A DNA stretch of 63,645 nt from Gammaproteobacteria bacterium. Its GTDB lineage: Bacteria > Pseudomonadota > Gammaproteobacteria > Pseudomonadales > Azotimanducaceae. The translations under genes were made by a program, and so were the position numbers. The stretch is from contig VYDB01000078.1 in the NCBI GenBank assembly GCA_009843635.1, forward strand, positions 1 to 63,645. The letters are read 5' to 3'. The notes beneath the pieces were generated by a model that was given only the letters and a program-made list of their open reading frames with translations, searched no databases and was not told the DNA's origin. Shown here in pieces: positions 1 to 63,645 of this stretch (within the stretch, counting starts at the first letter, position 1; the number at the start of each line of letters is the position of its first letter).

Positions 1-116
1 TCCCCGGCAACGCAAACCCCGCCCAATCAGGGGCAGGGGGGCGAGTAGTTACGAGGTATTTTGCATTCCCCAAAACCCCCTCCAGATCGTCAAGCTGGAA
101 TAGGGCTGTTCCCCCG

Positions 117-1865
117 TTGATGATCGCAGGTTTCGCGGCCATTGTGATCTACATCGCCGCCGCGGCCGTCCTGCTCTATACGAACCCCCTTCTGTTTGCC
201 GACGACTGGCGCCACTACAACCACTATTTCTTCGAGAGAGATCTCATAAACGCCATCTTCGGACGAGAGAATCTGCATCTGATGATTTTGCCAAACATCA
301 TGTTTCTCTCGAATTACCTGTTTTTCGACGGTCGAATGAGCAATCTGGCGTTGATCAATGTCGGGTTGCTATCAACTTCGGCAGCCTTGGCGGCTTTCGC
401 TTGGCTGCGGGCAACTTGGAAGCCGGACAGGCATATGGCTGAAGTGGCCGGCGCGTTTCTGGTTTGGGCGGCCATTCTATTGTTTCTGGGTGCCCCACGA
501 ACGCTGTTTTGGGGTATCGGGGTCCACAACCATCTGGTCGTGCTCGGTGCGTTTGGCGCCGCGCTGTTCGCGTCGGGTCTCACTGGCTCCCTTCGGAAGC
601 CCATCAATTTTATCGGATTCATTGGTTTCGCGACAATCGCTTCGACGAGCTTTACTACCGGAAGTGCCGTTTGGATGCTGGGGTTTCTCGGCGCTGTCTT
701 AAATCGAGAGAGGCTCAGTACAACGCTGACCTTGCTAATTGTCGGGCTAGCAGGACTGATCACAACTGTCTGGCCAATGCTGAGTAAAGGAGTCGTAGCA
801 GACGCTGGGCTCAATGTGACTTCCCTACTCGTGTTCTGCGCATCTCTGTTCGGGAGTGCTTGGACCACTGTAGGGCCAGACCTGGCACAAGGGAACGAAC
901 TTCTGGTCTGTGCGGGCATAGGCGCCTTTGGAGTGCTAGTCATCATTTTGGCAGCAGTTCGCACATTGCTACGACCCGAGATCAGCGAGATGGATCGCCT
1001 CTATTGCTATTTCGTACTCATTGGTTCGTTCGTCGTTGCAGCCAGCCTGATGATTGGCTACGGTCGCATCGAGCTTGAGCACGGTCTGTGGGAAAGCCTC
1101 CGCCCTCGCTTCCACACTTGGTCGCTGTTGGGTTGGGCAAGCGTAGTTGGCGTGATGCTCGGAGCCGCTTACGAAGCAAGCCATAGGTTTAGAACGCACT
1201 GGCCACTCACCGCCTATGTTGTCTCGCTGCTTCTCTTGATCCTCCTTGGAAACCTAAACGTCATCAATTCCTCTCTCCGCCACACTTATTCATATTGGAT
1301 GGATACAGTGACGCAAGTTGCCGTGAATCACATCAACCGACCGACTGACAGACGACTTTGGAGAGACCGGGAGGACGTATGGCTAAGGGTCATTGATCAC
1401 CTTAGATCGCATAAACGCAACATCTATGCGGAGTCCTGGCCCCATCGAATGGGCCATGACATGTCAACAGTGCGGGATCAACTCAACAATCGATGCAACT
1501 CAGAGTTAGAAGTAATGCCAAGCAATAGGCACGATGAGTGGATTGTACGCGGCTGGATACTGCCGCAATCCAAGCACTCGGCACCCATAACCAACGTGTA
1601 CTTTCTAGACAAAAAAGGACAGACCATCGGTTTCTCGAAACCGATATTCGGCTCACAGCGCGGCGAAAACCAGCGGTATCGAGATCACATGATCTGGCCT
1701 GCTCGTTTGATGGATTCACTTGGCCTTCGAAGTGCCCGGGACATTCCCGGGGTTTCAGGCCACTTTTTGGGGCGCATCATTGCCGACGAGTCTAATGCCG
1801 ATCAAGTTCGCAGGCAGTTGCAGTTTGTGGCCGAGACCAAGTTTGGCTGGTCATGCACGGGATAG
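117..1865 (+). CDS. Polytopic integral membrane protein (582 aa). The N-terminal about 400 aa are rich in hydrophobic helices and the C-terminal about 180 aa are soluble. Function unknown, possibly polysaccharide assembly or modification given the neighbourhood
   Basis: Long ORF. The translation shows about 12 hydrophobic segments (e.g. AAIVIYIAAAAVLLY, LLFLGAPRTLFWGIGV, LLVFCASLFGSAW, GAFGVLVIILAAV). It lies first in a lower-GC cluster with sulfotransferase and glycosyltransferase genes. Confidence 0.5.
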   Translation: MMIAGFAAIVIYIAAAAVLLYTNPLLFADDWRHYNHYFFERDLINAIFGRENLHLMILPNIMFLSNYLFFDGRMSNLALINVGLLSTSAALAAFAWLRATWKPDRHMAEVAGAFLVWAAILLFLGAPRTLFWGIGVHNHLVVLGAFGAALFASGLTGSLRKPINFIGFIGFATIASTSFTTGSAVWMLGFLGAVLNRERLSTTLTLLIVGLAGLITTVWPMLSKGVVADAGLNVTSLLVFCASLFGSAWTTVGPDLAQGNELLVCAGIGAFGVLVIILAAVRTLLRPEISEMDRLYCYFVLIGSFVVAASLMIGYGRIELEHGLWESLRPRFHTWSLLGWASVVGVMLGAAYEASHRFRTHWPLTAYVVSLLLLILLGNLNVINSSLRHTYSYWMDTVTQVAVNHINRPTDRRLWRDREDVWLRVIDHLRSHKRNIYAESWPHRMGHDMSTVRDQLNNRCNSELEVMPSNRHDEWIVRGWILPQSKHSAPITNVYFLDKKGQTIGFSKPIFGSQRGENQRYRDHMIWPARLMDSLGLRSARDIPGVSGHFLGRIIADESNADQVRRQLQFVAETKFGWSCTG

Positions 1866-2374
1866 GCCGCACATTTTGGTCCAAGCCGCTATCCACCCTC
1901 AGCGCCAACCACACCTAGCCAGTCGCGGAGAACCGGCTTTACCGGCCCAACCATGGCCATGATGGCCCGCTACAGCCTGCAGTACTGAGGCCCCGATCCA
2001 GATCGCCGTTGCCGTTGAGATTCTCCCGCCGAGCGCCAGCGCATCCACCGACTGCCGGACAATGTCCCTAGCCGCGTGGATCCCAGGTGATGGCGGCGCC
2101 GATTCTCGCCCTCCGCCTCAGTGCGCTTCCTCTCGACAGCTATGAAGTGGGTGAAACTCGCGGCACCGCCTGGGCACGCCATAAACCCTGTTAGGACGTG
2201 GCTAACATGCGGAACTGGTCCAAGTGAGCGAGGGCTTGCGCCAGACACGGTCCCACCGGGCGAGACATGGGCCGCGATTGTTATGCTTGCTTCTCAACCT
2301 CGCGGGGAGGTATTCTAACCTCCCACAGAGGTGCTAACCTCTGTTCTCTCCCAATATTGCAACCGGCCCTCTCA

Positions 2375-3157
2375 ATGCACCTTCGCGATGACAAGTTCAT
2401 GGTTAGCTGCGCGGCGCGAAGCGGTAGCACCATGCTGTGTTCACTGATACGCTCCCACCCGCAAGCGATCTGCCACGGTGAAGTCCTTGCCCAGGAGCAG
2501 CCCCCTGTTTCCGGCATCTACGGACGCAAGCTCAAGGGCGATCCGGAGTTCGGCCGGCTCGTTCGCCAGTACCGAAACGAGCAACCGCAAAGGTTTCTCT
2601 ACGACATCGTCTTTGATCCGCAGGGGCACCGCTGCGTCGGATTCAAGTTCAAGACGGATGAGGCGTTTCAACCCCGTTTCAAAGCCATTCGAGAGGTCAT
2701 CTCCGCCGACAAGGACATCAAAATCATTCACTTGATCCGGCGCAACTTGATCGATCAGTACGTATCCCATCGAGTCGTCGAGCAGACAGGCTTGACGTTT
2801 CTGCGGCCATCCGACGACCGGCCACAGTTGGTGCCGTTCAGGGTGGATATCGATCACTTCATCGCCTATGTCACGGATTTGAAGGAAAGGCAGCAGGCAG
2901 CGCATGATCTCTATCGCGACCATCGAAGCTTGGTTCTCGCCTACGAAGACATTGTTGCTCCGCAGTCGTCCGCCCTAGACGACCTCCAGGCATTTCTGGG
3001 CATAGACAGACGCCCGCTTTCCACGCCACTGTTGAAGATCATCGGGAACAACAGCGAAATGGTTCTGAACCTAAAGGAGGTTCGGGCTGCGCTCGCGGGG
3101 AAGCAGTCAAGCACGCACAACGGCCAACAAGCCGAAGCGCGGTCGTTGGAAGTCTGA
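2375..3157 (+). CDS. Sulfotransferase family protein (Stf0/NodH-like PAPS-dependent). The ORF in the track is probably N-terminally over-extended; the start is likely at the MHLRDDKF Met or the nearby MVSCAARSGST Met
   Basis: 5'-PSB P-loop-like motif AARSGSTMLCSL near the N-terminus and a downstream LIRRNLIDQYVS (3'-PB-like R-x-N) motif. The ORF is 2267..3157. Confidence 0.65.
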   Translation: MHLRDDKFMVSCAARSGSTMLCSLIRSHPQAICHGEVLAQEQPPVSGIYGRKLKGDPEFGRLVRQYRNEQPQRFLYDIVFDPQGHRCVGFKFKTDEAFQPRFKAIREVISADKDIKIIHLIRRNLIDQYVSHRVVEQTGLTFLRPSDDRPQLVPFRVDIDHFIAYVTDLKERQQAAHDLYRDHRSLVLAYEDIVAPQSSALDDLQAFLGIDRRPLSTPLLKIIGNNSEMVLNLKEVRAALAGKQSSTHNGQQAEARSLEV

Positions 3158-3196
3158 CAAGCTCTGCGCAGTCAGGGCTCTAGAGCACCTCGCACG

Positions 3197-6100
3197 GTGG
3201 AAAAGGGGAATCCAGCCAAGGCGATCATTATCGCGGGCATGCACCGCAGCGGCACTTCAGCCCTCAGCCGAACGCTGAACCTAGTGGGTTGCGACGCGCC
3301 CAACACGTTGATGGGCGGCGACAACCGAGGCAACGAGCGCGGCCATTGGGAATCGCAACCCATATTCGAATTGAACAACGAGTTATTGGCCTCCGCAGGC
3401 TCGAGTTGGGAGGATTGGGAGGCCATCAACCCAAGCTGGTACGCGTCTCCGCTCTATCCCAAGTACTTCGAAAAGAGCCTTGAGGTCCTAACTGCCGAGT
3501 TCGGATCGAGCCCCCTGTTCGTGGTCAAGGATCCGCGCTTTTGCCGATTGATGGACTTTTGGACCAAAGTCATCGAGTCCTTCGGCGCCTCGCCGTTGGT
3601 CATCATGCCAATCCGAAATCCGCAAGACGTCGCTGCCTCTCTCAAGCACCGGGATGCGATTGATCCTTCCGTCGGCCGGTTGCTGTGGCTGAGGCACGTT
3701 CTGGAAGCTGAGGCAGGCAGTCGCGGCTACCCGCGAGTCACCGTTCGCTTCGACCAACTGCTGAACGATTGGCGCGGCCTCGTGACCCGCATCGGAGAGG
3801 CGCTTGAGGTGTCCTGGCCGAATATGTCGAGTGCTGCGGATATGGAAGTCGATGACTTTCTGACGCCCGATCTGCGCCACCATGCCGATCCGAGAGACGA
3901 CGTCGAGCCCAACACCCCAAGGATCCGCTGGATAGCCGAAACCTACGAAATATTGCAAAAGTGGTCGGCCGGCGAAGAGCGCAGTTCGGACCTCGCCAAG
4001 CTTGACGAGATCAGGTCGAACCTCAACGCCTTGGGGCCGCTCTTCGGCCGCCCTATCCTGCTCGGACGAAGGGCGATGCGTGACGCACGCGAGTTGAACG
4101 CAAAGCGGGAAGAACTGACCGATCTTCTCGATGCCGAAAGAACCAAGGTCAACGGTCTACAGGAAACACTTGCCCAGCGGCAGGCTGAAGTTGAGACCCT
4201 GCGCCAATCGATCGCCCAAAAGCAGGCCGAGGTCGAGTCCCTGCAACAGTCGAATGTCCAAGAGCTTGAGTCTTTACGGCGGTCGAACACTAAGGAGCTT
4301 GAGACCCTACAGCGGTCGAATGCCCGGGAACTCGAGACCCTGCACCAATCGATTGCCCACAAGGCCGAGGAAATCGCTCGCCAGGAGGCCCGCATTATCG
4401 ATCAGGACCAAGCGATCGGTGGCCACGTCCGCGAGCAAGCGTCGCTTAGCGACACCCTCGCCAACACGCGAGACCAAATTGACGCACTGATGTCGGCCGT
4501 CAACGAGCGGGAACGGAGAATCGCCACCTTGCTGCAGTCCTCAAGCTGGCGGTACACGGCCCCGCTGCGGAACACTAAGCTTGGCTTGGCTTGGCTTTTG
4601 CGCAAGGTCGTGCGCATAGCGCAAATCGGCGGCTGGTTGTGCACTGGCCAGTTTCGCAAGGCGGCGCACGCCGCCCTGCCGTTCTACCGCAGGCATGCCC
4701 CCCGATGGGTGGGAGCCCTGATTCCCCGTCGGCTTCGTCAATGGCTACGGGTCTCCACCTCTTCCCCGTCAAACGCCGTCCTGCAATCCTTGCAGCATCT
4801 GGACCAAGCGGACAGGTACGAACACACCCAGTTCGTACCCGAGTTCAGGGGCTCCCCCCCTGACTCGAACGGCGTGCGGCTCATCGCCTTCTACCTGCCT
4901 CAGTTCCACCCCATTCCAGAAAATGACGCTTGGTGGGGCGAAGGGTTTACGGAGTGGACCAACGTGCGCGCCGCAAAGCCGCTGTTTGCCGGACACTACC
5001 AGCCCCGGGTGCCCATAGACTCAGGCCATTACGACCTGCGCGACCCGGACGTTCAGCACCGCCAAGTGGATTTGGCCAAGCGCTACGGTGTGAGCGGCTT
5101 CTGCTTCTACTTCTACTGGTTCGCTGGCCACCGGCTGCTGGAGACTCCGCTACTCAACTACCTCAACGACCCCGCCATGGACCTGCCGTTCTGCCTCTGC
5201 TGGGCCAACGAGAACTGGACGCGGCGTTGGGACGGCAGGGAACAGGATCTGCTGATCGGCCAACGGCACTCGGAGAGCGACGACTTGCAATTCATCGAAT
5301 ACGTGTCGCTCTACCTCAACGATTCCAGATACATCCGTATCGACAACCGCCCCTTGCTTCTAGTCTATAAGCCGGACCTGTTTCCCGATGCGGCGGCCAC
5401 CGTCCGCCGGTGGCGCGAGTGGTGCAGAGAGCATGGGGTTGGCGAGCTCTACGTGGCCATGGTGCAGTCCTTGCAGGACTTGGATCCTAGGCCCTATGGC
5501 ATGGACGCAGCCATCGAGTTCCCGTGGCATACCGGACTGCCCAACGACATAACCACGCATGTGCTGCCTCCGGAAACCGGGTTCAGCGGCTACGTGTTTG
5601 ATTGGGATGACTACGCTGCCAAATGCCATGAGCAGCCCGATCGACCCTGGACCCAGGTCCGGGGCGTGATGCCGGGCTGGGACAACACCCCACGCCTGAA
5701 GTCAGCGGCGCACCTCTTCCAAGGCCACTCACCGGCAACCTACAGCAGGTGGCTGGTTTCCGCGATGCGCTGGACACTCGACCGAATGAGAAAGCCCGAG
5801 GAGCGGTTGGTGTTCATCAACGCCTGGAACGAATGGGGGGAAGGCGCCTATCTCGAGCCCGACCAGCGCTTCGGCTACGCGTTCCTGCAAGCGACTCGCG
5901 ACGCGGTCGAAGCGGTGGCGCGGCAACCAACTAACCCAGTACGTCCGCACCCGCTGTCCACCGGCGCCCAATCGTTAATCGTCAAGCAGGTCGTCCCGAT
6001 GGGCTCCAAGCAAACCGCCTCGGTCGCTGGCATTCGACTGAAATGCCCTGCGGAACCCGACATATCGGTCGTGATACCCGTCTATGGAGAGTGCCAATTG

Positions 6101-7990
6101 ACCCTGCGCTGCCTCAAGTCCCTGAGCGACTTGAGCGACCGGCGGTCATTCGAAGTCGTCCTAGTGGATGACGCCTCCGAGGACGAAAGCGCTGAGCGCC
6201 TGAGCGCAGTGCCCGGCATCCGCTATCTGCGCAATGACGAAAACCAAGGCTTTCTCAAGTCCTGCAACCGGGGCGCAGCTGTCGCTCAGGGCCGCTATCT
6301 CTTCCTGCTGAACAACGATACCGTCGTGGAGAACGGCGCTTTGGATGCGCTTGCGGATACTTTTGACGATCATGACAACGTTGGGCTGGTCGGCGCCAAA
6401 CTCTATTTCGAGGACGGGCGCCTGCAGGAGGCCGGAGGCATCGTTTGGTCGGACGGTTCCGCTATGAACTACGGCCGGGGAGACGACCCCCGCAAACCAG
6501 AGTACAACTACGTGCGCGACGCCGACTACTGCAGCGGCGCCGCAATCATGCTGCCAACCGTCTTGTGGCGTCGCCTGAACGGCTTCGACAGCTACTACGT
6601 GCGCGCCTACTATGAAGACACCGATCTCGCCCTCCGGGTTCGACAAGCAGGCCGCCGAGTACTCTACCAACCCTTCGCCAAGGTTGTGCACCGCGAGGGC
6701 GCCACGTCTGGCACCGACCTCTCCAAAGGCGAAAAACGCTATCAGGTGGAAAACCGCAAGCGATTTCTCGAGCGTTGGCGCGACAAGTTGGCCAGCGACC
6801 ACCCCGCCCCTACCACCCCGCCGCAACTCGCCAAGGACCGGGGCGCGGCTGCCCGAGCGCTGGTCATCGACTGGGACATTCCAACGCCTGACCACGACTC
6901 GGGCTCCCTAGACACCTTCAACCTCATCCGCATGCTGAACCACCTGGGGGTGAAGACAACCTTCGCCGCCCACCGCGACCTCGCCTACTTTGGCGAATAC
7001 ACGGACGCCGTGCAAAAACTCGGGGCGGAGGTGCTGTATGCACCTTACTGCAACTCACTACGCACCTTTCTTCAGGAACACGGAAAGGAACAAGACTACG
7101 TCATCGTCCATCGTGTTGGCGTTTTCAAGGAGGTTCAACCGGAGTTGAAGAGATTCTGCCCCCAAGCCCGCATCATCTTCAGCACCGTGGACCTACACCA
7201 CATCCGGGAGGCCCGCCAAGCTGAAGTGGAGAACTCCCAGCGCCTCAGAAAAAAAGCTGAGGCCACCAAACGGGACGAGATCAAGTTGGCCCGCAAGGCT
7301 GACGCCACGATCGTGGTGAGCAAAACCGAACAAGCCCTGCTTGAAGAGGCATTGCCCACCGTCCCAGTCTTTCACATGCCGCTCATTCGGGATGTGCCCG
7401 GATTGAGTGAGGCGGCTTTCGACAGCCGTCGCGGCATCGGTTTTTTGGGCAACTACCTCCACCCGCCGAATATGGACGCCGTTTTGCACTTCGTCCACGA
7501 CATCTGGCCCGAATTCCGCTCAGCAGTGCCACACGCGGAGTTGTACATTGGCGGCGGGCAGATGCCTTCCGAAGTAGCTCAGCTTAGCGATCTTGAGGGC
7601 GTACAAACGCTCGGCTACGTGCCGGACCTAGCGGCCTTCTACAATCGAATTCGGTTGACCGTCGCGCCGTTGCGCTACGGCGCCGGCGCCAAGGGCAAGG
7701 TGGTGTCTAGCCTCTGCCACGGGGTGCCGGTCGTCGCTTCGCCCATCGCGGCCGAAGGGATGGATGTGGCGCACGGGCGAGACATCCTCATTGCCGGCAA
7801 TCAGGCCGAGTGGATTGAGCACCTCGAAAGCGCCTACTGCGATCCAATCCTGTGGAGGGCGCTGTCGGAAGGCGGCACTGCGACCATGCAACGTAATCAC
7901 TCCCTCACCACAGGGGTGGTCGAGCTATCCCGCATCCTGGCGCTTGATGAAGTCGATTTTGGGCGCAAAGCAGCCCCGACGGCGCTGTAG
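3197..7990 (+). CDS. Giant multidomain glycan-modifying enzyme (1597 aa). It has an N-terminal sulfotransferase domain, a coiled-coil with tandem repeats, a WbsX-like glycosyltransferase domain, a GT2 (GT-A, D-x-D) domain and a C-terminal GT4/GT1-like (GT-B) domain
   Basis: Sulfotransferase motifs IIIAGMHRSGTSALS (5'-PSB) and PIRNPQDVAAS (3'-PB). Heptad-rich region LETLRQSIAQKQAEVESLQQSNVQELESLRRSNTKELETLQRSNARELETLHQS. WbsX-family signature FYLPQFHPIPENDAWWGEGFTEWTNV. GT2 signature ISVVIPVYGE...VVLVDDASEDE...NNDT. GT-B C-terminus GYVPDLAAFYNRIRLTVAPLRYGAGAKGKVVSSLCHGVPVVASPIAAEG. Confidence 0.85.
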   Translation: MEKGNPAKAIIIAGMHRSGTSALSRTLNLVGCDAPNTLMGGDNRGNERGHWESQPIFELNNELLASAGSSWEDWEAINPSWYASPLYPKYFEKSLEVLTAEFGSSPLFVVKDPRFCRLMDFWTKVIESFGASPLVIMPIRNPQDVAASLKHRDAIDPSVGRLLWLRHVLEAEAGSRGYPRVTVRFDQLLNDWRGLVTRIGEALEVSWPNMSSAADMEVDDFLTPDLRHHADPRDDVEPNTPRIRWIAETYEILQKWSAGEERSSDLAKLDEIRSNLNALGPLFGRPILLGRRAMRDARELNAKREELTDLLDAERTKVNGLQETLAQRQAEVETLRQSIAQKQAEVESLQQSNVQELESLRRSNTKELETLQRSNARELETLHQSIAHKAEEIARQEARIIDQDQAIGGHVREQASLSDTLANTRDQIDALMSAVNERERRIATLLQSSSWRYTAPLRNTKLGLAWLLRKVVRIAQIGGWLCTGQFRKAAHAALPFYRRHAPRWVGALIPRRLRQWLRVSTSSPSNAVLQSLQHLDQADRYEHTQFVPEFRGSPPDSNGVRLIAFYLPQFHPIPENDAWWGEGFTEWTNVRAAKPLFAGHYQPRVPIDSGHYDLRDPDVQHRQVDLAKRYGVSGFCFYFYWFAGHRLLETPLLNYLNDPAMDLPFCLCWANENWTRRWDGREQDLLIGQRHSESDDLQFIEYVSLYLNDSRYIRIDNRPLLLVYKPDLFPDAAATVRRWREWCREHGVGELYVAMVQSLQDLDPRPYGMDAAIEFPWHTGLPNDITTHVLPPETGFSGYVFDWDDYAAKCHEQPDRPWTQVRGVMPGWDNTPRLKSAAHLFQGHSPATYSRWLVSAMRWTLDRMRKPEERLVFINAWNEWGEGAYLEPDQRFGYAFLQATRDAVEAVARQPTNPVRPHPLSTGAQSLIVKQVVPMGSKQTASVAGIRLKCPAEPDISVVIPVYGECQLTLRCLKSLSDLSDRRSFEVVLVDDASEDESAERLSAVPGIRYLRNDENQGFLKSCNRGAAVAQGRYLFLLNNDTVVENGALDALADTFDDHDNVGLVGAKLYFEDGRLQEAGGIVWSDGSAMNYGRGDDPRKPEYNYVRDADYCSGAAIMLPTVLWRRLNGFDSYYVRAYYEDTDLALRVRQAGRRVLYQPFAKVVHREGATSGTDLSKGEKRYQVENRKRFLERWRDKLASDHPAPTTPPQLAKDRGAAARALVIDWDIPTPDHDSGSLDTFNLIRMLNHLGVKTTFAAHRDLAYFGEYTDAVQKLGAEVLYAPYCNSLRTFLQEHGKEQDYVIVHRVGVFKEVQPELKRFCPQARIIFSTVDLHHIREARQAEVENSQRLRKKAEATKRDEIKLARKADATIVVSKTEQALLEEALPTVPVFHMPLIRDVPGLSEAAFDSRRGIGFLGNYLHPPNMDAVLHFVHDIWPEFRSAVPHAELYIGGGQMPSEVAQLSDLEGVQTLGYVPDLAAFYNRIRLTVAPLRYGAGAKGKVVSSLCHGVPVVASPIAAEGMDVAHGRDILIAGNQAEWIEHLESAYCDPILWRALSEGGTATMQRNHSLTTGVVELSRILALDEVDFGRKAAPTAL
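4150..4400 (+). repeat. Intragenic tandem repeats of about 33 nt (11 aa) that encode the coiled-coil segment of the multidomain enzyme
   Basis: Repeated DNA units ...gag(t/a)c(c/t)ct(g/a)c(a/g)(a/g)cggtcgaa... translate to LESLRRSNTKE / LETLQRSNARE / LESLQQSNVQE. Confidence 0.6.
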
Positions 7991-8005
7991 TCCTGCCCCT
8001 GCCTG

Positions 8006-8908
8006 ATGAACAACAAAGTTGCGCCCCGGCTTGGCACCGCAATTTCCAAGCTCCGCCAAAGCCCAGGTTCTCGAGGCTCGCGGGACCAGCGGAAGATCGT
8101 TCTTCACTACCATCTCTTCAAGAACGCCGGAACCAGCATCGACCAAATTCTGAAGAATAACTTTGGCGAGCAGCGGTGGCGCAACCAAGAATTTCCATCG
8201 GGCGGCGGCACCTTGGCGATCCTCAAAGGCAATTCGTGCTCGAACGCAGTTGAGGATTGGCTGCGCACAAACCCCGACGTGCAGGTTCTTTCTTCCCACA
8301 CCGCCGTAATGCCACTCCCCAACATCCCCGCCACCACTGTTTTCCCGATTCTGTTTGTGCGCCATCCGTTGACCCGACTGCAATCAGCCTATTTCTTCCA
8401 ACGCCATCGATTCCACGCTGGCATTGACAAGATGGCAACTCGATTGGCAGCCCAAAGCGACTTCGCTGGGTACGTGAGCGGCCTGATGGCCCGGCAGAAC
8501 AACAGCATGGCGCGCAACTTCACCGCCGTTCGACTGGCAGCAGCTGTACCCGGCCCCACGAACCAACTCGAACAGCGCGCCCTTAGTGCCCTGAACACCC
8601 TGCCATTCGTCGGATCGGTCGAACGGTTCAACCAATCACTAAGCGTGATGGAGCACTGGCTGCGACCGCACTTTCCCGGCTTCCGCGCCGACCCTGTCTG
8701 GCGCAATGCCACCCAAGGCCAGCCGCGCTCAATGTCAGACCGACTTGACCAGATTCTCGACGATCTTGGCCCTCGGCTCTACGAACAAGCATTGCAAGTG
8801 AATGAGGCTGATCTGTTGGTCCACAAAGCAGCTATGGCAAGAATTGAGGCGCTATACGACGCGCTTTCAGCGACGACTAGCCAAGGGGATCAAGGAGCCA
8901 GAAACTGA
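8006..8908 (+). CDS. Sulfotransferase family protein (carbohydrate-sulfotransferase-like, Sulfotransfer_2/3 type)
   Basis: N-terminal H-x-x-K-x-G-T-S motif (HYHLFKNAGTSIDQIL). This resembles the PAPS 5'-phosphosulfate-binding loop of HNK-1 and heparan carbohydrate sulfotransferases. It lies 16 nt downstream of the multidomain enzyme on the same strand. Confidence 0.55.
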   Translation: MNNKVAPRLGTAISKLRQSPGSRGSRDQRKIVLHYHLFKNAGTSIDQILKNNFGEQRWRNQEFPSGGGTLAILKGNSCSNAVEDWLRTNPDVQVLSSHTAVMPLPNIPATTVFPILFVRHPLTRLQSAYFFQRHRFHAGIDKMATRLAAQSDFAGYVSGLMARQNNSMARNFTAVRLAAAVPGPTNQLEQRALSALNTLPFVGSVERFNQSLSVMEHWLRPHFPGFRADPVWRNATQGQPRSMSDRLDQILDDLGPRLYEQALQVNEADLLVHKAAMARIEALYDALSATTSQGDQGARN

Positions 8909-9023
8909 TGCAGTAGCGCACCGGGCAATCGACGCCCCTCCCATACAGATCCTCAAAGCGCACAACAAAGCGGTTTCCGAAGAATGAACCGGGTCGCCTC
9001 CCGTGACACCCGGCAGGAATGAA

Positions 9024-9053
9024 CCGGGGCGAACGGCAATCCGTTCGCCCCGG
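9024..9053. terminator. Bidirectional intrinsic terminator hairpin between convergent genes
   Basis: Perfect 13-bp inverted repeat ccggggcgaacgg-caat-ccgttcgccccgg. It lies between the + strand sulfotransferase (end 8908) and the - strand SPFH gene (end 9072). Confidence 0.55.
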
Positions 9054-9071
9054 TCTCAAGGCCGCCCGAGC

Positions 9072-10208
9072 TCAGGCTTTCAGGCGAACCAGTTCGTTGA
9101 GTACGCCGTCAAGGCCGCCGTACACGGAGAGACTGCCGACTTTCTCGGTGATCTTCTCCAGCGTCTCCAGTTCCTTCAGGCGCAGCGCCACCGCATTGCT
9201 CTCCATGACCTTGGCCGTGTTGAGCAGCGAGCGGGTCGCATTCGTTTCCTCGCGACGCCGGATTACGTTGGCCTGGGCGGCTTTTTCGGCCTCGACCACC
9301 TTGCCGAGCAGCAACTTCATGTCGCCCGGCAGGATGATGTCCTTCACGCCGACGCCCTCGACCGCGATGCCGATGCCGGCGAACCGGTCCACGACCCGCT
9401 CGGCAACCGCCCGGTCGATGGCTGCCTTGTCCTCCAGCAGCGCATCCAAGGTGCGCGTTCCCACCGCGGCGCGCAGGCCGAACTGGATCTCCTTGTACAG
9501 GTGATCGAGCGGATCCTTCGCCGCACGCACCGCCTTTTCCGCGTCAACATAGCGGTAGGTGGCGGTGAGGTTCACGCGCAGGCTGACCTTGTCGCGAGTC
9601 AGGATTTCCTGGCCCTGAACCTCCAGCGTCTTCACGCGCAGATCCATGACGTCAACCCTGACGCTCGGGCCGCAGTTCCAGAACGCATGCAGGCCGGACT
9701 CGAGCGTACCGGTCAACCTGCCCTCGACATACAGCAGCCCGACATGTCCGTCCGGAACCTCCTGCGAATACAGGGGCCGCCGGCCCAAGCCGAACAGGGT
9801 GTCGAGCGGCCGAAGGCGCTTGGCGAGCTGACCATCGAGTTCGAGACCCTCATCAAGGTCGAACCGCTCAACCCGCGTGGACACCGGACCCTTCCAGTAC
9901 AGGCGACGTTCCGTCGGCGCCACGATCTCGGCTGCCCGCTCGTTGTGATAGACGACCGCCACCTCATTGGCGCCGGTTTCCACCAAGGTGAACAGTTGCT
10001 CGACGATTTCGCGTTGGGCCTCCACCAGGTAATCGACCAGCCGATGCTCGAACAGCGGACTGGCGAGGTCGAAGGTCTCCACCGCGTAGCGCGAGCGCAG
10101 CCCATGGAATCGATAGGTCCCCGGTTCGAGGAACTGGAGGAAGTCTCCGTCCCTGAACAGGAGCCCGCGTTCGTGCTTCAGCACGATGAACTTCTGAGAA
10201 AACAACAT
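9072..10208 (-). CDS. SPFH/band-7 domain protein (stomatin/prohibitin/flotillin superfamily)
   Basis: Translation FIVLKHERGLLFRDGDFLQFLEPGTYRF ... VKTLEVQGQEILTRDKVSLRVNLTATYRYVD ... C-terminal coiled-coil EAEKAAQANVIRRREETNATRSLLNTAKVME. The start is likely at MLFSQKF (ORF extends to 10286). The + strand ORF 9003..10523 is its shadow. Confidence 0.8.
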   Translation of the reverse strand: MLFSQKFIVLKHERGLLFRDGDFLQFLEPGTYRFHGLRSRYAVETFDLASPLFEHRLVDYLVEAQREIVEQLFTLVETGANEVAVVYHNERAAEIVAPTERRLYWKGPVSTRVERFDLDEGLELDGQLAKRLRPLDTLFGLGRRPLYSQEVPDGHVGLLYVEGRLTGTLESGLHAFWNCGPSVRVDVMDLRVKTLEVQGQEILTRDKVSLRVNLTATYRYVDAEKAVRAAKDPLDHLYKEIQFGLRAAVGTRTLDALLEDKAAIDRAVAERVVDRFAGIGIAVEGVGVKDIILPGDMKLLLGKVVEAEKAAQANVIRRREETNATRSLLNTAKVMESNAVALRLKELETLEKITEKVGSLSVYGGLDGVLNELVRLKA

Positions 10209-10589
10209 GTCGCGTTCTCCTTGCCCTTGTTGCCTGCGAATTCGGTCTTCCGCAAGTTGGTAATGCGCCCGTTCCCACAACCGCACGGCGGACCGGCGGT
10301 GCCGGCCGTTCGAACGATCCGCGCACCGGCGCCGGATGATCCCCCGCTCCCGAAAGAGCCGGAGACCCGTGCGACGCCGGCGGGCGATACGCCGGACCGA
10401 CCAGCGCGTCGACCGGGCTTAAGCCCGACCAGCCTCCACCTGCCGGCAATGCGATTGCCGCTCTGCCGAACCCGCCGCTTGCGCGGCCAGCCGCGGCAGC
10501 GCCGGGAACGGGCGCCCATGTGACGCATAGCGCTCGTCACCAGCGTTTTGCACGGTTATCAGCCGTGTAGACCTCTTTGAAGGAAGTCT

Positions 10590-10666
10590 GTGTTGGAATG
10601 CCGGACTCGAACCAGCAACCACCAGTTCCCAGACTGGAGCTCTACCCTATTGAGCTAATTCCCTGC
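10590..10666 (-). tRNA. tRNA-like element, apparently degenerate (Trp/Pro-like cloverleaf with defects). Possible pseudo-tRNA or integration remnant
   Basis: The reverse complement reads AGGGAAT-TA-GCTCAATAGGGTAGAGC-T-CCAGT-CTGGGA-ACTGG-TGGTT-GCTGG-TTCGAGT-CCGGC-ATTCCAA-CA. The D-arm and the T-arm (GGTTCGAGTCC) are canonical. The anticodon loop is only 6 nt, and acceptor positions 1-2/71-72 are A·A mismatches. Confidence 0.45.
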
Positions 10667-10855
10667 ACAGGCCGGGTGCATACAAACCGCTCGATACACA
10701 CCGTGCGATGGGTAGCGTTGGTGCGCCGGGCGGGACTCAATGAACCCGCACCTCAAGAACGCCATACGCCGCCCAGCCTTTCTTTGGACGAAGCAACGTT
10801 CCTCGCCCTTTGCCCCACCCCGGCCACCGGGTGGCGCCTCACCTTTCTTCAGCGC

Positions 10856-10888
10856 AAAAAAAACCCTGGGCGGCAGGCCGACCAGGGC
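10856..10888 (-). terminator. Rho-independent terminator on the minus strand
   Basis: Minus-strand reading gives ccctggtcggcctgccgcccaggg (about 10-bp stem) followed by a 9-T run. On the + strand this is aaaaaaaaa-ccctgggcggcaggccgaccaggg. Confidence 0.5.
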
Positions 10889-11227
10889 TTTCTTGTGCCT
10901 GGAAGGCCAATTCGCGTTGCCTTCCAGGTCCATTGTGGAAGGTCAACGCATTGCCGGCTCGCCGCTACGGACGGATTGGCGGGCAAATCCGCAACACCAA
11001 ATCGAATCGAGCGCCAACGCCCCGCGGCCGCTTTCGCAGGGGCACGGGAGGCGTTCGATCAACGCAGATTTCGCTCTTGTCCGGATCACCGGGTTTTTCC
11101 TCGCAACGCAATCTTCAAAACAGTGGGCGCGGCATTCTATGGATGCTTGGCCGCTTGTCAAACACTTTTTTTTCACCGCTTCGCCTAGCGCCCAGTCATA
11201 CTGCCCTGAAGGCCCACCTCTCCCGAG

Positions 11228-12643
11228 CTAGCGCGGTCCCCGCCCGTACTGGTCATCAAAGCGGACGATGTCATCCTCGCCAAGATAGTCACCCACCTGA
11301 ACCTCAATGAGCTCAAGGGTCCGATCCGCCGGATTGCGCAGGCGGTGCTTCGTGCCCTGGGGGATGTACGTACTCTGGTTTTCGGATAGCGAGAACGTGT
11401 CTTCACCGCATGTGACTTCGGCCACGCCCCGCACCACCACCCAGTGCTCGGCGCGGTGGTGATGCAACTGCAGCGACAAGCTGGCGCCCGGCTTCACCTT
11501 GATGCGCTTGACTTGATAGCGTTCGCCATGCCCAACACCTTCGTAGCTGCCCCAAGGACGAAACACCTCAGTGTGCAGGCTGTGCTCTGAGCGGCCGGAA
11601 TCACGCAACTGCGTCACCAGGGCACCCACGTCCTGAACCCGGCTTCGATCAGCGACCAACACCGCGTCGGCGGTCTCCACGACAACCAAGTGATTGACGC
11701 CGATGGCGCCCACCAAGCGATGGCTCGAATAGACGAAGGTGCGGTCCACATCCAAGGGCAGCACGTCGCCAACGAAGTGGTTGCCGCGCCCATCCGCCCC
11801 GGCAGTCTCCAGCACCGCCTCCCAAGAGCCGATGTCGCTCCACCCGAAGTCCACCGGCAGCACCGCGGCGCGGGCTGTTCGTTCCATCACCGCGACATCG
11901 AATGAGACGTTGGGGCTGCGCAGAAACGCATCGTTCAGGCGAAAGAAGTCGAGGTCCGATTGGCCCTTCTCAACCGATTCGGCAACGGCTGCCGCCATTT
12001 CGGGGCTGTGCGCCTCGATCTCCGCCAAGGCAACTTCCGCATCGACCAGGAACATGCCGCTGTTCCAGAGATGGCGGCCAGAGGCCACGAAAGCGCGGGC
12101 GCGCTCAGCATCAGGTTTTTCGACGAAGGCCTGAACCGGCTGAACGCCCGGCTGGCCGGCAACCGCCAGCTCAATGTAGCCATAGCCCGTTTCCACACGG
12201 GACGGCACGATGCCGAACGTCACCACCGCGCCGCCCTCGCTCGCCTCCTGGGCGGCCTGGACCGCCGCGGCAAAGCCCTCGGCGTCCTCGACCTGGTGGT
12301 CGGCGGGCAGCACCAGCAACTGCGCACCGGCAGCATCGGCCATGGCCAGATGGGCGGCCAGCGCAATGGCTGGCGCGGTGTTGCGGCCCTCTGGCTCCAA
12401 GGCGATGCACTGCCAAGGCAACTCCAGCGCTCGGAGCTGTTCAGCGACCAGAAAGCGGTTGGCCTCATTGCAGACGACAATCGGCGGTCGGCTGGTGACC
12501 CGCGCCGCCCGCAACGCGGTGCTCTGCAGCAGGGAGCGCTCGCCGAACAAGGCATGAAAGGGCTTGGGGAACAGCGCCCTCGACAGCGGCCATAGACGGC
12601 TGCCAACGCCGCCGGCCAACACCACCGGAATGAGGGGTTTCAA
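11228..12643 (-). CDS. manC: Mannose-1-phosphate guanylyltransferase / mannose-6-phosphate isomerase (bifunctional type II PMI-GMP, AlgA/XanB/ManC family)
   Basis: N-terminal nucleotidyltransferase motif MKPLIPVVLAGGVGSRLWPLSR. C-terminal cupin with QLHHHRAEHWVVVRGVAEVT. 471 aa. Confidence 0.9.
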   Translation of the reverse strand: MKPLIPVVLAGGVGSRLWPLSRALFPKPFHALFGERSLLQSTALRAARVTSRPPIVVCNEANRFLVAEQLRALELPWQCIALEPEGRNTAPAIALAAHLAMADAAGAQLLVLPADHQVEDAEGFAAAVQAAQEASEGGAVVTFGIVPSRVETGYGYIELAVAGQPGVQPVQAFVEKPDAERARAFVASGRHLWNSGMFLVDAEVALAEIEAHSPEMAAAVAESVEKGQSDLDFFRLNDAFLRSPNVSFDVAVMERTARAAVLPVDFGWSDIGSWEAVLETAGADGRGNHFVGDVLPLDVDRTFVYSSHRLVGAIGVNHLVVVETADAVLVADRSRVQDVGALVTQLRDSGRSEHSLHTEVFRPWGSYEGVGHGERYQVKRIKVKPGASLSLQLHHHRAEHWVVVRGVAEVTCGEDTFSLSENQSTYIPQGTKHRLRNPADRTLELIEVQVGDYLGEDDIVRFDDQYGRGPR

Positions 12644-12791
12644 GTGGGTTCGCGCCTTGGGACAGAGGCTAGGAGAAAACCGAACGGGGCTGGCGGCATC
12701 TCGGTGGGACCTGTTCGGCAGGGCAGTGCCGCAATTCTAGCATTAGCGCTCACTGGCTGAGTGTTCGGGATGTAGCGACTCCAGCCCCACT

Positions 12792-13133
12792 TCAGGGCGG
12801 CGGCGTTGGCGCCAGCGCCGTGCCGCTCATGTGGCCGATGGCGTCAGCGAGTTCCTGCTCCGAGCAGTCAAAGCACAGCCCCATGGCAGGCATGCCCACC
12901 ATCCCATCGATGGTGGAGCGCAGCAACGCGTCCCGGCCCTTGGCCATGCGGGGCGACCAAGCCTCGGCATCACCCGTCCGGGGCGCTCCGGCCACGCCTG
13001 CCGCATGGCAGGAGAAGCAATAGCGTTGGTAAACGGCAGCACCGGAACGATGAGCCTCTATGGCCGCTTCGCCGCCAGCTTCAGGCGGAGCCGCGTCTTC
13101 CCCGCAGGCGGCAAGGCCAAGGCAGGCAGCGCA
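12792..13133 (-). CDS. c-type cytochrome (class I, c5-like), probably a lipoprotein. The track ORF (12792..13463) is over-extended upstream
   Basis: Heme-binding CFSCHAAG (CxxCH). Signal/lipobox-like LLCAACLGLAAC. C-terminal ...MPAMGLCFDCSEQELADAIGHM. The start codon is unresolved and may be non-ATG. Confidence 0.55.
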   Translation of the reverse strand, partial: CAACLGLAACGEDAAPPEAGGEAAIEAHRSGAAVYQRYCFSCHAAGVAGAPRTGDAEAWSPRMAKGRDALLRSTIDGMVGMPAMGLCFDCSEQELADAIGHMSGTALAPTPPP

Positions 13134-13309
13134 AAGCAGCCAGCCGCGAACCCCCGCCCGAAGCCATGGGAGTCGGCGTTTTCCCGTCCTTCTTCGACGA
13201 AACAAATCCCCAACCTCCCGATGGAAAGTGCTTTCCAAAAGCCCAATCGAGGGCGGGACGTCCTCGCTCCGGAGGGTGACGCCGGGACCGGGGGCCGCAC
13301 GTCCATCGG

Positions 13310-14098
13310 TCATGGCGTCGTCCCGTCGATTGTGAAATCGTCGGCGTCCCGCCAAGCGGGAAACGCGGCCCGGTAAGCGTCCAAGACGGTCTTCTCCAAG
13401 GTGGCCGTGAAGATGCCGCGGCGCTCGCCGGCCTCCAAGAGCGCATCGCCCTCGGGGCCGCACATCACACTACCGCCCGCGTAGCGCACGCCGTTGCCGT
13501 CCTCGCCGAGCACGTTGACGCCCGCCACGAAACTCAAGTTCTCGATGGCTCGGGCTCGGAGCAACGCATCCCAAGCCAACTGCCGGGCTTGCGGCCAGTT
13601 GGCGGCAAACAGCAACAGATCGTAATCGCCCCGATTGCGCAGCCACACCGGAAAACGCAGGTCGTAGCAGACCGCCAAGCTGATTCGCCAGCCCCGGCAT
13701 TCCACGACCACGCGCGCCGTCCCTTCGTCGTAGTGCCGGTGCTCGCCGGCCATGCGGAATCGATGGCGCTTATCGTAAGTGGTGATGCCACCGTCGGCAG
13801 ACGCCCAGATCATGCGGTTGAAAAACTTGCCGCCCTCCTCAATGACCAGGCTCCCGCACAGTGCGCAGCCTAAGCGCTGCGCCCGGTCGCGCATCCACTC
13901 CACCGTAGGGCCGTCCATGGACTCCGCCACTTCGGCTGCACGCATGGTGAACCCGGTCGTGAACATCTCCGGCAGCAGGGCCACGTTGGCGTTCCGCGGC
14001 AGATCCTCAAGCAGGGTGTCAAAGCGCTGCCGATTGCGCGGCGGGTCGTGCCAATGGGTCGGCGTCTGCACCAGGCAGAGGGTGAGGTCATCGGCCAT
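13310..14098 (-). CDS. Carbon-nitrogen hydrolase family protein (nitrilase superfamily, omega-amidase/YafV-like)
   Basis: N-terminal LCLVQTPTHW...ALLPEMFTTGF (E of the catalytic triad). 262 aa. CN-hydrolase pattern with a conserved C in ...LAVCYDLRFP. Confidence 0.85.
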   Translation of the reverse strand: MADDLTLCLVQTPTHWHDPPRNRQRFDTLLEDLPRNANVALLPEMFTTGFTMRAAEVAESMDGPTVEWMRDRAQRLGCALCGSLVIEEGGKFFNRMIWASADGGITTYDKRHRFRMAGEHRHYDEGTARVVVECRGWRISLAVCYDLRFPVWLRNRGDYDLLLFAANWPQARQLAWDALLRARAIENLSFVAGVNVLGEDGNGVRYAGGSVMCGPEGDALLEAGERRGIFTATLEKTVLDAYRAAFPAWRDADDFTIDGTTP

Positions 14099-14101
14099 GG
14101 G

Positions 14102-15290
14102 TCACAGTCCAAGCAGGATTTCGGCGCCTTGGCGCAAGGTGCGGTCGTCCTTGCAGAAGCAGAAGCGCAGCATTTTATGGTCGGCGCCGTCGGCGTAGAA
14201 AATCGATACCGGTATGGACGCGATCTTGGCTTCACGGGTCAGGCGCACCGCCAGCTCGCTGTCGCGCTCGTCGCTGATGCCCTTGTAGCCGAGCAGTTGA
14301 AAGTAGGTGCCCGCACTGGGCGTCAGGCTGAAGCGGCTCCCTTCCAGCAGGGCGCAGAACAGGTCGCGCTTGCGCTGGTAGAAGGCGCCGAGTTCCAAGT
14401 GGTGCTCAGGGTGCGCGTTGAGGAAATCCGCCAAGCCATGCTGCACCGGCGTGTTGGAGGTGAAGGTCACGAATTGATGAATCTTGCGAAACTCCGCGGT
14501 TAGATCCTCCGGGGCAACGCAGTAGCCGATCTTCCAGCCCGTGGTGTGGTAGGTCTTGCCGAACGAAGACACCACGAAGCTCCGCCGCCACAGGTCGGGA
14601 AAGCGGCAAACGCTCTGGTGCGCCTGGCCATCGAAGATGATGTGCTCGTAAACCTCGTCGGAGAGCACGTGGAAGCCGTGTTCAAGGGCCAAGGCTTCAA
14701 GGCAGCGCAAATCGCCGCGGGACCACACCGTGCCGGTCGGGTTGTGCGGCGTATTGAAAATCACCAGCCGGGTTCGCGGCGTGATGGCCCTGCGCACCTG
14801 ATCCCAATCGACGCCGTAAGCGGGCGGCTCAAGCGCAACGTGCCGCGCCACGCCGCCCGACAGCCGCACCCCCGGCTCATAGCTATCGTAGGCCGGATCG
14901 AACAGGATGACCTCGTCACCGGGCCGCACCACCGCGGTGATCGCGCAGAACAACGCTTCCGTAGCGCCAGAGGTCACCGTGATCTGCGTCTCGGGATCCG
15001 CGGGAAGGCCGTAGAGATCAAGCACCTTGCCGGCGACCGCCTCGCGCAAGCCTTGCACACCCGCCATGGGCGGGTACTGGTTGTAGCCGTGGGTCAGGTA
15101 GTGCTGCACCCGCTCCAGCAACTCTGGCGGTCCGTCGAAATCGGGGAAGCCCTGGGACAGGTTCAGGGCGCCCTCTTCCGCAGCCATCGCCGACATCACG
15201 GTGAAGATGGTGGTGCCGACTTCAGGCAGCTTGCTGTCGAAGCTATATGGCGCCGGTTGCTGTGCCAATGCCAAAGGTATCCACCCGTTG
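14102..15290 (-). CDS. PLP-dependent aminotransferase class I/II (methionine aminotransferase YbdL-like)
   Basis: KLPEVGTTIFTVMSAMAAEEGALNLSQGFPDFDGP at the N-terminus closely resembles YbdL/MalY-type aminotransferases. The ORF 14102..15478 is probably over-extended at its 5' end and the exact start is unresolved. Confidence 0.85.
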
Positions 15291-15501
15291 GGAGGGGTGG
15301 CGGATTCTGGCCCACCCGCCCGTTGAATTTCAACGCCAACGCGGATGAACAGAGCCTTCATTGACGCCCTGACCCACAACGGGTTTTGCCCAGACCCCGC
15401 CGGGTTGTTAGCATTCGCGCCCCATCCTGCCCGCACCGCATCCAGTGTCGGTGCGGCCAGGGCGTTCCAAACCGCCAAGATGCAGAAGGACCCATCCAGC
15501 C

Positions 15502-16878
<1,377 letters not shown>

Positions 16879-16899
16879 ACGCAGCAGCCCGCCACAACC

Positions 16900-17757
16900 G
16901 TGGAGCAGAGCCTACAGGACGTCATCCGGCTGCTGGACCTGGAGACCATCGAGAGGAACCACTACCGGGCCACGAGCCCCAACGAGGGCTGGCAGCGAGT
17001 TTACGGCGGGCAGGTCATCGGCCAAGCGCTGGTCGCCGCCTCGCGCACGGTGGAGCCGGGGCGCAATGCCCACTCCCTGCACGGCTACTTTCTGCGTCCT
17101 GGCGAGATGAACACCCCCATCCTCTACACCGTGGACCGGATCAGGGACGGCAAGAGCTTCACCACCCGGCAAGTGGTGGCCATCCAGAACGGCGAAGCCA
17201 TCTTCGCCATGTCCATTTCCTTCCAGATCGAGGAAGCGGGCCTCGCCCATCAGTTCGAGATGCCGGACGCACCGGACCCGGAGACCTTGGATGACGAGGA
17301 GACGGTGCGGGCGCGGCACGCCAAGGATCGGCCACCCGGACAGCCGGAACCCTATGCGCAGCAGCGGCCCATCGAGATCCGCCCGATCAACCCAGTCAAC
17401 ATCTACAAGCCAAGCGCCGGGGCGCCGCGGCAAATGTGCTGGATGCGCGCCCGGGACCAGCTGCCGGACGATGCCCGCTTGCACCAGTGCGTGTTGGCCT
17501 ACCTGTCCGACTGGTCGCTGCTCGACACGGCCACCCTGCCCCATGCGGTGAGTTACTTCGATGACAGCATGCAAGTGGCGAGCCTGGACCACGCCATGTG
17601 GTTCCATCGCCCCTTCCGCGCCGACCATTGGCTGCTCTACGTTCAGGACAGCCCAGTGTCCAGCGGCGCCAGGGGCCTCACGCGGGGGCTGATCTACAGC
17701 CAAGCCGGCGAGTTGGTGGCCTCGGCAACCCAGGAAGGGCTGATTCGCTTGCGATGA
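16900..17757 (+). CDS. tesB: Acyl-CoA thioesterase II
   Basis: MEQSLQDVIRLLDLETIERNHYRATSPNEGWQRVYGGQVIGQALVAA is a classic TesB N-terminus. Double hotdog, 285 aa. Confidence 0.9.
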   Translation: MEQSLQDVIRLLDLETIERNHYRATSPNEGWQRVYGGQVIGQALVAASRTVEPGRNAHSLHGYFLRPGEMNTPILYTVDRIRDGKSFTTRQVVAIQNGEAIFAMSISFQIEEAGLAHQFEMPDAPDPETLDDEETVRARHAKDRPPGQPEPYAQQRPIEIRPINPVNIYKPSAGAPRQMCWMRARDQLPDDARLHQCVLAYLSDWSLLDTATLPHAVSYFDDSMQVASLDHAMWFHRPFRADHWLLYVQDSPVSSGARGLTRGLIYSQAGELVASATQEGLIRLR

Positions 17758-18539
17758 ACGCACTGAGTCGGAGCGCTTTGCCCATCCTGCTAGCCACGCT
17801 GGCGGAACTCGCCCTAGCCACCCAGGATGCGCCCGCTGCCGCTTCGACCCGCTACGCCTATCGGGTCATCGCCAGCCACCCCCACGATCCGGAGGCGTTC
17901 ACCCAAGGGCTGCTGTTCGCGGACGGCAAGCTCTATGAAAGCACCGGCGGCTACGGCCAATCGTCCCTGCGCACCGTCGATCTGGCCAGTGGCCGGGTGC
18001 TGCGGGAGCGCCGCCTGCCGGACAATCGCTTCGGCGAGGGCTTGGCGCTGTTCGGCGGACGGCTCCACCAACTGACCTGGAAGGCCGGCGACGGCTTTAC
18101 GTACGACGCGTCGAGCCTCGCCCCCATCGGTGGGTTCCGCTACGAGGGCGAAGGCTGGGGACTGGCCGCCAACGCGGACAGCCTCGTGATGAGCGACGGC
18201 AGCGCTGAGCTGCGCTTTCTCGACCCCGCCACCTTGACCGAGGTTCGACGCTTGCAGGTGCGCGACGGCATCGAGCCCGTAACGGGCCTAAACGAACTCG
18301 AGTACGTCGAGGGCGACCTGTACGCTAACGTCTGGCCGAGCGACCGGATTGCCATCATCAACCCGGCCAACGGCCAAGTGCGCGGCTGGCTCGACCTCAC
18401 CGGCCTGCTGCCCCTCGTGTTCCGCACCCCGCGCACCGACGTGCTCAACGGCATCGCCTACGACGCCGCCGGCAAGCGGCTATTCGTAACCGGCAAGCTT
18501 TGGCCAAGGCTGTTTCAAATCGAAGTGACCACTCACTGA
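17754..18539 (+). CDS. Glutaminyl-peptide cyclotransferase (bacterial/plant-type glutamine cyclotransferase)
   Basis: Signal-peptide-like MNALSRSALPILLATLAELALA, then HDPEAFTQGLLFADGKLYESTGGYGQSSLR...GEGLALFGGRLHQLTWK...GWGLAANADSLVMSDGSAELRFLDPATL, typical of the beta-propeller QC family. Confidence 0.75.
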   Translation: MNALSRSALPILLATLAELALATQDAPAAASTRYAYRVIASHPHDPEAFTQGLLFADGKLYESTGGYGQSSLRTVDLASGRVLRERRLPDNRFGEGLALFGGRLHQLTWKAGDGFTYDASSLAPIGGFRYEGEGWGLAANADSLVMSDGSAELRFLDPATLTEVRRLQVRDGIEPVTGLNELEYVEGDLYANVWPSDRIAIINPANGQVRGWLDLTGLLPLVFRTPRTDVLNGIAYDAAGKRLFVTGKLWPRLFQIEVTTH

Positions 18540-18585
18540 CGCTGACCTACAATCCCGACCCGCCATCAATGCGAGGGAAACCGAA

Positions 18586-19269
18586 ATGGCGAACAGGCTG
18601 AAAGGCAAGCGCGTCGTCGTGACGCAGGCAGCGGATTTCATGGGGCCCGTGACGGTGGAGGTATTCCAAGAGGAGGGCGCGGAGGTGATCGCCGACACCC
18701 GCTCGCTGGTGACCGCCGAGGCCTGCCGAGCGCTCATCGAGGAAAGCGGCCCGGTAGATGTCCTCGTGGCGAACCTCGCCTCCCCCAACTTCAGTGGCAC
18801 GGCGGTGACCGACATCGCCGACGACGATTGGTGCACGCCGTTCGATCAGCTCGTGCATCCGCTGCACTGGCTTACCCAAGCCGTCCTGCCGTCCATGATC
18901 GAACGGCGCCAAGGCAAGATCGTCGCCTACGGCAGCGCCACCGCGCTGCGCGGCCTGAAAACCCTGTGCGCCTACTCCGCCGCCCGCGCCGCCCAAGTGG
19001 GCTACATCCAGTCGGTGGGCGTGGAAGCGGCGCCGCACAACGTGCAAATCAACCTAATCGCCCAAAACTACGTCGAGAGCGCGGACTACTATCCCCCGGA
19101 ACTCATGGAGAAGCCCTCGTTCGTCGCCTCCCTCAAGCGGCAGGTGCCCGTCGGCAGGCTGGGCACGCCCCGCGAGGATGCGATGTTCGCCCTGTTCCTC
19201 GCCAGCGACGAATGCGGGTTCATGACCGGCCAAGCGTTTCCGTTCGCCGGGGGCTGGGCGCAACGGTAA
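18586..19269 (+). CDS. Short-chain dehydrogenase/reductase (SDR) family oxidoreductase
   Basis: Rossmann start KGKRVVVTQAADFMGP, and YSAARAAQVGYIQSV (catalytic Y-x-x-x-K-like region). 227 aa. Confidence 0.65.
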   Translation: MANRLKGKRVVVTQAADFMGPVTVEVFQEEGAEVIADTRSLVTAEACRALIEESGPVDVLVANLASPNFSGTAVTDIADDDWCTPFDQLVHPLHWLTQAVLPSMIERRQGKIVAYGSATALRGLKTLCAYSAARAAQVGYIQSVGVEAAPHNVQINLIAQNYVESADYYPPELMEKPSFVASLKRQVPVGRLGTPREDAMFALFLASDECGFMTGQAFPFAGGWAQR

Positions 19270-19413
19270 CCGCAGCGGCAGGGACAACATCTCATTTGAT
19301 CCCGGAACAGCCTCACAACAAATGGACCCTTCACAATTCACAAAGAAAGAACTAACTTCAGGAACAGCACCACCACAACCCCAAGCCTTGGCCAAAAGGC
19401 CTTACTGTGAGCC

Positions 19414-19770
19414 ATGAAGGACAAGCCTGCGCCCTCAATCACCATAGCGCCGCACCACGGTCGAGTGCGGGTGTTGTTTGCCGAGGAGACGGTTGCCGAC
19501 AGCAGCAACGCACTGGTGCTGCATGAAGGTCGCTACCCGGCGGTGCTCTACATTCCCCGCTCGGATGCCAACATGGCGCACTATCGGCGTACCGCGCATT
19601 CAACGCACTGCCCGCACAAGGGCGACGCCGCCTATTTTTCGCTCTCGGTGGGCGGACGGACGACCGAGAACGCGGTGTGGACCTATGAAGCGCCGTTCGC
19701 CGGGGTGGGGGAGATCAAGGACCATCTCGCCTTCTACCCCGACCGGGTGGACCGAATCGAAGTGTTGTGA
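19414..19770 (+). CDS. DUF427-domain protein
   Basis: Small 118-aa ORF with ...LHEGRYPAVLYIPRSDANMAHYRRTAHSTHCPHKGDAAYFSL..., characteristic of DUF427. Confidence 0.55.
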   Translation: MKDKPAPSITIAPHHGRVRVLFAEETVADSSNALVLHEGRYPAVLYIPRSDANMAHYRRTAHSTHCPHKGDAAYFSLSVGGRTTENAVWTYEAPFAGVGEIKDHLAFYPDRVDRIEVL

Positions 19771-20510
19771 ATTTCGGCCGTGGCCCGCCGCGGCCAAGTG
19801 CCCAAACCCGGCAGCTTGATCGCCAAGGGCTTGAAGCGCACGCCCACCGCCAGCCCGAACAGGTTCACTTCCACACCCTCATGCAACGCCGCCAAGACGC
19901 CCGCCAACCCCCAGATCGAAACCTGATAGCCGGTGCCACTTGGGGCGCTCCCTATCAGCGCGCCATCGGCCAGGAAATCCTTGCCGATGGCGGTGGGAGG
20001 CAGGTCGAGGCGCAGTTCCGGCACGCGCCGACCGACAAACCCGGTAAAGGTGTTGCTGTTCGGGCCAGGCAGCGTGCGGTATTCCCCGGCATACGGATAG
20101 GCCGCCACCGCGGCTTCAATCCGGTCGATGAGCGCCTCGACCTCCGGGCCGCGCCGGTCAACGAGCAGTTGCGGCGGATTGGAGAACCACTCGGCATCCG
20201 GAGTGCCTAGCCGCTTCACCACGGCGGTGCCGCCGCGCCGCAAGGCCCAGCCGATGACCTCGTAGCGGACGTAGCGATCCGCATTGGAACGCTTGACGGC
20301 GATCCAAGTATGAACCGCAATGGCTCCGCGCAACCCCCAAGTGCGCGCCGCGTAAACCTGCACCACCGCCTCAGGGGCTTGTGCAGGCGACGGGGCCAGC
20401 CCCGTGGCCGCATGGCTGGCATCGCGCCAATGGGGCTGGTCGGTCAGGGCTCGGTAGGCAATGGAAGCCAAGGCCGGACCCAGAAAGACGATCAGCAGTG
20501 CCAAAGCCAT
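19734..20510 (-). CDS. Hypothetical protein with N-terminal membrane anchor (about 258 aa)
   Basis: ORF 19734..20573 with a likely start at MALALLIVFLGPALASIAY (hydrophobic). I recognise no catalytic motifs. Confidence 0.45.
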   Translation of the reverse strand: MALALLIVFLGPALASIAYRALTDQPHWRDASHAATGLAPSPAQAPEAVVQVYAARTWGLRGAIAVHTWIAVKRSNADRYVRYEVIGWALRRGGTAVVKRLGTPDAEWFSNPPQLLVDRRGPEVEALIDRIEAAVAAYPYAGEYRTLPGPNSNTFTGFVGRRVPELRLDLPPTAIGKDFLADGALIGSAPSGTGYQVSIWGLAGVLAALHEGVEVNLFGLAVGVRFKPLAIKLPGLGTWPRRATAEIHNTSIRSTRSG

Positions 20511-20554
20511 TTTTCGCTTCCGTTCACGCGTCACTGGCACCCTGCACACCGCCT

Positions 20555-21124
20555 CTAATGCTCTGCCGCCCAAGCCAGCACCACCGCCGACAGTTCAGCA
20601 GCCCCCTCCCCGCGAAGCGCCGAGAACAGTTGCGCCGTGGCTGCTTTGCCCAAGCGCTTGCGATAGGCTGCCAGCGCCCGTCCCTGGGCACCGCGCTTGA
20701 GTTTGTCGGCCTTGTTCAGCAGCACGTGCAGCGGCATCTCGGAGGCCAGCGCCCAGTCGATGAACTGCTCATCAAGCGCCATGCCGGGATGACGGATGTC
20801 GGTGACCAGGACCACGCCAGCAAGCTGTTCCCGGAAGCTCAAGTACTCGTTCACCGCAACCTGCCATTGGGCTTGGGATTTGGCGGAAGCCTTGGCGTAG
20901 CCGTAGCCGGGCAGGTCCACGAGGCGAGCGCCGTTGTCCAAGGCGAAAAAGTTGAGCAGGCGGGTGCGGCCAGGGGTCTTGCTCACCTTGGCCGTTTGCC
21001 GGCTGCGGGTGAGGCGGTTGAGCACGCTGGACTTGCCGGCATTGGAGCGGCCAGCGAAGGCCACTTCTGGCGCATCCCCCGCCGGGCAGCGCGCCAGGTC
21101 CGGCGCGCTGACCAGAAACTCCAT
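20555..21124 (-). CDS. engB: Ribosome biogenesis GTP-binding protein YihA/EngB
   Basis: G1 motif GRSNAGKSSVLNRLT, then DLPGYGYA (G3). It sits divergent from cytochrome c4 and dsbA, as in many gammaproteobacteria. Confidence 0.85.
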   Translation of the reverse strand: MEFLVSAPDLARCPAGDAPEVAFAGRSNAGKSSVLNRLTRSRQTAKVSKTPGRTRLLNFFALDNGARLVDLPGYGYAKASAKSQAQWQVAVNEYLSFREQLAGVVLVTDIRHPGMALDEQFIDWALASEMPLHVLLNKADKLKRGAQGRALAAYRKRLGKAATAQLFSALRGEGAAELSAVVLAWAAEH

Positions 21125-21311
21125 GTTTAGGCGATGGTCCACGGCAGTCACTGCATCCGCTCCGGTTTGGGTATAATCCGCGCCCGGTTTCGGCACGGGC
21201 GGTTCGGCACGCCAACGGCATGCCGAACCTGGGTCATTCTAAGCGTTCGCGCAGCAAGCGTTGACGCGCCGTGCCAGACAAGGCTCGACGAAGGTGGGAG
21301 AACGAGGTTTC

Positions 21312-21998
21312 ATGCAGTTTCATAGGGTTCAGACAATTCAATCGGCCTTGGTCGCTCTTTGCCTCGGCTTGGCAGCCACTGCCCACGGGGCGGGAGACCC
21401 GGCGGCAGGCAAGGCGCTGTCCTTGGCCTGCTCGGCTTGCCACGGCATGGACGGCGCCACCGGCCTGGACCCCACCTACCCGGATTTGGCCGGGCAGAAC
21501 GAAAGATACCTGCTGCGCCAGATGCAACACATTCAATCCAACGAGCGACCGATCCTGCTGATGACCGGCCAGCTCACCGGCAAGTCCGAGCAGGACTTGG
21601 AGAACCTGGCCGCCTACTACGCCTCACTGCCCGGCAAGATCAATCAGGCCGGGGGAGACGATGAGGCCATCGCCCAGGCCCAACCCATCTATCGCGGCGG
21701 CATCCTGGAGCGCCGGGTGCCAGCCTGCATGGCCTGCCACTCGCCGGCCGGCGGCGGCAACGCGCCGGCCGGCTTTCCGCGCCTGAGGGGCCAGCCTGCG
21801 GCGTACACCGAGATTCAACTCAAAGCCTTCCGCGAAGGCGAGCGCCGCACGGACGAAGACTACGGCGGCATGATGCGCGACGCAGTGCGTGGACTGACCG
21901 ACAAGGAAATCAGCCTGTTGGCCGACTACCTGCAAGGCCTGATGCCCGCCGACCATGCCTCGGCATCGGCCTCGGACCACAGCACTGCAGCGGACTGA
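21312..21998 (+). CDS. Diheme cytochrome c4
   Basis: Signal peptide MQFHRVQTIQSALVALCLGLAATAHG. Two CxxCH motifs (CSACHG, CMACHS). Confidence 0.85.
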   Translation: MQFHRVQTIQSALVALCLGLAATAHGAGDPAAGKALSLACSACHGMDGATGLDPTYPDLAGQNERYLLRQMQHIQSNERPILLMTGQLTGKSEQDLENLAAYYASLPGKINQAGGDDEAIAQAQPIYRGGILERRVPACMACHSPAGGGNAPAGFPRLRGQPAAYTEIQLKAFREGERRTDEDYGGMMRDAVRGLTDKEISLLADYLQGLMPADHASASASDHSTAAD

Positions 21999-22026
21999 GT
22001 TCGTCCGCCGACCAAGGGAGAACGCC

Positions 22027-22680
22027 ATGCGCCGATTCAAGTTGCTGCTGGGCATCGCTGCCGCGCTGACGGCCTGCGTCTGCCAAGCCGAGGCGGCTTT
22101 CCAGGAGGGCGTCCACTACCAACGGCTGCCCGTTCCGGTTGACACCGCCGACGCGAGCCGGGTTGAAGTGGTCGAGGTGTTCAGCTACGCCTGCATCCAC
22201 TGCTACACCTTCGAGCCCTACATCGAGGCTTGGCGGGCCAAGCTCGACGACGACGTGGCGTTTCGGCAAGTGCCCGCGGTGTTCAGCCCCCAGTGGCGGG
22301 AATTCGCCCGCATATTCTACGCAGCCGTTCAACTCGGAGTCCTGGAACAGGTGCATGGCAGCATCTTCGAAGCCTTGCACGAACGCGGGCAAAATCTCCT
22401 TGACCGCTCCATTGCCACCCGCTTCTTCGCCACAACGGCCGAAGTCGATGGCAGGGATTTTGAAGCGGCGCTCACCTCGTTCAGCGTGGAAGGTCAAGTG
22501 CAGCGCGCCGTTGCGGCCGGCAAGGCCTACGGCATCACCGGAACCCCCAGTCTAGTGGTCAACGGCAAGTTCCGCATCGACACCAGGATGGCGGGCGGCA
22601 GCTATTCCGCGATGCTTGAGGTGGCCGACTTTCTGATCGCTGCCGAACGCGCCTTGGCCAGCGAGGAAGCTGACCAATAG
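22027..22680 (+). CDS. dsbA: Thiol:disulfide interchange protein DsbA
   Basis: Signal peptide MRRFKLLLGIAAALTACVCQAEA. Thioredoxin-fold active site FSYACIHCYTFEP (CxxC). Confidence 0.85.
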   Translation: MRRFKLLLGIAAALTACVCQAEAAFQEGVHYQRLPVPVDTADASRVEVVEVFSYACIHCYTFEPYIEAWRAKLDDDVAFRQVPAVFSPQWREFARIFYAAVQLGVLEQVHGSIFEALHERGQNLLDRSIATRFFATTAEVDGRDFEAALTSFSVEGQVQRAVAAGKAYGITGTPSLVVNGKFRIDTRMAGGSYSAMLEVADFLIAAERALASEEADQ

Positions 22681-22684
22681 AAAG

Positions 22685-23491
22685 ATGCCGCAGCGGACCA
22701 CGCAGGCACTATCCCGGCACCGAGTTGCGCAGCAATTCGAAACCTTGGCCGAAGGCCAAGGCCTGCGGCTGCTGAGCTTCAACATCCAAGTCGGGATCAA
22801 GACCAGCCGCTACCGTCAGTACGTCACCAAGGGCTGGAAGCACGTGCTGCCCCACTTCAGCCGCCAGCAAAACCTGCAGCGCATCGCCGACGTGGTGGCG
22901 GGCTATGACTTCGTGGCACTGCAGGAGGTGGACGGCGGCAGCCTGCGCAGCGGCTTCGTCAATCAGGTCGAGTACCTCGCGGCATGGGCAGGCTTTCCCC
23001 ATTGGTACGCCCAATTGAATCGCGACCTCGGTCCGCTGGCCCAGCACGGCAACGGCCTGCTGACCCGGGTGAGGCCGATCAGCCTCGAGGACCACAAGCT
23101 GCCCGGCTTGATTCCCGGCCGAGGCGCCATCGTCGCGCGCCTGCCCTGCCAAGGGGCGCAGATTCTGGTGGTGCTGCTGCACCTGTCCTTGGGCGGCGTC
23201 TCCCGGCAAGCCCAGTTGGCCTATGTCCGGGAGCTGATTCGCGGCGAAGACCACGCCGTGGTCATGGGCGACATGAATGGCCTCCTGGCGCGCCTGCTGT
23301 CGCGCTCGCCGCTCAAGCACTCCCCGCTGCGTTCCGCTGCGGCACCGGAACCCACTTGGCCGGCCTGGAGTCCGGCCCTGGCTTTGGACCACGTGCTGGT
23401 CACCCCCGGCATCCGCGTGGACGACCACGCCGTGCTCGATTGCCATCTGTCGGATCACCGGCCGGTCGCGGTGACCCTGACGCCGCGCTGA
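22685..23491 (+). CDS. Endonuclease/exonuclease/phosphatase (EEP) family protein
   Basis: LRLLSFNIQVG..., DFVALQEVDGGS..., and C-terminal LDHVLVTPGIRVDDHAVLDCHLSDHRPV, typical of the EEP fold. Confidence 0.7.
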   Translation: MPQRTTQALSRHRVAQQFETLAEGQGLRLLSFNIQVGIKTSRYRQYVTKGWKHVLPHFSRQQNLQRIADVVAGYDFVALQEVDGGSLRSGFVNQVEYLAAWAGFPHWYAQLNRDLGPLAQHGNGLLTRVRPISLEDHKLPGLIPGRGAIVARLPCQGAQILVVLLHLSLGGVSRQAQLAYVRELIRGEDHAVVMGDMNGLLARLLSRSPLKHSPLRSAAAPEPTWPAWSPALALDHVLVTPGIRVDDHAVLDCHLSDHRPVAVTLTPR

Positions 23492-23500
23492 GGCCCAACG

Positions 23501-26170
23501 ATGCCAGTCACCCGACCCTCCGAGCAGCCAATCGACGACGAATGGCGGCTTGAGCAGCAGGAGTGGTTCGAAGCCTTGGACGACGTGCTTGAAAACCGTG
23601 GCGAGGAGGAGACCCGCGCCCTGCTGCTCGGTCTTCAGCAACGCTTGAGCCGCCAGGGCGTCGTGTTGACTGAAGCGGCTCTGAACACGCCCTACAAGAA
23701 CACCATCGACCTAAAGGACCAGCCCGAATATCCCGGCGACATCGAGCTCGAGACGCGCATCGGCAACGTGATCCGTTGGAACGCGGTGGCCATGGTGCTG
23801 CAGGCCTTCGACAGCGGCTCCGGGGTGGGCGGACACATCGCCACCTACCTGTCCGCAGCGACCATGATGGAGGTGGGCTTGAACCACGTGTTCCACGTCG
23901 GCACCGAGCCAGGCGACGGCGACCAGGTGCACTTCCAAGCCCACACCTCGCCCGGCATCTACGCCAGAGCCTTCCTGGAAGGACGCCTGAGCGAAACCCA
24001 GCTCGCCAACTTCCGCCGCGAACTTGGCCAGGGCGGCGGCCTGCCGTCCTATCCCCATCCCCGGCGCCTGCCTTGGTTCTGGACCATGCCCACCGCCAGC
24101 ATGGGCCTGTCCACCCCCTGCGCCATCTACCAGGCGCGGTTCGCCAAGTACTTGGAGAGCCGGGGCCTCAAGAAGTCCGGGGACGGTAAGATCTGGGCCT
24201 TCATCGGCGACGGCGAGGCCGATGAGCCGGAAGTGCTCGGCACCATCAACATCGCCAGCCGAGAGGAGCTCGACAACCTGGTGCTGGTGGTCAACTGCAA
24301 CTTGCAGCGCCTCGACGGACCGGTGCGCGGCAACGGCAAGATCATCCAGGAGCTGGAGCGCTCCTTCCGGGGCGCGGATTGGCATGTCATCAAGGTCATC
24401 TGGGGCGGCGGTTGGGACCCGATCCTGGCCCGCGACCACCACGGCGTGCTGCAGGCGCGCATGGAGCAGGCGGTCGATGGCGACTACCAGATGTACACCG
24501 TCTCTCCCGGCGACGCCGTGCGCGAGCACTGGGTGGAGCACACGCCGGAACTGCGCGAATTGATGAAGACCCTCACCGATGAGGAAGTTCGCTCCATTCA
24601 GCGCGGCGGCCAGGACCACCGCAAGATCTACGCCGCCTTCCGCCAAGCCGCCGAGGTGCGCGGCAAGCCTTGCGTGGTGCTGCTGAAGACGGTTAAAGGC
24701 GATGGCTTAGGTCCCGGCGCCGAGGGCGCCAACACCGTGCATCAGAAGAAGTACCTATCCCCCGACGAACGCCGGGAACTGGCCAAGCGCTTCGACATTC
24801 CCCTGTCCGATGAGGACGTTCTGCGCGCCGCCTTCTACCACCCGGCGGAAGACTCCCGGGAGATGCGCTACCTGCGGGCGCGGCGCGAGGCGCTCGGCGG
24901 CTTCATGCCCAGCCGGGAGGTGCGTTGCGAGCGCCTAGAGGCACCCGATCTCGACCTGTTCGCTGACCTCCTTAAAGGGTCGCAGCGAGAGGCTTCCACC
25001 ACCATGGTGGTGGTGCGGATGCTCTCCCGCCTGCTGCGCGACAAACGCCTCGGCCGCTACATCGTGCCCATCGTGCCCGATGAGGCGCGCACCTTCGGCA
25101 TGGACGGCCTGTTTCCCCAAGCCGGCATCTACTCGCCGGAGGGGCAGCGCTACCAGCCGGTCGATTTCGGCACCATCGCTCCCTACAAGGAGTCGGAGGA
25201 CGGCCAGATTCTCCAAGAGGGCATCTGTGAGACCGGCGCCATGGCCTCCTTCCTAGCCGCCGGCACCGCCTACGCCAACTACGGCCTGCCGATGATTCCG
25301 TTCTACATCTTCTATTCCATCTTCGGCTTTCAACGAGTCGGCGACATGATCTGGGCCTGCGGCGACATGATGTGCAAGGGCTTTCTGCTCGGCGGCACCT
25401 CCGGGCGCACCACCTTGAACGGCGAAGGGGTGCAGCACCAGGACGGCCACTCGCAACTGATCGCCAGCACGGTGCCCAACCTCAAGAGCTTCGACCCGGC
25501 CTTCGCCTACGAGATTGCGCTGATCGTGCGCGACGGCATCCGCGCCATGTACCAGGAGCGGCAAGACATCTTCTACTACATCACCCTGACCAACCAAGCC
25601 TACCCGATGCCACCGATGCCGGAAGGCATAGAGGAGGGCGTGCTGCAGGGCATGTACTGCTTCGACCGCGCCGAAGGGGCGACGGTAAACCTGTTCGGCA
25701 GCGGTGCGGTGATGACCGAGGTGCTGCGGGCCCGGGACCTGCTCAGCGCCGACGGCGTGCGCAGCAACGTCTGGAGCGTCACCAGCTACAACGAGCTGGC
25801 GCGCCAAGCCCGGCACGTGGAGCGCCAGCAGATGCTGCGCCTCGGCGGCACCGAGGAGAAGCCCTACGTGCAAGTGCTGCTCGAAGGCGAGAGCGGCGTC
25901 TTCATCGCCGCTTCGGACTACATGAAGGCGCTGCCGGGCATGATCGCGCCTTGGATTCCCGGCGCCTACACCGTGCTCGGCACTGACGGCTTCGGCCTGT
26001 CCGAGGCCCGCGACCGGCTCCGGGACTACTTCGAGGTCTCTGGGGAGTGGATTGCCTTCGCGGCGCTCTCCACGCTGGCCCAGAGCAACTTGGCGCCCGG
26101 GCAAGCCGCCTTGGACTTCGCCAAACGGCACGCGCTGAACCTCGATCAGGCCGACCCCGTTTGGGCCTGA
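23501..26170 (+). CDS. aceE: Pyruvate dehydrogenase E1 component (homodimeric type)
   Basis: 889 aa. The N-terminus DDEWRLEQQEWFEALDDVLENRGEEETRALLLGLQQRL and the thiamine-diphosphate-binding region GDGEADEPE match AceE. Confidence 0.95.
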   Translation: MPVTRPSEQPIDDEWRLEQQEWFEALDDVLENRGEEETRALLLGLQQRLSRQGVVLTEAALNTPYKNTIDLKDQPEYPGDIELETRIGNVIRWNAVAMVLQAFDSGSGVGGHIATYLSAATMMEVGLNHVFHVGTEPGDGDQVHFQAHTSPGIYARAFLEGRLSETQLANFRRELGQGGGLPSYPHPRRLPWFWTMPTASMGLSTPCAIYQARFAKYLESRGLKKSGDGKIWAFIGDGEADEPEVLGTINIASREELDNLVLVVNCNLQRLDGPVRGNGKIIQELERSFRGADWHVIKVIWGGGWDPILARDHHGVLQARMEQAVDGDYQMYTVSPGDAVREHWVEHTPELRELMKTLTDEEVRSIQRGGQDHRKIYAAFRQAAEVRGKPCVVLLKTVKGDGLGPGAEGANTVHQKKYLSPDERRELAKRFDIPLSDEDVLRAAFYHPAEDSREMRYLRARREALGGFMPSREVRCERLEAPDLDLFADLLKGSQREASTTMVVVRMLSRLLRDKRLGRYIVPIVPDEARTFGMDGLFPQAGIYSPEGQRYQPVDFGTIAPYKESEDGQILQEGICETGAMASFLAAGTAYANYGLPMIPFYIFYSIFGFQRVGDMIWACGDMMCKGFLLGGTSGRTTLNGEGVQHQDGHSQLIASTVPNLKSFDPAFAYEIALIVRDGIRAMYQERQDIFYYITLTNQAYPMPPMPEGIEEGVLQGMYCFDRAEGATVNLFGSGAVMTEVLRARDLLSADGVRSNVWSVTSYNELARQARHVERQQMLRLGGTEEKPYVQVLLEGESGVFIAASDYMKALPGMIAPWIPGAYTVLGTDGFGLSEARDRLRDYFEVSGEWIAFAALSTLAQSNLAPGQAALDFAKRHALNLDQADPVWA

Positions 26171-26973
26171 AGCGGCCACCACCAGCAGGGCCCCGGCGGC
26201 GGGCGCGGCGGGTCCACATCGTCGGCTGCCGCCGCAGCGGCACCACCCTGATGATGGAACTGCTCTGGTACAGCTACGCCTTCAGTGGCCGCGGCGAGCA
26301 CGAAACCTCCCTGCTGGAGCCGGTGCCGCCCGGCGAGACCCTCTACCTCACCAAGAAACCGCCGGACACCACGCGCATCACCCCGGCCTTTCTGCGCGAC
26401 AGCGATACCTACCTGATCGCCATGCTGCGGGACCCCAGGGCGGTGGTCGCGAGCCGCCACCGCAACCGTCCGGACGTGTACTTCGCAAGCTTCCAGCGCT
26501 GGCGCGCCTACGCCACCGCCATCAAGCGCTTAGGCGGCCATCCGCGCTTCGCCGTCATCCGCTTTGAATCCCTGGTCACCGCACCGGATGCCGTGCAAGC
26601 GGACATCGAAACTTGGCTGCCCTTCCTGAGCCGCAGCCGCGCCTTCACCGAGTATCCCGAAGGGGCTGCCGTGCCGCCCCTAGCCGAAGCGTCGCTCAAC
26701 GGCGCGCGTCCTTTCGACGCCTCTCGCCTGGACGGCTGGCGCACCCACCTGCCCCGCATCAAGGGCCAACTCGAAGCCCACCCGGACTTGACCGAAAGCC
26801 TGATCGAGTTCGGCTACGAAGCCGACGACGCCTGGACCGCCCTGCTCGAAGGCGTCGCCCCCTACCGCCAAACCTACAAGGAAACGCCTCCGTCCCCGTT
26901 ACGGCGCTGGGAGACCAACCTCCGCTACCGCCTCAAGACCCGCCGTTACCTGCGCAGCAGAAGCCTGCGCTAG
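26161..26973 (+). CDS. Sulfotransferase family protein (fourth in the window). The start is uncertain: either non-ATG near 26161-26167, or the in-frame ATG at 26047 inside aceE
   Basis: 5'-PSB VHIVGCRRSGTTLMMEL and 3'-PB AMLRDPRAVVASRH motifs. The in-frame ORF 26047..26973 overlaps the aceE 3' end. Confidence 0.6.
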   Translation: MGLKRPPPAGPRRRARRVHIVGCRRSGTTLMMELLWYSYAFSGRGEHETSLLEPVPPGETLYLTKKPPDTTRITPAFLRDSDTYLIAMLRDPRAVVASRHRNRPDVYFASFQRWRAYATAIKRLGGHPRFAVIRFESLVTAPDAVQADIETWLPFLSRSRAFTEYPEGAAVPPLAEASLNGARPFDASRLDGWRTHLPRIKGQLEAHPDLTESLIEFGYEADDAWTALLEGVAPYRQTYKETPPSPLRRWETNLRYRLKTRRYLRSRSLR

Positions 26974-27027
26974 CTCATCGAATCGCGGTTCAGGTTCCGC
27001 ATTCGGGCCCATCAGGTCCAGCCTTTC

Positions 27028-27231
27028 CTATAGCCGCCCAGCGCTGTCCGCCTCGTCCAAGATGGCGGTCAGCAGATCGCGGGCGGTGGCGCCTTCGTCC
27101 TTGCCCACTTCGCCGCTCTTGGAGCTGATTCCGGGAATGCGGGCGATCATTAGGGTGCCGGAAACGGAATAGACGCCGGAATAGCGCTTGCCCTTGTAGT
27201 CGATGGGCAACTGGGTGGTGGGTGTGGCCAT
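27028..27231 (-). CDS. Small hypothetical protein (about 67 aa)
   Basis: ORF 27028..27309 on the minus strand, in the gap between the sulfotransferase and the NPP gene. A possible start is at MATPTTQLPIDYKGKRYSG. There is no homology-based support. Confidence 0.25.
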   Translation of the reverse strand: MATPTTQLPIDYKGKRYSGVYSVSGTLMIARIPGISSKSGEVGKDEGATARDLLTAILDEADSAGRL

Positions 27232-27295
27232 GTTGGGGGTTCGCCGGAAAAAAATTGCCGGATAAGATAGCACGGAAACCGCACCGGCTTCGCAA

Positions 27296-28525
27296 ATGAA
27301 ACCCCTCATCGGTCGCCGTGCCGAGCGGCTCGCTCAGACCATGCTCGTCCTGTTGAGTGCCCTTGCCATTGGGACAGCAAGCGCCGCCGGCAGCGGGACG
27401 GTAGTTCTGATTTCCATGGATGGCGTGCGCCACGACTTCCTCGATGCCACTCCGCTTCCGGCCTTGGAACGCATGCAGCGCGAAGGGGCGCGGGCCGAGC
27501 GGTTGATACCAGTCTATCCGTCCAACACTTTCCCCGGCCACGTCTCCATCGCCACCGGCACCTGGCCCGATGTCCACGGCATCATCGACAACCACTTTGA
27601 GGACGCCGAGCACGGCGTGTACCGCTACAACGGGGATGCCGACTGGATCAAGGCGGAACCCCTGTGGGCGGCGGCGGAACGCCAAGGGGTGCCCGCCGCC
27701 ACTTACTTCTGGGTCGGTTCGGAGACCGACTGGAACGGCATCGGCGCCCGCCACCGCATGACACCCTTCGACCCGAACCGGCCCGAGACGGAAAAGGCCG
27801 GGCAAGTGCTCCGCTGGCTGCGCCTGCCCAAGACGCAACGCCCGCGGCTCATCATGAGCTATTGGGCAGGCGTGGACTCCGTCGCTCACCGCCAGGGCCC
27901 CGCCGACCCTGCCGTGGCCGCGCAGCTCCGCCTTCAGGACGCCGCCCTCCGGCACCTGCTGGCCGGCATCGACGCCATGGACCGGTGGCACACCCTGACC
28001 CTGTTGGTGGTGAGCGACCACGGCATGACGGTGGCGGGCGAATTGATTGACGCCGCCGCCGCGTTGGCCGATGCAGGCGTCAAGGCCCGAGTGCTCGGCT
28101 CGGCGGTGGCCAACGTCTATCTGGAAAACGCCCAAGACCTCGAAGCGGCCACTGCGGCCTTGGCTGGCTTGAACAACGTGCGGGTGCGCCATCGAGCCGA
28201 CATCCCCGCCGCTTGGCGCCTGCGCCATGATGGGCGCACCGGCGACCTGGTGGCCGCCACCGTGCCGCCCTTCGTGCTTTCTCCACCATCCAACCCCCTG
28301 TGCGCCTTGATGCCGAGCCGCTGCCTCTCCCCCGGCAACCACGGCTACAGCCCGGACCATCCCGACATGGGCGGCATCCTGCTCGCCCTTGGCCGTGGCG
28401 TCCAAGCAGGCGCACGGCTGCCTCCCGCCCACCAGACCGACATCGCCGCCACCGTCGCCCGCCTGCTCGGCATCACCCCACCCGCCCAATCGGAAGGGAC
28501 GCCCATTGCGGGCATCGGCGGTTGA
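27296..28525 (+). CDS. Nucleotide pyrophosphatase/phosphodiesterase (type I phosphodiesterase, alkaline-phosphatase superfamily)
   Basis: Signal-peptide-like N-terminus. GTVVLISMDGVRHDFL and PVYPSNTFPGHVSIATGTWPDVHGII give the metal-binding and catalytic-Thr region of NPPs. The minus-strand ORF 26990..28594 is a shadow. Confidence 0.85.
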   Translation: MKPLIGRRAERLAQTMLVLLSALAIGTASAAGSGTVVLISMDGVRHDFLDATPLPALERMQREGARAERLIPVYPSNTFPGHVSIATGTWPDVHGIIDNHFEDAEHGVYRYNGDADWIKAEPLWAAAERQGVPAATYFWVGSETDWNGIGARHRMTPFDPNRPETEKAGQVLRWLRLPKTQRPRLIMSYWAGVDSVAHRQGPADPAVAAQLRLQDAALRHLLAGIDAMDRWHTLTLLVVSDHGMTVAGELIDAAAALADAGVKARVLGSAVANVYLENAQDLEAATAALAGLNNVRVRHRADIPAAWRLRHDGRTGDLVAATVPPFVLSPPSNPLCALMPSRCLSPGNHGYSPDHPDMGGILLALGRGVQAGARLPPAHQTDIAATVARLLGITPPAQSEGTPIAGIGG

Positions 28526-28608
28526 CCCAACGGACATTGCCCAACAATTCATCGATCTTCTGTGGCACACTTTTGCGCTTGGCTTGGCGCGCAAATCGAG
28601 AGACCGAA

Positions 28609-29454
28609 ATGAAGATAAGCCCCACGGACAACGGCTGCGGTGCCGAGATTGAAGGCGTCAACCTGCATGCCATGTCGAACGATGAAGTGGAAGCCATCGC
28701 CGATGCCCAGGCGGCCTATGGCGTGGTTTTCTTCCGCGGTCAAACGCTGACCGCCGATGATCAGCTCGCTGCCGCAGGGCGCTTCGGTCGGATCAACGTC
28801 AATCGTTTCTTCACGCCAGTGCCAGAGCAGCCGAAGGTGGCCATAGTGCTGAAGGAACCCCACCACAAAGTCAACGTCGGCGGCGGCTGGCACACCGACC
28901 ACTCCTACGACGACGCGCCAGCGTTGGGCTCCATGCTGTATGCCCTGGAAGTGCCGAGTTCCGGCGGAGACACGCTGTTCGCGAGCATGTACAAGGCCTA
29001 TGAGGCGCTCTCCCCGGAACTGCGGCGAACCGTTGAAGGACTGCGCGCCGTGCATTCGAGCCGCCATGTCTTCGGCGCCAAAGGCGCCTATGCCAAGAAG
29101 GGTGACGAGCGTTATCACAACGCCGAGCGAGCCACCCAGGACGCCCTGCATCCCGTGGTGATCCGTCACCCCCGTTCGGGGCGGCCAGCGCTGTACGTGA
29201 ATCCGGGTTTCACGGTGCGCATCGATGGCTGGTCGGAAGAGGAATCGCGATCGTTGCTGGAACGCCTTTACGAGGTCGCCGCCCGGGAAGAGCACACCTG
29301 CCGGTTCCGCTGGGAGGTCGGCAGCGTTGCGTTCTGGGACAATCGAGCGACTTGGCACTACGCCCTCAACGACTACCCAGGACAACGGCGGCTGATGCAT
29401 CGGGTGACGGTGGAAGGCGGAACACTCAGTCCCTTCGACGCGGCCCATGGCTGA
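28609..29454 (+). CDS. Fe(II)/2-oxoglutarate-dependent dioxygenase, TauD/TfdA family (taurine dioxygenase / alkylsulfatase-like)
   Basis: MKISPTDNGCGAEIEGVNL..., and the HTDHSYDDAPALGSMLYALEVPSSGGDTLFASM (HxD...H facial triad) typical of TauD/AtsK. Confidence 0.8.
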   Translation: MKISPTDNGCGAEIEGVNLHAMSNDEVEAIADAQAAYGVVFFRGQTLTADDQLAAAGRFGRINVNRFFTPVPEQPKVAIVLKEPHHKVNVGGGWHTDHSYDDAPALGSMLYALEVPSSGGDTLFASMYKAYEALSPELRRTVEGLRAVHSSRHVFGAKGAYAKKGDERYHNAERATQDALHPVVIRHPRSGRPALYVNPGFTVRIDGWSEEESRSLLERLYEVAAREEHTCRFRWEVGSVAFWDNRATWHYALNDYPGQRRLMHRVTVEGGTLSPFDAAHG

Positions 29455-31054
29455 GAACCCACGAAAGCGCAGTTTCTGGACTTGGGGCTTCACCGCCGAT
29501 GAGCCGAGCCTGGCCGACCGGCAGCAGGCGGCGAAGCGCATCGCTCGGCGGACGGGCGTCCAAGTGACGCCGCCGCCAGTGCCGGATCTAGCCGACATCG
29601 ACATTCGAGCGCCGCGCCTCAACGTGCCCTCGGCCCTGCAGGGCTGGGTGAGCACGGATGCGGAAGAACGGCTGCTGCACACCTACGGCGGCCATTCGCT
29701 GGAGCTGCTGGCGGCGCTGCGGGGCCGCTTCGAGAATCCCCCTGACGCAGTGGCCCATCCAGCTACCGATGAGGAACTCGAGCGAACCCTGGCTTGGGCG
29801 CATGACCAAGGCCATGCGGTGGTGCCCTACGGAGGCGGCACCTCCGTGGTGTGGGGCGTCAACGCGCCAGCAGAGGCGGACAGCGTCGTCACCATTGATC
29901 TCGACCGCCTTAACCGGGTGCTGGAGCTCGATCCGGTGTCCCGCGCCGCCCGGGTGCAGGCCGGCATGCTCGGCCCGGACCTTGAGGATGCCTTGCGCCC
30001 GGAAGGCCTGACCCTGCGCCACTTTCCCCAGAGCTTCCCCTGGTCCACGGTTGGCGGCTGGGTGGCGACCCGCTCCGGGGGCCATTACGCCACCAACCAC
30101 ACCCACATCGATGACTTCGTGGAAAGCGTCCGCCTGCTCACGCCCCGGGGCTGGTGGGAATCCCGCCGCCTGCCGGGCAGCGGTGCCGGTCCGAGCCCGG
30201 ATCGGATGGTGATCGGCTCCGAAGGCGTCCTCGGCATCATCAGCGAATGCTGGCTGCGCTTGCAAAAGCGTCCGACGTTCCGGGCCACGGCGGGCATTGC
30301 CTTCGCCAGTTGGGCCCAGGGCGCCGAAGCGGTGCGGCAAGTCGTCCAAGCCAAGCTCTGGCCTGCCAACCTGCGCCTGCTCGATCCGGTGGAGGCGCGC
30401 CAAAGCGCTGGGGTCGAAGATGGCTCAGCACTGCTGATCGTCGGCTTCGAATCCGCCGACGCCCCCCAGGACGCCAACATCCGCGCCGCCGTGGCCATCG
30501 CCCGAGGCGCGGGTGGCCGCATCGATGATGAAGCCATTCGCATCGACGACGGTAAAGGCCGCGCCACGGGCCGGGGCGGCGCGGTGGGCGCTTGGCGCAA
30601 CGCCTTCATCGGCGTCAACGCCGGCTTGACCAATGGCTTGGGCCTGCTCTCGGACACCTTTGAGACCGCCATCACCTGGGACAAATTCGCGGAATTTGAC
30701 GGCGCGGTGCGCGAGGCAATGGGCGATGCCTTGAGCCGTACGCTCGGCGCAGGCGCGAGCCTCTCCTGCCGCTTCACCCACGTTTATCCGGACGGCCCGG
30801 CGCCCTACTACAGCTTCTCCGGCCCCGCCGCGCTCGGCGGCGAGTTCGAGCAGTGGTCCGAGCTCAAGGCCGCCGCCAGCGAAGCGGTGATTGCCGCGGG
30901 GGGCACCATCACCCATCACCATGCGGTGGGCCGGATGCACCGCCCCGGCTACGACCGTCAGCGGCCGGACTTGTTCAAGGAGGCCTACCTCGCCGCCAAG
31001 CGCGCCGTCGATCCCAAGGGTTTGATGAACCCCGGCGTCCTGTTCGACCCCTAG
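29447..31054 (+). CDS. FAD-linked oxidase (PCMH-type FAD-binding domain, D-lactate dehydrogenase / alkyl-DHAP synthase-like)
   Basis: FAD-binding region HAVVPYGGGTSVVWG. 535 aa. The start overlaps the TauD-family stop, so co-transcription is likely. Confidence 0.8.
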   Translation: MAENPRKRSFWTWGFTADEPSLADRQQAAKRIARRTGVQVTPPPVPDLADIDIRAPRLNVPSALQGWVSTDAEERLLHTYGGHSLELLAALRGRFENPPDAVAHPATDEELERTLAWAHDQGHAVVPYGGGTSVVWGVNAPAEADSVVTIDLDRLNRVLELDPVSRAARVQAGMLGPDLEDALRPEGLTLRHFPQSFPWSTVGGWVATRSGGHYATNHTHIDDFVESVRLLTPRGWWESRRLPGSGAGPSPDRMVIGSEGVLGIISECWLRLQKRPTFRATAGIAFASWAQGAEAVRQVVQAKLWPANLRLLDPVEARQSAGVEDGSALLIVGFESADAPQDANIRAAVAIARGAGGRIDDEAIRIDDGKGRATGRGGAVGAWRNAFIGVNAGLTNGLGLLSDTFETAITWDKFAEFDGAVREAMGDALSRTLGAGASLSCRFTHVYPDGPAPYYSFSGPAALGGEFEQWSELKAAASEAVIAAGGTITHHHAVGRMHRPGYDRQRPDLFKEAYLAAKRAVDPKGLMNPGVLFDP

Positions 31055-31069
31055 ACTCCAAGCGCACTC

Positions 31070-33406
31070 ATGAGCCATAGCGGGTTCATCTTGCAAGCGG
31101 CCAGCCAGACGCGGGCGGGAGCCTGCGAAGTGCAGCTTTGCGGACGCTTGGAGAACGGCGACGGCTTCCGGGTGCGGGAACGGCGCGAATCCGCCCGTTT
31201 CTACATCCGCAACCAGGATGCCGCCGCGCTTGAAGCCTCGGATTGGCGGGACGCCACCCTATCGCCATCGCCGAAAACCACGTTCGGCGGCGAACCCGTC
31301 ACCGAGGTGCGGGCCACGGTGCCCGCCGTCCGGCAATTCACCGAACGGCTGGGCAACCGTCATGTCCCGACCTTCGAGGCGGATCTCGACCCGGCGCAGC
31401 GCTACCTGATCGACCGGGACATCAAGGGCGGCTGCCGGATCCATGGCGAGGCCCAGCCGGACAGCGCGGCGACGGAGCGCGGTTGGCTGTTCACTGACCC
31501 GGAAATCGAGCCGGCCGATGCGGACTTCGCGCCCCGGACGCTCGCCTTCGATATCGAAACGGACCCCAAGGCGAATCGCCTGCTGGCCATTTCCCTGTAC
31601 GGCTGCGGTGCCGACGAAGTCTATGTGGTTGCCCCGCAGAGCCGCCCCATGCCGCCAAAAGCCATCGGCTGCCCCACCGAGGCGGCGGCTTTGGAGGCCT
31701 TCTGCCAGCGGGTGCGGGCACTCGATGCCGATGTGCTCACCGGCTGGAACATCATCGATTTCGACCTCAGCGTGCTCTCAAGGGTGGCGGCCCGGACCAA
31801 GGCCGCCTTCCAACTCGGACGCTGGCCCGGCGCGCCGCGCATTCGTCCGGCCAAGGGCTACTTCGGCAGCAGCCGGGCGGATGTTCCGGGCCGCCTGGTG
31901 CTCGACGGCATCGCCCTGCTGCGCGGCGCCTTCGTGCGCATGGACGACTACTCCCTCGACGCCGTGGCGCGAACCGTGCTCGGCGAAGGCAAGGCACTCG
32001 ACGGCGACGCCAAGGACCGGGTCGGGGAGATCCTGAGCAACTACGCCAACGACCTTGAGGCCTTCGCCCTCTATGCCCGCACCGACGCCCGCTTGGCGCT
32101 GGAAATCGTCGAAGCCCTCGACCTCGTGAACCTGGCCGTGGCCCGCAGCCGCCTGACCGGCATGACGCCGGATCGGGTGTCGGCCAGCATCGCCTCGTTC
32201 GACTTTCTCTACTTGGCGGAACTGAACCGGCGCGGCCGGGTGGCGCCCACGCTGATCCGGGACGAACGCCAAGCCCACCGTCCTCAATCGGGCGGCCAGG
32301 TCTTGAGCCCGATCACCGGATTGCACGAAAACGTTTGGGTGTTCGACTTCAAGAGCCTCTATCCGAGCCTCATCCGCACCTACAACATCGACCCACTCGG
32401 CTTCATCGAGGGGGACGACGACGGGCCGCCAAACGCACTGGTGCTTGCCAACGGCGCCCGCTTCCGCCGCGAGAGCGCCATCCTGCCCGGACTGCTCGAC
32501 CGGTTGGCGCCGCAGCGGGACAAAGCCAAGCGCGACGGCGATGCGGTGGCCTCCCAAGCGATCAAAATCCTGATGAACTCGTTCTACGGGGTGCTCGGCG
32601 CGTCCGGCTGCCGCTTCTACAACCCGGACATCGCCAACGCCATCACTGGGCAGGGACGGCACCTGCTGCTGTGGTCCAAGGACTGGTTCGAGGCGCGGGG
32701 ATTCAAGGTGCTCTACGGCGACACGGACAGCCTGTTCGTCGGCTCCGGGCACCAGATCAGCGAGCGGGCATTGGATGAAGGACCGGCGCTAGCCGCCAGC
32801 CTGACCCAGGAATTGGCGGATTTCATCAACGCCGAGTCCGGCGTGCGCAGCCGCCTGGAGCTGGAGTTCGAAAAGCTCTACGCAAAGCTCTTTCTGCCGC
32901 CCGTGCGCTCCGGGGCCGGCGGCGCCCGCAAACGCTACGCCGGGCTCGTTTGTGGCCAAGACGCACCGGAGTTCATCGGCATGGAAGTGGTGCGCCGGGA
33001 CTGGACCGAATTCGCCAAGCGGGCCCAACGGGAACTCTACGCGCGCTTCTTTCGCGGCAAGCCCGTGGACGGCTACCTGCGCGAGCTGGCCGCAGCGCTG
33101 CGCAGCGGTGCCCTAGACGATCAACTGGTGTACCGCAAGGGCTTGCGCAAGGCGGTGGGCGACTATCGAGCCGGCAAGCCGCCGCACGTGGCCGCGGCGG
33201 AGAAGTCCAAAGCACCGCCGGGCCGGGTGATCGCCTACCTCATCACCCTGGCCGGCCCGGAGCCCTTGGACAACCAGACCGCCCCGCCGGACCGGGAGCA
33301 CTACGTGCACAAGCAACTGCGCCCCGTGGCCGCGCCCATCCTCGCCACCTTGGGGCTTAAGTTCGAGCAAGTAATCGGCGATGATCGGCAACTGCACTTG
33401 TTGTAG
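31070..33406 (+). CDS. polB: DNA polymerase II (family B)
   Basis: Exonuclease motifs and polymerase motifs LYPSLIRTYNIDPL (motif A region), KILMNSFYGVLG, YGDTDSLFV (motif C). 778 aa. Confidence 0.9.
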   Translation: MSHSGFILQAASQTRAGACEVQLCGRLENGDGFRVRERRESARFYIRNQDAAALEASDWRDATLSPSPKTTFGGEPVTEVRATVPAVRQFTERLGNRHVPTFEADLDPAQRYLIDRDIKGGCRIHGEAQPDSAATERGWLFTDPEIEPADADFAPRTLAFDIETDPKANRLLAISLYGCGADEVYVVAPQSRPMPPKAIGCPTEAAALEAFCQRVRALDADVLTGWNIIDFDLSVLSRVAARTKAAFQLGRWPGAPRIRPAKGYFGSSRADVPGRLVLDGIALLRGAFVRMDDYSLDAVARTVLGEGKALDGDAKDRVGEILSNYANDLEAFALYARTDARLALEIVEALDLVNLAVARSRLTGMTPDRVSASIASFDFLYLAELNRRGRVAPTLIRDERQAHRPQSGGQVLSPITGLHENVWVFDFKSLYPSLIRTYNIDPLGFIEGDDDGPPNALVLANGARFRRESAILPGLLDRLAPQRDKAKRDGDAVASQAIKILMNSFYGVLGASGCRFYNPDIANAITGQGRHLLLWSKDWFEARGFKVLYGDTDSLFVGSGHQISERALDEGPALAASLTQELADFINAESGVRSRLELEFEKLYAKLFLPPVRSGAGGARKRYAGLVCGQDAPEFIGMEVVRRDWTEFAKRAQRELYARFFRGKPVDGYLRELAAALRSGALDDQLVYRKGLRKAVGDYRAGKPPHVAAAEKSKAPPGRVIAYLITLAGPEPLDNQTAPPDREHYVHKQLRPVAAPILATLGLKFEQVIGDDRQLHLL

Positions 33407-33430
33407 TGCGAATCTATCGGGAGGGAAAAG

Positions 33431-34663
33431 ATGGACAAGGAATTCGATGTGCTGCTGTGGGGGGCCACCGGCTTCACCGGGCGGCTGACGGCCCAACACC
33501 TAGCCGACCGCTACGGCGTTGACGGCGAGAGTCTGCGTTGGACGATCGGCGGCCGCAGCCTTGAGAAGCTGGAAGCGCTGCGCGCAACGCTGAGCGCCAG
33601 CGACGGGCAACTGACGCCCGTGGTCGCGGACGCCAATGATCTTGCCGCCATGCGCGACGCCGCCAGCCGAGCACGGGTGGTCTGCAGCGCCGTCGGCCCC
33701 TACGCCCGCTACGGCAGCAACCTGGTGCAGGCGTGCGCCGAAAACGGCACCGACTACTGCGACCTGACCGGCGAAGTGCAGTGGATGCGCGCCATGATGG
33801 ATGCCCACGGCGAAGCCGCCGAAGCCAGCGGCGCGCGCATCGTCCACACCTGCGGATTCGACTGCATCCCCTCGGACCTCGGCGTGCTCTACGTGCAGCG
33901 GGCGATGCATGAGCGGCACGGCACCTACGCCAAGCAGGTCAAGCTGCGGGTGCTGGACTTCAAGGGCGGCTTCAGCGGCGGCACCATCGCCAGCATGATC
34001 GAGCTGGTCGAGCAGGCCAGCCAGGATTCCGCCATTCGAGCACTGCTCGCCGACCCGTACTCGCTGAACCCGCCCGACGCAGACCGGGGCCTAGATGGAC
34101 CGGACCGCCTCACCGCGTTCTACGACGAGGACTTCGCCGCCTGGGCCGCGCCCTTCATCATGGGGCCGGTCAACACCCGCGTGGTGCGCCGCAGCCACGC
34201 CCTGATGGGCCATCCCTACGGCCCCGAATTCCGCTACGACGAAGCCATCGCCTTCCCCAAGCTGCCCGCGCCCGCCGCCTGGGCCGCCGCCAACGCGGCC
34301 GCCGCGGCATCCGCCGGCGCCATGGGCGCCATGACCCTGCGCCCGGTGCGCGAACTCGCTGCCCGCTACCTGCCCCAACCCGGCAGCGGCCCCAGCGCGC
34401 AGCAGATGGCCGACGGCCATTTCAAGGTGGCGCTGCTCGCCCGCCATCCCGAAGACAAGGCCAAGAACGTGCTCGCCTACGTGCAAGGCGACCGCGACCC
34501 CGGCTACGGCGCCACCGCCAAGATGCTGGCCGAGAGCGCCGCCTGCCTCGCCCAAGACGGCAGCAACGCCCCCGGCGGCTTCAGCACCCCAGCCACCGCC
34601 ATGGGCGCCAGCCTGATCGAGCGCCTCGCCAACCACGCGGGGGTGCGGTTTTCGTTTGGGTAG
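33431..34663 (+). CDS. Saccharopine dehydrogenase NADP-binding domain protein (trans-acting enoyl reductase-like)
   Basis: FDVLLWGATGFTGRLTAQHLADRY Rossmann start typical of the Sacchrp_dh_NADP family. Confidence 0.75.
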   Translation: MDKEFDVLLWGATGFTGRLTAQHLADRYGVDGESLRWTIGGRSLEKLEALRATLSASDGQLTPVVADANDLAAMRDAASRARVVCSAVGPYARYGSNLVQACAENGTDYCDLTGEVQWMRAMMDAHGEAAEASGARIVHTCGFDCIPSDLGVLYVQRAMHERHGTYAKQVKLRVLDFKGGFSGGTIASMIELVEQASQDSAIRALLADPYSLNPPDADRGLDGPDRLTAFYDEDFAAWAAPFIMGPVNTRVVRRSHALMGHPYGPEFRYDEAIAFPKLPAPAAWAAANAAAAASAGAMGAMTLRPVRELAARYLPQPGSGPSAQQMADGHFKVALLARHPEDKAKNVLAYVQGDRDPGYGATAKMLAESAACLAQDGSNAPGGFSTPATAMGASLIERLANHAGVRFSFG

Positions 34664-34728
34664 TGTCCGTGTTGGTCAATGTCCCTGAGGCGAGAGTGCG
34701 CCCTGAATAACGAGCGCTTTCCGACGAC

Positions 34729-35844
34729 TTATAGATTCGCCTCAAGTGCTTCCAAAAAGCCTGCCGGATAGCGAAGGCGACCTTCGCGAGCGCGGCGCAC
34801 AAATCCACTCAAGGCGCGGGAAGAAAGATCGGGCCATCGCTTCGTCGCGAATGCTGAAAGCCGTCCTCGGCGTCGATGGACGGGGTGCTCGGACACGTTT
34901 GCCGACATCCTCGCGCCATCCATGCACCAAGCCGCAGTTGGCCATCGATCGTCGTTGGTCAGGGGTTCGTCTTCATTTGAGTCGTATTGCCCCGGTTCCT
35001 CCAGCCTGCGCCCGATCCACTCCGCGACCGGCACGGACACGGCGTTGCCAACCAAACGCCAGCGGTGTCGTTTGGACTTGCGGTCTCGCAGGGCGGACGT
35101 CCACCGTGCTGGAAAGCCCTGTAGCTGCTCAACGGTCTCGATTGTAGGCGTGGCGACCCGTCCGTCGGGGAGCAAGACTGCCGGCGGCGACGGAATCCCC
35201 AAGCCAGAACCTGCTTTGAGGGGAGGAACTGCGTCGGCGGTGATGCCGTGCCCGGATCGGCCCTCAGTCCAATAAAAGGCAATTGGATGGATTAGGTCCG
35301 CTCCCGGCCAACTCCGATTTGGTGCATCATCGGAAAGCAGAACATCGCGCGGGTCGTCGCTTTGGCTGGCGACGATAAAGACCCGTCGGCGTCTTTGCGC
35401 CAATCCGAATGCCCGGCTGTCAACCACCCGATAGGCCCAACGGTAGTCGAGCGCCTCAAGCTGCTCTAATATTCGCCGCATCGCGGCACCGCCGCCCAAA
35501 TGGAGCATGAAGTACACATTCTCGATGACGACCCACGGAACACGCCGCGCTTTGAGCAAGCGGAACAGGCTGTAAATGACTTGGCTTTTGTCACCTCGCA
35601 GCCCAGATTTGTCGCCCGCCATGGAGAGATTCTGGCAAGGGAAACCAGCGGTGACGACTTCGGTTCCTTCCGGCAGCGCCTTGAGTTGGGTGACGTCTGT
35701 ATCCACAAGCACATTGGGGAATCGATGACGAATCACCGCCAATGCTCGGCTGTCCTTCTCGCTCATCAGCAGTGTTTGGTGGCCTGACCGCTCCAGCCCC
35801 AACTCAAAGCCGCCGATGCCCGCGTACAGCCCGGAAACCAACAT
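34729..35844 (-). CDS. DNA (cytosine-5)-methyltransferase
   Basis: Motif I LYAGIGGFELG, motif IV GFPCQNLSMAG, motif VI ENV (VVIENVYFM). The ORF is 34729..35859. Confidence 0.85.
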   Translation of the reverse strand: MLVSGLYAGIGGFELGLERSGHQTLLMSEKDSRALAVIRHRFPNVLVDTDVTQLKALPEGTEVVTAGFPCQNLSMAGDKSGLRGDKSQVIYSLFRLLKARRVPWVVIENVYFMLHLGGGAAMRRILEQLEALDYRWAYRVVDSRAFGLAQRRRRVFIVASQSDDPRDVLLSDDAPNRSWPGADLIHPIAFYWTEGRSGHGITADAVPPLKAGSGLGIPSPPAVLLPDGRVATPTIETVEQLQGFPARWTSALRDRKSKRHRWRLVGNAVSVPVAEWIGRRLEEPGQYDSNEDEPLTNDDRWPTAAWCMDGARMSANVSEHPVHRRRGRLSAFATKRWPDLSSRALSGFVRRAREGRLRYPAGFLEALEANL

Positions 35845-37192
35845 GAACAGCGCCTCCAAAGCCGCCGAAGAACTTCATCATCTCTGCGGAGTGTACACAA
35901 AGCCCGCTACGGTGGACCGAATCCTCAACCTCGTTGGCTGGACCGCAGCCCAAGATCTCTCCGATGCCCGTCTGCTCGAACCAGCGGCGGGCGACGGCGC
36001 ATTCCTTGACGCGGCAGCGGAAAGACTGGTGAATTCACTGGCCAATCACGGCCATGAACCCAGAATCAAGAACCTCCGCGACCGCATACTGGCATTCGAG
36101 CTGGTACCCGAGGAAGCAGCGAAGGCAAGGCGGCGCGTGGCCACCCGCCTCATCGCTCTTGGCATTCATCAAGCGACGGCGCGAGCCTGCGCCAACGCTT
36201 GGGTGAAGACTGGGGACTTCCTCCTAGCCGACCGAATGCACAAGGGATTCAGCCACGTGGTTGGCAATCCACCCTACATCAGGTGGTCCAAGATTCCGTC
36301 CCCATTGAGGTCCGCCTACACCCGTCGCTTGCCGAAAACGGTGTCACGCGGCGACCTGTGTCTGCCTTTTCTGGACCGCTCATTCGAACTCTTGGCTCCC
36401 CAAGGAAAATGCGGGTTCATTTGCTCCGATCGCTGGCGATACGCAGGATACGGCGAGGCTTTCCGCCGGAAGTGGCTCCCGCTGATGGACATTGAGACGG
36501 AAGGCGCCGGGCGGCCAAAAGACGTTTTTCACAGGGACGTCTATGTGTACCCCGACATTTTACTGGCATCACGCCGCCGCCAACCCACATCAAACGGGAG
36601 AAGGCGGAGGAAGCGGGGCCAGAGGCTTACCGAGCTTGGCTGCACCATTCGCGTTGGACCAGCCCTTGGCGTGGCCGAGGCATTCCTGCTGAACCCCGAA
36701 GACAGTGAAGTCGAAGCGGAATTGCTGCACCCTTGGATCGACACCTGCGACATAAGCGCCGCGCGCATTCAGCCCAGCAGCCGCAGAGTCATCGCGCCAT
36801 ACCATGCTGATGGGACACTGATTAATCTTGAAGAATTTCCAGCACTTGCTGCTCGACTCGGCCTCTTTAAACAGCGCCTTGAGAATCGCTACATTGTCCG
36901 CCAAGGTGCTCCTTGGTACCGCACCATCGACCGGATACGAGCCTCCGATTGGTCCCCGCCCAAGCTACTTATTCCGGAACTTGCCAAAGTCCCCTTGGTC
37001 TCCCTCGATCGCAGCGGAGCCATACCTTCCCACGGCATTTACTGCATTTTCTCGCCTGAGCGGGACATTAACGAAATCTATGACCGCCTGAGCAACGGAA
37101 AACTCGCCCGAGCCCTCAGCCCAATTTCGCCGAAAGTAAAAGGAAGCTATACGCGCTGCTATGGGCGCTTTCTTAGTGCTATGGCAATCTAG
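35816..37192 (+). CDS. N6-adenine DNA methyltransferase, gamma class (Eco57I/TaqI-like orphan or Type II M)
   Basis: Motif X GVYTKP, motif I LEPAAGDGAFL, motif IV VVGNPPYIRW. It is divergent from the m5C MTase with overlapping 5' ends. Its 3' end overlaps the stop of a convergent gene. Confidence 0.8.
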   Translation: MPAYSPETNMNSASKAAEELHHLCGVYTKPATVDRILNLVGWTAAQDLSDARLLEPAAGDGAFLDAAAERLVNSLANHGHEPRIKNLRDRILAFELVPEEAAKARRRVATRLIALGIHQATARACANAWVKTGDFLLADRMHKGFSHVVGNPPYIRWSKIPSPLRSAYTRRLPKTVSRGDLCLPFLDRSFELLAPQGKCGFICSDRWRYAGYGEAFRRKWLPLMDIETEGAGRPKDVFHRDVYVYPDILLASRRRQPTSNGRRRRKRGQRLTELGCTIRVGPALGVAEAFLLNPEDSEVEAELLHPWIDTCDISAARIQPSSRRVIAPYHADGTLINLEEFPALAARLGLFKQRLENRYIVRQGAPWYRTIDRIRASDWSPPKLLIPELAKVPLVSLDRSGAIPSHGIYCIFSPERDINEIYDRLSNGKLARALSPISPKVKGSYTRCYGRFLSAMAI

Positions 37193-37821
37193 CTATCAAG
37201 GCTAGGGTTAAACAACCTTTGAATGATATTGCCGTATTCCCGCCTAAGCTTCACTCTGCCTGGAAAGACACGCTGCAGCAATTCATCCACTTTTCCATCA
37301 CTCAGACCATGCATTGCTATCACCATAGCAAGAAACCTACTAACCAAGGAGTTGCCCGGGATCGGAAATGCCGGATAACTTTCCGGTAACCAATCAGGCA
37401 CGTTAGGCAATGTAACTCCACGACGCCCAATTGTCTTGCAAAGCTGTATGTGATCGTATCCGTGAGCCCAGCCGGTTGCAGTATCCGCAGGTTCGATGCG
37501 AAACGCCAACTGACCTTCTCCTGCCAAGATTACCAATCGAAATGAAGTGCGCCCATTGGAACTAGGCACCGGCGAAAAGAAGGCACAGCCTACACCTCTC
37601 GCTTGGCACGGCATCGGGATCAACACCAAGTCCGAACTTTGGACTCCTGAAGAATCGTTGAGGACCCTACTTGCGATAGCATCACTTTCTGCAATTCTCA
37701 CACTTTGCCCAAGTCCCTTTTTTGCAAGACGCCGCAGGCCTAAGGGAAGTTCCTTCCACCTTCTAACCCCCCATAGTGCATACTGCCGTACAAACTCCTG
37801 ATCATCAGCCCAAGTGGTCAT
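37189..37821 (-). CDS. Hypothetical protein (210 aa), last gene of the GHKL-kinase operon
   Basis: ORF overlapping the upstream gene by 4 nt (37818..37821). Low-GC codon usage shared with the two upstream genes. No recognisable motifs. Confidence 0.5.
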   Translation of the reverse strand: MTTWADDQEFVRQYALWGVRRWKELPLGLRRLAKKGLGQSVRIAESDAIASRVLNDSSGVQSSDLVLIPMPCQARGVGCAFFSPVPSSNGRTSFRLVILAGEGQLAFRIEPADTATGWAHGYDHIQLCKTIGRRGVTLPNVPDWLPESYPAFPIPGNSLVSRFLAMVIAMHGLSDGKVDELLQRVFPGRVKLRREYGNIIQRLFNPSLDS

Positions 37822-39101
37822 CCGACGATGCGACTCTGCGGCGAAAAGCTGACATCCGTCGCTCTCATGGAGATATATCTACGTGGCCAGGAACCTTCAA
37901 TATCGGCCTCAAACTCCTTTGGTCTTGAATCACAGGTATCGGATTTGACTGTCAGGAACATTGAAACATCCTCGCAGAAAACTGCATCTGGCCAATCATC
38001 CTCTGACTCAAAGAAAAGCCTACGGAGTTGGTCATTTGCATCCAGCTTGGGCCACCAGAAGCATGGTGATGGCGTCCAACAGCTAGAATGGAATTCGGCT
38101 TCCTTGACATATCTCTCATACAACACTTTATCTAGTCCGTAGGGCGGCTGCCTTTCCTTAATGGCGTCATTCCACGCTGACAGTTCGCTAGCTGTCCCGC
38201 CAAGAAGGTGCGGCATTCTAGACAAGAGGTGAGGAAGATCAATCAGGACGTCTTGTGGTGCCAGGACCTCCCTACGTAGCCATCGGTCGAGTTCTGCTGA
38301 AGCAACGCGCGAAATTGCTCTCACCGCCAACGGTACGTCGTCGTTAGCAAGACTCAAGAGATCGTCCCTCATCTTAGGCGGAAGTGAACGGTTGATTTTG
38401 AAGAAGTCTCGAAACGTAACGGATCGCACCCCCTCATCATTAGCCGTTGGGCCTAAGGCTCCCTTTGCACGCCTTGACAGGTACTCTGTCGCGCTGTCTG
38501 GAAAATCCAAAGCCTCCCAGATCGAAGCATCGAGATTGTCGCGAACAAACGCGATCTGATCCCGCCTCTTTCCCGCAGCTTCGGGTAAACATGGCCAGTA
38601 CCAAGGGGCGAAGTCGGCATCGTAGGACTCTCGCCAAAGCCGGTGGTTAGAAAGGTGCTTCGTATTCAGTGCCAAGTCCGCTACGGATTCGTGGTCGCCG
38701 AACAAGTGACGTAGGTCGAAATCAACGTTTGGATTCTTGTTGAGAGAAACGATGTAGTCGATGTCCGTGAAGGCTCGAATGCGCCCAATGACCGATTCGG
38801 CTGTCAGCCGAACACCACCAAAGTCCAGTTCAGCGAGGTTGTTGTCAACAATAGCGAGTTCACAACCCGTCAGCTTCTTGCACATCACCTGTTGTTCAGA
38901 GTCGACTTTATCGAGCTGGAAAATTTTGTCCGTCGATCTAAACAGTTCCTCCAACGCTTGCTTGAGCCACTTACCGTGGAGCATATTCACTTCGCAATCT
39001 GACTCCTTGAGGTGGCGTTCAGCTCCTTCGCACCCCTCTTTACGATCGTCGCAAATCAATATCCTAGTTATCATGTCGTCATTCCTTCCAGGAAATCTCA
39101 A
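37818..39101 (-). CDS. Protein with a putative receiver (REC)-like N-terminal domain and a 300-aa C-terminal domain of unknown function (candidate effector)
   Basis: N-terminus MITRILICDDRKEG... (REC beta1 DD pair), later ...CELAIVDNNL (candidate phospho-acceptor Asp), ...YIVSLNKNP (Ser/Lys of beta4/beta5). Its start overlaps the upstream GHKL-kinase gene by 23 nt. Confidence 0.5.
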   Translation of the reverse strand: MRFPGRNDDMITRILICDDRKEGCEGAERHLKESDCEVNMLHGKWLKQALEELFRSTDKIFQLDKVDSEQQVMCKKLTGCELAIVDNNLAELDFGGVRLTAESVIGRIRAFTDIDYIVSLNKNPNVDFDLRHLFGDHESVADLALNTKHLSNHRLWRESYDADFAPWYWPCLPEAAGKRRDQIAFVRDNLDASIWEALDFPDSATEYLSRRAKGALGPTANDEGVRSVTFRDFFKINRSLPPKMRDDLLSLANDDVPLAVRAISRVASAELDRWLRREVLAPQDVLIDLPHLLSRMPHLLGGTASELSAWNDAIKERQPPYGLDKVLYERYVKEAEFHSSCWTPSPCFWWPKLDANDQLRRLFFESEDDWPDAVFCEDVSMFLTVKSDTCDSRPKEFEADIEGSWPRRYISMRATDVSFSPQSRIVG

Positions 39102-41361
39102 TAGTTGTCGAATATCCGGTCCTAGGTGCCACGAACCGAACGTCTGCCCCTCTTTCCGCAGCGATCATTCTGACAATGGCGAGCCCGAGACCCTGTCCGC
39201 CCAAGGCAATAGAGCGGTTGACATCGCTTATCTCCGTCTTCCTTTCGAATGGCTCGAATAGAACGCTAGCATCCTCTATCGGCACCGCCAGCCCACCGCC
39301 AGTATCGCTGACTTGGAAACTCTGGCTACGACGCTCGATCGCACCATCAAATCGCACAGCTTTTCGTTCACTGTCGAGCATGGCGTCCCACGCGTTGAAC
39401 AGAATGTTCTGAACAACGGCACTCCATTCAACGAAGGCACCCATGGGGAAACGAAGGGTCTTCGGAATACCACTGAAATCGAAGGCCACGCGGGGCATTC
39501 GGGGTCGAACTGCCCTTACCACCTGACTGGCAACCAAGGAAACAGGCAACCGGCGCGTTGCTTTCCGGTCTTCCGCATCGGTCAACGGCGAAAACAGCTG
39601 CCGGTAGGAGTTAAAGCGCTCGTTGAAAGTGGCCAAGTCAGCTACGGCCTTTTCAAGAACAGGTGATGGGGATTCTTTCGATAGCTTCTTCAATACTTCA
39701 GCCACGTCCGCAACTAGATTCGCTTCACGGGCAATTTCGTGATCCATGGCCAACGCAGCCATTCCAGCTGTGGCGAGTGGTCCGAGGATGGCAGCTCTGC
39801 TATCCAAAGCCTCGCTTTCGGTCTTGACGGCTTGGTCGACGGCAACCAGCTCCCGTCGAACTTCCCTATACACCTCATCCGGTATATTCGCCTTTGCCTT
39901 TTCGATGGTCTTGAGCGCTCCCGACAAGACTACAGTCGGTGGCTCTTTAACCCGCCTGTCCTGCACTAGCCGGTCAGCCAACGCTCGGTATCGGTTGGCA
40001 TAGAAGTCCACCGAGTAGCGCACCAAGTCTCGAAGCTGGTCAAACGCACGGTTGGGAGCAAGACGGTCCCTCCCAGGCTGAATTTGCAGGCACTGGCCTG
40101 AACTGCCGAGTTGCTCAAAGATGTGTCGCTCGTGATTGGTATTCACTTCGACAGCGCCGAATATACGACCGGGATTGGGAAGATCCAGAAGATAGCGGCC
40201 CGAAGTCCTCAAGCGATCCGGCAGGAGTTCGGAAGTTACCAATCGTCGACCTTGATCAGCAGCAATGTTCAACCAATCTTGTCCCCCTCGGTCTTGGGAC
40301 GAGCCGTAGTAGGGCAAACGGAAGCCAGAATCGTACACGGACACATTTCCATGAGTGCGCAAGTACTCGCGCATGGCGTTCACTGCGAGTCCTCCAGGCT
40401 GCATTCCTTCTGGCTTAAAAATCAGTACTTCAAAACGCGCTTGATCGAGAGCAGGGAGAATTCGATGTTCTGAGAATTCGCCAGCAGACTGAACCTCAGG
40501 CTTCAAATTGCGAACTACGGGAAACCTCACCGTTTCGCGGAACGTCTGAAGTTCTTCCAGTCCTTTTGGATAATCTTCTGCGAACTCCACGCTTACATTG
40601 GCCTTGCCGCTACCCCCACCGCCTCGTCCATCCTCAAGTATGCCTGTAATGCGAGCCTTCCAGTTCGAAAACAGCGTTTGATGCATCTTGTCAAAGCTCT
40701 CTTCGGCGCTTGCGACGCCCGGAGCGTTCAAGTCAACGTAGAAGTCGAACGCCGTCTTGCCTTTGGTCCGTCGATTCGCCCCACGAAAAGGAGAACGCAA
40801 CGTCCACACGTCCCTGCCAAGCTCTTCGATAGCTTTGGTGCCCCAATCCGTTTTCAAACCGGTGAGGATGATCTTTGTCCCATGGATCGAGTTATCCGCG
40901 TATGGCCCTCTTCCGGATCGCGAATCCCAGTCGACATTAACCCTATTAATGTCGTCGCCACTACGTATGGTTGTCCAGTCCACAACCGCGTATAACATCT
41001 GGTTTGGACTGGTCTTTGAATTGCTCTGCAGTTCCATCTCGTCCGCAAGGAACTGGGCAGACAATCGGCCGATTCCCTTGGAGCCTGTCATCGGCCGTTT
41101 GAGTTCGCGCGAGACCCGTTCGGCAGCCCTGTGAGTAGTCCCAACGCGTAACCAAAAGTTGTGAAACTCCTGCTCCGAGATCCCATGGCCGTCGTCTGTC
41201 ACGACAATCCGGTCGTTTTCGATGTCTATTCGGCAGGTATGGGCATCCGCATCGTAGGCATTCTTGACGAGTTCAGCCAAAGCAATATGCGCCCGACCGA
41301 TCAGGCGCTCGCCCAACTCGCGGAGCAGGGCAGCATCTACGCTGAAGTGTGCGGACTTCAT
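39079..41361 (-). CDS. Atypical sensor kinase: N-terminal GHKL (MORC/Hsp90-like) ATPase domain fused to a C-terminal histidine-kinase core (H-box plus HATPase_c)
   Basis: N-terminal Bergerat fold motifs ELVKNAYDADA (N-box), VTDDGHGIS (G1), GSKGIGRLSAQF (G2). Mid-protein LAMDHEIAREAN (H-box-like). C-terminal NILFNAWDAM (N-box), VSDTGGGL (G1), GGQGLGLAIVRMIAAERGADV (G2). 760 aa. Lowest-GC stretch in the window. Confidence 0.7.
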   Translation of the reverse strand: MKSAHFSVDAALLRELGERLIGRAHIALAELVKNAYDADAHTCRIDIENDRIVVTDDGHGISEQEFHNFWLRVGTTHRAAERVSRELKRPMTGSKGIGRLSAQFLADEMELQSNSKTSPNQMLYAVVDWTTIRSGDDINRVNVDWDSRSGRGPYADNSIHGTKIILTGLKTDWGTKAIEELGRDVWTLRSPFRGANRRTKGKTAFDFYVDLNAPGVASAEESFDKMHQTLFSNWKARITGILEDGRGGGGSGKANVSVEFAEDYPKGLEELQTFRETVRFPVVRNLKPEVQSAGEFSEHRILPALDQARFEVLIFKPEGMQPGGLAVNAMREYLRTHGNVSVYDSGFRLPYYGSSQDRGGQDWLNIAADQGRRLVTSELLPDRLRTSGRYLLDLPNPGRIFGAVEVNTNHERHIFEQLGSSGQCLQIQPGRDRLAPNRAFDQLRDLVRYSVDFYANRYRALADRLVQDRRVKEPPTVVLSGALKTIEKAKANIPDEVYREVRRELVAVDQAVKTESEALDSRAAILGPLATAGMAALAMDHEIAREANLVADVAEVLKKLSKESPSPVLEKAVADLATFNERFNSYRQLFSPLTDAEDRKATRRLPVSLVASQVVRAVRPRMPRVAFDFSGIPKTLRFPMGAFVEWSAVVQNILFNAWDAMLDSERKAVRFDGAIERRSQSFQVSDTGGGLAVPIEDASVLFEPFERKTEISDVNRSIALGGQGLGLAIVRMIAAERGADVRFVAPRTGYSTTIEISWKE

Positions 41362-41656
41362 AGTTTCACGCGGCCCAAGCAGACCCTGCCGCGTTGCGTC
41401 TCAGCGGCAGTCGATGTCAGGTTGGTCCTGCATAGGCGTACACAAGGTACAGGCCAGCTCGCTCAAATGGTTGTAAAGTTGAGTGTGGATTGCCAGTCGA
41501 TGGGTGTCAACTCGCCCAAAACGCTCGCCCGAAGCCCCGCCGCTTCAGGGACAATCGCAGCAACCACGGATGAATTCGCCCTAGTGGCGGCTTACCGTAG
41601 GGAAAACTCTGGTCATCACCTAAGCATCAAAATCAATCGGCTCCGCTAGCCCACCA

Positions 41657-44596
41657 TCACTCTAAAACCCCAAACACCTTCATCACCTCATCCCCCAGGT
41701 GGTTGATCACCTTCACGGCAATCCGCCCGGTCGAGGGCTTTGGGAATGCCCGCGAGGTGTCGCTGTTCAGGGTGGCCCAGGCTTCGAGGTCGATTTCGGC
41801 CTTTAGGGTGGTCTTGAGGGATTTGTAGGGGTCGCCGGCGCCGAGGAAGTAGGCTTGGCGGACGAAGAAGCTCTCTTCGTTGTAATCGGTGTCCACGAAC
41901 CAGCAGGCGATGCCCTCGGCCTCGTCGCTGCGGACTTCGCCGGTGGAAGGGTCGAAGACGTCGACGCCGTTGATCTTCACCTTGAGCCAGTCCGGTTCGT
42001 CGTCGGGGCCGGCGGCGGGTTCGATGTCGATGTCGGGTTCGCCGAAGATGACGAAGAGGTTGGCCTTGTCGGTCTTTTTGAGGTCGTCGGCCATGTGCAG
42101 GTCGGCGTTCATGCGGGCCTTGAGGACTGGGACGCGGCCGAGCTTGTTGAACTCGGTGGCGTGGGCTTCGTAGTTGAAGGCGCAGGCGATCAGGGCGTCG
42201 AAGCCCGCTTCGGCGGCTTCACGCACAGCGCTCACCAAGTCGGTGCGGGAGACGGTGCCGAACTCTGGGCCGATGAAGATGCCGGCCCGCTGCTCTTTGG
42301 CGGTTTTCGCGTCGCCACCTTCCGCGTAGCGGCCTTCCGCGCAGACAAGGCTGCCGGGCCAAGGGTTGAGCGACGTGAATTTGATGTGGCCCCGCTTGTC
42401 GGCCTGCTGGACACCGGCTGTGCGCAGGTTTTCGAGCACCATGTGGGCGAAGTCCTGAACTGGTGTGCTGGCGCCCGCATCATAGGTGGCACGGGGCTCG
42501 GCGATCATCAGCTTGTCGTCCTCGTCTAGTGCCGCCAATCGGTGCGGCGACAAGCTCTCTACCGTGAAGGGGCCAGCCACGCGGGTCTTGGCCCTGTCTT
42601 CGTATGGTTTGTCGTAGAGGGTTTCGTACTCGGCGCGGGCAGCGATGCAGGCGTCGATCTCACGCTGGCGGGCGATGCGGGCCTCCCAGAGGCGTGTGTG
42701 GGCCTCGCGGGCCGCGTCGTTCGAGCCTTGATCCAGTTCGGCGGGAACTTCCCATTCGAGGAAACCGTTGGCTGGAGCGGACTCGCCAGACGGCAAGGCG
42801 ACGGTAGCGTCCTCGGCGGCAGTGAAATCGATGGACTCGCCCTTGCGGCCACCGATTTCGACCTCGAAAGGCATGGCATGGCCCTGCAAGGCGTGGTTGA
42901 GGTCGGTGAGCGCGGCTTCGACTTCCGGCTGCAGCCGCTCGTAAATCACGTCGATTTCGGCGTTGTTGGCGATGGACTTCAAGGTGATGTGCGGCACCCG
43001 TTGGTACACGAAGCCTTGGCGGATATCACTGTAGGTGGGTGATTCGGAGGGCGCGTTGCGCGACAGCTCCGCCTCCTTGCGCTGGCCTTCCGGGCTGTCA
43101 GCCAAGAGGTAGTAGGGGTAGCGTGCGCCCATGATGCGAGAGCGAGCGAGGGCTAGGGCGACGCGTGAGGTGTCGATGGTGATCCAGCGGCGACCCCATT
43201 GTTCGGCGACATAGGCCGTGGTGCCGGAGCCGCAGGTAGGATCGAGGACTAGATCACCTGGGTCAGTAGCCATGAGCAAACAGCGTTCGATCACTTTGGC
43301 GTTGGTTTGAACGACGTACATCTTGTCCATGCCACTTCCAGAGGCTGTGTCTGCCCAGAGGTTCGAAAGTGGATTTACAGGGTTGTCACCCACAAATCGT
43401 ACATAGTTGAGTGTGCGTCCCACATTTGCAACGCGATCTGATCGCAGAAGCCGCGCCATTCCCTGTTCGTTAGTAGACCAGCTTCTTCCAGCGGTGGGTG
43501 CGAATGTCCCTCCGAACGCGATTGCAGGATACACGCAACTAGGCGTCCTACCAGCGGCAAGTAGAATTTGATACCTAGCGAATTGGTCTATCGAGGGCGA
43601 CTCATTTGGTTGAATCCGCCTAAACCTGCCGACCGTGTCCTTAACTAGAGAATATGCGGCATCGTTTTCTGGATCCTTGTGTGCAAAGAGAAGCCGACGT
43701 TTCGCTTGGCCGTTATACCTTTCGTACCAAAGTATGAAATCCGCAACTTGAGCCATCTGACCCTTGCCCAGGCCAGCGGTCTTTTTGATGGTGAGGATTG
43801 TGACAAAGCAGTCTTCTCCAAACACCTCATCCATCACCGCTCGCACCCGATGTACATTCTCATCCCCAATCTGCACGAAGATGCTCCCGCTCTCCGTCAG
43901 CAAATCCCGCGCTGCCGTCAGCCGGTCCCGCAGATAGGTCAGATACGAGTGAATCCCGTCCCGCCAAGTGTCCCGAAACGCCTTCACCTGTTCCGGCTCC
44001 CGGGTGATGTGCTCCGGCTTGCCGTCCTTCACGTCGCGGTTGGTGGTTGACCACTGGAAGTTGGAGTTGAACTTGATCCCATAGGGCGGATCGATGTAGA
44101 TGCACTGCACCTTGCCGCGCAGGCCCTCGCGCTCGGCGAGGCTGGCCATCACCTGCAAGGCGTCGCCCAAGATCATCCGGTTCGACCAGTTGGCGTCGTG
44201 CTGGTAGAACTCGGTCTTGGCATCGCCATCCGGCAGGCCGTTGAAGTCGCCGAAGATGTCGGTCTGGAAGCCGGGCTCGGCGGCATCCTTCTCGGCCCGC
44301 GCCTTGCGGCTCATGCGGGCCAGATCGTCGATCAGCACCTTCGGATGCACCTTCTCCTGTATGAACAGTGGCGGTGCCTGCACCACCAGATTGGACCAGT
44401 CCGCCATATCCTTGCCGCGCCAGACCAGTTGCGGATCGAGGTCCGGGTTGCGGCGCTCGTAGGCAACCTGAATGGGGTTCTGATCATCTGAACGCATCAC
44501 CGGCTGATACTCGGCGGTGGGGATATTGCGGCGCTTGGCCCCGTCGTGGGTGAACGCCTCGACGGCCTTGCGCCTTTTGGTCCGGCTGCGCGCCAT
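41657..44596 (-). CDS. mod: Type III restriction-modification Mod-like DNA methyltransferase (N6A/N4C), unusually long at 979 aa with an extra C-terminal region
   Basis: Catalytic motif IV CIYIDPPYGIKFNSNF, AdoMet motif VLDPTCGSGTTAYVA. It lies downstream of the res gene on the same strand. Confidence 0.8.
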   Translation of the reverse strand: MARSRTKRRKAVEAFTHDGAKRRNIPTAEYQPVMRSDDQNPIQVAYERRNPDLDPQLVWRGKDMADWSNLVVQAPPLFIQEKVHPKVLIDDLARMSRKARAEKDAAEPGFQTDIFGDFNGLPDGDAKTEFYQHDANWSNRMILGDALQVMASLAEREGLRGKVQCIYIDPPYGIKFNSNFQWSTTNRDVKDGKPEHITREPEQVKAFRDTWRDGIHSYLTYLRDRLTAARDLLTESGSIFVQIGDENVHRVRAVMDEVFGEDCFVTILTIKKTAGLGKGQMAQVADFILWYERYNGQAKRRLLFAHKDPENDAAYSLVKDTVGRFRRIQPNESPSIDQFARYQILLAAGRTPSCVYPAIAFGGTFAPTAGRSWSTNEQGMARLLRSDRVANVGRTLNYVRFVGDNPVNPLSNLWADTASGSGMDKMYVVQTNAKVIERCLLMATDPGDLVLDPTCGSGTTAYVAEQWGRRWITIDTSRVALALARSRIMGARYPYYLLADSPEGQRKEAELSRNAPSESPTYSDIRQGFVYQRVPHITLKSIANNAEIDVIYERLQPEVEAALTDLNHALQGHAMPFEVEIGGRKGESIDFTAAEDATVALPSGESAPANGFLEWEVPAELDQGSNDAAREAHTRLWEARIARQREIDACIAARAEYETLYDKPYEDRAKTRVAGPFTVESLSPHRLAALDEDDKLMIAEPRATYDAGASTPVQDFAHMVLENLRTAGVQQADKRGHIKFTSLNPWPGSLVCAEGRYAEGGDAKTAKEQRAGIFIGPEFGTVSRTDLVSAVREAAEAGFDALIACAFNYEAHATEFNKLGRVPVLKARMNADLHMADDLKKTDKANLFVIFGEPDIDIEPAAGPDDEPDWLKVKINGVDVFDPSTGEVRSDEAEGIACWFVDTDYNEESFFVRQAYFLGAGDPYKSLKTTLKAEIDLEAWATLNSDTSRAFPKPSTGRIAVKVINHLGDEVMKVFGVLE

Positions 44597-44613
44597 GGAT
44601 CAATACTTCCAGG

Positions 44614-45402
44614 CTACGCCGCTACGCGATGCAGGAGCTTGCGCTTGAAGTCTTCGTGCGCCTCCAGCGACGAGATCATTTCACCGCCGACATCGGACAG
44701 CCTAGCGAGATCGGCTCTTGGGATCGCAGCCTGGTCTTCGAAGATAAGTATGGACTCGAAGCTGAGGTCGTGCCTGTGGAAGTGCGACAGCATGATCGTG
44801 GTGAGGCGTGCCTTGTCGCGGTTCGGGACGCCATAGAGAAACACCGGGTCACCTCTCTCTGCCTCAATGCGGTAGTCCACCAAGTAAGCTGACGCGTTGG
44901 GAACGGTAGGCACATGGTCACGTTCGGTTCGAGCCTCATCCACAAAACTGAAAAGGAGTTCAGCCAAGTCATCATAAAACGTGGAACCAACATTCGAGCG
45001 CGACAGCAGCGTCAGGTCGTAAACTCGAGTCAGGGCTTGCCCGAAGGTGAAGACCGCTTCGGGCAAGCGTTCCGGTGCCGTATCAAGGCAGAGCACGCCC
45101 CGGTCTCCGTCCCAGCTCAAGCCGGTTTCCCCCATAATTCGCTCAAGCAGCATTCCCCGCGTTCCATCCAAAAACGAATCCACTTCGTGGTCGTAGCTGA
45201 TATGCATCAGCGTGTGGCCACAGTCGGACAAGCGAAGCCCGCCCGCTGCCGACTCGGAAAGATGAATCGGATAGCGATCACCGTCAGGAAACGAAAAGTG
45301 CGTGCGCAACATCAAAGCGCCGTCCGGACGCTGGTCGATTCGCACGTCTTCGCAAAGACGGGCACAAAGCAGAGTTCGAAGCGCGTCGGTGTCTAGAGCC
45401 AT
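44614..45402 (-). CDS. Hypothetical protein (262 aa) interposed between res and mod
   Basis: ORF whose start codon shares 1 nt with the stop of the upstream 156-aa ORF (45402). No recognised motifs. Confidence 0.5.
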   Translation of the reverse strand: MALDTDALRTLLCARLCEDVRIDQRPDGALMLRTHFSFPDGDRYPIHLSESAAGGLRLSDCGHTLMHISYDHEVDSFLDGTRGMLLERIMGETGLSWDGDRGVLCLDTAPERLPEAVFTFGQALTRVYDLTLLSRSNVGSTFYDDLAELLFSFVDEARTERDHVPTVPNASAYLVDYRIEAERGDPVFLYGVPNRDKARLTTIMLSHFHRHDLSFESILIFEDQAAIPRADLARLSDVGGEMISSLEAHEDFKRKLLHRVAA

Positions 45403-45872
45403 CAGAGCAACTTCTGTTGGTGCTGGACTTTCAGCCCACTCACCTTGTAATCCTCTAGGAGGCAGGCAAGCGCCCCATCCAAGGAATCGAATCGACTCGT
45501 TTCGGTTGCGCCCGAGTCCGCTCTTCTGCCTGCCGCTATGGCACTCTCCGAGGCCTTATGAATGTGCGGGCGATAGCTAATGTTGCCATGCTCGTGGCTC
45601 GGACCGTTGTAACGCGCAAGCATTAGCTTCGGGCCGCCGCGGGGCAGATAGGCAATCCCGCAGGAAAAGTCTTGCGAATCCCCAAGGTTCTGCCTTTGGT
45701 AGATCAGGAATCGGTCCTCACCGTCGGATGTTCCGACCAACTGAAAGTTGCGCTGCATATGAGCCGGTCTCTCCTTGGGTTTTTCCTGCCAATGCGCTCC
45801 AGGATTGGTGACCCGCTTTGACATCGACCGAAGCGCATCCAATTCCCCTTCGGTGTATAGCTTGGTGGTCAA
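45402..45872 (-). CDS. Hypothetical protein (156 aa) interposed between res and mod
   Basis: ORF translationally coupled to the 262-aa ORF. Contains SHEHGNISYRPHIHKA (His-rich, possibly metal-binding). No recognised family. Confidence 0.45.
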   Translation of the reverse strand: MTTKLYTEGELDALRSMSKRVTNPGAHWQEKPKERPAHMQRNFQLVGTSDGEDRFLIYQRQNLGDSQDFSCGIAYLPRGGPKLMLARYNGPSHEHGNISYRPHIHKASESAIAAGRRADSGATETSRFDSLDGALACLLEDYKVSGLKVQHQQKLL

Positions 45873-46026
45873 GCGGATAGCCTCATTAGGGAAGACTCAC
45901 AACCCCGCGCAGCGACAGGCTCGACCGTCAACGGTGCGGCAGCGACCCTTCTGAAATCCCAGGGCGCTGCATCCCAATAGCCGCTCTCTTCGGCCTCCCG
46001 AACCGGAACTTTGAGCCTCACTTCAC

Positions 46027-49000
46027 CTAACTCACGTACTGTTGCTTGGATGGTAACCCAGTTTCGCGGCCTTCCAGCACAAAGCCATCCGCCAATGCGC
46101 ACTCGATAACGCGACCCAGTTCTTCCTCCAACTTGGCCGCCAAGTCATCCTGCATCGTGTGCACATCCCGCAACTCCACGAACGCCCACCGGCCATAGCA
46201 CCCATGCGCATTGACGCCCGGCACCCAATAGGTGTCCATGGTGTCCTTCTTGGCCTTGGCATCCTCGCCGCGATAGCCCTTGACCTCCAACACCAGATGC
46301 AAGGGACCATCGGCATCCTGTCCGTCGTCGATCAGGGCAATGAAGTCCGGGATGTACCTGCGGGTCTCCCCGGCGAACGAATAGGGCACTTCAAAGCCAA
46401 GATTGTGGTTCTTCACCCAAGCCAACACACCGGTGTGCCCATCTAGGATGCGACACAGCTCCCCCTCCCAATCGCTGTCGAGGATTGCCCAGTTCAGATG
46501 GCACCGTCCACCGGCTTCCGCCTTGTAGCGCGAGGTTCGGGAAGTGGTGAAGTTGACGTGCCGGGTGGTGCCGGTCGGATTGAAGGGATCGAGCACGGCC
46601 TTCACGGGCTGGCGGTCTAGCTCAGCACGCGTGATTGCCGCCGAAATGCGCTCGCAGGCCATGTCCGCCAGATCAGCAATCATCAACTGCGCCGGACGGG
46701 TGTTGCCTTGGCAGATGAGGCATTCTTTAAGCCATTGCCCTGCGATGCGCTTCAACTGGCCAAACAAGTGCAGTTCCGGCTCGCCATTAGGATCGCGCCA
46801 GTGGTTGTACAGCAGCCTCAGAGTGAGGTGGTAGAGCAAGGCGCGCGGTCGTACACGATCCAGATGGTCCACAGTCAGATCGTGCCCTTGGCCGATGATG
46901 CCTTGGTTGTGGGTGATGGTCGGCCCCACTAGTTTCGGGGTGAGTTCCAATCGGGAATCCTCGGTGAAATCGGCGGTGAGCTGGTCGTCCGGCAGTTCCA
47001 CACGGTAGCCGGCCACTTGGGGGAAGCGGATTTCGGCATGGTCCCGCTCAGGCGAGAGCGCCTTCACCTGCACGGTCTCGGCGGGCTTTTGGGGTGGGGC
47101 GACCACTGGCTTGGCGGTGAAGTCGAAGGGGATGCCGAACACATCAGCATACTCGGCATCGAACAGGCCCTGTTCGTTGAGCGCGTATGACTGCCGGCGC
47201 AGGGAGCGGCCAATCACCTGTTCGCAAAGCAGTTGGGTGCCAAAGGCGCGCAGGCCGAGCACATGGGTGACGGTATTGGCATCCCAACCTTCGGTTAGCA
47301 TTGCCACTGAGACCACGCAGCGGATTCCACCTCCGAGGCGGCCAGCCTTGCCCACCGTGTTCATCACTTCGCGCAGCAGATCCTCGTCTTTGAGCTGTTC
47401 CGCCTGCTGGCGGTCACCCGTACGAGCGATGATTTCGCGGCGGAAGCGTTCGATTTCGTCGGCAGCGGCTGTGCGGAAGTTTCTGTCTAGGGCCTCGCCG
47501 GACTCGAGCTGGCGGCTGTCGATAAGTAAGGTTCGCGGCCTCGCCAGCGGTTCGCCCTGTTCATCAAAGTTGCGGAAGAGCGCAAGCCGCCCGTTGTGGA
47601 CAACTCGCTCGCCACTATCCGCTTCGCGTTCGAAGCCAGAGACGTAGTCGTACACCAGCTTCGAGGTTGCCGTGTTGTTGCATACTATGATGAAGCATGG
47701 TGGCACCTCGATTTTCGCCTCGTTCCAAAGGCGAAAAGTCTCCTCGTAGTGTCCGTAAAGCGCCTCCAAGGCCGTTTGCAGTTCCGGAGGCAGTTTCAAC
47801 GGGTCGAGTTGCGAACCAGCTCCCTTGCCCTTCTTCGGCATCTTCTTGCCGATATGCTCCCAAAGGTTGCGATACATCGGCATCTCATCGTCGGGCACGT
47901 TGTCCACCACTGGCACCCTCGGCAGTTTGACGATGCCGCACTCGATGGCATCCATCAGCGAGAAGTCGCTGACCGTCCAAGGAAACAGAGTGCCTTCCGC
48001 GTAGCCCGAACCGCGTAGGAAGAAGGGCGTTGCGGAGAGGTCGATCACCTTTGCTAGACCGAGCTGGCTTTGTGCCGCTTCGAGTCCTGATATCCACACC
48101 CGCGCCGCTTCTAGATTGCGTTCCGCCTCGCGGCGGTCGTCGCCGACCAGCTTGCCCTCATCGTCGTCACCGGGCTTTTCCCGATAGCAGTGGTGAGCTT
48201 CGTCGTTGAGGACGAGGATGCCTTTCATGGTCATGAGTTCGGGCATCACGCGGGCCAGCATCTGGCCTTCGGTTTCGCGGCTGGCAATCGCTGGCCCGCG
48301 ACCTTGGAGCAGCGCCCGGCTGCCCTTGGCGAGGTCCAACGTCTCGCGCAGTTGGAACGCATGGTAGTTGGTGATGACGATCTTGGCCTTGTCCAGTTCC
48401 CGCAGCATGTCGGCAGGCACCAGTTCGCGACTGGCGTAGTAGCTATCGGGGTCGTTGGGCTGGAGCACCCGCAGACGGTCGCGGATGGTGATGCCGGGCG
48501 CGACCACGAGGAAACCGCGGGTGAAGCGCGGGCTGTTCGGACGACGCACGGCGTTCACCGTCTGCCAAGCGATGAGCATGGCCATCACCGCAGTCTTGCC
48601 CGCGCCGGTAGCGAGCTTGAGAGCCATGCGCGACAGACCGGGGTTGGCCTGTTGGCTCGCGGCTTCGATCTGTTCCAGAAAGCGGCTGCCGCCCTTGCCA
48701 AGGCTGGGGGCAACCTCGGTAAGCCAGATTGCGGTCTCCACCGCCTCCACTTGGCAGAAAAATGGGCGGATGCCAGCGAACGGATGATGCCGCCAGTGCT
48801 TTAGCAACCGGGCAGTCTCAGGGGTCACCCGCCATTGCGCTTCGGGCAGCCCCCGCCACGCGGTGAGTTCCTGCCGCAGGCTATCGATTAACGCCGTCAG
48901 CTCGTACTGCTGGTCATCTGCATCAAGCGCTTGGCTCTGCGCGTCAAAGGCAAATTGATCCTGTACCTTTCCTCCCGCCTTGCGCGGCTTCGGAATTGGC

Positions 49001-49197
49001 GAGATGAATGAAACCTCGCGCCTGCCTTTGCCGATTGCGTCCGTCGGCTGCCGCCCCTCATCAAGCACCCAGTGCCGGGTCGGAACCTCGTAGGGAGAAT
49101 TGAGGATGGGGGATTGGTGAAAGGCATCCGGCATAGGGGGCATTTTAGCCGAAGGCTTGGAATCACGCTCTTGGCCAGCGCCACCGCGTGGTCCCAA
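46027..49197 (-). CDS. res: Type III restriction endonuclease Res subunit (SF2 helicase plus C-terminal PD-(D/E)xK nuclease)
   Basis: Helicase motif I LATGAGKTAVMAMLI, motif II VLNDEAHHC (DEAH), motif VI QVIGRSLRR. C-terminal nuclease IPDFIALIDD...LVLEVKGY. 1056 aa. Confidence 0.85.
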   Translation of the reverse strand: MGPRGGAGQERDSKPSAKMPPMPDAFHQSPILNSPYEVPTRHWVLDEGRQPTDAIGKGRREVSFISPIPKPRKAGGKVQDQFAFDAQSQALDADDQQYELTALIDSLRQELTAWRGLPEAQWRVTPETARLLKHWRHHPFAGIRPFFCQVEAVETAIWLTEVAPSLGKGGSRFLEQIEAASQQANPGLSRMALKLATGAGKTAVMAMLIAWQTVNAVRRPNSPRFTRGFLVVAPGITIRDRLRVLQPNDPDSYYASRELVPADMLRELDKAKIVITNYHAFQLRETLDLAKGSRALLQGRGPAIASRETEGQMLARVMPELMTMKGILVLNDEAHHCYREKPGDDDEGKLVGDDRREAERNLEAARVWISGLEAAQSQLGLAKVIDLSATPFFLRGSGYAEGTLFPWTVSDFSLMDAIECGIVKLPRVPVVDNVPDDEMPMYRNLWEHIGKKMPKKGKGAGSQLDPLKLPPELQTALEALYGHYEETFRLWNEAKIEVPPCFIIVCNNTATSKLVYDYVSGFEREADSGERVVHNGRLALFRNFDEQGEPLARPRTLLIDSRQLESGEALDRNFRTAAADEIERFRREIIARTGDRQQAEQLKDEDLLREVMNTVGKAGRLGGGIRCVVSVAMLTEGWDANTVTHVLGLRAFGTQLLCEQVIGRSLRRQSYALNEQGLFDAEYADVFGIPFDFTAKPVVAPPQKPAETVQVKALSPERDHAEIRFPQVAGYRVELPDDQLTADFTEDSRLELTPKLVGPTITHNQGIIGQGHDLTVDHLDRVRPRALLYHLTLRLLYNHWRDPNGEPELHLFGQLKRIAGQWLKECLICQGNTRPAQLMIADLADMACERISAAITRAELDRQPVKAVLDPFNPTGTTRHVNFTTSRTSRYKAEAGGRCHLNWAILDSDWEGELCRILDGHTGVLAWVKNHNLGFEVPYSFAGETRRYIPDFIALIDDGQDADGPLHLVLEVKGYRGEDAKAKKDTMDTYWVPGVNAHGCYGRWAFVELRDVHTMQDDLAAKLEEELGRVIECALADGFVLEGRETGLPSKQQYVS

Positions 49198-49454
49198 CGC
49201 CAGCCACCATCGGCTGAGCCGACATTCCGCTCCCAGAGAAGCGAGGGCGGGACGCCCTCGTCTCGAATCAAGGGAGTTCCATAGAGACCGGAATATCTAC
49301 GACAGAATTGTTGTACAACAACATCTTCGTAGAGTTTTTTTTTGACAACGCAGCTTGCTGAACGATCCGCACTAGGTGTGCGCACCAGCCGAAGGCATAC
49401 TGCCCCACTTGCCAACACCGTCCTACCGGACGTCCACTGAGGAGACCCGAGGTC

Positions 49455-50447
49455 GTGGCGATCAAACTTGCCGTTCTGGACCTAGCGCCCATCGTCGAGG
49501 GCGGCGATGCGGCCCAAGCGCTGGCCAACTCCCTCGACCTCGCCCGGCACGCCGAAGGTTGGGGCTACGTGCGCTATTGGGTGGCGGAGCACCACAACAT
49601 GCGCGGCATCGCCAGCGCCGCCACGGCGGTGGTCATCGGCCACATCGCGGGCGGAACCTCGACCATCCGCGTGGGGGCTGGCGGCGTGATGCTGCCCAAC
49701 CATGCGCCGCTGGTCATTGCCGAGCAGTTCGGCACCCTGGAGTCCCTGCACCCTGGGCGGATCGACCTTGGCATCGGCCGAGCGCCGGGCACCGACCAGG
49801 TCACCGCCCATGCGCTGCGGCGGACCTTGGCTGGGGACATCAACGAGTTTCCCCGGGACGTGATGGAATTGCGGGACTACTTTGCCGAAGCCGGCCCCAA
49901 ACGGCAGGTGCATGCGGTGCCCGGAGAGGGGCTGCGGGTGCCGTTGTGGATTCTGGGATCCAGCCTCTACGGCGCCCAGTTGGCGGCCCTGCTGGGGCTG
50001 CCCTACGCTTTCGCTTCGCACTTTGCGCCCGCCGCGCTCGACGAGGCCCTGGCCACCTACCGGGAGCACTTCGTGGCTTCCCCGCAACTCGACGCACCCT
50101 ATGTCATGGTGGGATTCAACATGTTTGCAGCCGACACCGAAGAAGAGGCCAAGCTGCTGCGCACCTCCTCCCAACAATCGTTCCTCAAGCTGCGCACCGG
50201 CACCCCCGGCCCGCTGCCACCGCCCAAGGCGGATTTCGAAGCGACGCTCGGCGCCGCCGAACGCCACCTGCTCGGCCAGATCACCGCCTGCTCGGCGGTC
50301 GGCAACCCGGACCAGGCGCGCGAGCAACTCAAAGCGTTCGTGCAGCGCACCGAAGCGGACGAAGTCATCCTCTCCGCCCACATCTACGACCACGCCGCCC
50401 GCCTGCGCTCCTACGAAATCGCTGCGGAGATCGGGGCTGACCTCTAA
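49455..50447 (+). CDS. LLM-class (luciferase-like) flavin-dependent oxidoreductase
   Basis: [12 protein letters not shown]...[32 protein letters not shown] is a typical LLM N-terminus. 330 aa. The minus-strand ORF 49482..50393 is a shadow. Confidence 0.85.
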
Positions 50448-50539
50448 TTGGCTTCCAGTATCCCGGATTCCACCAAGCCACTTGTCGAGCTACCCAAGAC
50501 CCCGTATTTTGGCGGCTTTCTCCCCCATGGAGCCCGACC

Positions 50540-51985
50540 ATGACTGATCCCTTCGCCACCGCCATCGAAGTCGCCGCCGCCATTCGCAACAAGGAGGCGA
50601 GTTCCTTGGAACTCACCGACATGTACATCGAGCGTGTCGAGCGCTACGACGGTCAAACCAACGCCGTGGTCGTGCATGACTTTGAACGGGGCCGGGAGGC
50701 AGCCAAGGCCGCTGACGCGGCATCGGCGCGCGGGGATGCGGCCGGCCCGCTGCACGGCGTGCCGATGACGGTCAAGGAAGCCTTCAACGTCCAAGGGCTG
50801 CCGACCACCTGGGGCATTCCGGAACTGCGCGACAACATCGCCGCAGAGGATGCCGACTACGTCCGCCGCTTGAAGGGCGCAGGCGCCGTCATCTTCGGCA
50901 AGACCAACGTGCCGCTGAATCTGGGCGACTTCCAGAGCTTCAACGACATCTACGGCACCACCAACAACCCCTGGGACCTGACGCGCACCCCTGGCGGTTC
51001 GTCGGGCGGCTCCTCGGCAGCCCTGGCGGCAGGACTGACCGCCCTGGAGGCGGGCTCGGACATCGGCGGCTCCATTCGCAATCCCGCCCACTACTGCGGC
51101 ATCTATGGCCACAAGCCCACTTGGGGCATCGTTTCCGACGAAGGCCATGCCCTACCCGAGATGCTGGCACCGGCGGACATCGCGGTGGTCGGCCCCATGG
51201 CGCGCAGCGCGGAGGATTTGGCGCTGTCCATGGACATCGTGGCTGGCGCTGGGCGCACGGACCGGGCCGGCTGGCAACTGAATCTGCCGCGCCCCGCCAA
51301 GGGCAGCTTAAGCGACTTCAAGGTGGCGATTTTGCCCAACCACGATCGCGCCCCAGTGGCGACGGAGATGGCCGATCGGGTGCAGCAGGTGGGCGACCGC
51401 TTGGCACGGCTCGGCGCCACGGTGAGCGACAGCGCGTTCCCCAAAATCGACGTGAACGCAGCTTTCGAAGCCTATCTGAGCCTGCTCTGGGGCGTGATGG
51501 CAGCAGGCCTCTCCGAAGAGGAGAAAGAAGAACTCAGGCTGGCACGTTCGGCGGAAGTGGAAGGCGAGGAGGTGCCCGCCTCATTGGCCCGCTTCGGCGT
51601 CCAGGAGCACGGCGAGTGGCTCAAGTTCGACAACCTGCGCTTCGGCCTGCGCAAGGCTTGGCAGGCGTTCTTCCAAGACTGGGACATCCTCATCTGCCCC
51701 CAAGTGGCCACCACCGCCTTCCCCCACGACCATGGCGAATACCTGGAACGGCGGATCATGGTGAACAACGAATCCCAGAACTACTTTCAGCAGGTGTTCT
51801 GGGCCGGAATGATCACCGTCGCGCACCTGCCGAGCACGGTCTTCCCCACCGGGCCGTCGAAGGACGGCCTGCCCATCGGCCTGCAGGCGGTGGGCGCGGA
51901 GTTCAACGACTACACCACCATCGAGTTCGCGCGACTGATGGCCCAAGAGCTGGGCGGCTTCGTCGCGCCTCCCGACTATCCCTAG
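50540..51985 (+). CDS. Amidase (amidase-signature family, GatA-like)
   Basis: AS signature GGSSGGSSAALAAGLTALEAGSDIGGSIRNPA with the Ser-cisSer-Lys catalytic region. 481 aa. Confidence 0.85.
   Translation: MTDPFATAIEVAAAIRNKEASSLELTDMYIERVERYDGQTNAVVVHDFERGREAAKAADAASARGDAAGPLHGVPMTVKEAFNVQGLPTTWGIPELRDNIAAEDADYVRRLKGAGAVIFGKTNVPLNLGDFQSFNDIYGTTNNPWDLTRTPGGSSGGSSAALAAGLTALEAGSDIGGSIRNPAHYCGIYGHKPTWGIVSDEGHALPEMLAPADIAVVGPMARSAEDLALSMDIVAGAGRTDRAGWQLNLPRPAKGSLSDFKVAILPNHDRAPVATEMADRVQQVGDRLARLGATVSDSAFPKIDVNAAFEAYLSLLWGVMAAGLSEEEKEELRLARSAEVEGEEVPASLARFGVQEHGEWLKFDNLRFGLRKAWQAFFQDWDILICPQVATTAFPHDHGEYLERRIMVNNESQNYFQQVFWAGMITVAHLPSTVFPTGPSKDGLPIGLQAVGAEFNDYTTIEFARLMAQELGGFVAPPDYP
51876..51985 (+). 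repeat. Direct repeat copy 1 (attL-like): the native 3' end of the amidase gene, duplicated at 56304..56413
   Basis: About 110 bp, tcggcctgcaggcggtgggcgcggagttcaacgactacaccaccatcgagttcgcgcgactgatggcccaagagctgggcggcttcgtc...ctatccctag. It is roughly 95% identical to the second copy. Confidence 0.8.
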
Positions 51986-52176
51986 TCTGCAAGTCAAAGC
52001 GGTTGCTTCCCGAGTTGGCCGCTTCCGTTTGCGGAGACGCCAACGACCTTTTCCTCTAGCTGAGATGAGTTAGACGACAGGATTTGAATTCAAACTGGGT
52101 TGGTGCTGCCGATGAAGGCCGCTGCTGCGACCTCGCCGGGAGACATGGAACTGGCCAGCCCCGTTATACGCCCCTG

Positions 52177-52204
52177 TTGACGTAAGTTGAAATAGACGTA
52201 TTAT
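52177..52204 (+). promoter_or_regulatory. Near-consensus sigma70 promoter (TTGACG-16 nt-TATTAT) with a GGAGG RBS 8 nt before the ATG at 52226
   Basis: ttgacg taagttgaaatagacg tattat, then ggaggctaagact ATG. Confidence 0.55.
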
Positions 52205-52225
52205 AGGCGCCCGGAGGCTAAGACT

Positions 52226-53395
52226 ATGCAAATAAACCCCGGGGGACGCTTAAACACCCAAGAAGTAATGGGGCGTGATCGAGAAATCGCTCGATACTGG
52301 GACATTCTTGGGCGCCAAGGGCTGGTCCTCTCCGCCGAGCGGCGGATAGGCAAAACCCACATCGCGCTGAAGATGAGGGACGAGTGCGGTCCCCGCTATC
52401 TACCCTTCTATCAGGATCTTGAGGGCGTTCATTCCATCAACGAGCTGATCAGATCCATATATGACACCGTTCGCCAGTCCCTAGCCACGGCACCGAGGTT
52501 CAAGGCGCGCTTAGCCACGTGGTCCACGCTGCTTCCGGACCGCATTGGCGGCATCGATATCCCAACTGGCAGCAGGAATTGGCAAATTTTGCTCGCCACC
52601 GCATTTGATGATCTCATCAACATCTCGGAGGACAAGATCATTCTAATGCTCTGGGATGAGTTTCCCCTAATGCTGCACAACCTGCAACGCCGGGAAGGGC
52701 CTGACTCCGCAATTGAGTTGCTTGACCATCTGAGAGCGCTTCGCCTTGCCCACTCCAACCGGCTCCGCTTCCTCTACACCGGCTCCATCGGCCTCCACCT
52801 TGTTCTTCGTTCGCTGCGAAAGGCGGGAAATGCCAACGATCCGGTCAATGACATGCATTCTGCTACGGTTCCGCCAATGACCCATCGAGATACCTGCGAC
52901 CTCGCCGCAGCGCTGCTCAAAGAGACCCTTGCTCCGTCTGACCTCGTTTCGACTCTAGCCTCGCTGGTTGCGGAAGAGGTCGGAGGCTTCCCCTACTACG
53001 TCCACCATGTGGTGGACCAACTGCATCAGCTTCGTCGCCCCATTACGCCTGATGACATAGTGTCCGCCGTCGGTGGTCTCATCCACGACCCACACGATCC
53101 CGCTAATTTCCAATACTACGTCAACCGGCTGTCAGCGTATTACGATGCCGCTGACAGGGGAGTGACTCTGATGGTGCTCGACACCATGGCGGGGCTTGAG
53201 CAGGCAGCGCCTGTTTCACAGTTGGTCAATCTATGCAGGCACCGCGATCCATCCCTAACGGAAGAGTACGTCCGGGAAGCACTAAAACTCATGGCGGAAG
53301 ACCACTACGTCACACTGAAACGAACTAAAGGCGGGTTGGTCTACGATTTTCGATGGCAACTTGTCAAACGATGGTGGAAGGAAACGCGGCTGTGA
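52226..53395 (+). CDS. AAA/arch-type ATPase (PF01637-like ATP-binding protein), first gene of the inserted module
   Basis: Walker A-like RRIGKTHIAL, Walker B-like ILMLWDEFP. 389 aa. Its stop overlaps the start of the downstream gene (GTGA). Confidence 0.65.
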   Translation: MQINPGGRLNTQEVMGRDREIARYWDILGRQGLVLSAERRIGKTHIALKMRDECGPRYLPFYQDLEGVHSINELIRSIYDTVRQSLATAPRFKARLATWSTLLPDRIGGIDIPTGSRNWQILLATAFDDLINISEDKIILMLWDEFPLMLHNLQRREGPDSAIELLDHLRALRLAHSNRLRFLYTGSIGLHLVLRSLRKAGNANDPVNDMHSATVPPMTHRDTCDLAAALLKETLAPSDLVSTLASLVAEEVGGFPYYVHHVVDQLHQLRRPITPDDIVSAVGGLIHDPHDPANFQYYVNRLSAYYDAADRGVTLMVLDTMAGLEQAAPVSQLVNLCRHRDPSLTEEYVREALKLMAEDHYVTLKRTKGGLVYDFRWQLVKRWWKETRL

Positions 53396-56289
53396 GAGAA
53401 GGCATCCTGCGCAGCTCTCGCTACAGCCCCGGCAACATGGACCGGGAATCCCTTGAAGCTCTCTTCGTGGGTCGAGAAGAGGTAATGCAAGACGTGCTTT
53501 CCCGCGTTGTGGCCTCCTTGGAGCAGCCGGACAAGCACTACATTCTGTTAGTCGGACCGCGAGGATCCGGCAAGACGCACTTTTTGGCCCTCGCGTACCA
53601 CCGCATCATGGACAGCATCAAGGCAGCCCGCTTGGAGAACAAGACAACGGTTGCCCTTCTCAAAGAAGAGGAATGGGGAGTTGCATCATATCTCGACCTG
53701 CTGGTCCGCATCTTGAAAGCACTGGCAGAACAGTCACCGGAGATTAGGGCGGAAGTGCCACGGATATACGAAGAGTTCACCCGTGACCCCGCCAAGGCCG
53801 AGAATCTCGCGGCATCATTGCTCCGTCAACATACACAAGGCAAGACGCTTCTGTTGCTCTGCGAGAACCTCGTCGATCTGTTTCAAGGACTGGATTTGGA
53901 AGGACAGATGCGCTGGCGAGCGCTCATCCAAGAAAGCGGTAACTGGTCCATCCTAGCCACCACGCCGACGCTGTTTACCGCACTCCAGCTACAGGACAAT
54001 CCCTTTTATGGTTTCTTCACAATACGCGAACTGAAGCGGATCGACTTCGATTCAGGGCTGGCACTACTTACCAAAAAGGCTCTTCATGAAGAAAAGCCGG
54101 AATTGGCTCGATTCTTGGGCACGCCGCTCGGCCGTGCGCGAGTTCGAGCTATTCATCACCTCGCCGCTGGAAACCACCGGGCCTACGTCGTTCTGTTCGA
54201 CTTCCTAGACAAAGAGTCGCTCGATGACCTCGTTGGCCCATTCATGCGCTTGATCGATGACCTCACGCCTTACTACCAAGATCGAATTCGCCAAGTCCCA
54301 CCCGCCCAGAGGAAAATCGTGGAATTCCTTTGTTTGGAGTCCAACCCCAGGCAGGTCAAGGAGGTCGCCGCAGCGTGCCTGATGTCCCAGCAAACCACCG
54401 CAAAACAAGTCGGCGAGCTTGACGCCGCCAGATTCGTCAGCCGAATACGCCGCGGTCGCAATACATATTGCGAAATTTCCGAGCCATTGATGAGGATCTG
54501 CATCGAAGTGAAAGACAACAAGGCAAGCCACTTCCGCTTGTTTGTTGAGCTCCTTCGCCACTGGTTCAGCAATCGAGAACTTGAACGACGTGTTGCTGCA
54601 CTTCGGCACGACGAACACCGCAGCCGTCTTGACCAAGTCCACCTTGAGCAAGCGGTTGAGCTTCATTTGGCAGATGGCCGCCAGCCATTCATCGAGATAT
54701 TGCATGCTGAAGCCGAGCGATGCTTGGATGCTGGCGATTATCCGGGTCTCGCGGCAGTGCAAGCCACTCTAGTTCGCGAAGGCGGGTCCGACCACGACTA
54801 TCGACTGTGGGTCTTTGCCCTTGTTCAGGCGGAAGACAGCCAATCGGCGATATCTGCCATCGAGCAAGCGGGAGAAAGATGTCTAGATGATCCTTTGCAC
54901 TTGCACAACGTTGCAATGGCCTATGCGATAGAAGGCCGACCGGGCGAGGCGCTCTTCTACGTCGACCGAGCCCTCGGGCTGGACCTTGATTCGGAAGATC
55001 AGGCAGCGCACTTGTGCCTCCAAGCAGACCTCTTCCGCGATCTTGGGCATCTCGACGAGGCGATTGAAGCCGCCGAGGCCGTGCTGAAGATTGATCCAGC
55101 CCATTGGCACAGCTTTGAGCAAATCATCCCAGCTCTCACCACTTTGGAGCGCCATGAGGATGCAACAGCTCGTATGGCAGATTTTGTCCAGCTCGCACAA
55201 GGTGACTTCGATGGTCTACTCGCTGCATCAAGGCTCGCCGAAGATCAGGGATGGCTGGAGGACGCTCTCAGCTCGGTCGAAGCGGCGTTAGCCATTGAAC
55301 CCGAAAGCACCAATGCACATCAATTGCGGGGCAATCTGCTTCTCGAACTGGAGAACTACCAGATCGCATGCGAGGTGTTCCGAGAGATCATCTCCCGCGA
55401 TCCCGACTCCGTCTCTGCCCATTGCAGGTTGGCCGACGCGCTGGCGTTGGCAAAGGACTTTGAAGGGTCCGCACTGGCTGCAAAACATCTCATTGAATTG
55501 GACTCCGATCACACCCACGCTTACTTTGCGAGAGGGCGGGCGTTGATTGAGCTAGGTCGAACTGATGAGGGCATCTCCGTTCTGGATCATCTTTTGGCCA
55601 CCGACGACTACCACTCGCTCGTGCTCGCAGCGGAGGAGTCAAGGCTGGTTGGCGAATATTCTTCGGCGAAGAGGCATCTTGATCGGGCTGCGGAATTGGA
55701 GCCGGACAATCCCGAACTCTGGATCGAACGCACTCGCCTTGGGATTGACTTAGGAGACTTCGACTCCGCCATCGCCAGCGCCACAAAGTTGGAAGCGATC
55801 ACCTCTAGCGCAATTCCTGCACGCCTACTCAGAGCACAGGCTCAAGCGGGCTCCACACCGCTGTCCGAGGTTATCAGCGACCTTGAGACCGACCTCGTTC
55901 TTAAGGATGTCCACGATCAAGACGCTTTGGGCAGAGTAGTCTCTATCATGCTTGCAGTCTCGGTGCGCCAATTCGGCGCCAAGTATCTTCATCAAGGTAT
56001 TGTGAAGCTGCGAGAATTGTTCGGCGACGCGATGGGGCAGGGGGTTGTTGGCAATATTCTGGTTGACTTCCTCCACCAAAACACTGCCGACTTTGAAGGG
56101 CCTCTTGAAGACTGGGAGGAGTGCTTGGACAAGCTGGCTAGATCGCTAGCTGACCTGCCAGAATGTTCGATTCCCATCAAAATGCTGAACGCCGCAGTGA
56201 GATCTGTAAAGACCGGCGACAAGAACCACTTGTTGACGCTACCACTTGAGCAACGGCAGCTTCTGGAAGAGAACTTGTTCAGCACTTAA
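53392..56289 (+). CDS. STAND-type P-loop NTPase with C-terminal TPR repeat array (about 965 aa)
   Basis: Walker A LLVGPRGSGKTHFLALAY, Walker B LLLCENLVD. Multiple TPR-like helices in the C-terminal 450 aa (e.g. AHQLRGNLLLELENYQIACEVFREIISRDPDSVSAHCRLADALALAKDFEGSALAAKHLIELD). Likely GTG start at 53392, or ATG at 53353. Confidence 0.7.
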   Translation: MREGILRSSRYSPGNMDRESLEALFVGREEVMQDVLSRVVASLEQPDKHYILLVGPRGSGKTHFLALAYHRIMDSIKAARLENKTTVALLKEEEWGVASYLDLLVRILKALAEQSPEIRAEVPRIYEEFTRDPAKAENLAASLLRQHTQGKTLLLLCENLVDLFQGLDLEGQMRWRALIQESGNWSILATTPTLFTALQLQDNPFYGFFTIRELKRIDFDSGLALLTKKALHEEKPELARFLGTPLGRARVRAIHHLAAGNHRAYVVLFDFLDKESLDDLVGPFMRLIDDLTPYYQDRIRQVPPAQRKIVEFLCLESNPRQVKEVAAACLMSQQTTAKQVGELDAARFVSRIRRGRNTYCEISEPLMRICIEVKDNKASHFRLFVELLRHWFSNRELERRVAALRHDEHRSRLDQVHLEQAVELHLADGRQPFIEILHAEAERCLDAGDYPGLAAVQATLVREGGSDHDYRLWVFALVQAEDSQSAISAIEQAGERCLDDPLHLHNVAMAYAIEGRPGEALFYVDRALGLDLDSEDQAAHLCLQADLFRDLGHLDEAIEAAEAVLKIDPAHWHSFEQIIPALTTLERHEDATARMADFVQLAQGDFDGLLAASRLAEDQGWLEDALSSVEAALAIEPESTNAHQLRGNLLLELENYQIACEVFREIISRDPDSVSAHCRLADALALAKDFEGSALAAKHLIELDSDHTHAYFARGRALIELGRTDEGISVLDHLLATDDYHSLVLAAEESRLVGEYSSAKRHLDRAAELEPDNPELWIERTRLGIDLGDFDSAIASATKLEAITSSAIPARLLRAQAQAGSTPLSEVISDLETDLVLKDVHDQDALGRVVSIMLAVSVRQFGAKYLHQGIVKLRELFGDAMGQGVVGNILVDFLHQNTADFEGPLEDWEECLDKLARSLADLPECSIPIKMLNAAVRSVKTGDKNHLLTLPLEQRQLLEENLFST

Positions 56290-56303
56290 ATGCGACCTTC
56301 CAG

Positions 56304-56413
56304 TCGGCCTGCAGGCGGTGGGCGCGGAGTTCAACGACTACACCACCATCGAGTTCGCGCGACTGATGGCCCAAGAGCTGGGCGGCTTCGTCCCGCCGCC
56401 TGACTATCCCTAG
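56304..56413 (+). repeat. Direct repeat copy 2 (attR-like): duplicate of the amidase 3' end, including the in-frame ...DYP* terminus
   Basis: Sequence match to 51876..51985 with a few substitutions (cgtcccgccgcctgactatccctag versus cgtcgcgcctcccgactatccctag). Confidence 0.8.
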
Positions 56414-56441
56414 CCCGTAGTCGGCATTCCAAGAAGGGGGT

Positions 56442-59405
56442 TCACAACGCCACCTCCAACGAAATCTGCACGCGCCGGGGCATGAAGTGGCTGCGCGCCT
56501 CCCCGAATTCCGCATCATCCACGAAGGGGTTGATGTTGTAGCCGGTCTGCCGGTCGAAGACGTTGAAAACATCGACGCGCACCTGCGCCCTGGTGCCACG
56601 CGGCAGGCTGAAGCGCTGCGCGTAGCTGAGGTCAAGCTGCCAGTGGTTGGGGCTGCGCCTTCGGCCAGCCCGCTCCGCATAGCGATTGGCATCGGAAAAG
56701 TAGGACGGCAGGCCGTAGGCAGCCGCATCCCATGCCTCCCAAGGCTGGCCGGACTGGTAAACGAGATAGGCACCGAACACGGCCTGCCAAGGCAGCGCGT
56801 AGTGGCCAAACGCCTTGAAGACGTGGGGGCGGTCGCCGCGAAGGACGCCGTCCTTGCGGTCCCAAAGCTGCCGGCCGTAGCCGTCGGCCAGGTTCGACGA
56901 GCCGATGAAGCGGTTGGCATCGTTGACGCTGCTGGTGTTGTCCTGGTCGAAGTTGCCGGTGTAGCGGCTGCGGGCATAGGAAGCGTTGAGGGTGCCGCGC
57001 TCGCCGAGCCACTCCAATTCCACGACGGCCTCCCAGTACTTGGTGTAGGCGCCGTCGAGCTGGGCGATGACGTAGCTGGAGCCGCCAATTTCGGCGCGGA
57101 TGGCGTCTAGATCCGGAACGTAGGGGCCCTTGGCGGCAATGTCCGGCGGCGCATTGTCGTAGGCCTCCCGGGAATGGTTCCAAGTGTCCTCCCAAAAGCG
57201 GCTGCCCTTGCGGTGGCGCAGATGGGTCCGGAGCCTGATGCCATCGCCGAGCCTGTGAGTGGCGCCCAGGATCCACTCGTCCACCCGGCGCGGCTTTATG
57301 CCGCCTTGGAAGGCCTTGCCCGAAGACCCGGCCAGGGGTGCATGGGAGATGATGCGCCCTTGCTCGTCAAACAGCACGCGAAGGCTCGCCCGGGTGTTCC
57401 GGTCCCAAGAGGCGGCGCGGGCCAGTGAGCTGGCTTGGGGATGGTAGCGGGCAAAGCTGAGATAGGCTTGGCCTTGGTCGTTGTACGTCCACGCGATGCT
57501 CAGCCGCGGCTGGATCATGTCCGCCCAAGGGATGGTGCGCATCCGGTACTTGGTTCCGGGTGACCGCTCGAAGCCCGAATAGCTGTCATCCACCCGCCGC
57601 AAGCCTTGGCCGTAAAGCACGTCCTGGCTGACCAGCACGCCCAAGTTGGTGGTGAAGCGGCCGAGGCTGATGCGGTCGTTCAGCTCAATGCCGTAACTCT
57701 CAATCGCTGAGCGGATGGGGCCAACCAAGGCGCCGTCGCGCTGGGCGAGGCTCATCTGCTCCACGGCCGCCGTGTAGAAGATGGGAGTGCCGTCCGCCGC
57801 TTGATCCACGCCGCCCGGCACCTCGATGGCACCCCAACCGTTGGATGCGCGGCGCAGGGACTCCCGCCCCTCGGACCAGCGAAAGCCGGCGTGCAGGCTG
57901 TGGCGGGCGTCGCCGATGCGCAGTTCCCGGTCCAAGGTGACTTCTACGCCTTGGTTGAAATAGTTGCCGTCGCCGATGCGGGCGTAGGCGCCAACGGCAC
58001 CGCCGCCAACCGGGTTGCCGGACGCATCCAAGTACCCGTAGCGGTCGATCAGCGGCTGCACCCTGGCGTTGTAGGCATCCGCTCCGGGCACTGCTTGGGG
58101 CACGTTCAGGTAGCCCATCTGATCCAGGTTGCCCACGTCCAAGACGCCATCCAAGCGGGGTTCGACGCCGAGCAGCACATCCGGCCGCTCGCTCCCGCGC
58201 AGCGCGTAGTCGAAGTACTGGAAGCCGAGGGTGGTGATGGCGTCAATCTGCCAGGAGCCGTCCAGGCTGAGGATTTCCTGTTCAGAGCGTTCGCCCACGG
58301 AGACTGAATCCGCCTCAAAGAGACCAACGGACACGCCTTGGTCCTTGCGCGTTGAAGTGCGGTAGCTGCCGTTGAACAGCAGGCGCTCGGTGGGCGCGAA
58401 AGTCAACTTGCCAAAATACTCGTCGCGACGGCTGCGGTAGTCCTTGACCGGGCCATAGGCGGTGGCCTTGTTGTTGCGATCCTGAGTGGGCCCGAAGTAG
58501 GAGCCGTAGAAGAACAGCCGTTGCGGCAGCAGCGGGCCGCCCGCCGTTACGGTGGTCCAGGCTTGGCGGGTGTCATGCTTGGCGCCGTTGCGGCGCTTCG
58601 CCACCAGCCCCTCGGGTTGGTAGCGGTACTCGACGCTGGCCGAGAACCGATCGGTGCCGGAGCGGGCCTTGGAATCCATGGCGAAGCCGCCGCTGCGATT
58701 GAAGCCCACCGCATCGGCACCGCCCCGTTCAAACACCACCTGTTCGATGTCGTGATTGGAGGGTTCCGCCGAAAGGGTGCCGAACAGCGGCAACGACAGG
58801 TCCGCGCCATCAAAGTGATAGGTGTTGTCCTGCCCGCTGCCGCCGGCACTCGGCCCGCGCACCCCATCCTCGGTGTACTGCACGCCCGGGGCGAGCTTCA
58901 CTAGGTCGCGAAAGCCCCTTCCGACGGGCACGCCGAGCACCACGTCCGATCCCAAGGCGTTACTGAGCGACGCCCCGCCTCGGTCGCCGAGGCGCTGAGC
59001 GACCACTTGAAGCTCCTCAATTGAGTCGGCTTGCGTGGCTTGCGCATCCTCTAGCGCCAAGTTGACCACGGCGGTTTGATAGAGCAGAACATTCACAGCG
59101 ACGGATGGGGCATCGGCCTCCTGAGCCACGATTCTCAGCAAATAGGCGCCGGGAACCAGCATTGGCAGCCGGTAACGCCCTTCGGCATCCGTGACCGCGG
59201 TGCGCGGACGCGGCATGAGCGCGCTGCGCGCCTCGACGGCAACCCCTCCTTGGGGCGCGGCGTTCGAGGTGACAACGCCCTCGATGCCCCCGGTCTGCTG
59301 GCCCCATGCGCTGGCCGCAGATAACCAGCCGCCAATAAGGCAGGCAAGCGCGACAACCCAGCTTTTGACTGTATTTTGACGGAGCAAGCGCAGGCGCTGC
59401 CTCAA
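56442..59405 (-). CDS. TonB-dependent outer-membrane receptor with N-terminal carboxypeptidase-regulatory-like domain
   Basis: Signal peptide MRQRLRLLRQNTVKSWVVALACLIGGWLSAASAWG. CarbopepD_reg-like GVVTSNAAPQGGVAVEARS...TDAEGRYRL. A long beta-barrel region rich in Y/G/N. 987 aa. Confidence 0.75.
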   Translation of the reverse strand: MRQRLRLLRQNTVKSWVVALACLIGGWLSAASAWGQQTGGIEGVVTSNAAPQGGVAVEARSALMPRPRTAVTDAEGRYRLPMLVPGAYLLRIVAQEADAPSVAVNVLLYQTAVVNLALEDAQATQADSIEELQVVAQRLGDRGGASLSNALGSDVVLGVPVGRGFRDLVKLAPGVQYTEDGVRGPSAGGSGQDNTYHFDGADLSLPLFGTLSAEPSNHDIEQVVFERGGADAVGFNRSGGFAMDSKARSGTDRFSASVEYRYQPEGLVAKRRNGAKHDTRQAWTTVTAGGPLLPQRLFFYGSYFGPTQDRNNKATAYGPVKDYRSRRDEYFGKLTFAPTERLLFNGSYRTSTRKDQGVSVGLFEADSVSVGERSEQEILSLDGSWQIDAITTLGFQYFDYALRGSERPDVLLGVEPRLDGVLDVGNLDQMGYLNVPQAVPGADAYNARVQPLIDRYGYLDASGNPVGGGAVGAYARIGDGNYFNQGVEVTLDRELRIGDARHSLHAGFRWSEGRESLRRASNGWGAIEVPGGVDQAADGTPIFYTAAVEQMSLAQRDGALVGPIRSAIESYGIELNDRISLGRFTTNLGVLVSQDVLYGQGLRRVDDSYSGFERSPGTKYRMRTIPWADMIQPRLSIAWTYNDQGQAYLSFARYHPQASSLARAASWDRNTRASLRVLFDEQGRIISHAPLAGSSGKAFQGGIKPRRVDEWILGATHRLGDGIRLRTHLRHRKGSRFWEDTWNHSREAYDNAPPDIAAKGPYVPDLDAIRAEIGGSSYVIAQLDGAYTKYWEAVVELEWLGERGTLNASYARSRYTGNFDQDNTSSVNDANRFIGSSNLADGYGRQLWDRKDGVLRGDRPHVFKAFGHYALPWQAVFGAYLVYQSGQPWEAWDAAAYGLPSYFSDANRYAERAGRRRSPNHWQLDLSYAQRFSLPRGTRAQVRVDVFNVFDRQTGYNINPFVDDAEFGEARSHFMPRRVQISLEVAL

Positions 59406-61057
59406 GTGCTGAGGATGCCGGTTATCTCACCGGTGGCGTCGTCGAGGTCGATGTCCAAGGCGTTGGGATATGACGGCAGCCCAGGCAGGGTGTTGATGTC
59501 GCCAGCCAGCGTGACGATCTGTTGGGCGCCGGCTTGCACTCGCAAATCGCGAATGGGCAGCGTATGCCCGGTCGGCACGTTCAGCAGTTCTGGCTTGGCG
59601 GAAATGGAAAGGTGCGTTTTCGCCATGCACACCGGGTAGTTCCATCCGAGCCGGGCATAGCGCTCCGCCGTGGCCCGGGTTCTCGGCCCCCACTCGACCA
59701 CGTCCGCCTGATAGATGTCTTCCGTCAGGCGTTCCACCTTAGCTTCCAGGGATTCATTGTCCGAGTAGAGCAGCTTGAGGTCGGCAGCGCCGCCGTTGGC
59801 TGCCTCCAAGCAGGCGGCGGCCAGGTCGGTCATGCCCGCGCCGCCCTCCACAAAGCCATTCGCCTCCGCCACCGCGGCGGCACCCGCGTCGAGCGCCGCT
59901 CGGCTGGCCGCTTGAACTTCATCGCGCCGGTCCGCCGGAAAGCGGTTGATCGCCACCACGGCCGGCAGGCCGTACATGCGCACGATGCGGATGGCGTTGG
60001 CCAGGTTGCTGGCGCCTTTGCGCACGGCGGCGACGTCGTGGGAGTCGAGTTCATTGCGCCGCACGCCGCCATGCCATTTGAGCCCGCGAATGGTGGCGAC
60101 CACCACCGCGGCCGAGGGCGGTGGGCCACCTTGGCGAATCTTGATGTCCATGAACTTCTCGAAACCGAGGTCGGCGCCAAAGCCCGCTTCGGTAACCGTC
60201 AGGTCGGCGCAGTTCACCGCCAAGCGGTCGGCCAGGATCGAGCTGCATCCATGGGCGATGTTGCCGAAGGGGCCCATGTGGACGATGGCCGGCTGCCCCT
60301 CCGCCGTTTGCGCCAGGTTGGGCTTCAAGGCATCGCGCAGCAGCGCCATCAGCGCGCCGATGCCGCCAACGTCCCGTGCCCGCACCGGTTGTTGATCCTT
60401 GGTCCAGCCGAGGACGATGTCGCCAAGGCGCTGCCGCAAATCGACGTAGTCCGAGGCCAGCGCTAGTATGGCCATGATCTCCGAAGCCGCCGAGATGTCG
60501 AACCGGGCCTCCCGCATCGGGCCGTTCACACGCCCGCCGACGCCGGTGACGACTTGGCGCAAGGCCCGGTCTTCCGCATCCGTGACCCGCCGCCAAGTGA
60601 TGCCCGCCGCCTCCAGCCCCGGCACGGCCTTGCGGTGGACCGCGTTGTCCGCCATCGCCGCGAGAAGGTTGTGAGCCGACTGCACGGCGTGAAAGTCACC
60701 GGTGAAGTGCAGGTTGATTTCCTCTGCCGGCTGCACGGTGGCCCGCCCGCCGCCGGTGCCGCCGCCCTTGTGACCGAAAACCGGGCCGAGTGACGGTTGC
60801 CGAATCGTCAGCGCCACGCGCTCGCCGAGGCGCGCGAGTCCTTGGGTCAGCCCGACGGCCACCGTGGACTTGCCTTCCCCAGCCGGCGTCGGCGTGATGG
60901 CGGTAACCACCACCAGCCGGCCCGGGACCTTGCGGGTGGGGAAGGCGTCCAGCGGCACTTTCGCCTTGACGGACCCGTACGGCTCCAGATCGCCGGGTTT
61001 GAACCCAAGTTCCGATGCCACGTCCGCAATGGGACGAAGCGCTGTTCTAGCCCTCAT
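59402..61057 (-). CDS. fhs: Formate--tetrahydrofolate ligase
   Basis: VVVTAITPTPAGEGKSTVAVGLTQGL (P-loop of FTHFS) and ...GFGADLGFEKFMDIKIRQGG. The ORF 59402..61105 has several candidate starts (MEAGAIMRART...). Confidence 0.9.
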   Translation of the reverse strand: MRARTALRPIADVASELGFKPGDLEPYGSVKAKVPLDAFPTRKVPGRLVVVTAITPTPAGEGKSTVAVGLTQGLARLGERVALTIRQPSLGPVFGHKGGGTGGGRATVQPAEEINLHFTGDFHAVQSAHNLLAAMADNAVHRKAVPGLEAAGITWRRVTDAEDRALRQVVTGVGGRVNGPMREARFDISAASEIMAILALASDYVDLRQRLGDIVLGWTKDQQPVRARDVGGIGALMALLRDALKPNLAQTAEGQPAIVHMGPFGNIAHGCSSILADRLAVNCADLTVTEAGFGADLGFEKFMDIKIRQGGPPPSAAVVVATIRGLKWHGGVRRNELDSHDVAAVRKGASNLANAIRIVRMYGLPAVVAINRFPADRRDEVQAASRAALDAGAAAVAEANGFVEGGAGMTDLAAACLEAANGGAADLKLLYSDNESLEAKVERLTEDIYQADVVEWGPRTRATAERYARLGWNYPVCMAKTHLSISAKPELLNVPTGHTLPIRDLRVQAGAQQIVTLAGDINTLPGLPSYPNALDIDLDDATGEITGILST

Positions 61058-61315
61058 AATCGCTCCTGCTTCCATGCGGCGGGCGCACACTGAACACCGC
61101 CCCAATGGTTGAAGTCAAACGCCCGCACGGCGCGCTTGTGCCGGTAGGTCGCTTATGGATTAGAGGTTGTCGCATTCCGCACTAGCTGCGCATTCGTAGG
61201 GGCCAAATCGAGTGAGATAATTTGTCTGTAGAGTCCGGTGCGAGAGCCCTCAGCCGGGGAGCGCGAGGGGGAACCCCTCGCATAAAGAGAGCACAGCAAG
61301 CGCATTGACGGGAGC

Positions 61316-62866
61316 TTGACGATGGCCCGACGCCCAGGAGGCAGACAAGCGCGCAAGGCGCAACGTAGCGCACCCCTTGCGGACGCCATCAAGCCCGTCC
61401 ATCCCGGTGAGTCAGGGGGGCAGTTCAAGCCGTTGGCGGAAACCGACGTCGCCGCCGTCACCGAGAACGTCTTCAGGATTCTCGAGGAAGTCGGCTTCGC
61501 CGACGCCACCCCCCATTGCATCGAGACCTGCACCGCGGCCGGCGCCGTGCTCGGCGATGATGGCCGCCTGCGCATGCCGCGCAGCTTGGTCGAACAAGCC
61601 ATGGAGCAGGCGCCCCACAGCCTGGTGCTGCACGGTCAGGATCCCCGCCACGACCTGCAGATCGGCGGCAGCAAGGTGCACTTCTCGACTGCCGGCGCCG
61701 CGGTGATGATCGCCGACCCCGAGGGCAATCGCTATCGCGACTCAACCGCCCAGGATCTCTACGACATGGCGCGGATTGTCGATACCTGCGAGCACATCCA
61801 CATATTCCAACGCACCTGCGTGCTGCGCGACGTCGAAGACAACTACGCCATGGACTTGAACACCGCCTACTGCGCGGTGCAGGGCACGTCCAAGCACGTG
61901 GGGTCAAGCTGGGTTCAGGCCAGCCACGTCGAGCGGACCCTGGAGATGCTGCACATTATTGCCGGCGGCGAGGCCGAGTGGCGGGCGCGGCCCTTCGTCA
62001 GCCAGTCCAATTGCTTCGTGGTGCCGCCGATGAAATTCGCGGTGGACGCGCTCGAATGCCTGCGGGTGGCGGTGGAGGGCGGCATGCCGGTGTTGCTGCT
62101 CTCCGCCGGGCAAGCGGGCGCCACCACGCCGGCCTGCCTGGCGGGTGCCGTCTCCCAAGCCTGGGCGGAATGTCTCGGCGGCTTGGTTTACGTAAACGCG
62201 ATCCAGCCTGGCGCACCCGCGATTCTTGGCGCCTGGCCGTTTGTCTCGGACCTGCGCACCGGCGCCATGAGCGGCGGCTCCCCGGAACAGGGCCTGCTAT
62301 CGGCGGCCTGCGCGCAGTTAGGTGTAGCCTTCGACCTGCCGTTCGGCACCGCCTGCGGCATGACGGATTCGAAAATGCCGGATTTCCAAGCCGGGGCGGA
62401 GCGCGCCTCGACCTTGCTGGCGGCGGCCCTGTCCGGCGCCAACATCATTTACGAAGCGGCGGGCATGTATGCCAGCCTGCTCGGCGCCTGCCCCGAGAGC
62501 CTGCTGCTCGACAATGACGTGCTCGGCTCGGCGATGCGCGTCACCCGGGGTATCGAAGTGACCCCTGAGACCCTGAGTTTCGATGAAATCAAACGGGTGT
62601 GCACCGGCGGCGAAGGTCACTACCTCAGCTCCAACCAGACCTTGAAGGTCATGCAGAGCGAATACATCTACCCCGAGTTCAGCGACCGGGCCAGCCCCAC
62701 GGTGTGGGAAGAGAACGGCAAGCCGGAGTTGGTGCGGGAGGCCGCCGAGAGAAAGCGCGCGATTCTCGCCAGCCATTACCCCAAACACATCGCCGACTCG
62801 GCCGACGAACGCGTGCGGTCGCAGTTCCCCATCTTTCTTTCCCGCGAGTCCGTGGGCCGAGGATGA
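61316..62866 (+). CDS. MttB-superfamily methyltransferase (non-pyrrolysine trimethylamine/glycine-betaine:corrinoid methyltransferase family)
   Basis: 516 aa with an MttB-family TIM-barrel signature (…NAIQPGAPAILGAWPFVSDLRTGAMSGGSPEQ…). It is immediately followed by a B12-binding protein gene. Confidence 0.75.
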   Translation: MTMARRPGGRQARKAQRSAPLADAIKPVHPGESGGQFKPLAETDVAAVTENVFRILEEVGFADATPHCIETCTAAGAVLGDDGRLRMPRSLVEQAMEQAPHSLVLHGQDPRHDLQIGGSKVHFSTAGAAVMIADPEGNRYRDSTAQDLYDMARIVDTCEHIHIFQRTCVLRDVEDNYAMDLNTAYCAVQGTSKHVGSSWVQASHVERTLEMLHIIAGGEAEWRARPFVSQSNCFVVPPMKFAVDALECLRVAVEGGMPVLLLSAGQAGATTPACLAGAVSQAWAECLGGLVYVNAIQPGAPAILGAWPFVSDLRTGAMSGGSPEQGLLSAACAQLGVAFDLPFGTACGMTDSKMPDFQAGAERASTLLAAALSGANIIYEAAGMYASLLGACPESLLLDNDVLGSAMRVTRGIEVTPETLSFDEIKRVCTGGEGHYLSSNQTLKVMQSEYIYPEFSDRASPTVWEENGKPELVREAAERKRAILASHYPKHIADSADERVRSQFPIFLSRESVGRG

Positions 62867-62871
62867 CAGCC

Positions 62872-63645
62872 ATGAGTGAAGCCATCCCTGACGACGTTTC
62901 CACCGACCAGGACGACATCGACCTCGCCGCCCTGCCGGACGCGGAACTGGTCGAGCAGATGCACGATGACCTGTACGACGGGCTGCGCGACGAGATCGTC
63001 GAGGGCACCGAGATTCTGCTGGAGCGCGGCTGGCCGGCGGACAAGGTTCTGCAGGAGGCGCTGGTTGACGGCATGACCATCGTCGGCATCGATTTCCGGG
63101 ATGGCATCCTGTTCGTGCCCGAGGTGCTGCTGGCCGCCAACGCCATGAAAGCCGGCATGGCGATCCTGCGCCCGCTCTTGGCCGAAACCGGCGCCAAGCC
63201 GATCGGCAAGATGGTGATCGGCACGGTCAAGGGCGACATTCACGACATCGGCAAAAACCTGGTCAGCATGATGATGGAGGGCGCCGGATTCGAGGTGATC
63301 AACATCGGCATCAACAATCCGGTGGAAAACTACCTTGAAGCCATCGAGGAGCACCAGCCGGACATCCTGGGCATGTCGGCGCTGCTAACCACCACGATGC
63401 CCTACATGAAGGTGGTCATCGACACCTTGGTGGAGAAGGGCATCCGGGACGAACTGATCGTGCTGGTAGGGGGCGCCCCCCTCAACGAGGAGTTCGGCAA
63501 GGCCATCGGCGCGGATGCCTACTGCCGAGACGCGGCGGTTGCAGTGGCAACCGCCCCCGCCGTGATGTACCAAAGGGGGGGGCGGGCCAGCAACGAACCG
63601 GAGGGTTTGGTGTTACGGGCCCAAGATGGGGGAAGGGCGCCGTGG
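62872..63645 (+). CDS. Corrinoid (cobalamin-binding) protein, partial. It runs off the window end
   Basis: B12-binding D-x-H-x-x-G motif TVKGDIHDIGKNLV, S-x-L in MSALLTTT, and GG in VLVGGAPL. It is not listed in the ORF track, which lists the competing GTG-start ORF at 62876. Confidence 0.75.
   Translation, partial: MSEAIPDDVSTDQDDIDLAALPDAELVEQMHDDLYDGLRDEIVEGTEILLERGWPADKVLQEALVDGMTIVGIDFRDGILFVPEVLLAANAMKAGMAILRPLLAETGAKPIGKMVIGTVKGDIHDIGKNLVSMMMEGAGFEVINIGINNPVENYLEAIEEHQPDILGMSALLTTTMPYMKVVIDTLVEKGIRDELIVLVGGAPLNEEFGKAIGADAYCRDAAVAVATAPAVMYQRGGRASNEPEGLVLRAQDGGRAPW

Follow-up and report, generated by a model that had tools for sequence, protein, structure and literature searches.

The window analysed here, 63,645 nucleotides from an uncultured marine gammaproteobacterium whose relatives carry the GTDB label Pseudomonadales, contains, next to manC, the right-hand portion of a surface-glycan locus that is variable between relatives. 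Four locus genes lie on the plus strand: the remnant of a gene for a GtrA-fused membrane protein, a gene for a stand-alone sulfotransferase (ST_A), a large gene for a 1597-aa multidomain protein, and a gene for another stand-alone sulfotransferase (ST_C). The manC gene (11228..12643, minus strand; TIGR01479, 618 bits), correctly recognized in the initial annotation, encodes a bifunctional mannose-1-phosphate guanylyltransferase/mannose-6-phosphate isomerase, i.e., an enzyme of GDP-mannose supply. ST_A, the large gene and ST_C are spaced by 40 bp and 16 bp, suggesting a single operon. The lower GC content noticed earlier was confirmed: the four locus genes have a GC of 0.54-0.61 and a GC3 of 0.61-0.75, compared to 0.63-0.69 and 0.78-0.89, respectively, in most flanking genes. 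In the relatives L007, L009, L089 and L090, the large gene and manC are retained at a constant site, with manC as the conserved right-hand neighbour adjoining the large gene or its accessory genes, whereas the accessory sulfotransferases, the methyltransferases and the gtr module vary. Gene content that differs at the same chromosomal site fits horizontal exchange. The locus is also distinct in composition from its surroundings, from which the initial annotation had proposed horizontal acquisition.

The window starts at the contig end, which cuts off the 5' part of the gene for the GtrA-fused membrane protein; the remaining 3' part (1..1865, plus strand) comprises ~606 of 737 codons. The ORF at 117..1865, previously taken for a 12-TM protein of 582 aa, is only the portion downstream of an in-frame TTG within this longer gene. 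Three other assemblies of the same locus (L001-L003) contain the full gene, encoding a 737-aa protein with an N-terminal GtrA domain (Pfam GtrA_DPMS_TM), ~13 hydrophobic segments and a C-terminal soluble domain of ~200 aa; the L001 protein matches window positions 45..1862 at 99% (tblastn). In Pfam and NCBIfam scans, the polytopic membrane domain fused to GtrA matched no family, and only 12 homologues of the protein were detected in 5.8e9 proteins. In these 12, the motif P-L-F-x-D-D-W-R-H-Y, placed right after the first transmembrane segment of the large membrane domain, is invariant. The protein is a putative GT-C-type periplasmic glycosyltransferase and belongs to a GtrB/GtrA/GT-C-like periplasmic glycosylation module, the remaining genes of which lie upstream of the window. 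The module resembles three-component periplasmic glycosylation systems of the Gtr/GmlABC type (PMC11127046; the gml system of K. pneumoniae O2, as referred to in PMC11231755). In common are a polyprenyl-phosphate sugar synthase of the GT2 type whose C-terminus carries two transmembrane segments, a domain of the GtrA family, and a large membrane protein, also polytopic, that has an invariant acidic DD motif after its first segment. It departs from those systems in the fusion of GtrA to the polytopic protein and in the membrane domain described above, which matched no family and has few homologues; its GT-C fold is putative.

The initial annotation assigned PAPS-sulfotransferase signatures to three ORFs, and these assignments hold. 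All three Pfam scores are near threshold; the assignments are borne out by conserved PAPS motifs, by AlphaFold2 and Foldseek for ST_C and for the N-terminal domain of the 1597-aa protein (ST_N), and by a family profile for ST_A. ST_A (2375..3157, plus strand; 260 aa), with a reading frame open from 2267 and a start placed at 2375 by gene callers, is NodH/LpsS-like: it scores 30.1-30.6 bits with Pfam Sulfotransfer_3 (cut-off 27) and about 23-23.6 bits with Stf0 (cut-off 22). As a single sequence, its similarity to NodH/LpsS is marginal (E=0.16), whereas with E=5e-16 a profile from 30 family members matches PDB 9vki, "LPS sulfotransferase NodH", almost end to end, aligning ~200 residues that include the RxGS P-loop and the R...S 3'-PB of these rhizobial carbohydrate sulfotransferases. 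The invariant residues are R15, G17 and S18 in the 5'-PSB loop and R122...S131 in the 3'-PB, and the family comprises 2970 representative clusters at E<=1e-3. In contrast to NodH/LpsS, this predicted sulfotransferase is found in the context of a polymerase operon and not of nod or LPS-core genes.

ST_C (8006..8908, plus strand; 300 aa) belongs to the Sulfotransfer_2 family (PF03567, 26.7 bits, cut-off 22), although only its N-terminal third reaches the model; homologues are annotated at source as "sulfotransferase family 2 domain-containing protein". Its AlphaFold2 model (pLDDT 89) has heparan sulfate 2-O-sulfotransferase 4ndz as the top PDB match (E=1.1e-4, probability 1.0). The two share the fold (TM ~0.48) and an HxxKxGxS-type loop; however, identity is 13-14%, and ST_C, a bacterial protein, lacks a membrane anchor and is cytoplasmic. 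Two motifs do not vary, HYHxFKNAGxS and R119...S127, with H34, Y35, H36, F38, K39, N40, A41, G42, S44, R119 and S127 unchanged in 30 homologues. ST_C-like genes accompany ST_N-domain proteins in distant phyla as well (L028, Nitrospiraceae; L056). Two of the three domains, ST_A and ST_C, thus have carbohydrate sulfotransferases as their nearest matches (NodH/LpsS and heparan sulfate 2-OST, respectively).

The large gene (3197..7990, plus strand) encodes a proposed polymerase-terminator, for which Pfam and NCBIfam scans, together with structure prediction, give the order sulfotransferase-like domain, coiled coil, basic linker, WbsX, GT2 and GT4; this order is unchanged in 20 full-length homologues (63-81% identity). 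ST_N (aa 1-262; 3197..3982), a candidate chain-capping enzyme, reaches 27.2 bits with Pfam Sulfotransfer_3 and is mostly modelled at pLDDT 86-98 over residues 11-220, the domain as a whole being largely above 90. All 11 PDB structures that Foldseek matched to it at E<=1e-3 are PAPS sulfotransferases (TPST, OLS/CurM ST domains), among them 8w5z (2.4e-6), 4gox (1.5e-5) and 3ap3 (1.9e-5). Across 30 homologues with 25-73% identity, H16-R17-S18-G19-T20-S21, E52, K111, R140 and S148 are invariant. ST_N is followed by a long alpha-helical (coiled-coil) spacer of ~185 residues (aa 263-447; 3983..4537), predicted as helices 263-396 and 410-447, with weak SMC-type matches over aa 295-445. The spacer is the least conserved segment (58% identity to L007, compared to 80-87% for the catalytic domains), and its length ranges from 193 to 298 aa in close homologues, a variation of ~100 aa, and from 89 to 1024 aa across the best 120 homologues. 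Its coding region includes a 33-bp (11-codon) tandem repeat in ~3-4 copies (4235..4358; Tandem Repeats Finder, period 33, 69-78% matches). It should be added that this helical spacer between ST_N and the polymerase modules, the most informative feature of the locus, was missed in the initial annotation.

A conserved basic linker (aa 448-545; 4538..4831) begins with SSSWRxTxPLR, and 20 homologues all retain S448, S449, S450, W451, R452, T454, P456, L457 and R458; its AlphaFold2 confidence is low to moderate, and it is possibly a membrane-association or recruitment region. The glycosyltransferase domains reported earlier are all present: a Glyco_tran_WbsX (GH99-like) module at aa 562-900 (4880..5896; PF14307, 441.5 bits); a GT2 (GT-A fold) module at aa 954-1170 (6056..6706; Glycos_transf_2, 85 bits; Glyco_tranf_2_3, 52 bits), with PDB sequence matches to the GT2 domains of chondroitin synthase and ppGalNAc-T; and a GT4-type (GT-B) module at aa 1211-1597 (6827..7990; Glyco_trans_1_4, 65 bits at aa 1412-1547), with TIGR03087 at 105 bits over aa 1340-1582, under its cut-off of 316.65 bits.

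The best 120 homologues of the 1597-aa protein all have an N-terminal ST_N-like domain and a helical spacer, followed by varied glycosyltransferase modules. The same layout was found in 26 of 80 related GTDB loci from many phyla, several of them directly beside wzt. In L025, L032, L038, L050 and L065, a class-I SAM methyltransferase takes the N-terminal position on the same coiled-coil and WbsX chassis; capping by methyltransferases is established chemistry. The wzt gene lies 157-1370 bp from the gene for the ST_N-domain protein in L013, L021, L022, L024, L030, L055, L066, L074, L079 and L084, and six of these linked Wzt proteins have a C-terminal extension of 170-190 aa, the size of a CBM. 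Because the linked Wzt is short, with no extension of this size, in L008, L021, L022, L030, L054 and L066, cap-dependent export is not general among ST_N-domain proteins. The order in L008 is wzm, wzt, two sulfotransferases, ST_N-glycosyltransferase protein, sulfotransferase, methyltransferase-like, gtrB and gtrA-membrane, and its gtr module is shared with 52-68% identity. The C-terminal tails of Wzt cluster by terminator type; since the nucleotide-binding domains group likewise, this may reflect shared operon ancestry rather than specificity. The earlier claim that such a combination is undescribed was overstated, given how widespread the layout is and that publications on Cobetia marina KMM 1449 and on Vibrio sp. 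KMM 8419 already describe sulfated capsule gene clusters that contain sulfotransferases and ABC transporters (PMC11766843, PMC11641403).

We propose that the locus directs the assembly, of the ABC-transporter type, of a glycan that is sulfated and probably based on mannose and whose chain is likely capped by sulfation, a proposal that, taken as a whole, has about an even chance of being correct. It is quite probable that this is a glycan locus with sulfation capacity; the role of ST_N as the chain cap is more tentative and falls somewhat short of an even chance. On the cytoplasmic side of the inner membrane, the 1597-aa protein would use its WbsX-like, GT2 and GT4 modules to assemble a glycan linked to polyprenol; the chain, or at least part of it, would probably be made from GDP-mannose supplied by the adjacent ManC. 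ST_N, separated from the modules by the helical spacer, would most likely sulfate the non-reducing end of a sufficiently long chain, thereby both capping it and setting its length, the mode of action of the Kdo-transferase in WbbB and of the kinase/methyltransferase in WbdD. Additional sulfate would come from ST_A and ST_C, which probably modify side branches or positions along the chain. The product would be exported toward the cell surface by an unlinked Wzm/Wzt ABC transporter; after export, the Gtr-like module, consisting of the polyprenyl-phosphate sugar synthase and the truncated membrane protein, would attach a side-branch sugar in the periplasm. If this is true, a sulfate-adding domain caps and measures a sugar chain; the literature searched documents no bacterial glycan with a sulfate cap. 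The designation of the region as a sulfated-glycan locus stands with respect to the glycan genes and the three sulfotransferase folds. Sulfation itself we infer, because PAPS-supply genes and an exporter were not found in the sequence examined: no cysC or cysDN appeared among the window ORFs scanned, and no wzm/wzt in the 63.6-kb window or up to 10 kb from the locus in L007, L009, L089 and L090 (the L001 sequence covers ~5 kb upstream and ~11 kb downstream of the large gene).

The lack of a linked transporter in this clade, the absence of the CBM-size extension from half of the linked Wzt at ST_N loci, and the short Wzt of L008, the closest complete analogue, would also agree with a sulfated glycan that ST_N modifies in-chain during synthesis while tethered to the polymerase, the helix providing only oligomerisation or scaffolding. 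Known bacterial sulfated polysaccharides do bear in-chain sulfate (PMC11766843, PMC11641403). We nevertheless consider this explanation rather unlikely: keeping an enzyme ~185 helical residues away from the glycosyltransferase modules (about 25 nm in extended form) places it poorly for co-synthetic modification, methyltransferases fill the same N-terminal position in related proteins beside long Wzt, two stand-alone sulfotransferases are already on hand for in-chain sulfation, and the wide variation in spacer length is expected of a ruler. Doubt about the substrate arises since ST_N finds its top structural matches among tyrosylprotein sulfotransferases and the polyketide-associated ST domains of OLS/CurM rather than among carbohydrate enzymes, its TM-scores on target are modest (0.39-0.50), and PFKFB3 kinase-fold matches appear at E about 1e-3. 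Yet a non-polysaccharide target (protein tyrosines as for RaxST/TPST, a lipid or a small metabolite), or a kinase-like or non-catalytic nucleotide-binding P-loop domain, is highly unlikely, given that every homologue has ST_N joined covalently to three glycosyltransferase modules, that neither PAPS-binding motif varies, one of them being R140...S148, which binds the 3'-phosphate and is missing from kinases, that ST_A is nearest to the NodH LPS/lipochitooligosaccharide sulfotransferase and ST_C to HS 2-OST, and that the neighbours, manC and the gtr module, are glycan genes.

A further candidate is a capsule of the Kps type (group 2/3) or a sulfated exopolysaccharide that depends on Wzx/Wzy, as in the Cobetia capsule or cyanobacterial synechan (xss). 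Such are the bacterial sulfated-polysaccharide clusters published, and they likewise pair sulfotransferases with glycosyltransferases (PMC11766843, PMC11641403). However, neither the genes called in L001-L003 nor the scanned window ORFs gave Pfam domains typical of KpsMT, KpsSC, KpsDE, Wzx, Wzy or Wza-Wzc; Wzm/Wzt systems are characterized by a cytoplasmic polymerase that combines several modules with a coiled coil (PMC11231755), and relatives link the large gene to wzm/wzt; the chances of such a route appear slim. Least probable is a conserved locus of the ordinary kind, for LPS core or housekeeping envelope functions, unremarkable in composition and mobility. The retention of the large gene and manC at one site in several relatives speaks for it; conversely, the GC3 of the locus is lower than that of most flanking genes, transposases surround the homologue of the large gene in L091, and no core-oligosaccharide (waa) genes were found among the same ORFs and called genes. 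Accessory content differs in every relative examined, which rules out a universally syntenic LPS-core locus, the scenario that the initial annotation had itself named as a refutation.

The preferred reading, a sulfate cap added by ST_N, is in line with ABC-transporter-dependent systems, in which, according to the published model, terminators occupy a coiled coil's distal end (PMC11231755). The layout matches the scheme known from WbbB and WbdD, with a terminator, a ruler formed by a coiled coil, and a polymerase. Speaking against it, Aeromonas salmonicida has a gene with a sulfotransferase domain between wzt and wbbB, yet sulfate was not reported in the O-antigen (PMC4483657). The marine Cobetia and Vibrio clusters also group sulfotransferases with glycosyltransferases and GDP-mannose genes, and Cobetia uses an ABC transporter route as well; however, the Cobetia cluster is Kps-type (kpsMTED, kpsSC) and includes cysNC, cysD and cysQ, none of which were found here, and lists no coiled-coil polymerase as described.

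WbbB of Raoultella terrigena/Klebsiella pneumoniae O12 and ORF6 of K. pneumoniae O7 combine terminator, coiled-coil ruler and polymerase in a single polypeptide (PMC11231755, PMC9587256). The 1597-aa protein similarly joins an N-terminal putative capping enzyme, an extended coiled coil and C-terminal glycosyltransferase modules, and homologous architectures occur directly beside wzt, some with a CBM-size extension. It differs in that its N-terminus has a PAPS-type sulfotransferase fold instead of a GT99 Kdo transferase or a methyltransferase-kinase, that it carries three glycosyltransferase modules, one of them WbsX-like, that capping is proposed by analogy, and that a linked wzm/wzt was not found. 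WbdD of E. coli O9a/K. pneumoniae O3, a kinase-methyltransferase terminator with a coiled-coil ruler (PMC3482155), lacks polymerase modules and recruits WbdA, and its cap is methyl-phosphate, compared to the sulfate proposed here. In both proteins, however, a coiled coil bears the cap-adding catalytic domain (a candidate one in the present case) at its far end, the coiled-coil length sets chain length in WbdD, and the WbdD polymer is a mannan made from GDP-mannose, with manC adjacent here as well.

The open reading frames (ORFs) of the locus were confirmed at the coordinates of the initial annotation, and the three that it had read as sulfotransferases were borne out by Pfam families, by matches of family profiles or AlphaFold2 models (the latter with Foldseek), and by invariant PAPS-binding motifs. 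The product of 2375..3157 (+), ST_A, matches Sulfotransfer_3 (30.1-30.6 bits, cut-off 27) and Stf0 (23 bits, cut-off 22) in Pfam; residues 10-208 of the 1597-aa product of 3197..7990 (+), within the N-terminal domain ST_N (aa 1-262), match Sulfotransfer_3 with 27.2 bits; and the product of 8006..8908 (+), ST_C, matches Sulfotransfer_2 with 26.7 bits (cut-off 22). These scores are near the thresholds, and independent support was therefore sought. Searches of the PDB with the single sequences of ST_A, ST_N and ST_C gave no significant match, nor did the ST_C family profile match any PDB entry. The profile of 30 diverse ST_A members matched PDB 9vki, 'LPS sulfotransferase NodH', over ~200 residues (E=5e-16), and Sulfotransfer_3 was matched by 30 of 30 ST_A family members. 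The AlphaFold2 model of ST_N, built on a 30-sequence alignment, is confident (most of residues 11-220 at pLDDT 86-98), and its best PDB folds in Foldseek are tyrosylprotein sulfotransferases, the OLS and CurM sulfotransferase domains, and heparan sulfate 3-O-sulfotransferases. The ST_C model (pLDDT 89) is best matched by heparan sulfate 2-O-sulfotransferase 4ndz (E=1.1e-4, probability 1.0), and for both models the top PDB folds are sulfotransferases with PAP bound. Remote homology thus agrees with the original assignment: the best fold matches of ST_N and ST_C, and the profile match of ST_A, are sulfotransferases.

The sulfotransferase fold was defined as a single alpha/beta domain with a central parallel sheet, the 5'-PSB motif as a P-loop-like xK/RxGS/T-T/S following the first beta strand, and the 3'-PB motif as R...S at a helix start. 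Both PAPS-binding motifs are invariant in homologues of ST_N, ST_A and ST_C down to 25-40% identity: H16-R17-S18-G19-T20-S21 and R140...S148 in ST_N (30 homologues); R15, G17, S18 and R122...S131 in ST_A; and, in ST_C, K39-N40-A41-G42-x-S44 (x = T43; invariant or nearly so) and R119...S127 (invariant). We conclude that ST_A and ST_C belong to the sulfotransferase superfamily, in which ST_A is nearest to NodH/LpsS and ST_C to Sulfotransfer_2/HS2ST. No PAPS-pathway genes were found among the window ORFs scanned. A fourth sulfotransferase-like ORF, 26047..26973 (+), listed as 308 aa, reaches 26.9 bits for Sulfotransfer_3, just below the 27-bit cut-off, and has core-genome GC (0.68); since it begins within the 3' end of a pyruvate dehydrogenase E1 gene, its true start is probably later.

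The 1597-aa protein consists of ST_N, a long helix, a conserved basic linker that opens with SSSWRxTxPLR, and WbsX, GT2 and GT4 modules, in that order. The glycosyltransferase domains noted from the sequence are clear in Pfam (WbsX 441 bits, GT2 85 bits, GT4 65 bits); they begin at aa 562, with ST_N at the opposite end of the coiled coil. AlphaFold2 placed the spacer helices at aa 263-396 and 410-447, and weak SMC-like matches cover aa 295-445. The helical part is the least conserved, with 58% identity to the homologue in the related locus L007, versus 80-87% for the catalytic domains. It should be noted that a 33-bp (11-codon) tandem repeat lies in the coiled-coil coding region (4235..4358), and a change of its copy number would alter the helix length.

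This layout is widespread. An ST_N-like domain is N-terminal in all of the 120 best database homologues; the spacer after it spans 89-1024 residues (median 262; close homologues, 193-298) and leads into varied combinations of WbsX, GT2, GT4 or RgpF modules. Some relatives of 1964 aa carry an extra C-terminal methyltransferase, which is a separate gene in the loci L009 and L090. Of the 80 related loci found by a scan of GTDB genomes, 26 have ST_N in line with glycosyltransferase modules; they belong to Pseudomonas, Massilia, Dyella, Rhodanobacter, Paracoccus, Mangrovicella, a Solemya gill symbiont, Acidobacteriota, Nitrospiraceae, Chloroflexi and a cyanobacterium. The 1597-aa protein therefore belongs to a large family of sulfotransferase-tipped polymerases, the combination is not unique, and the earlier view of it as apparently undescribed could not be upheld; the literature searched contained no experimental characterisation of the family. 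In cultured bacteria, ST_N-type domains fall under the Sulfotransfer_3 cut-off (22.9 and 20.4 bits, and no match in Massilia; the domains are those of L074 9998..11443, L021 9998..11473 and L024 10001..12142), so that the family is largely invisible to routine annotation.

Within the locus, ST_A is separated by 40 bp from the large gene, which is followed after 16 bp by ST_C, and this short spacing suggests that the three genes form one operon; a promoter/terminator scan of 1700..9200 gave sites no more frequent than expected by chance. Downstream of ST_C, the opposite strand carries an SPFH gene, then a small ORF and manC (11228..12643), the last confirmed by TIGR01479 (618 bits). The lower GC reported for the region was also reproduced, GC3 being 0.61, 0.71, 0.75 and 0.65 in the four genes of the cluster versus 0.78-0.89 in nearly all flanking genes. 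The first 18.9 kb of the scaffold L004 (ENA ERZ23491947 scaffold_22, 213,671 bp) are identical to the window and start at the same point, and the same locus is present in L001 (a 1.36-Mb contig), L002 (a metagenome scaffold) and L003 (MAG GCA_009842035.1). The nearest GTDB species representatives are L009 (70% identity) and L010 (66%), both MAGs labelled Pseudomonadales.

Comparison with more distant loci separates a core from its accessories. L007, whose large protein is 79% identical, has the order methyltransferase-like gene, gtrB, gtrA-membrane gene, ST_A (apparently frameshifted), large gene, ST_C, manC; L089 (65%) has ST_C-like, ST_A, large gene, ST_C-like, manC, with a rearranged GtrA-methyltransferase/GT2 set further on; L009 (70%) has ST_A, large gene, two methyltransferase genes, manC; and L090, in a circular 3.93-Mb genome (63%), has only the large gene, one methyltransferase and manC. 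The constant element in these orders is the large gene next to manC, and around this core the sulfotransferases and the gtr module are gained or lost as accessories. Variable accessories together with lower GC3 fit a serotype-like surface-glycan locus. In L007 (8214..8934), the ST_A homologue matches as two overlapping pieces in different frames and the called gene has 177 aa, which suggests a frameshifted pseudogene. In L091 (6014..24376, a 2.97-Mb genome), a homologue of the large gene occurs without manC or accessory sulfotransferases, amid several transposase genes (Transposase_31, DDE_3, DDE_Tnp_1). The SPFH gene (9072..10208) was rejected as a member of the locus because it is missing at that position in L007, L009 and L090; the stretch 9072..11188, comprising this SPFH/Band_7 gene (-) and a 196-aa ORF between ST_C and manC, is missing there in the same three loci and looks like a local insertion.

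The 12-TM protein of 582 aa that had been described at the start of the window turned out to be incomplete: ORF 117..1865 covers only the 3' portion of a gene for 737 aa that the contig start truncates, which is why a look-up of the exact protein gave no match; the locus in other assemblies was reached by way of ST_C. Upstream of the window, L001-L003 supply three genes. The first encodes a protein of 193-256 aa, without a Pfam match, in which a glycine-rich methyltransferase-like motif was read by eye. The second encodes a 317-aa GT2 (L001 697..1650; Glycos_transf_2, 108.7 bits) with two C-terminal hydrophobic segments, near aa 234-262 and 270-292. The third encodes the 737-aa protein, which has an N-terminal GtrA domain (PF04138, also assigned by Pfam to 9 of its homologues), ~9 further hydrophobic segments and a soluble C-terminus of ~200 residues; only 12 homologues of it were found. 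Its large membrane domain matches nothing in Pfam or NCBIfam; an invariant P-L-F-x-D-D-W-R-H-Y lies directly past the first helix of this domain (TM at 156-174; D184-D185 invariant within PLLFxDDWRHY). In GT-C enzymes, catalytic acidic residues occupy the corresponding position, in the first periplasmic loop. Gtr-type systems have a GtrB-like GT2 polyprenyl-phosphate glycosyltransferase with C-terminal TM helices, as seen in the 317-aa protein, and GtrA as a small flippase, whereas here GtrA is fused to the large membrane domain. By analogy, the three upstream genes together look like a Gtr/Gml-type three-component system that would add a sugar in the periplasm (compared with PMC11127046).

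Two other low-GC stretches, at 34.7-49 kb and 52-56 kb, were considered as parts of the glycan island and rejected because their genes are of restriction-modification and AAA-TPR types. The first (34729..49197, GC 0.51-0.60) is a restriction-modification island unrelated to the glycan locus, with three methylases, namely one of type II C5 (PADLOC, 391 bits), one Eco57I-like N6 and one type III Mod-like (1249 bits); a 760-aa HATPase_c_3 protein that weakly matches type II restriction enzymes; a ResIII helicase of 1056 aa; a DUF1828/PDC-M24B protein; and two unknown ORFs. The second (52226..56289 (+), GC 0.55-0.57) encodes two proteins without PADLOC matches, one of 389 aa that fits no known family and one of 978 aa of the AAA_16 + TPR (STAND-like) type. 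Farther along, an MttB-family methyltransferase gene (61316..62866 (+), 375 bits) adjoins a formate-tetrahydrofolate ligase gene (59402..61105 (-), 700 bits), a pairing that suggests methylated-amine demethylation feeding C1 metabolism.

The sequence features of the glycan locus are real, and its reading as a sulfated-glycan cluster is credible; that sulfate serves as the chain cap is possible, yet somewhat short of probable. Where O-polysaccharide assembly depends on an ABC transporter, a coiled coil holds the capping enzyme away from the polymerase, with its length determining that of the chain, and the cap is often recognised by a CBM on Wzt (PMC11231755, PMC3482155). The 1597-aa protein has two hallmarks of such a terminator-ruler, namely an extended coiled coil and a non-polymerase catalytic domain distal to the glycosyltransferase modules. 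Three comparative observations fit a terminator role as well. In proteins of Undibacterium, Thiothrix, Xanthomonas melonis, Caulobacter and Modicisalibacter that share the coiled-coil and WbsX chassis, the N-terminal position is taken by a class-I SAM methyltransferase, and methylation is among the known capping chemistries. In ten loci, wzt lies 157-1370 bp from the ST_N-domain gene, and in six of these loci Wzt is extended at its C-terminus by 170-190 residues, a length that corresponds to a CBM. Finally, L008 represents the ABC type in complete form and encodes four sulfotransferase domains, in the order wzm, wzt, two sulfotransferases, ST_N-glycosyltransferase protein, sulfotransferase, methyltransferase-like, gtrB and gtrA-membrane, with a gtr module 52-68% identical to the one described above.

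Other observations weigh against a terminator role or leave it weaker. Linked Wzm/Wzt was found in more distant carriers (L008, L013, L021, L024, L055, L074, L079 and L084) and not in this organism's locus: the window contains no homologue of wzt, nor does one lie less than 10 kb from the locus in L007, L009, L089 and L090. The lack of PAPS-pathway genes among the window ORFs scanned also weakens the reading. Among the Wzt proteins linked to ST_N, 6 of 12 have the tail of 170-190 aa and 6 of 12 are short. Clustering of the tails follows terminator type, but so does that of the nucleotide-binding (ATPase) domains, and the tails of L013 and L024, both of the sulfotransferase type, are only 30% identical; co-variation of the Wzt tail with terminator type was therefore downgraded as support, and the grouping may reflect shared ancestry. 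In A. salmonicida, a sulfotransferase-domain gene lies between wzt and wbbB, and no sulfate is reported in the O-antigen (PMC4483657). This case can be taken in two ways: it cautions that domains of this kind may leave the polymer unsulfated, or it hints that sulfate at the chain end goes undetected in bulk analysis.

Taken in full, our proposal for sulfate capping is a tentative one that we consider rather less than probable: sulfation would be a previously uncharacterised chain-terminating chemistry of ABC-type bacterial glycans, in which an ST_N-family domain caps the non-reducing end, the variable helical spacer is the ruler, and two extra sulfotransferases together with a periplasmic branching module give a heavily sulfated surface glycan, a possible mimic of host sulfated glycans, in a bacterium that is probably sponge-associated, as record names pointing to a marine-sponge metagenome study suggest. 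Control of chain length through capping is central to the understanding of how bacteria assemble polysaccharides. If the proposal is true, a sulfate cap would be a new chemistry and would explain unexplained sulfotransferase-like domains in many O-antigen loci, for example, in the wb cluster of A. salmonicida, whose bulk polymer was seen without sulfate (PMC4483657). More speculatively, if a locus so variable and exchangeable gives this organism a surface glycan with multiple sulfates, that would bear on host-symbiont recognition. Cultured carriers, Massilia eburnea, Dyella flava, Paracoccus shanxieyensis and Mangrovicella endophytica, have wzt directly beside the same architecture, and the sulfate-cap hypothesis is thus directly testable. 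In the literature searched, no bacterial sulfotransferase is connected with a molecular ruler or with recognition by a Wzt CBM. The terminator census of Mann, Kimber & Whitfield 2019 (Glycobiology 29:822) reportedly 'predicted new chemistries', and it may already list sulfotransferase-type terminators.

Sulfated capsule clusters are known in Cobetia and Vibrio (PMC11766843, PMC11641403). The Cobetia cluster is of the Kps type and carries cysNC, cysD and cysQ, in contrast to this locus, which is without them; Kps-typical Pfam domains (kpsM/kpsT, kpsS/kpsC, kpsD/kpsE) were absent among the genes called in L001-L003 and the window ORFs scanned. The caps established in the prototypes compared are methyl, methyl-phosphate and Kdo, and Klebsiella pneumoniae O1 also has a terminal pyruvate, which does not set chain length (PMC11231755). 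In the known proteins WbbB (O12) and ORF6 (O7), a cap enzyme, a coiled coil and glycosyltransferase modules follow one another in an order identical to that of the 1597-aa protein, which by this analogy looks like a functional counterpart of a WbbB-type assembly protein, with a sulfotransferase fold in the position of the cap enzyme.

Follow-up and report, generated by a model that had tools for sequence, protein, structure and literature searches.

Does a single bacterial polypeptide unite the enzymes that extend a surface glycan with the one that ends it, and could that ending be a sulfate? The question is raised by a 63,645-nt stretch of gammaproteobacterial DNA (the window in what follows), in which one long reading frame had been read, from its letters and translation, as a fusion of a sulfotransferase, a coiled coil, a WbsX-like domain and two glycosyltransferases, laid out like the coiled-coil "molecular ruler" enzymes WbdD and WbbB. 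We followed up this sequence-only reading with domain profiles, predicted structures, orthologue comparisons and the gene neighborhoods of the wider family.

The fusion is a single, conserved protein

3197–7990, plus strand: multidomain ORF of 1597 aa (GTG start, 1597 codons, no internal stops)

The single-frame fusion was borne out. The frame runs uninterrupted, its product is 100% identical to MYH15482.1/MYK84458.1 (named "glycosyltransferase [Gammaproteobacteria bacterium]" at NCBI), and 24 orthologues with 63–81% identity have the same single-frame architecture. Because the protein is identical in independent assemblies and the 24 orthologues each lie in one frame, we rejected a frameshifted or chimeric assembly that had joined domains from different frames. 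From N to C terminus, the order of modules is PAPS-sulfotransferase-type module, coiled coil, Arg/Trp-rich amphipathic segment, WbsX barrel, GT2 module and GT4-like module. Pfam searches matched Sulfotransfer_3, Glyco_tran_WbsX, Glycos_transf_2 and Glyco_trans_1_4, and the motifs first quoted are in place (HRSGTS at aa 16–21, RNPQD at aa 140–144 and FYLPQFHP...WWGEGFTEWTNV at aa 565–590). Invariance and segment lengths were counted over 25 orthologues, in which every module except the coiled coil is of fixed or near-fixed length.

The N-terminal module resembles PAPS-dependent sulfotransferases

3197–4075, plus strand: N-terminal PAPS-sulfotransferase-like module, aa 1–293 (Pfam Sulfotransfer_3 and Foldseek)
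3236–3259, plus strand: 5'-phosphosulfate-binding loop GMHRSGTS, aa 14–21 (H16–S21 invariant)
3614–3640, plus strand: 3'-phosphate-binding motif R140-N-P-Q-D-V-A-A-S148 (R140 and S148 invariant)

By sequence, the kinship of this module to known sulfotransferases is faint. The Pfam Sulfotransfer_3 match (aa 10–208) is a marginal pass, with 27.2 bits relative to a cut-off of 27.0; a sequence search among solved sulfotransferases gave no significant match (best E 0.17), and single-sequence phmmer against the PDB returned nothing useful. A profile of the module produced weak PDB matches, yet these were sulfotransferases. When the predicted model, which is of moderate confidence, was searched with Foldseek, the top 14 matches were all sulfotransferases (E 8e-5 to 2e-3), the best being TPST1/2, the olefin-synthase and CurM sulfotransferase domains and SULTs, with P-loop kinases among the lower-ranked matches.

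Together with these fold matches, the invariance of both PAPS-binding motifs upholds the assignment. The H16–S21 loop, in which Arg replaces Lys, presumably as in TPST, is invariant in the 25 orthologues and in 23 diverse family members; the same is true of R140 and S148 (R-x7-S), in a stretch that aligns to "RNPKDVAVS" of SULT1A3 in a profile alignment. Among the diverse members E52 is also invariant and is a candidate catalytic base, as are K111, E172, R176, R180 and H228 invariant. With TPST1/2 and the CurM/olefin-synthase domains of the Sulfotransfer_3 clan, the module shares the fold and the R-x7-S motif; it differs from them in sequence (only 13–18% identity), in its presumed glycan acceptor and in being joined to a coiled coil and glycosyltransferases. 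Its location is N-terminal in 120 of the 120 top homologues.

A coiled coil of variable length precedes a candidate membrane anchor

4067–4537, plus strand: coiled coil of ~155 aa, candidate ruler, aa 291–447 (coil matches, AF2 helices, periodicity)
4235–4341, plus strand: 33-bp tandem repeat, 3.2 copies, encoding 11-residue repeats in the coil
4538–4756, plus strand: SSSWRxTxPLR motif and Arg/Trp-rich amphipathic segment, aa 448–520, candidate membrane anchor

A heptad coil of roughly 130 aa had been described here; the coil stands, its length is corrected to ~155 aa, and its heptads are mixed with 11-residue repeats. SMC/Rad50-type coil matches from NCBIfam cover aa 295–445, and a profile search of PDB sequences matched the coil to the needle coil of gp26. 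In the AF2 prediction, long helices span aa 286–357 and 365–447; the segment contains no Pro and has a hydrophobic periodicity of 3.55. The AF2 monomer model (pLDDT 66) is compatible with either a continuous coil or a hairpin. We set aside its helix break at aa 358–364 as evidence for a hairpin: the break lies inside the 11-residue repeats, away from the Gly-Gly at 408–409, and divides the coil into near-equal halves, a splitting that monomer predictions of long coils often show.

Among the 25 orthologues the coil is by far the most variable segment, ranging from 95 to 200 aa, and the length differences are multiples of 7 or 11 residues in 38% of pairs (permutation p ~0.0004). Other internal repeat expansions occupy the same coil region in orthologues, and the variation in length arises via internal repeats. 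The amphipathic segment that follows has 16 K/R and 3 D/E, five Trp and a high hydrophobic moment, and together with the SSSWRxTxPLR motif it contains residues invariant in the 25 orthologues. Of 281 family members, 103 have the motif; where short members carry it, it sits close to their C-terminus.

A GH99-like barrel and two glycosyltransferase modules

4880–5896, plus strand: WbsX module, GH99-like (beta/alpha)8 barrel, aa 562–900 (Pfam PF14307, AF2, Foldseek)
5831–5842, plus strand: E879-W-G-E882, matching the GH99 catalytic motif EW[H/G]E (invariant)
6056–6706, plus strand: GT2 (GT-A) module, aa 954–1170 (Pfam PF00535/PF13641)
6839–7942, plus strand: GT4-like GT-B module, aa ~1215–1582 (Pfam Glyco_trans_1_4 and a TIGR03087-like match)

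The WbsX domain is present as first read, matching PF14307 (Glyco_tran_WbsX) over its full length (profile positions 1–350, E 3.6e-132, 441.5 bits); its fold, however, is that of a GH99-like glycoside hydrolase and not of a classical glycosyltransferase. For the AF2 model of the module (pLDDT 90.5, pTM 0.92), Foldseek placed GH99 endo-alpha-mannosidases/mannanases at ranks 2–37 (E 1e-12 to 4e-9, TM ~0.6). The E879-W-G-E882 sequence is invariant in the 25 orthologues and in 43 diverse WbsX modules and matches EW[H/G]E, the GH99 catalytic motif (PMC11025385); judged by sequence position, E879 and E882 would be equivalent to the GH99 catalytic glutamates. The module thus has a fold and motif like those of the GH99 endo-alpha-1,2-mannosidases/mannanases (MANEA, BtGH99, BxGH99), but here it would belong to the cytoplasmic portion of an enzyme of biosynthesis, and phmmer with the single WbsX sequence against the PDB gave nothing useful, similarity to GH99 being undetectable at that level. 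Literature searches found no biochemical study of any WbsX domain. A "WbsX" O-antigen glycosyltransferase of Burkholderia gladioli is likewise giant (>1,450 aa) and multidomain and takes its name from the WbsX domain, a comparison made on WbsX domain, size and gene cluster; it lies in a Wzt-dependent O-antigen cluster, and genetic evidence shows that losing it changes the LPS phage receptor (PMC13391952).

The GT2 module (Glycos_transf_2/Glyco_tranf_2_3) matches PF00535 (E 6e-24) and PF13641 (E 1e-13), and a PDB profile search returned the chondroitin synthase K4CP and other GT2 enzymes. It had been described as a D-x-D domain; the GT2 assignment holds, and the acidic motifs are DDAS, NND and EDTD, not a plain DxD, with D991, D992, N1040, D1041, E1140, D1141 and D1143 invariant in the 25 orthologues. 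The C-terminal GT-B domain, first read as GT4, is GT4-like, with matches to Glyco_trans_1_4 (PF13692, aa 1412–1547, E 1.2e-17) and, in NCBIfam, a TIGR03087-like match at aa 1340–1582. On inspection, the residues leading up to the GVPVV anchor are RYGAGAKGKVVSSLCH, with A1496 and S1504 at the glutamate positions of E-x7-E, and the module appears to lack the canonical E-x7-E glutamates.

The locus carries further sulfotransferases and no wzm/wzt

53–1865, plus strand: GtrA-fused polytopic membrane protein, 3' part, truncated by the contig end (Gtr-type periplasmic glycosylation system)
2375–3157, plus strand: stand-alone sulfotransferase of 260 aa, Sulfotransfer_3/Stf0-like, 40 bp upstream of the 1597-aa ORF
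8006–8908, plus strand: stand-alone sulfotransferase of 300 aa, Sulfotransfer_2-like, 16 bp downstream of the 1597-aa ORF
11228–12643, minus strand: manC, GDP-mannose pyrophosphorylase/mannose-6-P isomerase, conserved right border of the island

The 1597-aa ORF and its two flanking sulfotransferase genes form a tight operon-like row. The upstream product, with motifs ARSGST and RRNLIDQYVS, is 78% identical to that of the gene upstream of orthologue P0008, and the downstream product, with motifs FKNAGTS and RHPLTRLQS, is 76% identical to that of the gene downstream of orthologue P0003. The truncated GtrA-fused product has multiple hydrophobic helices and is 57% identical to aa 157–734 of a GtrA_DPMS_TM protein at locus L009; the full product is 737 aa in a sister genome. 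In L091, a 99.5% identical genome, the GtrA-fused gene is complete and accompanied by a GtrB-like GT2; the upstream island there comprises LysR, the GtrB-like GT2, the GtrA-fused membrane protein and a sulfotransferase, with housekeeping genes beyond. On the right, manC synteny is common to L004, L005, L009, L010 and L091. An ORF at 9003–10523 (plus strand) was dismissed, as it has no family match and overlaps an opposite-strand Band_7 gene. Locus L015 had been considered as a same-contig paralogue; because blastn against the window gave no match, it is not tied to the source genome and was rejected.

Wzm/wzt genes upstream had been named as something to look for, and the search was negative in the window and in L091. 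No wzm/wzt or ABC-2 transporter occurs in the 63.6 kb window, including 55 kb downstream of the ORF, and no wzm/wzt in the 10 kb upstream in L091 or at the orthologous loci L004, L005, L009 and L010. A Wzt with a C-terminal carbohydrate-binding module (CBM) is likewise not present at the locus of the 1597-aa ORF. We rejected the possibility that wzm/wzt lies just past the contig edge, since the full upstream island in L091 is transporter-free. Genes for PAPS synthesis were not seen in the window either.

Relatives are widespread, some beside Wzt_C transporters

With a threshold of E<=1e-30, 4,803 cluster representatives start with the sulfotransferase module, and the family that pairs it with a coil is widespread in Alpha- and Gammaproteobacteria. 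Its members are either joined to glycosyltransferases or are coil-only proteins of ~600–700 aa, corresponding to WbbB-like and WbdD-like formats. A Wzt-like ATPase lies within 10 kb of the family gene at 22 of 80 genome loci of more distant members. At five of these 22 loci (L089, L077, L078, L084 and L062), the Wzt directly upstream of the family gene carries Wzt_C (E 1e-22 to 1e-31), and a Wzt_C transporter is a hallmark of capped glycans (PMC11231755). Of the Wzt proteins checked beside family members, roughly half have no CBM. In Dyella jejuensis the cluster is complete, with rml, wzm, wzt-CBM and a sulfotransferase-coil-GT4-GT2 gene; other cultured carriers of the module family are Xanthobacter autotrophicus DSM 431, Sphingomonas daechungensis and Donghicola eburneus.

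The architecture parallels terminator/ruler enzymes

In WbbB (Klebsiella O12) and ORF6 (Klebsiella O7) the order is modifying domain, coiled coil and glycosyltransferase modules, and in WbdD the terminating domain and a membrane-binding amphipathic region are kept apart by the coil, whose length sets that of the chain (PMC11231755). The WbdD/WbbB-like layout proposed for the 1597-aa protein holds for the order of domains and for coil variability; it does not extend to sequence homology or to wzm/wzt at the locus. A full-length profile search of PDB sequences gave only GT2 enzymes and one coiled-coil protein, and because it named neither WbdD nor WbbB, the likeness is one of architecture, not of detected homology.

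Closer comparison brings out what is shared and what is not. WbbB (Klebsiella pneumoniae O12/Raoultella terrigena) is also a single polypeptide with an N-terminal modifier, a coil and C-terminal glycosyltransferases (PMC11231755), but its terminator is a GT99 beta-Kdo transferase where our protein has a sulfotransferase-fold module, and its gene adjoins wzm/wzt-CBM whereas the gene here does not; our protein, moreover, has three modules after the coil, the GH99-like barrel among them. ORF6 (Klebsiella pneumoniae O7) likewise has an N-terminal small-group transferase, a coil and C-terminal GT2 modules, with further transferases separately encoded in both cases (PMC11231755). Its cap enzyme, however, is a methyltransferase-kinase giving methyl-phosphate, where sulfate is presumed here, and it sits in an ABC-transporter locus and is experimentally validated. 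WbdD (E. coli O9a/O8) is resembled by the ~600–700-aa family members that consist of sulfotransferase module and coil only; it has no polymerase modules, recruits WbdA as a separate protein, and carries a kinase and a methyltransferase as catalytic domains. Methyl, phospho-methyl and Kdo groups are the caps so far characterised where a ruler controls bacterial glycan synthesis (PMC11231755), and literature searches found no paper describing a sulfotransferase terminator.

A model for the fused enzyme and its alternatives

The reading we prefer, to which we give an even chance, is that the protein assembles, as one polypeptide, a sulfated surface glycan that probably contains mannose, and that it follows the terminator/coiled-coil ruler/polymerase plan. 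By analogy, sulfate would cap the chain and the coil would set its length; because wzm/wzt is absent from the locus, sulfate termination is a step that we can only infer. The amphipathic segment would hold the three C-terminal modules on the cytoplasmic face of the membrane, where they would extend a polyprenol-linked chain, with ManC-made GDP-mannose as the likely donor. The coil, up to ~23 nm if it forms one continuous parallel coil, would keep the sulfotransferase off the membrane. The two small sulfotransferases would put on further sulfate, the Gtr system would add a periplasmic side sugar after export, and the exporter would be encoded elsewhere in the genome. In favor of a surface destination, we count the Gtr-type system of the island.

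Several observations count against this reading: the lack of wzm/wzt in the island and at the orthologous loci, the marginal Pfam score and the candidate status of E52 as catalytic base, an AF2 monomer model that would also fit a hairpin, the PAPS-synthesis genes not seen in the window, the Wzt proteins without a CBM beside relatives, and the presence of three sulfotransferases at the locus, of which the fused one is a candidate for the chain-end step. The O-antigen cluster of Aeromonas salmonicida also weighs against it, as a sulfotransferase ORF is present there, yet the published structure showed no sulfate (PMC4483657). A more far-reaching form of the preferred reading we hold to be less likely: sulfation would be a genuine chain-terminating cap in ABC-transporter-type assembly, made via the large sulfotransferase/coiled-coil family, some caps would be read by a dedicated Wzt_C, and the GH99-fold WbsX here would also be a polymerising transferase endowed with the fold and catalytic pair of a glycoside hydrolase.

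Somewhat unlikely, in our view, is that the same surface glycan is made with the fused sulfotransferase decorating internal residues and the coil acting as an oligomerisation or scaffold element for a multi-enzyme complex. The three sulfotransferases at the locus belong to different families, and heavy in-chain sulfation is therefore plausible; a CBM-bearing Wzt is absent, several relatives are paired with a short Wzt without CBM, and methyltransferases replace the accessory sulfotransferases at related loci, a kind of swap common among decorating enzymes. A decorator, however, would gain nothing from lying at the coil's far end from the glycosyltransferases, as the fused module does in all 120 homologues; changes in coil length also keep their 7/11 periodicity, and five relatives directly adjoin the Wzt_C transporter that marks capped glycans (PMC11231755).

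We consider it improbable that the enzyme lies outside any ABC-transporter O-antigen or capsule pathway, with the glycan built on another acceptor (protein, glycolipid, or a cytoplasmic or periplasmic polymer) or exported otherwise, and the GH99-like barrel serving as a trimming or releasing endo-glycanase. Wzm/wzt is absent near the gene and its orthologues, several relatives stand alone beside sugar-nucleotide genes only, and the WbsX barrel keeps both putative GH99 catalytic glutamates. Yet O-antigen genes are frequently scattered across a genome, and the island's Gtr-type system indicates that the glycan is polyprenol-linked and enters the periplasm. Giant proteins of the WbsX type are, moreover, linked genetically with Wzt-dependent O-antigen in Burkholderia gladioli (PMC13391952) and, in Plesiomonas, with wzm/wzt clusters. 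Finally, that the N-terminal module is inactive, being either a regulatory domain that senses PAP/PAPS or a degenerate domain of nucleotide-binding or kinase-like type, is very hard to credit: its threshold-level Pfam score, the lack of a significant sequence match among solved sulfotransferases and the lower-ranked P-loop kinases would fit, but the loop has no Walker-A lysine and carries a sulfotransferase-type xRSGTS, the sulfotransferase-specific R-x7-S is invariant and aligned to the SULT motif, the best fold matches are all sulfotransferases, and purifying conservation is strong over thousands of proteins.

The barrel poses a second question, whether a GH99-like fold with apparently intact catalytic glutamates in a biosynthetic enzyme is a hydrolase-fold transferase or a trimming enzyme. 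The gene, which comes from an uncultured gammaproteobacterium, is already in the databases with the generic label "glycosyltransferase"; it is of value as a well-resolved example rather than an experimental system. Because the module family is very large and present in cultured strains, the sulfate-cap hypothesis is directly testable. Structures of sulfated surface polysaccharides are known from marine bacteria, and their biosynthesis is poorly understood. If sulfate does cap the chain, as in the reading we prefer, it would be a new terminator chemistry beside methyl, phospho-methyl and Kdo (PMC11231755), and it would give a genetic handle on the bacterial synthesis of sulfated surface polysaccharides.

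A single gene fuses a predicted sulfotransferase to a coiled coil, WbsX and glycosyltransferase modules

We found that window 3197-7990 (+) holds a single ORF (the giant gene) that starts at GTG and runs through 1597 codons uninterrupted by a stop, bearing out the multi-domain, single-frame fusion proposed by the sequence-only reading, all of whose quoted motifs are present in the protein. Domain searches gave the following matches.

Family matches along the 1597-residue protein
aa 10-208: Sulfotransfer_3 (Pfam; 27.2 bits, barely at the cut-off of 27.0)
aa 295-445: SMC/Rad50-type coil matches (NCBIfam)
aa 562-900: Glyco_tran_WbsX (Pfam; E 3.6e-132)
aa 954-1170: Glycos_transf_2 / Glyco_tranf_2_3 (Pfam)
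aa 1340-1582: TIGR03087-like GT-B match (NCBIfam)
aa 1412-1547: Glyco_trans_1_4 (Pfam)

Because the identical protein is present in NCBI, ENA and Logan assemblies, and 24 orthologues (63-81% identity) keep this architecture in a single frame, a frameshift or other sequencing artefact is ruled out and the fusion is genuine. The gene is already deposited under a generic name.

On the basis of fold and cofactor motifs, we conclude that aa 1-293 form a predicted PAPS-type sulfotransferase. H16-R-S-G-T-S21 and R140..S148 are invariant across 25 orthologues and in 23 family members that are just 35-51% identical, and profile alignment pairs R140..S148 with the 'RNPKDVAVS' 3'-phosphate-binding motif. 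An Arg in the loop occupies the position where P-loop kinases need Lys, which we take to be as in TPST. The AF2 model (mean pLDDT 66, catalytic core mostly 70-90) finds its closest structures among sulfotransferases, namely TPST1/2, the olefin-synthase and CurM sulfotransferase domains and cytosolic SULTs; the best PDB matches of the module profile, SULT1A3 and SULT7A1, are statistically weak.

The WbsX module (aa 562-900) was modeled confidently by AF2 (pLDDT 90.5, pTM 0.92) as a (beta/alpha)8 barrel, whose nearest solved folds are GH99 endo-alpha-mannosidases/mannanases (E 1e-12, TM about 0.6), with GH71 next. GH99 enzymes share the catalytic motif EW[H/G]E (PMC11025385), and the module carries E879-W-G-E882 near the barrel end, at the corresponding place; this sequence does not vary among 43 diverse WbsX modules. 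Some orthologues bear the NCBI name 'glycoside hydrolase family 99-like domain-containing protein', so the fold relationship was already recognised, and we found no biochemical study of any WbsX domain in the literature. The putative role of the module is either sugar transfer, as the Pfam name assumes, or chain cleavage or trimming.

The GT2 module is conventional by its Pfam and PDB profile matches. At window 7640-7740 (aa about 1493-1513), the place of the usual GT4 motif E-x7-E, the GT4-like module reads RYGAGAKGKVVSSLCHGVPVV; by inspection, A1496 and S1504 fall at the sites of the two glutamates. The surrounding G1495-G1497, K1499-V1502 and S1504-C1507 are invariant in the orthologues, and the substitutions could reflect an unusual donor or a non-canonical subfamily.

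Coil length varies while the other modules stay constant or nearly so

The coil (aa 291-447) contains no proline, is rich in E/L/A/R/Q with a hydrophobic periodicity of 3.55, and is predicted by AF2 as long helices; within it, a 33-bp tandem repeat encodes 11-residue units. Across the 25 orthologues its length ranges from 95 to 200 aa, whereas the WbsX, GT2 and GT4 segments are constant at 339, 247 and 391 aa and the sulfotransferase module measures 293 aa in 24 (279 in the other one). Two short linkers vary slightly (112-116 aa; 55-63 aa, with one of 98). The coil indels are expansions of internal repeats, and among distinct coil lengths 38% of pairs differ by multiples of 7 or 11 residues relative to roughly 22% expected (permutation p about 0.0004, in a test that takes lengths as independent when related sequences are not). 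Changes in coil length appear to be tolerated or favoured by selection with the coiled-coil register kept, and we regard this variation as the most informative result of the analysis.

Directly after the coil, within aa 448-520, an invariant SSSWRxTxPLR motif leads into a segment that counts 16 Arg/Lys, only 3 Asp/Glu and five Trp and whose helical hydrophobic moment is high. The motif occurs in 103 of 281 family members and lies 16-30 residues from the C-terminus in seven of the eight short members that have it. These properties fit a candidate membrane-interface anchor at the base of the coil.

The giant gene lies in an island with fixed borders and exchangeable accessory genes

The window begins at the end of its contig, which truncates the GtrA-fused gene so that the first ORF (117-1865) is only the 3' part of its 737 codons. 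Window 53-15344 is 99.5% identical in DNA to sister locus L091, a cluster member on the 1.36 Mb contig ctg853833_18x_l of ENA ERZ25069412, where the whole island is therefore visible; window 1-52 gave no alignment to that contig. Housekeeping genes lie upstream of LysR at L091.

Gene order of the island at L091
LysR, first in order (opposite strand)
193-aa ORF
GtrB-like GT2
GtrA-fused polytopic membrane protein, 737 aa
Sulfotransfer_3 gene, directly before the giant gene
giant gene
Sulfotransfer_2 gene, directly after the giant gene
Band_7 (opposite strand)
210-aa ORF, between Band_7 and manC
manC, last in order (opposite strand)

Both small flanking sulfotransferases carry PAPS-type motifs, so three sulfotransferases are encoded at the locus. 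Gtr-type systems act on glycan that reaches the periplasm on a polyprenol carrier, and the presence of Gtr-type genes implies that the island's glycan would travel this way. The sequence-only reading had suggested looking upstream for wzm/wzt, the ABC-2 transporter genes; this search was negative, as no ABC-2 transporter was found in the island, in the 10 kb upstream at L091 or in the whole 63.6 kb window.

Orthologous loci (L004, L005, L009, L010) retain the giant gene between LysR and manC borders and swap the accessory enzymes. Compared with the window and L009/L091, methyltransferases replace or accompany the small sulfotransferases in L004, L005 and L010, with Gtr genes present or absent; in some islands the giant protein bears a 421-aa methyltransferase tail, or there are one or two stand-alone methyltransferase genes, and others have Sulfotransfer_2 and Sulfotransfer_3 genes. 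Because borders and giant gene are constant while accessory enzymes are exchanged, this is the behaviour of a variable surface-glycan island, and the lower GC of the first 12 kb of the window (0.55-0.62, against about 0.65 beyond) is consistent with it. In the complete-looking genome of the P0015 locus (L003), the orthologue sits amid transposase genes (Transposase_31, DDE_3, DDE_Tnp_1), which suggests that the gene there is mobile.

Two window ORFs between the sulfotransferase operon and manC form a pair that is present in L004 and L091 and absent from L005, L009 and L010.

9072-10208, - strand: Band_7/SPFH protein
10598-11188, + strand: 196-aa ORF, no family match

Elsewhere in the window (26047-26973 and 28300-29454), a fourth Sulfotransfer_3-like ORF, in the vicinity of a TauD-family dioxygenase, is borderline: at 26.9 bits it falls just short of the cut-off of 27, and its match is limited to the PSB-loop region. 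The two may belong to a wider organosulfur metabolism of the organism. A low-GC block (34729-49197; about 0.53-0.60) holds an ordinary restriction-modification island. Besides type II C5 and type II N6 methylases, it encodes a GHKL-ATPase protein that weakly matches a type II REase, a type III methylase of 979 aa (1249 bits), a DUF1828 protein and a ResIII helicase/REase of 1056 aa. Three further features have no link to the giant gene.

53353-56289: 978-aa AAA_16 plus TPR protein
59402-61105: formate-tetrahydrofolate ligase
61316-62866: MttB-family methyltransferase

The N-terminal module belongs to a large family, part of which is linked to wzm/wzt

Homology searches indicate that the predicted sulfotransferase module is not peculiar to this protein. 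It stands at the extreme N-terminus in all 120 best homologues, followed by a variable spacer and varied sets of WbsX, RgpF, GT2, GT4 and methyltransferase modules. Among 1.84 billion cluster representatives searched, the family comprised 4,803 proteins at E<=1e-30, rising to 12,744 at E<=1e-10; species-representative genomes contained at least 560 loci with the module, most of them in Alpha- and Gammaproteobacteria and many in cultured strains. Members either consist of just the sulfotransferase and a coil (about 600-700 aa) or are fused to glycosyltransferases, two formats that mirror those of WbdD and WbbB, respectively.

Capped, length-controlled glycans have as hallmarks a coiled-coil protein with a terminator and a Wzt bearing a carbohydrate-binding module (CBM) (PMC11231755). 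A Wzt-like ATPase was encoded within 10 kb in 22 of 80 fetched family loci, and the cap-binding CBM, Wzt_C, was clearly present in five of the ten Wzt tested, all five directly upstream of the sulfotransferase-module gene. The Dyella jejuensis JP1 cluster at locus L089 (rml genes, wzm, wzt-Wzt_C, ST-coil-GT4-GT2, acyltransferase, GT2, GT-C and UDP-GlcNAc 2-epimerase) is a textbook case. Some members are paired with a short Wzt without CBM, and others stand alone or next to sugar-nucleotide genes only.

A putative terminator-ruler-polymerase machine

The parallel drawn by the sequence-only reading to coiled-coil ruler enzymes holds for layout, in which the giant protein resembles WbbB and ORF6-O7. 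It is not a detectable homologue of WbbB, ORF6-O7 or WbdD, and the transporter genes by which those systems are defined are missing from its locus. In the Klebsiella O7 D441A mutant, modal chain length is lost and polymer that is not exported builds up inside the cell. We give about even chances to a terminator-ruler-polymerase machine whose fused sulfotransferase caps the chain and whose exporter is encoded elsewhere. At the membrane, the C-terminal modules would polymerise the chain, a likely donor being the GDP-mannose that ManC makes, and the coil, if it is one uninterrupted parallel structure, would keep the sulfotransferase at a distance of up to about 23 nm (155 residues, each about 1.5 Å). 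Extension would stop once the growing end is sulfated, the small sulfotransferases and Gtr system would decorate the chain further, and the product would leave through the transporter encoded elsewhere. What the analysis itself shows is the architecture, the cofactor motifs, the register-preserving coil length variation, the island content and the wzm/wzt-CBM association of relatives.

The main rival, in which the fused sulfotransferase has only a decorating role and the coil serves as a scaffold, strikes us as a real though lesser possibility. We consider it improbable that the product bypasses the ABC-transporter route altogether, the GH99-like barrel then serving as a glycanase. That the N-terminal domain is sulfotransferase-like but inactive is highly unlikely.

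The terminator chemistries described in PMC11231755 are methyl, phospho-methyl and Kdo. We found no open-access report of a sulfotransferase terminator. A 2019 bioinformatic census reportedly predicted 'new chemistries' of terminators and may already list a sulfotransferase module. In the Aeromonas salmonicida wb cluster, wzt and a WbbB homologue flank an ORF of 216 aa with a sulfotransferase domain, yet the published O-antigen structure has no sulfate (PMC4483657); either a terminal cap present in substoichiometric amounts escaped notice, or ORFs of this kind have another function. The GH99-like module is a second question raised by the giant protein. A sulfate terminator would be a natural extension of the established model, a reading backed by the very large size of the family, which has members in cultured organisms.

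Follow-up and report, generated by a model that had tools for sequence, protein, structure and literature searches.

What is a protein that combines two ATPase modules, followed by a receiver-like protein and a small protein of no known fold, doing beside DNA methyltransferase genes in a gammaproteobacterial genome? The three genes lie on the minus strand of the window (the whole stretch of 63,645 nucleotides that was analysed): gene 1 at 39079-41361 (760 aa), gene 2 at 37818-39101 (427 aa) and gene 3 at 37189-37821 (210 aa). They had been singled out as the most AT-rich part of the window, and their GC content (0.507-0.549, with flanks at about 0.65) is indeed its lowest. The original prediction regarded them as a novel signal-transducing defence operon embedded among restriction-modification (R-M) genes.

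A five-gene cassette shared by distant bacteria

The genes had been described as overlapping, which is correct for genes 2 and 3 (4 nt). For gene 2 the most likely start is the ATG at 39074, giving a protein of 418 aa instead of the 427 aa obtained from the TTG at 39101, as public gene calls and almost all of the homologues begin at the equivalent position. This start leaves a gap of 4 nt between genes 1 and 2 in place of an overlap. The genes of the operon are translationally coupled, through this gap and the 4-nt overlap.

The two genes that follow code for DNA methyltransferases. One, on the plus strand (35816-37192), is a gamma-class N6-adenine enzyme of the Eco57I/TaqI type with an NPPY motif (Pfam Eco57I, E 4.7e-14; PADLOC MTase_II PDLC03313, E 2.7e-88); its Mycolicibacterium homologue additionally matches TaqI_C. 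It converges on gene 3, the two sharing 4 nt at their 3' ends. The other, on the minus strand (34729-35859), is a Dcm-like C5-cytosine enzyme (Pfam DNA_methylase, E 2.6e-42, and TIGR00675; PADLOC MTase_II PDLC03324, E 1.6e-117), with its start probably at M6 (position 35844). The two methylase genes are divergently transcribed and have a short control region in common.

All of the 27 related genome loci contain the same five genes, and in 26 of them the order is also the same: kinase, receiver, small protein, reversed m6A methylase and m5C methylase (in the exception, L032, the methylase pair is inverted). Identity to the homologues ranges from 44 to 82% for the m6A and from 51 to 91% for the m5C methyltransferase. 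The hosts belong to Pseudomonadales, Nitrospinota, Vicinamibacterales, Alphaproteobacteria, Gemmatimonadales/Longimicrobium and Spirochaetia, i.e., to at least six phyla-level groups, and the same five genes were also found on an actinobacterial plasmid. The regions flanking the cassette are unrelated among the 27 loci. Conservation of the gene order across phyla and the size of the gene 2 family (632 representatives at 50% identity) indicate that the triad is not a chance association, and the comparison of loci shows that the two adjacent methyltransferases belong to one module with it. The R-M genes of the original prediction do adjoin the triad, but "embedded among" them understated the relationship, since both methyltransferases are parts of the cassette at every one of these loci. 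No conventional restriction endonuclease was recognisable in the cassette by Pfam, PADLOC or NCBIfam, so the two methylases would be orphans were it not for the triad.

The invariant core is the triad of kinase, receiver and small protein, which is also preserved in variants that carry Vsr or a C5 methylase only. In most of the distant variants the triad is linked to a C5 methylase and/or Vsr, the latter lying directly downstream or being fused to the C5 methylase; Vsr is absent from the cassette of the window and from all 27 five-gene loci. There is an exception to the coupling with methylation: one variant (L044) has the triad and no C5 methylase within 8 kb. In different genomes the cassette has type I, type III, GmrSD, SacI or ApaLI systems as neighbours, and the homologues stand in R-M or defence surroundings in the loci examined, not in core regulatory ones. 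In one genome gene 2 has been knocked out by an IS element, as would fit a costly or toxic system. The gene family was absent from the phage collection searched, and the plasmid search gave only two distant homologues (25-29% identity).

Gene 1 joins a GHKL ATPase to a histidine kinase core

Gene 1 encodes a soluble protein, with no hydrophobic segment suggesting a membrane span in a sequence scan, made up of a paraMORC/MutL-type GHKL ATPase, a conserved middle domain, DHp helices and a CA domain. The ATPase domain (aa 1-180, 40822-41361, minus strand as for all gene 1 features) includes E30/N34, D56-G58-G60, G93-K95-G96-G98 and G161-T162, and is matched by HATPase_c_3 (aa 25-136, E 5e-20). 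The DHp (H-box) helices span approximately aa 505-600 (39562-39849) and the CA domain, where the N, G1, F and G2 boxes lie, aa 640-760 (39082-39444; HATPase_c at aa 649-757, E 3e-18). The motifs on which the original prediction was based are all there, ELVKNAYDADA (aa 30-40), DDGHGIS (aa 56-62) and GSKGIGRLS (aa 93-101) towards the N terminus and AMDHEI (containing H541), NAWDAM (aa 656-661), DTGGGL (aa 686-691) and GGQGLGLA (aa 721-728) towards the C terminus, and their columns are invariant in 26 orthologues (largely so for NAWDAM).

Matches to the family profile are MutL/PMS2/MORC3 for the N terminus and the DHp+CA region of FixL/HK853/CpxA/EnvZ for the C terminus. In the DHp alignment the stretch "LataGmaalalnHEla" of the profile is paired with "LSAMGEMASALAHELNQP" of FixL, and the conserved H-box His of FixL (AHELNQP motif) falls in the column of the family's invariant His. 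Candidate for the phospho-acceptor is this residue, H541 (39739-39741), which together with E542 is unchanged in 26 sequences. In the alignment of the 26 orthologues all of the GHKL and N/G1/F/G2 residues are invariant, including, in the CA domain, N652, N656, D686, G688, G690, F702, E703, F705, G721, G722 and G724-L727. The Pfam matches and the alignment to FixL, CpxA and HK853 with the His in register show that gene 1 unites a GHKL ATPase with a genuine and complete DHp+CA kinase core.

The similarity of gene 1 to the BbrUII/HgiDII restriction enzyme family (NCBIfam NF050001) is confined to the N-terminal 180 aa (E 5e-29), the region also matched by PADLOC REase_II PDLC03419 (aa 6-183). Since the score is 101 bits where 550 are required, and about 180 of the 659 model positions are covered, gene 1 is not a member of that family.

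A receiver with a candidate effector domain and a universal third protein

The receiver of gene 2 (aa 10-131 in the 427-aa numbering; 38709-39074, minus strand) has an acidic pocket formed by D18, D19 and D86 (38844-38846). Neither Response_reg nor Response_reg_2 of Pfam matches it, and the latter matched no tested member of the family (632 representatives at 50% identity). Structure prediction confirmed that the N-terminal part has a CheY fold, as had been proposed. In the AF2 model of gene 2 (pLDDT 77, pTM 0.81) the alpha-2 helix of the receiver is very long and its beta-5 region irregular. Of the receiver motifs originally pointed out, the DD pair (aa 18-19) and D86 are invariant throughout the family; conservation of the S and K of "SLNK" does not extend to its second branch, and the Thr/Ser and Lys of canonical receivers are not family-wide features. 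The catalytic, phospho-donor and phospho-acceptor residues of the kinase/receiver pair are all intact.

The rest of gene 2 (aa 132-427, approximately 290 aa; 37821-38708, minus strand) is a candidate effector domain, with D129, D142, D288, P290, H291, E377, D378 and R408 invariant family-wide in the C-terminal region of the protein. The model is most confident at aa 170-370 (pLDDT >85) and least so at aa 132-147 and 393-427 (<50), and aa 170-340 are largely helical. This part had been reported as devoid of recognisable domains and it continues to be so: gene 2 has no match in Pfam, NCBIfam, PADLOC or PHROGs, and searches for solved structures and for sequence relatives of the C-terminal domain found none. 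Gene 3, the universal third component, matches no known fold and no solved structural relative of it was found. It has an invariant cluster, R108-x-E110 ... H120-x-Y-x-H124-x-Q126 (37444-37500) ... P150-A-F-P ... G172. Neither in this protein nor in the C-terminal domain of gene 2 was a nuclease or another known effector fold found.

Relationship to described systems

The claim of novelty has to be withdrawn for the class as a whole. [quoted passage not shown] The resemblance is extensive: a soluble protein with HATPase_c_3, an H-box His followed by an acidic residue (HEF_HK) and HATPase_c, directly downstream, a receiver-like protein in which no further known domain occurs, linkage to C5 methylase and Vsr and a wide but patchy distribution. 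On the other hand, gene 1 scores below threshold for HEF_HK (PF19191; aa 533-594, 16.8 bits, cut-off 24.1), only 7 of the 26 orthologues match that model, weakly (best E 7.7e-5), and Response_reg_2 is unmatched. The universal third gene and the fixed five-gene layout with m6A and m5C methylases, the latter typical of the main branch of the window family, do not appear in the abstract, Results or Discussion of that paper. Genes 1-3 belong to a divergent, unannotated branch of this known class.

The paraMORC ATPases of the GHKL class that accompany R-M systems (Iyer, Abhiman and Aravind, 2008, PMC2292703) and the GHKL restriction enzymes of the BbrUII/HgiDII family share with gene 1 a homologous N-terminal ATPase of approximately 180 aa and are adjoined by C5 methylases, Vsr and R-M genes; the histidine kinase core from aa 505 onwards sets gene 1 apart from BbrUII/HgiDII. 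Among the Shedu systems, type 1F has a receiver-DUF4263 nuclease beside a histidine kinase and type 1D a GHKL-Shedu protein such as VcSduA (PMC10441436, PMC12137116), and the proposal here too is that an immune effector is kept under the control of a GHKL ATPase or a phosphoreceiver. With classical HisKA two-component systems (FixL/FixJ, CpxA/CpxR, HK853/RR468) the alignable DHp+CA core and the CheY fold with its acidic pocket are held in common, whereas the window system lacks a membrane or PAS-type sensor, a DNA-binding output domain and the conserved T/S and K of the receiver, and its genomic context is R-M and defence.

Two plasmids, pTPRO7 of Salipiger profundus and pBM374-1 of Klebsiella variicola, carry sibling systems in which a GHKL-kinase gene is followed by those for a small protein and an HNH endonuclease; an N6 methylase belongs to the same cluster. 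Their kinase-like protein has the same Pfam pair and 24-29% identity over the N-terminal half. Their small protein has only 168-227 aa, and what comes after it is recognisable as an HNH nuclease, whereas the window receiver is extended by a domain of about 290 aa and a gene without known fold comes next. The small protein of Klebsiella weakly matches OKR_DC_1_N, which we take to be a CheY-like fold, and the receiver likeness of that of Salipiger is suggestive only (hhalign E 0.075).

Detocs, reportedly described by Rousset and co-workers in 2023, is said to consist of a kinase (DtcA), a receiver acting as a buffer (DtcB) and a receiver-PNP effector (DtcC). The three-gene logic is comparable, with a sensor kinase that would phosphorylate a receiver-effector and a third protein that may modulate it. 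As the original prediction had noted, sensor and effector differ from those of Detocs: PADLOC gave no match to it, or to any other system, the effector of the window has no PNP nucleosidase and the third protein no receiver, the sensor is a GHKL of the DNA-enzyme type, and the linkage to DNA methylases is tight.

A possible mode of action and its alternatives

Our preferred interpretation, about which we are evenly divided between confidence and doubt, is that 34729-41361 is a horizontally mobile R-M-type defence cassette of five genes, with an effector gated by phosphotransfer from kinase to receiver. The stand-alone m6A and m5C methyltransferases would label the host DNA as self, protecting it, and the three-gene operon would be the attack arm, presumably against phages. 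Gene 1 may be a cytoplasmic dimeric sensor-transmitter, in which a GHKL ATPase and middle domain of the BbrUII/HgiDII kind would engage DNA, presumably unmodified or foreign. The position of the nuclease in those enzymes appears to be occupied by a complete HisKA-type kinase core, and for this reason we propose that sensing is converted into autophosphorylation of H541. The phosphate would pass to D86 of the gene 2 receiver and free the C-terminal domain (with its D/D/D-x-P-H/E-D/R set) to act, most likely on DNA, by itself or jointly with gene 3. The latter, with its invariant R-E-H-H-Q cluster, would be an obligatory partner, either catalytic or DNA-binding, or else a phosphatase/buffer against autoimmunity. 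Points that weigh against this model are the failure to find a nuclease or another known effector fold in gene 3 or in the C-terminal domain of gene 2, a receiver that lacks the canonical Thr/Ser and Lys and escapes the Response_reg models, the L044 variant, and the absence of the family from the phage collection, with only two distant homologues on plasmids.

The presence of both methyltransferases in 27 of 27 loci places the logic of the cassette nearer to R-M than to Detocs. The same linkage, together with that to a C5 methylase and/or Vsr in most of the distant variants, weighs against a Detocs-like abortive infection in which a phage cue is sensed and the receiver-effector and gene 3 kill or arrest the cell by a non-nuclease activity, the methylases being separate and merely co-transferred. 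Such a function would be in keeping with the passage from kinase to receiver-effector and a possibly phosphate-buffering third protein, with the variant (L044) that has no C5 methylase nearby and with an effector domain that matches no known fold; we judge it rather unlikely, given the lack of any Detocs or PNP-type match in PADLOC and a sensor that is a DNA-enzyme-type GHKL and not a peptide-binding module. The kinase/receiver pair might instead control how strongly the linked methyltransferases are expressed or how active they are, in an epigenetic role, and not be the restriction arm itself. The signalling cascades controlling R-M systems proposed in PMC8011034, the control region in common to the divergent methylase genes and the helical stretch at aa 170-340 of the gene 2 model, which could hide an unrecognised DNA-binding domain, all point that way, and still we find this improbable.

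The lack of conservation of the receiver Thr/Ser and Lys, the failure of the Response_reg models, the unusual alpha-2 and beta-5 elements of the predicted structure and the sub-threshold HEF_HK scores could also mean that there is no phosphotransfer at all, the C-terminal GHKL being a second ATPase or dimerisation clamp and the CheY-like domain a pseudo-receiver, used as a structural adaptor by an ATP-dependent restriction complex of several subunits. However, the His-Glu pair, every ATP-binding box in the CA domain and all three Asp of the receiver are invariant among sequences only 25-35% identical, which is hard to explain without catalysis and makes this quite unlikely. Very improbable, finally, is a role outside defence as a repair accessory, with a MutL-like GHKL assisting Vsr-type very-short-patch repair of the T:G mismatches derived from the linked C5 methylase. 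MutL does stimulate Vsr in E. coli, the N terminus of gene 1 matches MutL/PMS2, and Vsr lies directly downstream or is fused to the C5 methylase in the variants mentioned; but it is missing from precisely the five-gene loci, window included, and is anyway common beside C5 R-M systems (PMC2292703). A system with an additional m6A methylase, mobile across phyla, low in GC and found beside defence genes points to conflict rather than to housekeeping repair.

The triad and its attached methylases

The three minus-strand open reading frames of the original prediction are present in the window: gene 1 (39079-41361), coding for a GHKL-ATPase of 760 aa with a histidine-kinase core, gene 2 (37818-39101), coding for a receiver-like protein, and gene 3 (37189-37821), coding for a protein of 210 aa. 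Together they do form the lowest-GC stretch of the window (GC 0.51-0.55 versus ca. 0.65), and all the motifs quoted for them were recovered, on columns that are invariant or largely so among 26 orthologues. According to public gene calls and homologue alignments, gene 2 begins with the ATG at 39074 (418 aa); this leaves 4 nt between genes 1 and 2, and genes 2 and 3 share 4 nt. No hydrophobic segment suggesting a membrane span appears in any of the three proteins. Promoter and terminator sites between 34.5 and 41.8 kb were no more numerous than expected by chance, and neither island-flanking repeats nor a tRNA integration site could be convincingly identified at the cassette.

A scan with one genome per species retrieved 27 loci from Pseudomonadales (the window itself is part of a gammaproteobacterial MAG), Nitrospinota, Vicinamibacterales, Alphaproteobacteria (among them the cultured Pelagibacterium halotolerans and Sphingosinicella sp.), Gemmatimonadales together with Longimicrobium, and Spirochaetia. 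The gene order is always kinase, receiver, small protein, a reversed Eco57I/TaqI-like m6A methylase (35816-37192, plus strand, in the window) and a C5 methylase (34729-35859, minus strand), with the sole exception of one locus (L032) in which the methylase pair is inverted. The flanks, on the other hand, differ from locus to locus. The triad had been described as embedded among restriction-modification (R-M) genes; it does have R-M neighbours, but the m6A and C5 methylases are parts of the cassette itself, found in 27 of the 27 loci, and match the PADLOC type II methylase models with E values of 2.7e-88 and 1.6e-117, respectively.

In each of the 27 five-gene loci the receiver gene lies next to the kinase gene, as it does in the five variants with intact genes that were inspected. 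A plasmid of Mycolicibacterium arabiense (L034) carries the five genes rearranged; a metagenome contig (L040) has a Vsr-C5 methylase fusion followed by the triad; a Magnetococcales genome (L042) has a C5 methylase, the triad and Vsr; Hyalangium rubrum (L043) has the triad and Vsr, with a C5 methylase 3 kb away; and a metagenome-assembled chromosome (L044) has the triad alone, within a type I R-M locus. Since all of these variants keep the triad, it is the invariant core, to which methylases are nearly always attached. In L044 the triad (5818-9907) lies between hsdS/hsdR and hsdM, with an IS element and an AAA_15/DUF3696 gene nearby, and the surrounding 8 kb contain no C5 methylase.

At their 5' ends, the longest open reading frames of the two divergently oriented methylase genes share 44 nt (35816-35859). 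Sequence conservation suggests a start at M6 (35844) for the C5 methylase and at 35816 or 35843 for the m6A methylase; with either m6A start, the control region between them is very short or overlapping.

The kinase protein

Gene 1 had been predicted to combine a GHKL ATPase with a complete histidine-kinase core, and this architecture was borne out. Pfam identifies HATPase_c_3 at aa 25-136 (E 5e-20) and HATPase_c at aa 649-757 (E 3e-18), a pair present in 26/26 orthologues. In a profile built from these orthologues, the N terminus is matched to MutL, PMS2 and MORC3 and the later part to the DHp and CA domains of FixL, HK853, CpxA, EnvZ and SrrB (E 1e-8 to 5e-5), with the invariant H541-E542 aligned to the His of the FixL H-box (AHELNQP). 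Both the GHKL motifs (E30/N34, D56-G58-G60, G93-K95-G96-G98) and the kinase boxes, namely N (N652, N656), G1 (D686-G688-G690), F and G2, are invariant among the 26. The N-terminal region is also related to the restriction enzyme family BbrUII/HgiDII (NF050001; aa 6-181 against positions 3-179 of a model of 659, E 5e-29), and PADLOC REase_II models match the same 180 aa. Membership of the BbrUII/HgiDII family was rejected, as the match reaches 101 bits versus a cut-off of 550 and covers the N-terminal ca. 180 aa only; the likeness ends at about aa 180 and the kinase core begins at aa 505. Given the MutL/MORC3/BbrUII-type matches at one end and the FixL-type matches at the other, gene 1 is, judging by its sequence, a paraMORC-type GHKL ATPase carrying a genuine kinase core.

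The receiver-like protein

In order to describe gene 2 (residues follow the 427-aa numbering) we used an AlphaFold2 model with 30 homologues as input (pLDDT 77, pTM 0.81). The CheY fold proposed for its N terminus is confirmed because the structural matches of this model in the PDB (Foldseek) are almost exclusively receivers, with probabilities up to 0.99. An alignment of both family branches, with identities down to 25%, shows an invariant acidic pocket (D18, D19, D86) and further invariant residues at N121, F128-D129-L130, D142, D288-x-P290-H291, E377-D378 and R408. Of the receiver motifs originally pointed out, the DD pair and D86 are thus invariant, but S119 and K122 of 'SLNK' vary in the second branch; the sequences therefore indicate a receiver that keeps the phospho-acceptor pocket and misses the canonical T/S and K. 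Neither Response_reg (PF00072) nor Response_reg_2 (PF19192) was matched in the window protein, 30 close and 10 distant homologues and the plasmid variants, the latter domain in 0 of ca. 43 family members in a scan run without a PF19192 positive control. Pfam gave no match on 30 members even at E values up to 10, and none of the 240 homologues listed by two homologue searches had a precomputed Pfam match.

The C-terminal ca. 300 aa had been regarded as devoid of recognizable domains, and they remain so: gene 2, like gene 3, has no match in Pfam, NCBIfam, PADLOC or PHROGs, the profiles of both proteins found no counterpart among all PDB chain sequences, and aa 165-427 of the model are matched by no structure in the PDB, a comparison that covers solved structures. 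No nuclease fold was found in the PDB for this model either. With 632 representatives at 50% identity the family is large; it is also compact and conserved across phyla. The two homologue searches yielded 607 and 736 clusters (90% identity), among which all the listed named members are 'hypothetical'. There were no homologues in phage records.

In two genomes (L009, 8527-10000; L032, 10814-12135), gene 2 is interrupted by an insertion of 1.3-1.5 kb. The insert of L009 contains, by eye, a transposase-like ORF of 432 aa on the strand opposite to gene 2, which suggests that an IS element inactivated the receiver-effector gene.

The small protein

Only 10 homologues of gene 3 were found by phmmer. 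In 26 of the 27 loci, however, tblastn places it after the receiver gene, ORF inspection revealed a truncated copy in the remaining one (L024), and profile comparison together with ORF inspection located it in the distant variants as well. A signature found throughout the family is R108-x-E110 ... H120-x-Y-x-H124-x-Q126 ... P-A-F-P ... G172. The description of gene 3 as unknown stands after the searches described for gene 2. The family includes two folds that were modelled with confidence, have invariant polar clusters and lack a relative among solved structures, the set with which they were compared. In the Magnetococcales locus L042, the gene 3 homologue (9267-9958; YRFE ... H-x-Y-Y-H-x-Q ... 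YPAFP) is uncalled in the public record, and an uncalled Vsr-like ORF comes after it.

Comparison with known systems

The operon had been put forward as novel, which has to be revised, as the class was already predicted computationally. The purely computational work in question (Bellieny-Rabelo et al., 2021; PMC8011034) describes paraMORC-derived kinase-like proteins with HATPase_c_3, HEF_HK (PF19191) and HATPase_c. They are linked in 91.6% of cases to receiver-like proteins (Response_reg_2) and show an association with C5 methylases, Vsr and type II R-M genes; a regulatory role was speculated for them. Our family shares with them the kinase with both ATPase domains, the receiver fold with its acidic pocket, the gene adjacency and the link to C5 methylases and R-M. 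It differs in giving no Response_reg_2 match (in the scan without positive control). HEF_HK is matched weakly: sub-threshold but at the expected position, on the H-box of gene 1 (aa 533-594; 16.8 bits versus a cut-off of 24.1), and by 7 of the 26 orthologues (best E 7.7e-5), the His-Glu pair being invariant. The window system is a real, well-conserved, divergent and unannotated variant of a predicted class and not categorically new. No later functional study mentioning these domains was found in the literature searched; DefensePredictor lists a predicted, unvalidated system with HATPase and REC domains.

Among other systems, a canonical two-component system has in common with gene 1 the HisKA-type DHp with its His and the CA domain, whereas its PF00072 receiver with T/S and K is not matched by gene 2. 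There are analogies with GHKL-Shedu and with Shedu type 1F (a receiver-DUF4263 protein beside a kinase), but type 1F was rejected since the DUF4263 PD-(D/E)xK domain is absent (Pfam on 30 gene 2 members and PDB search). R-M systems share with the cassette the linked DNA methyltransferases. No known nuclease domain was found in any of the five cassette proteins (Pfam, NCBIfam, PADLOC and PDB structure searches), and the C-terminal domain of gene 2 and gene 3 are candidates for the endonuclease.

Possible function

The strongest reading, to which we give about an even chance, is an R-M-type defence cassette with an effector gated by kinase-to-receiver signalling. The methylases would mark self DNA, the GHKL-kinase would sense DNA and transfer a phosphoryl group to the receiver-gated effector (gene 2), and gene 3 would be an obligatory partner. 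Domain and fold identities, conserved residues, synteny and context are shown, and from these DNA sensing, phosphotransfer, the chemistry of the effector, protection by methylation and defence itself are inferred. The main weaknesses of this reading are that no nuclease is recognizable, that the receiver is atypical and that the triad occurs occasionally without a methylase. An improbable alternative is that the kinase/receiver pair is a regulator of the methylases, a role close to that speculated for the 2021 pair. Equally improbable is an abortive-infection module like Detocs, the resemblance noted at first. A kinase gene followed by that of a candidate receiver-effector is indeed present, but the DtcA/DtcB/DtcC set, with its receiver-PNP effector and receiver-only buffer, is not. 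PADLOC identified neither Detocs nor any other known defence system, in agreement with the mismatch with described systems that had been pointed out.

Slightly less probable still is a look-alike that works without phosphorylation, for which the variable S119 and K122 could speak, the invariant acidic pocket and H541 being on the opposite side. An accessory of very-short-patch repair seems very unlikely; Vsr accompanies the triad in three of the variants.

Classical restriction enzymes unite recognition and cleavage in one complex. In gene 1 a full histidine-kinase core follows the GHKL domain shared with BbrUII/HgiDII, and the receiver, a protein of its own, carries the likely effector. A more specific form of the R-M-type reading, which we consider tentative, is that recognition and cleavage are split by a phosphorelay, with a MORC-like GHKL clamp reading the DNA status and His-to-Asp transfer acting on an effector made of the gene 2 C-terminal domain and gene 3. 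If true, this would be the first R-M-type immunity under two-component gating and would involve a new nuclease or DNA-acting fold. Two-component phosphotransfer would then have been recruited to license DNA restriction, and kinase signalling would be tied to the MORC/MutL ATPases found in R-M systems, from which eukaryotic MORCs have been proposed to descend. With its two uncharacterised folds, the window system offers a clean target for experiments, and since cultured carriers exist the question can be approached directly at the bench.

Genomic context and sibling systems

Type I, type III-like, GmrSD, SacI, ApaLI and HEPN systems are found as neighbours of cassette or triad loci. In the window, a second, type III-like R-M system lies directly upstream of the cassette (41657-49197, minus strand), with an N6_N4 methylase of 979 aa (PADLOC MTase_III, 1249.5 bits), a DUF1828 protein of 262 aa (weak PDC-M24B match), a 156-aa protein (phrog_27326, E 4e-35) and a BPTD_3080-family ResIII endonuclease of 1056 aa. 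Next to the cassette, L009 has homologues of both this methylase (80% identity) and this endonuclease (88%), and L032 has one of the methylase (62%). A second low-GC patch (0.55-0.57) at 52226-56289 (plus strand) encodes a 389-aa protein without family match, overlapping a 978-aa AAA_16 and TPR (STAND-like) NTPase. Homologues of both (60% and 50% identity) are found ca. 3 kb from the cassette in another locus (L004), and the two genes are a candidate defence system present repeatedly in these islands. The only tRNA call of the window (ARAGORN) is a tRNA-like gene at 10592-10664 (minus strand), 'tRNA-??? (gg)', with an undetermined two-base anticodon loop.

On plasmids of Salipiger profundus and Klebsiella variicola, the gene of a homologous GHKL-kinase is succeeded by those of a small protein and an HNH endonuclease, and the cluster also contains an N6 methylase; in Klebsiella, the small protein weakly matches a CheY-fold-type domain. 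Profile-to-single-sequence comparison (hhalign) with the receiver-like proteins of these sibling systems was not significant. Further sibling variants appear in Hymenobacter, Enterobacter mori and Acinetobacter baumannii. In A. baumannii VB1190 (L036, 6629-14450) a related GHKL-kinase with weak HEF_HK is followed by an uncharacterised protein of 637 aa, with a PAPS-reductase-like gene and a large ATP-binding protein on the opposite strand, and may represent the same signalling chassis equipped with other effectors.
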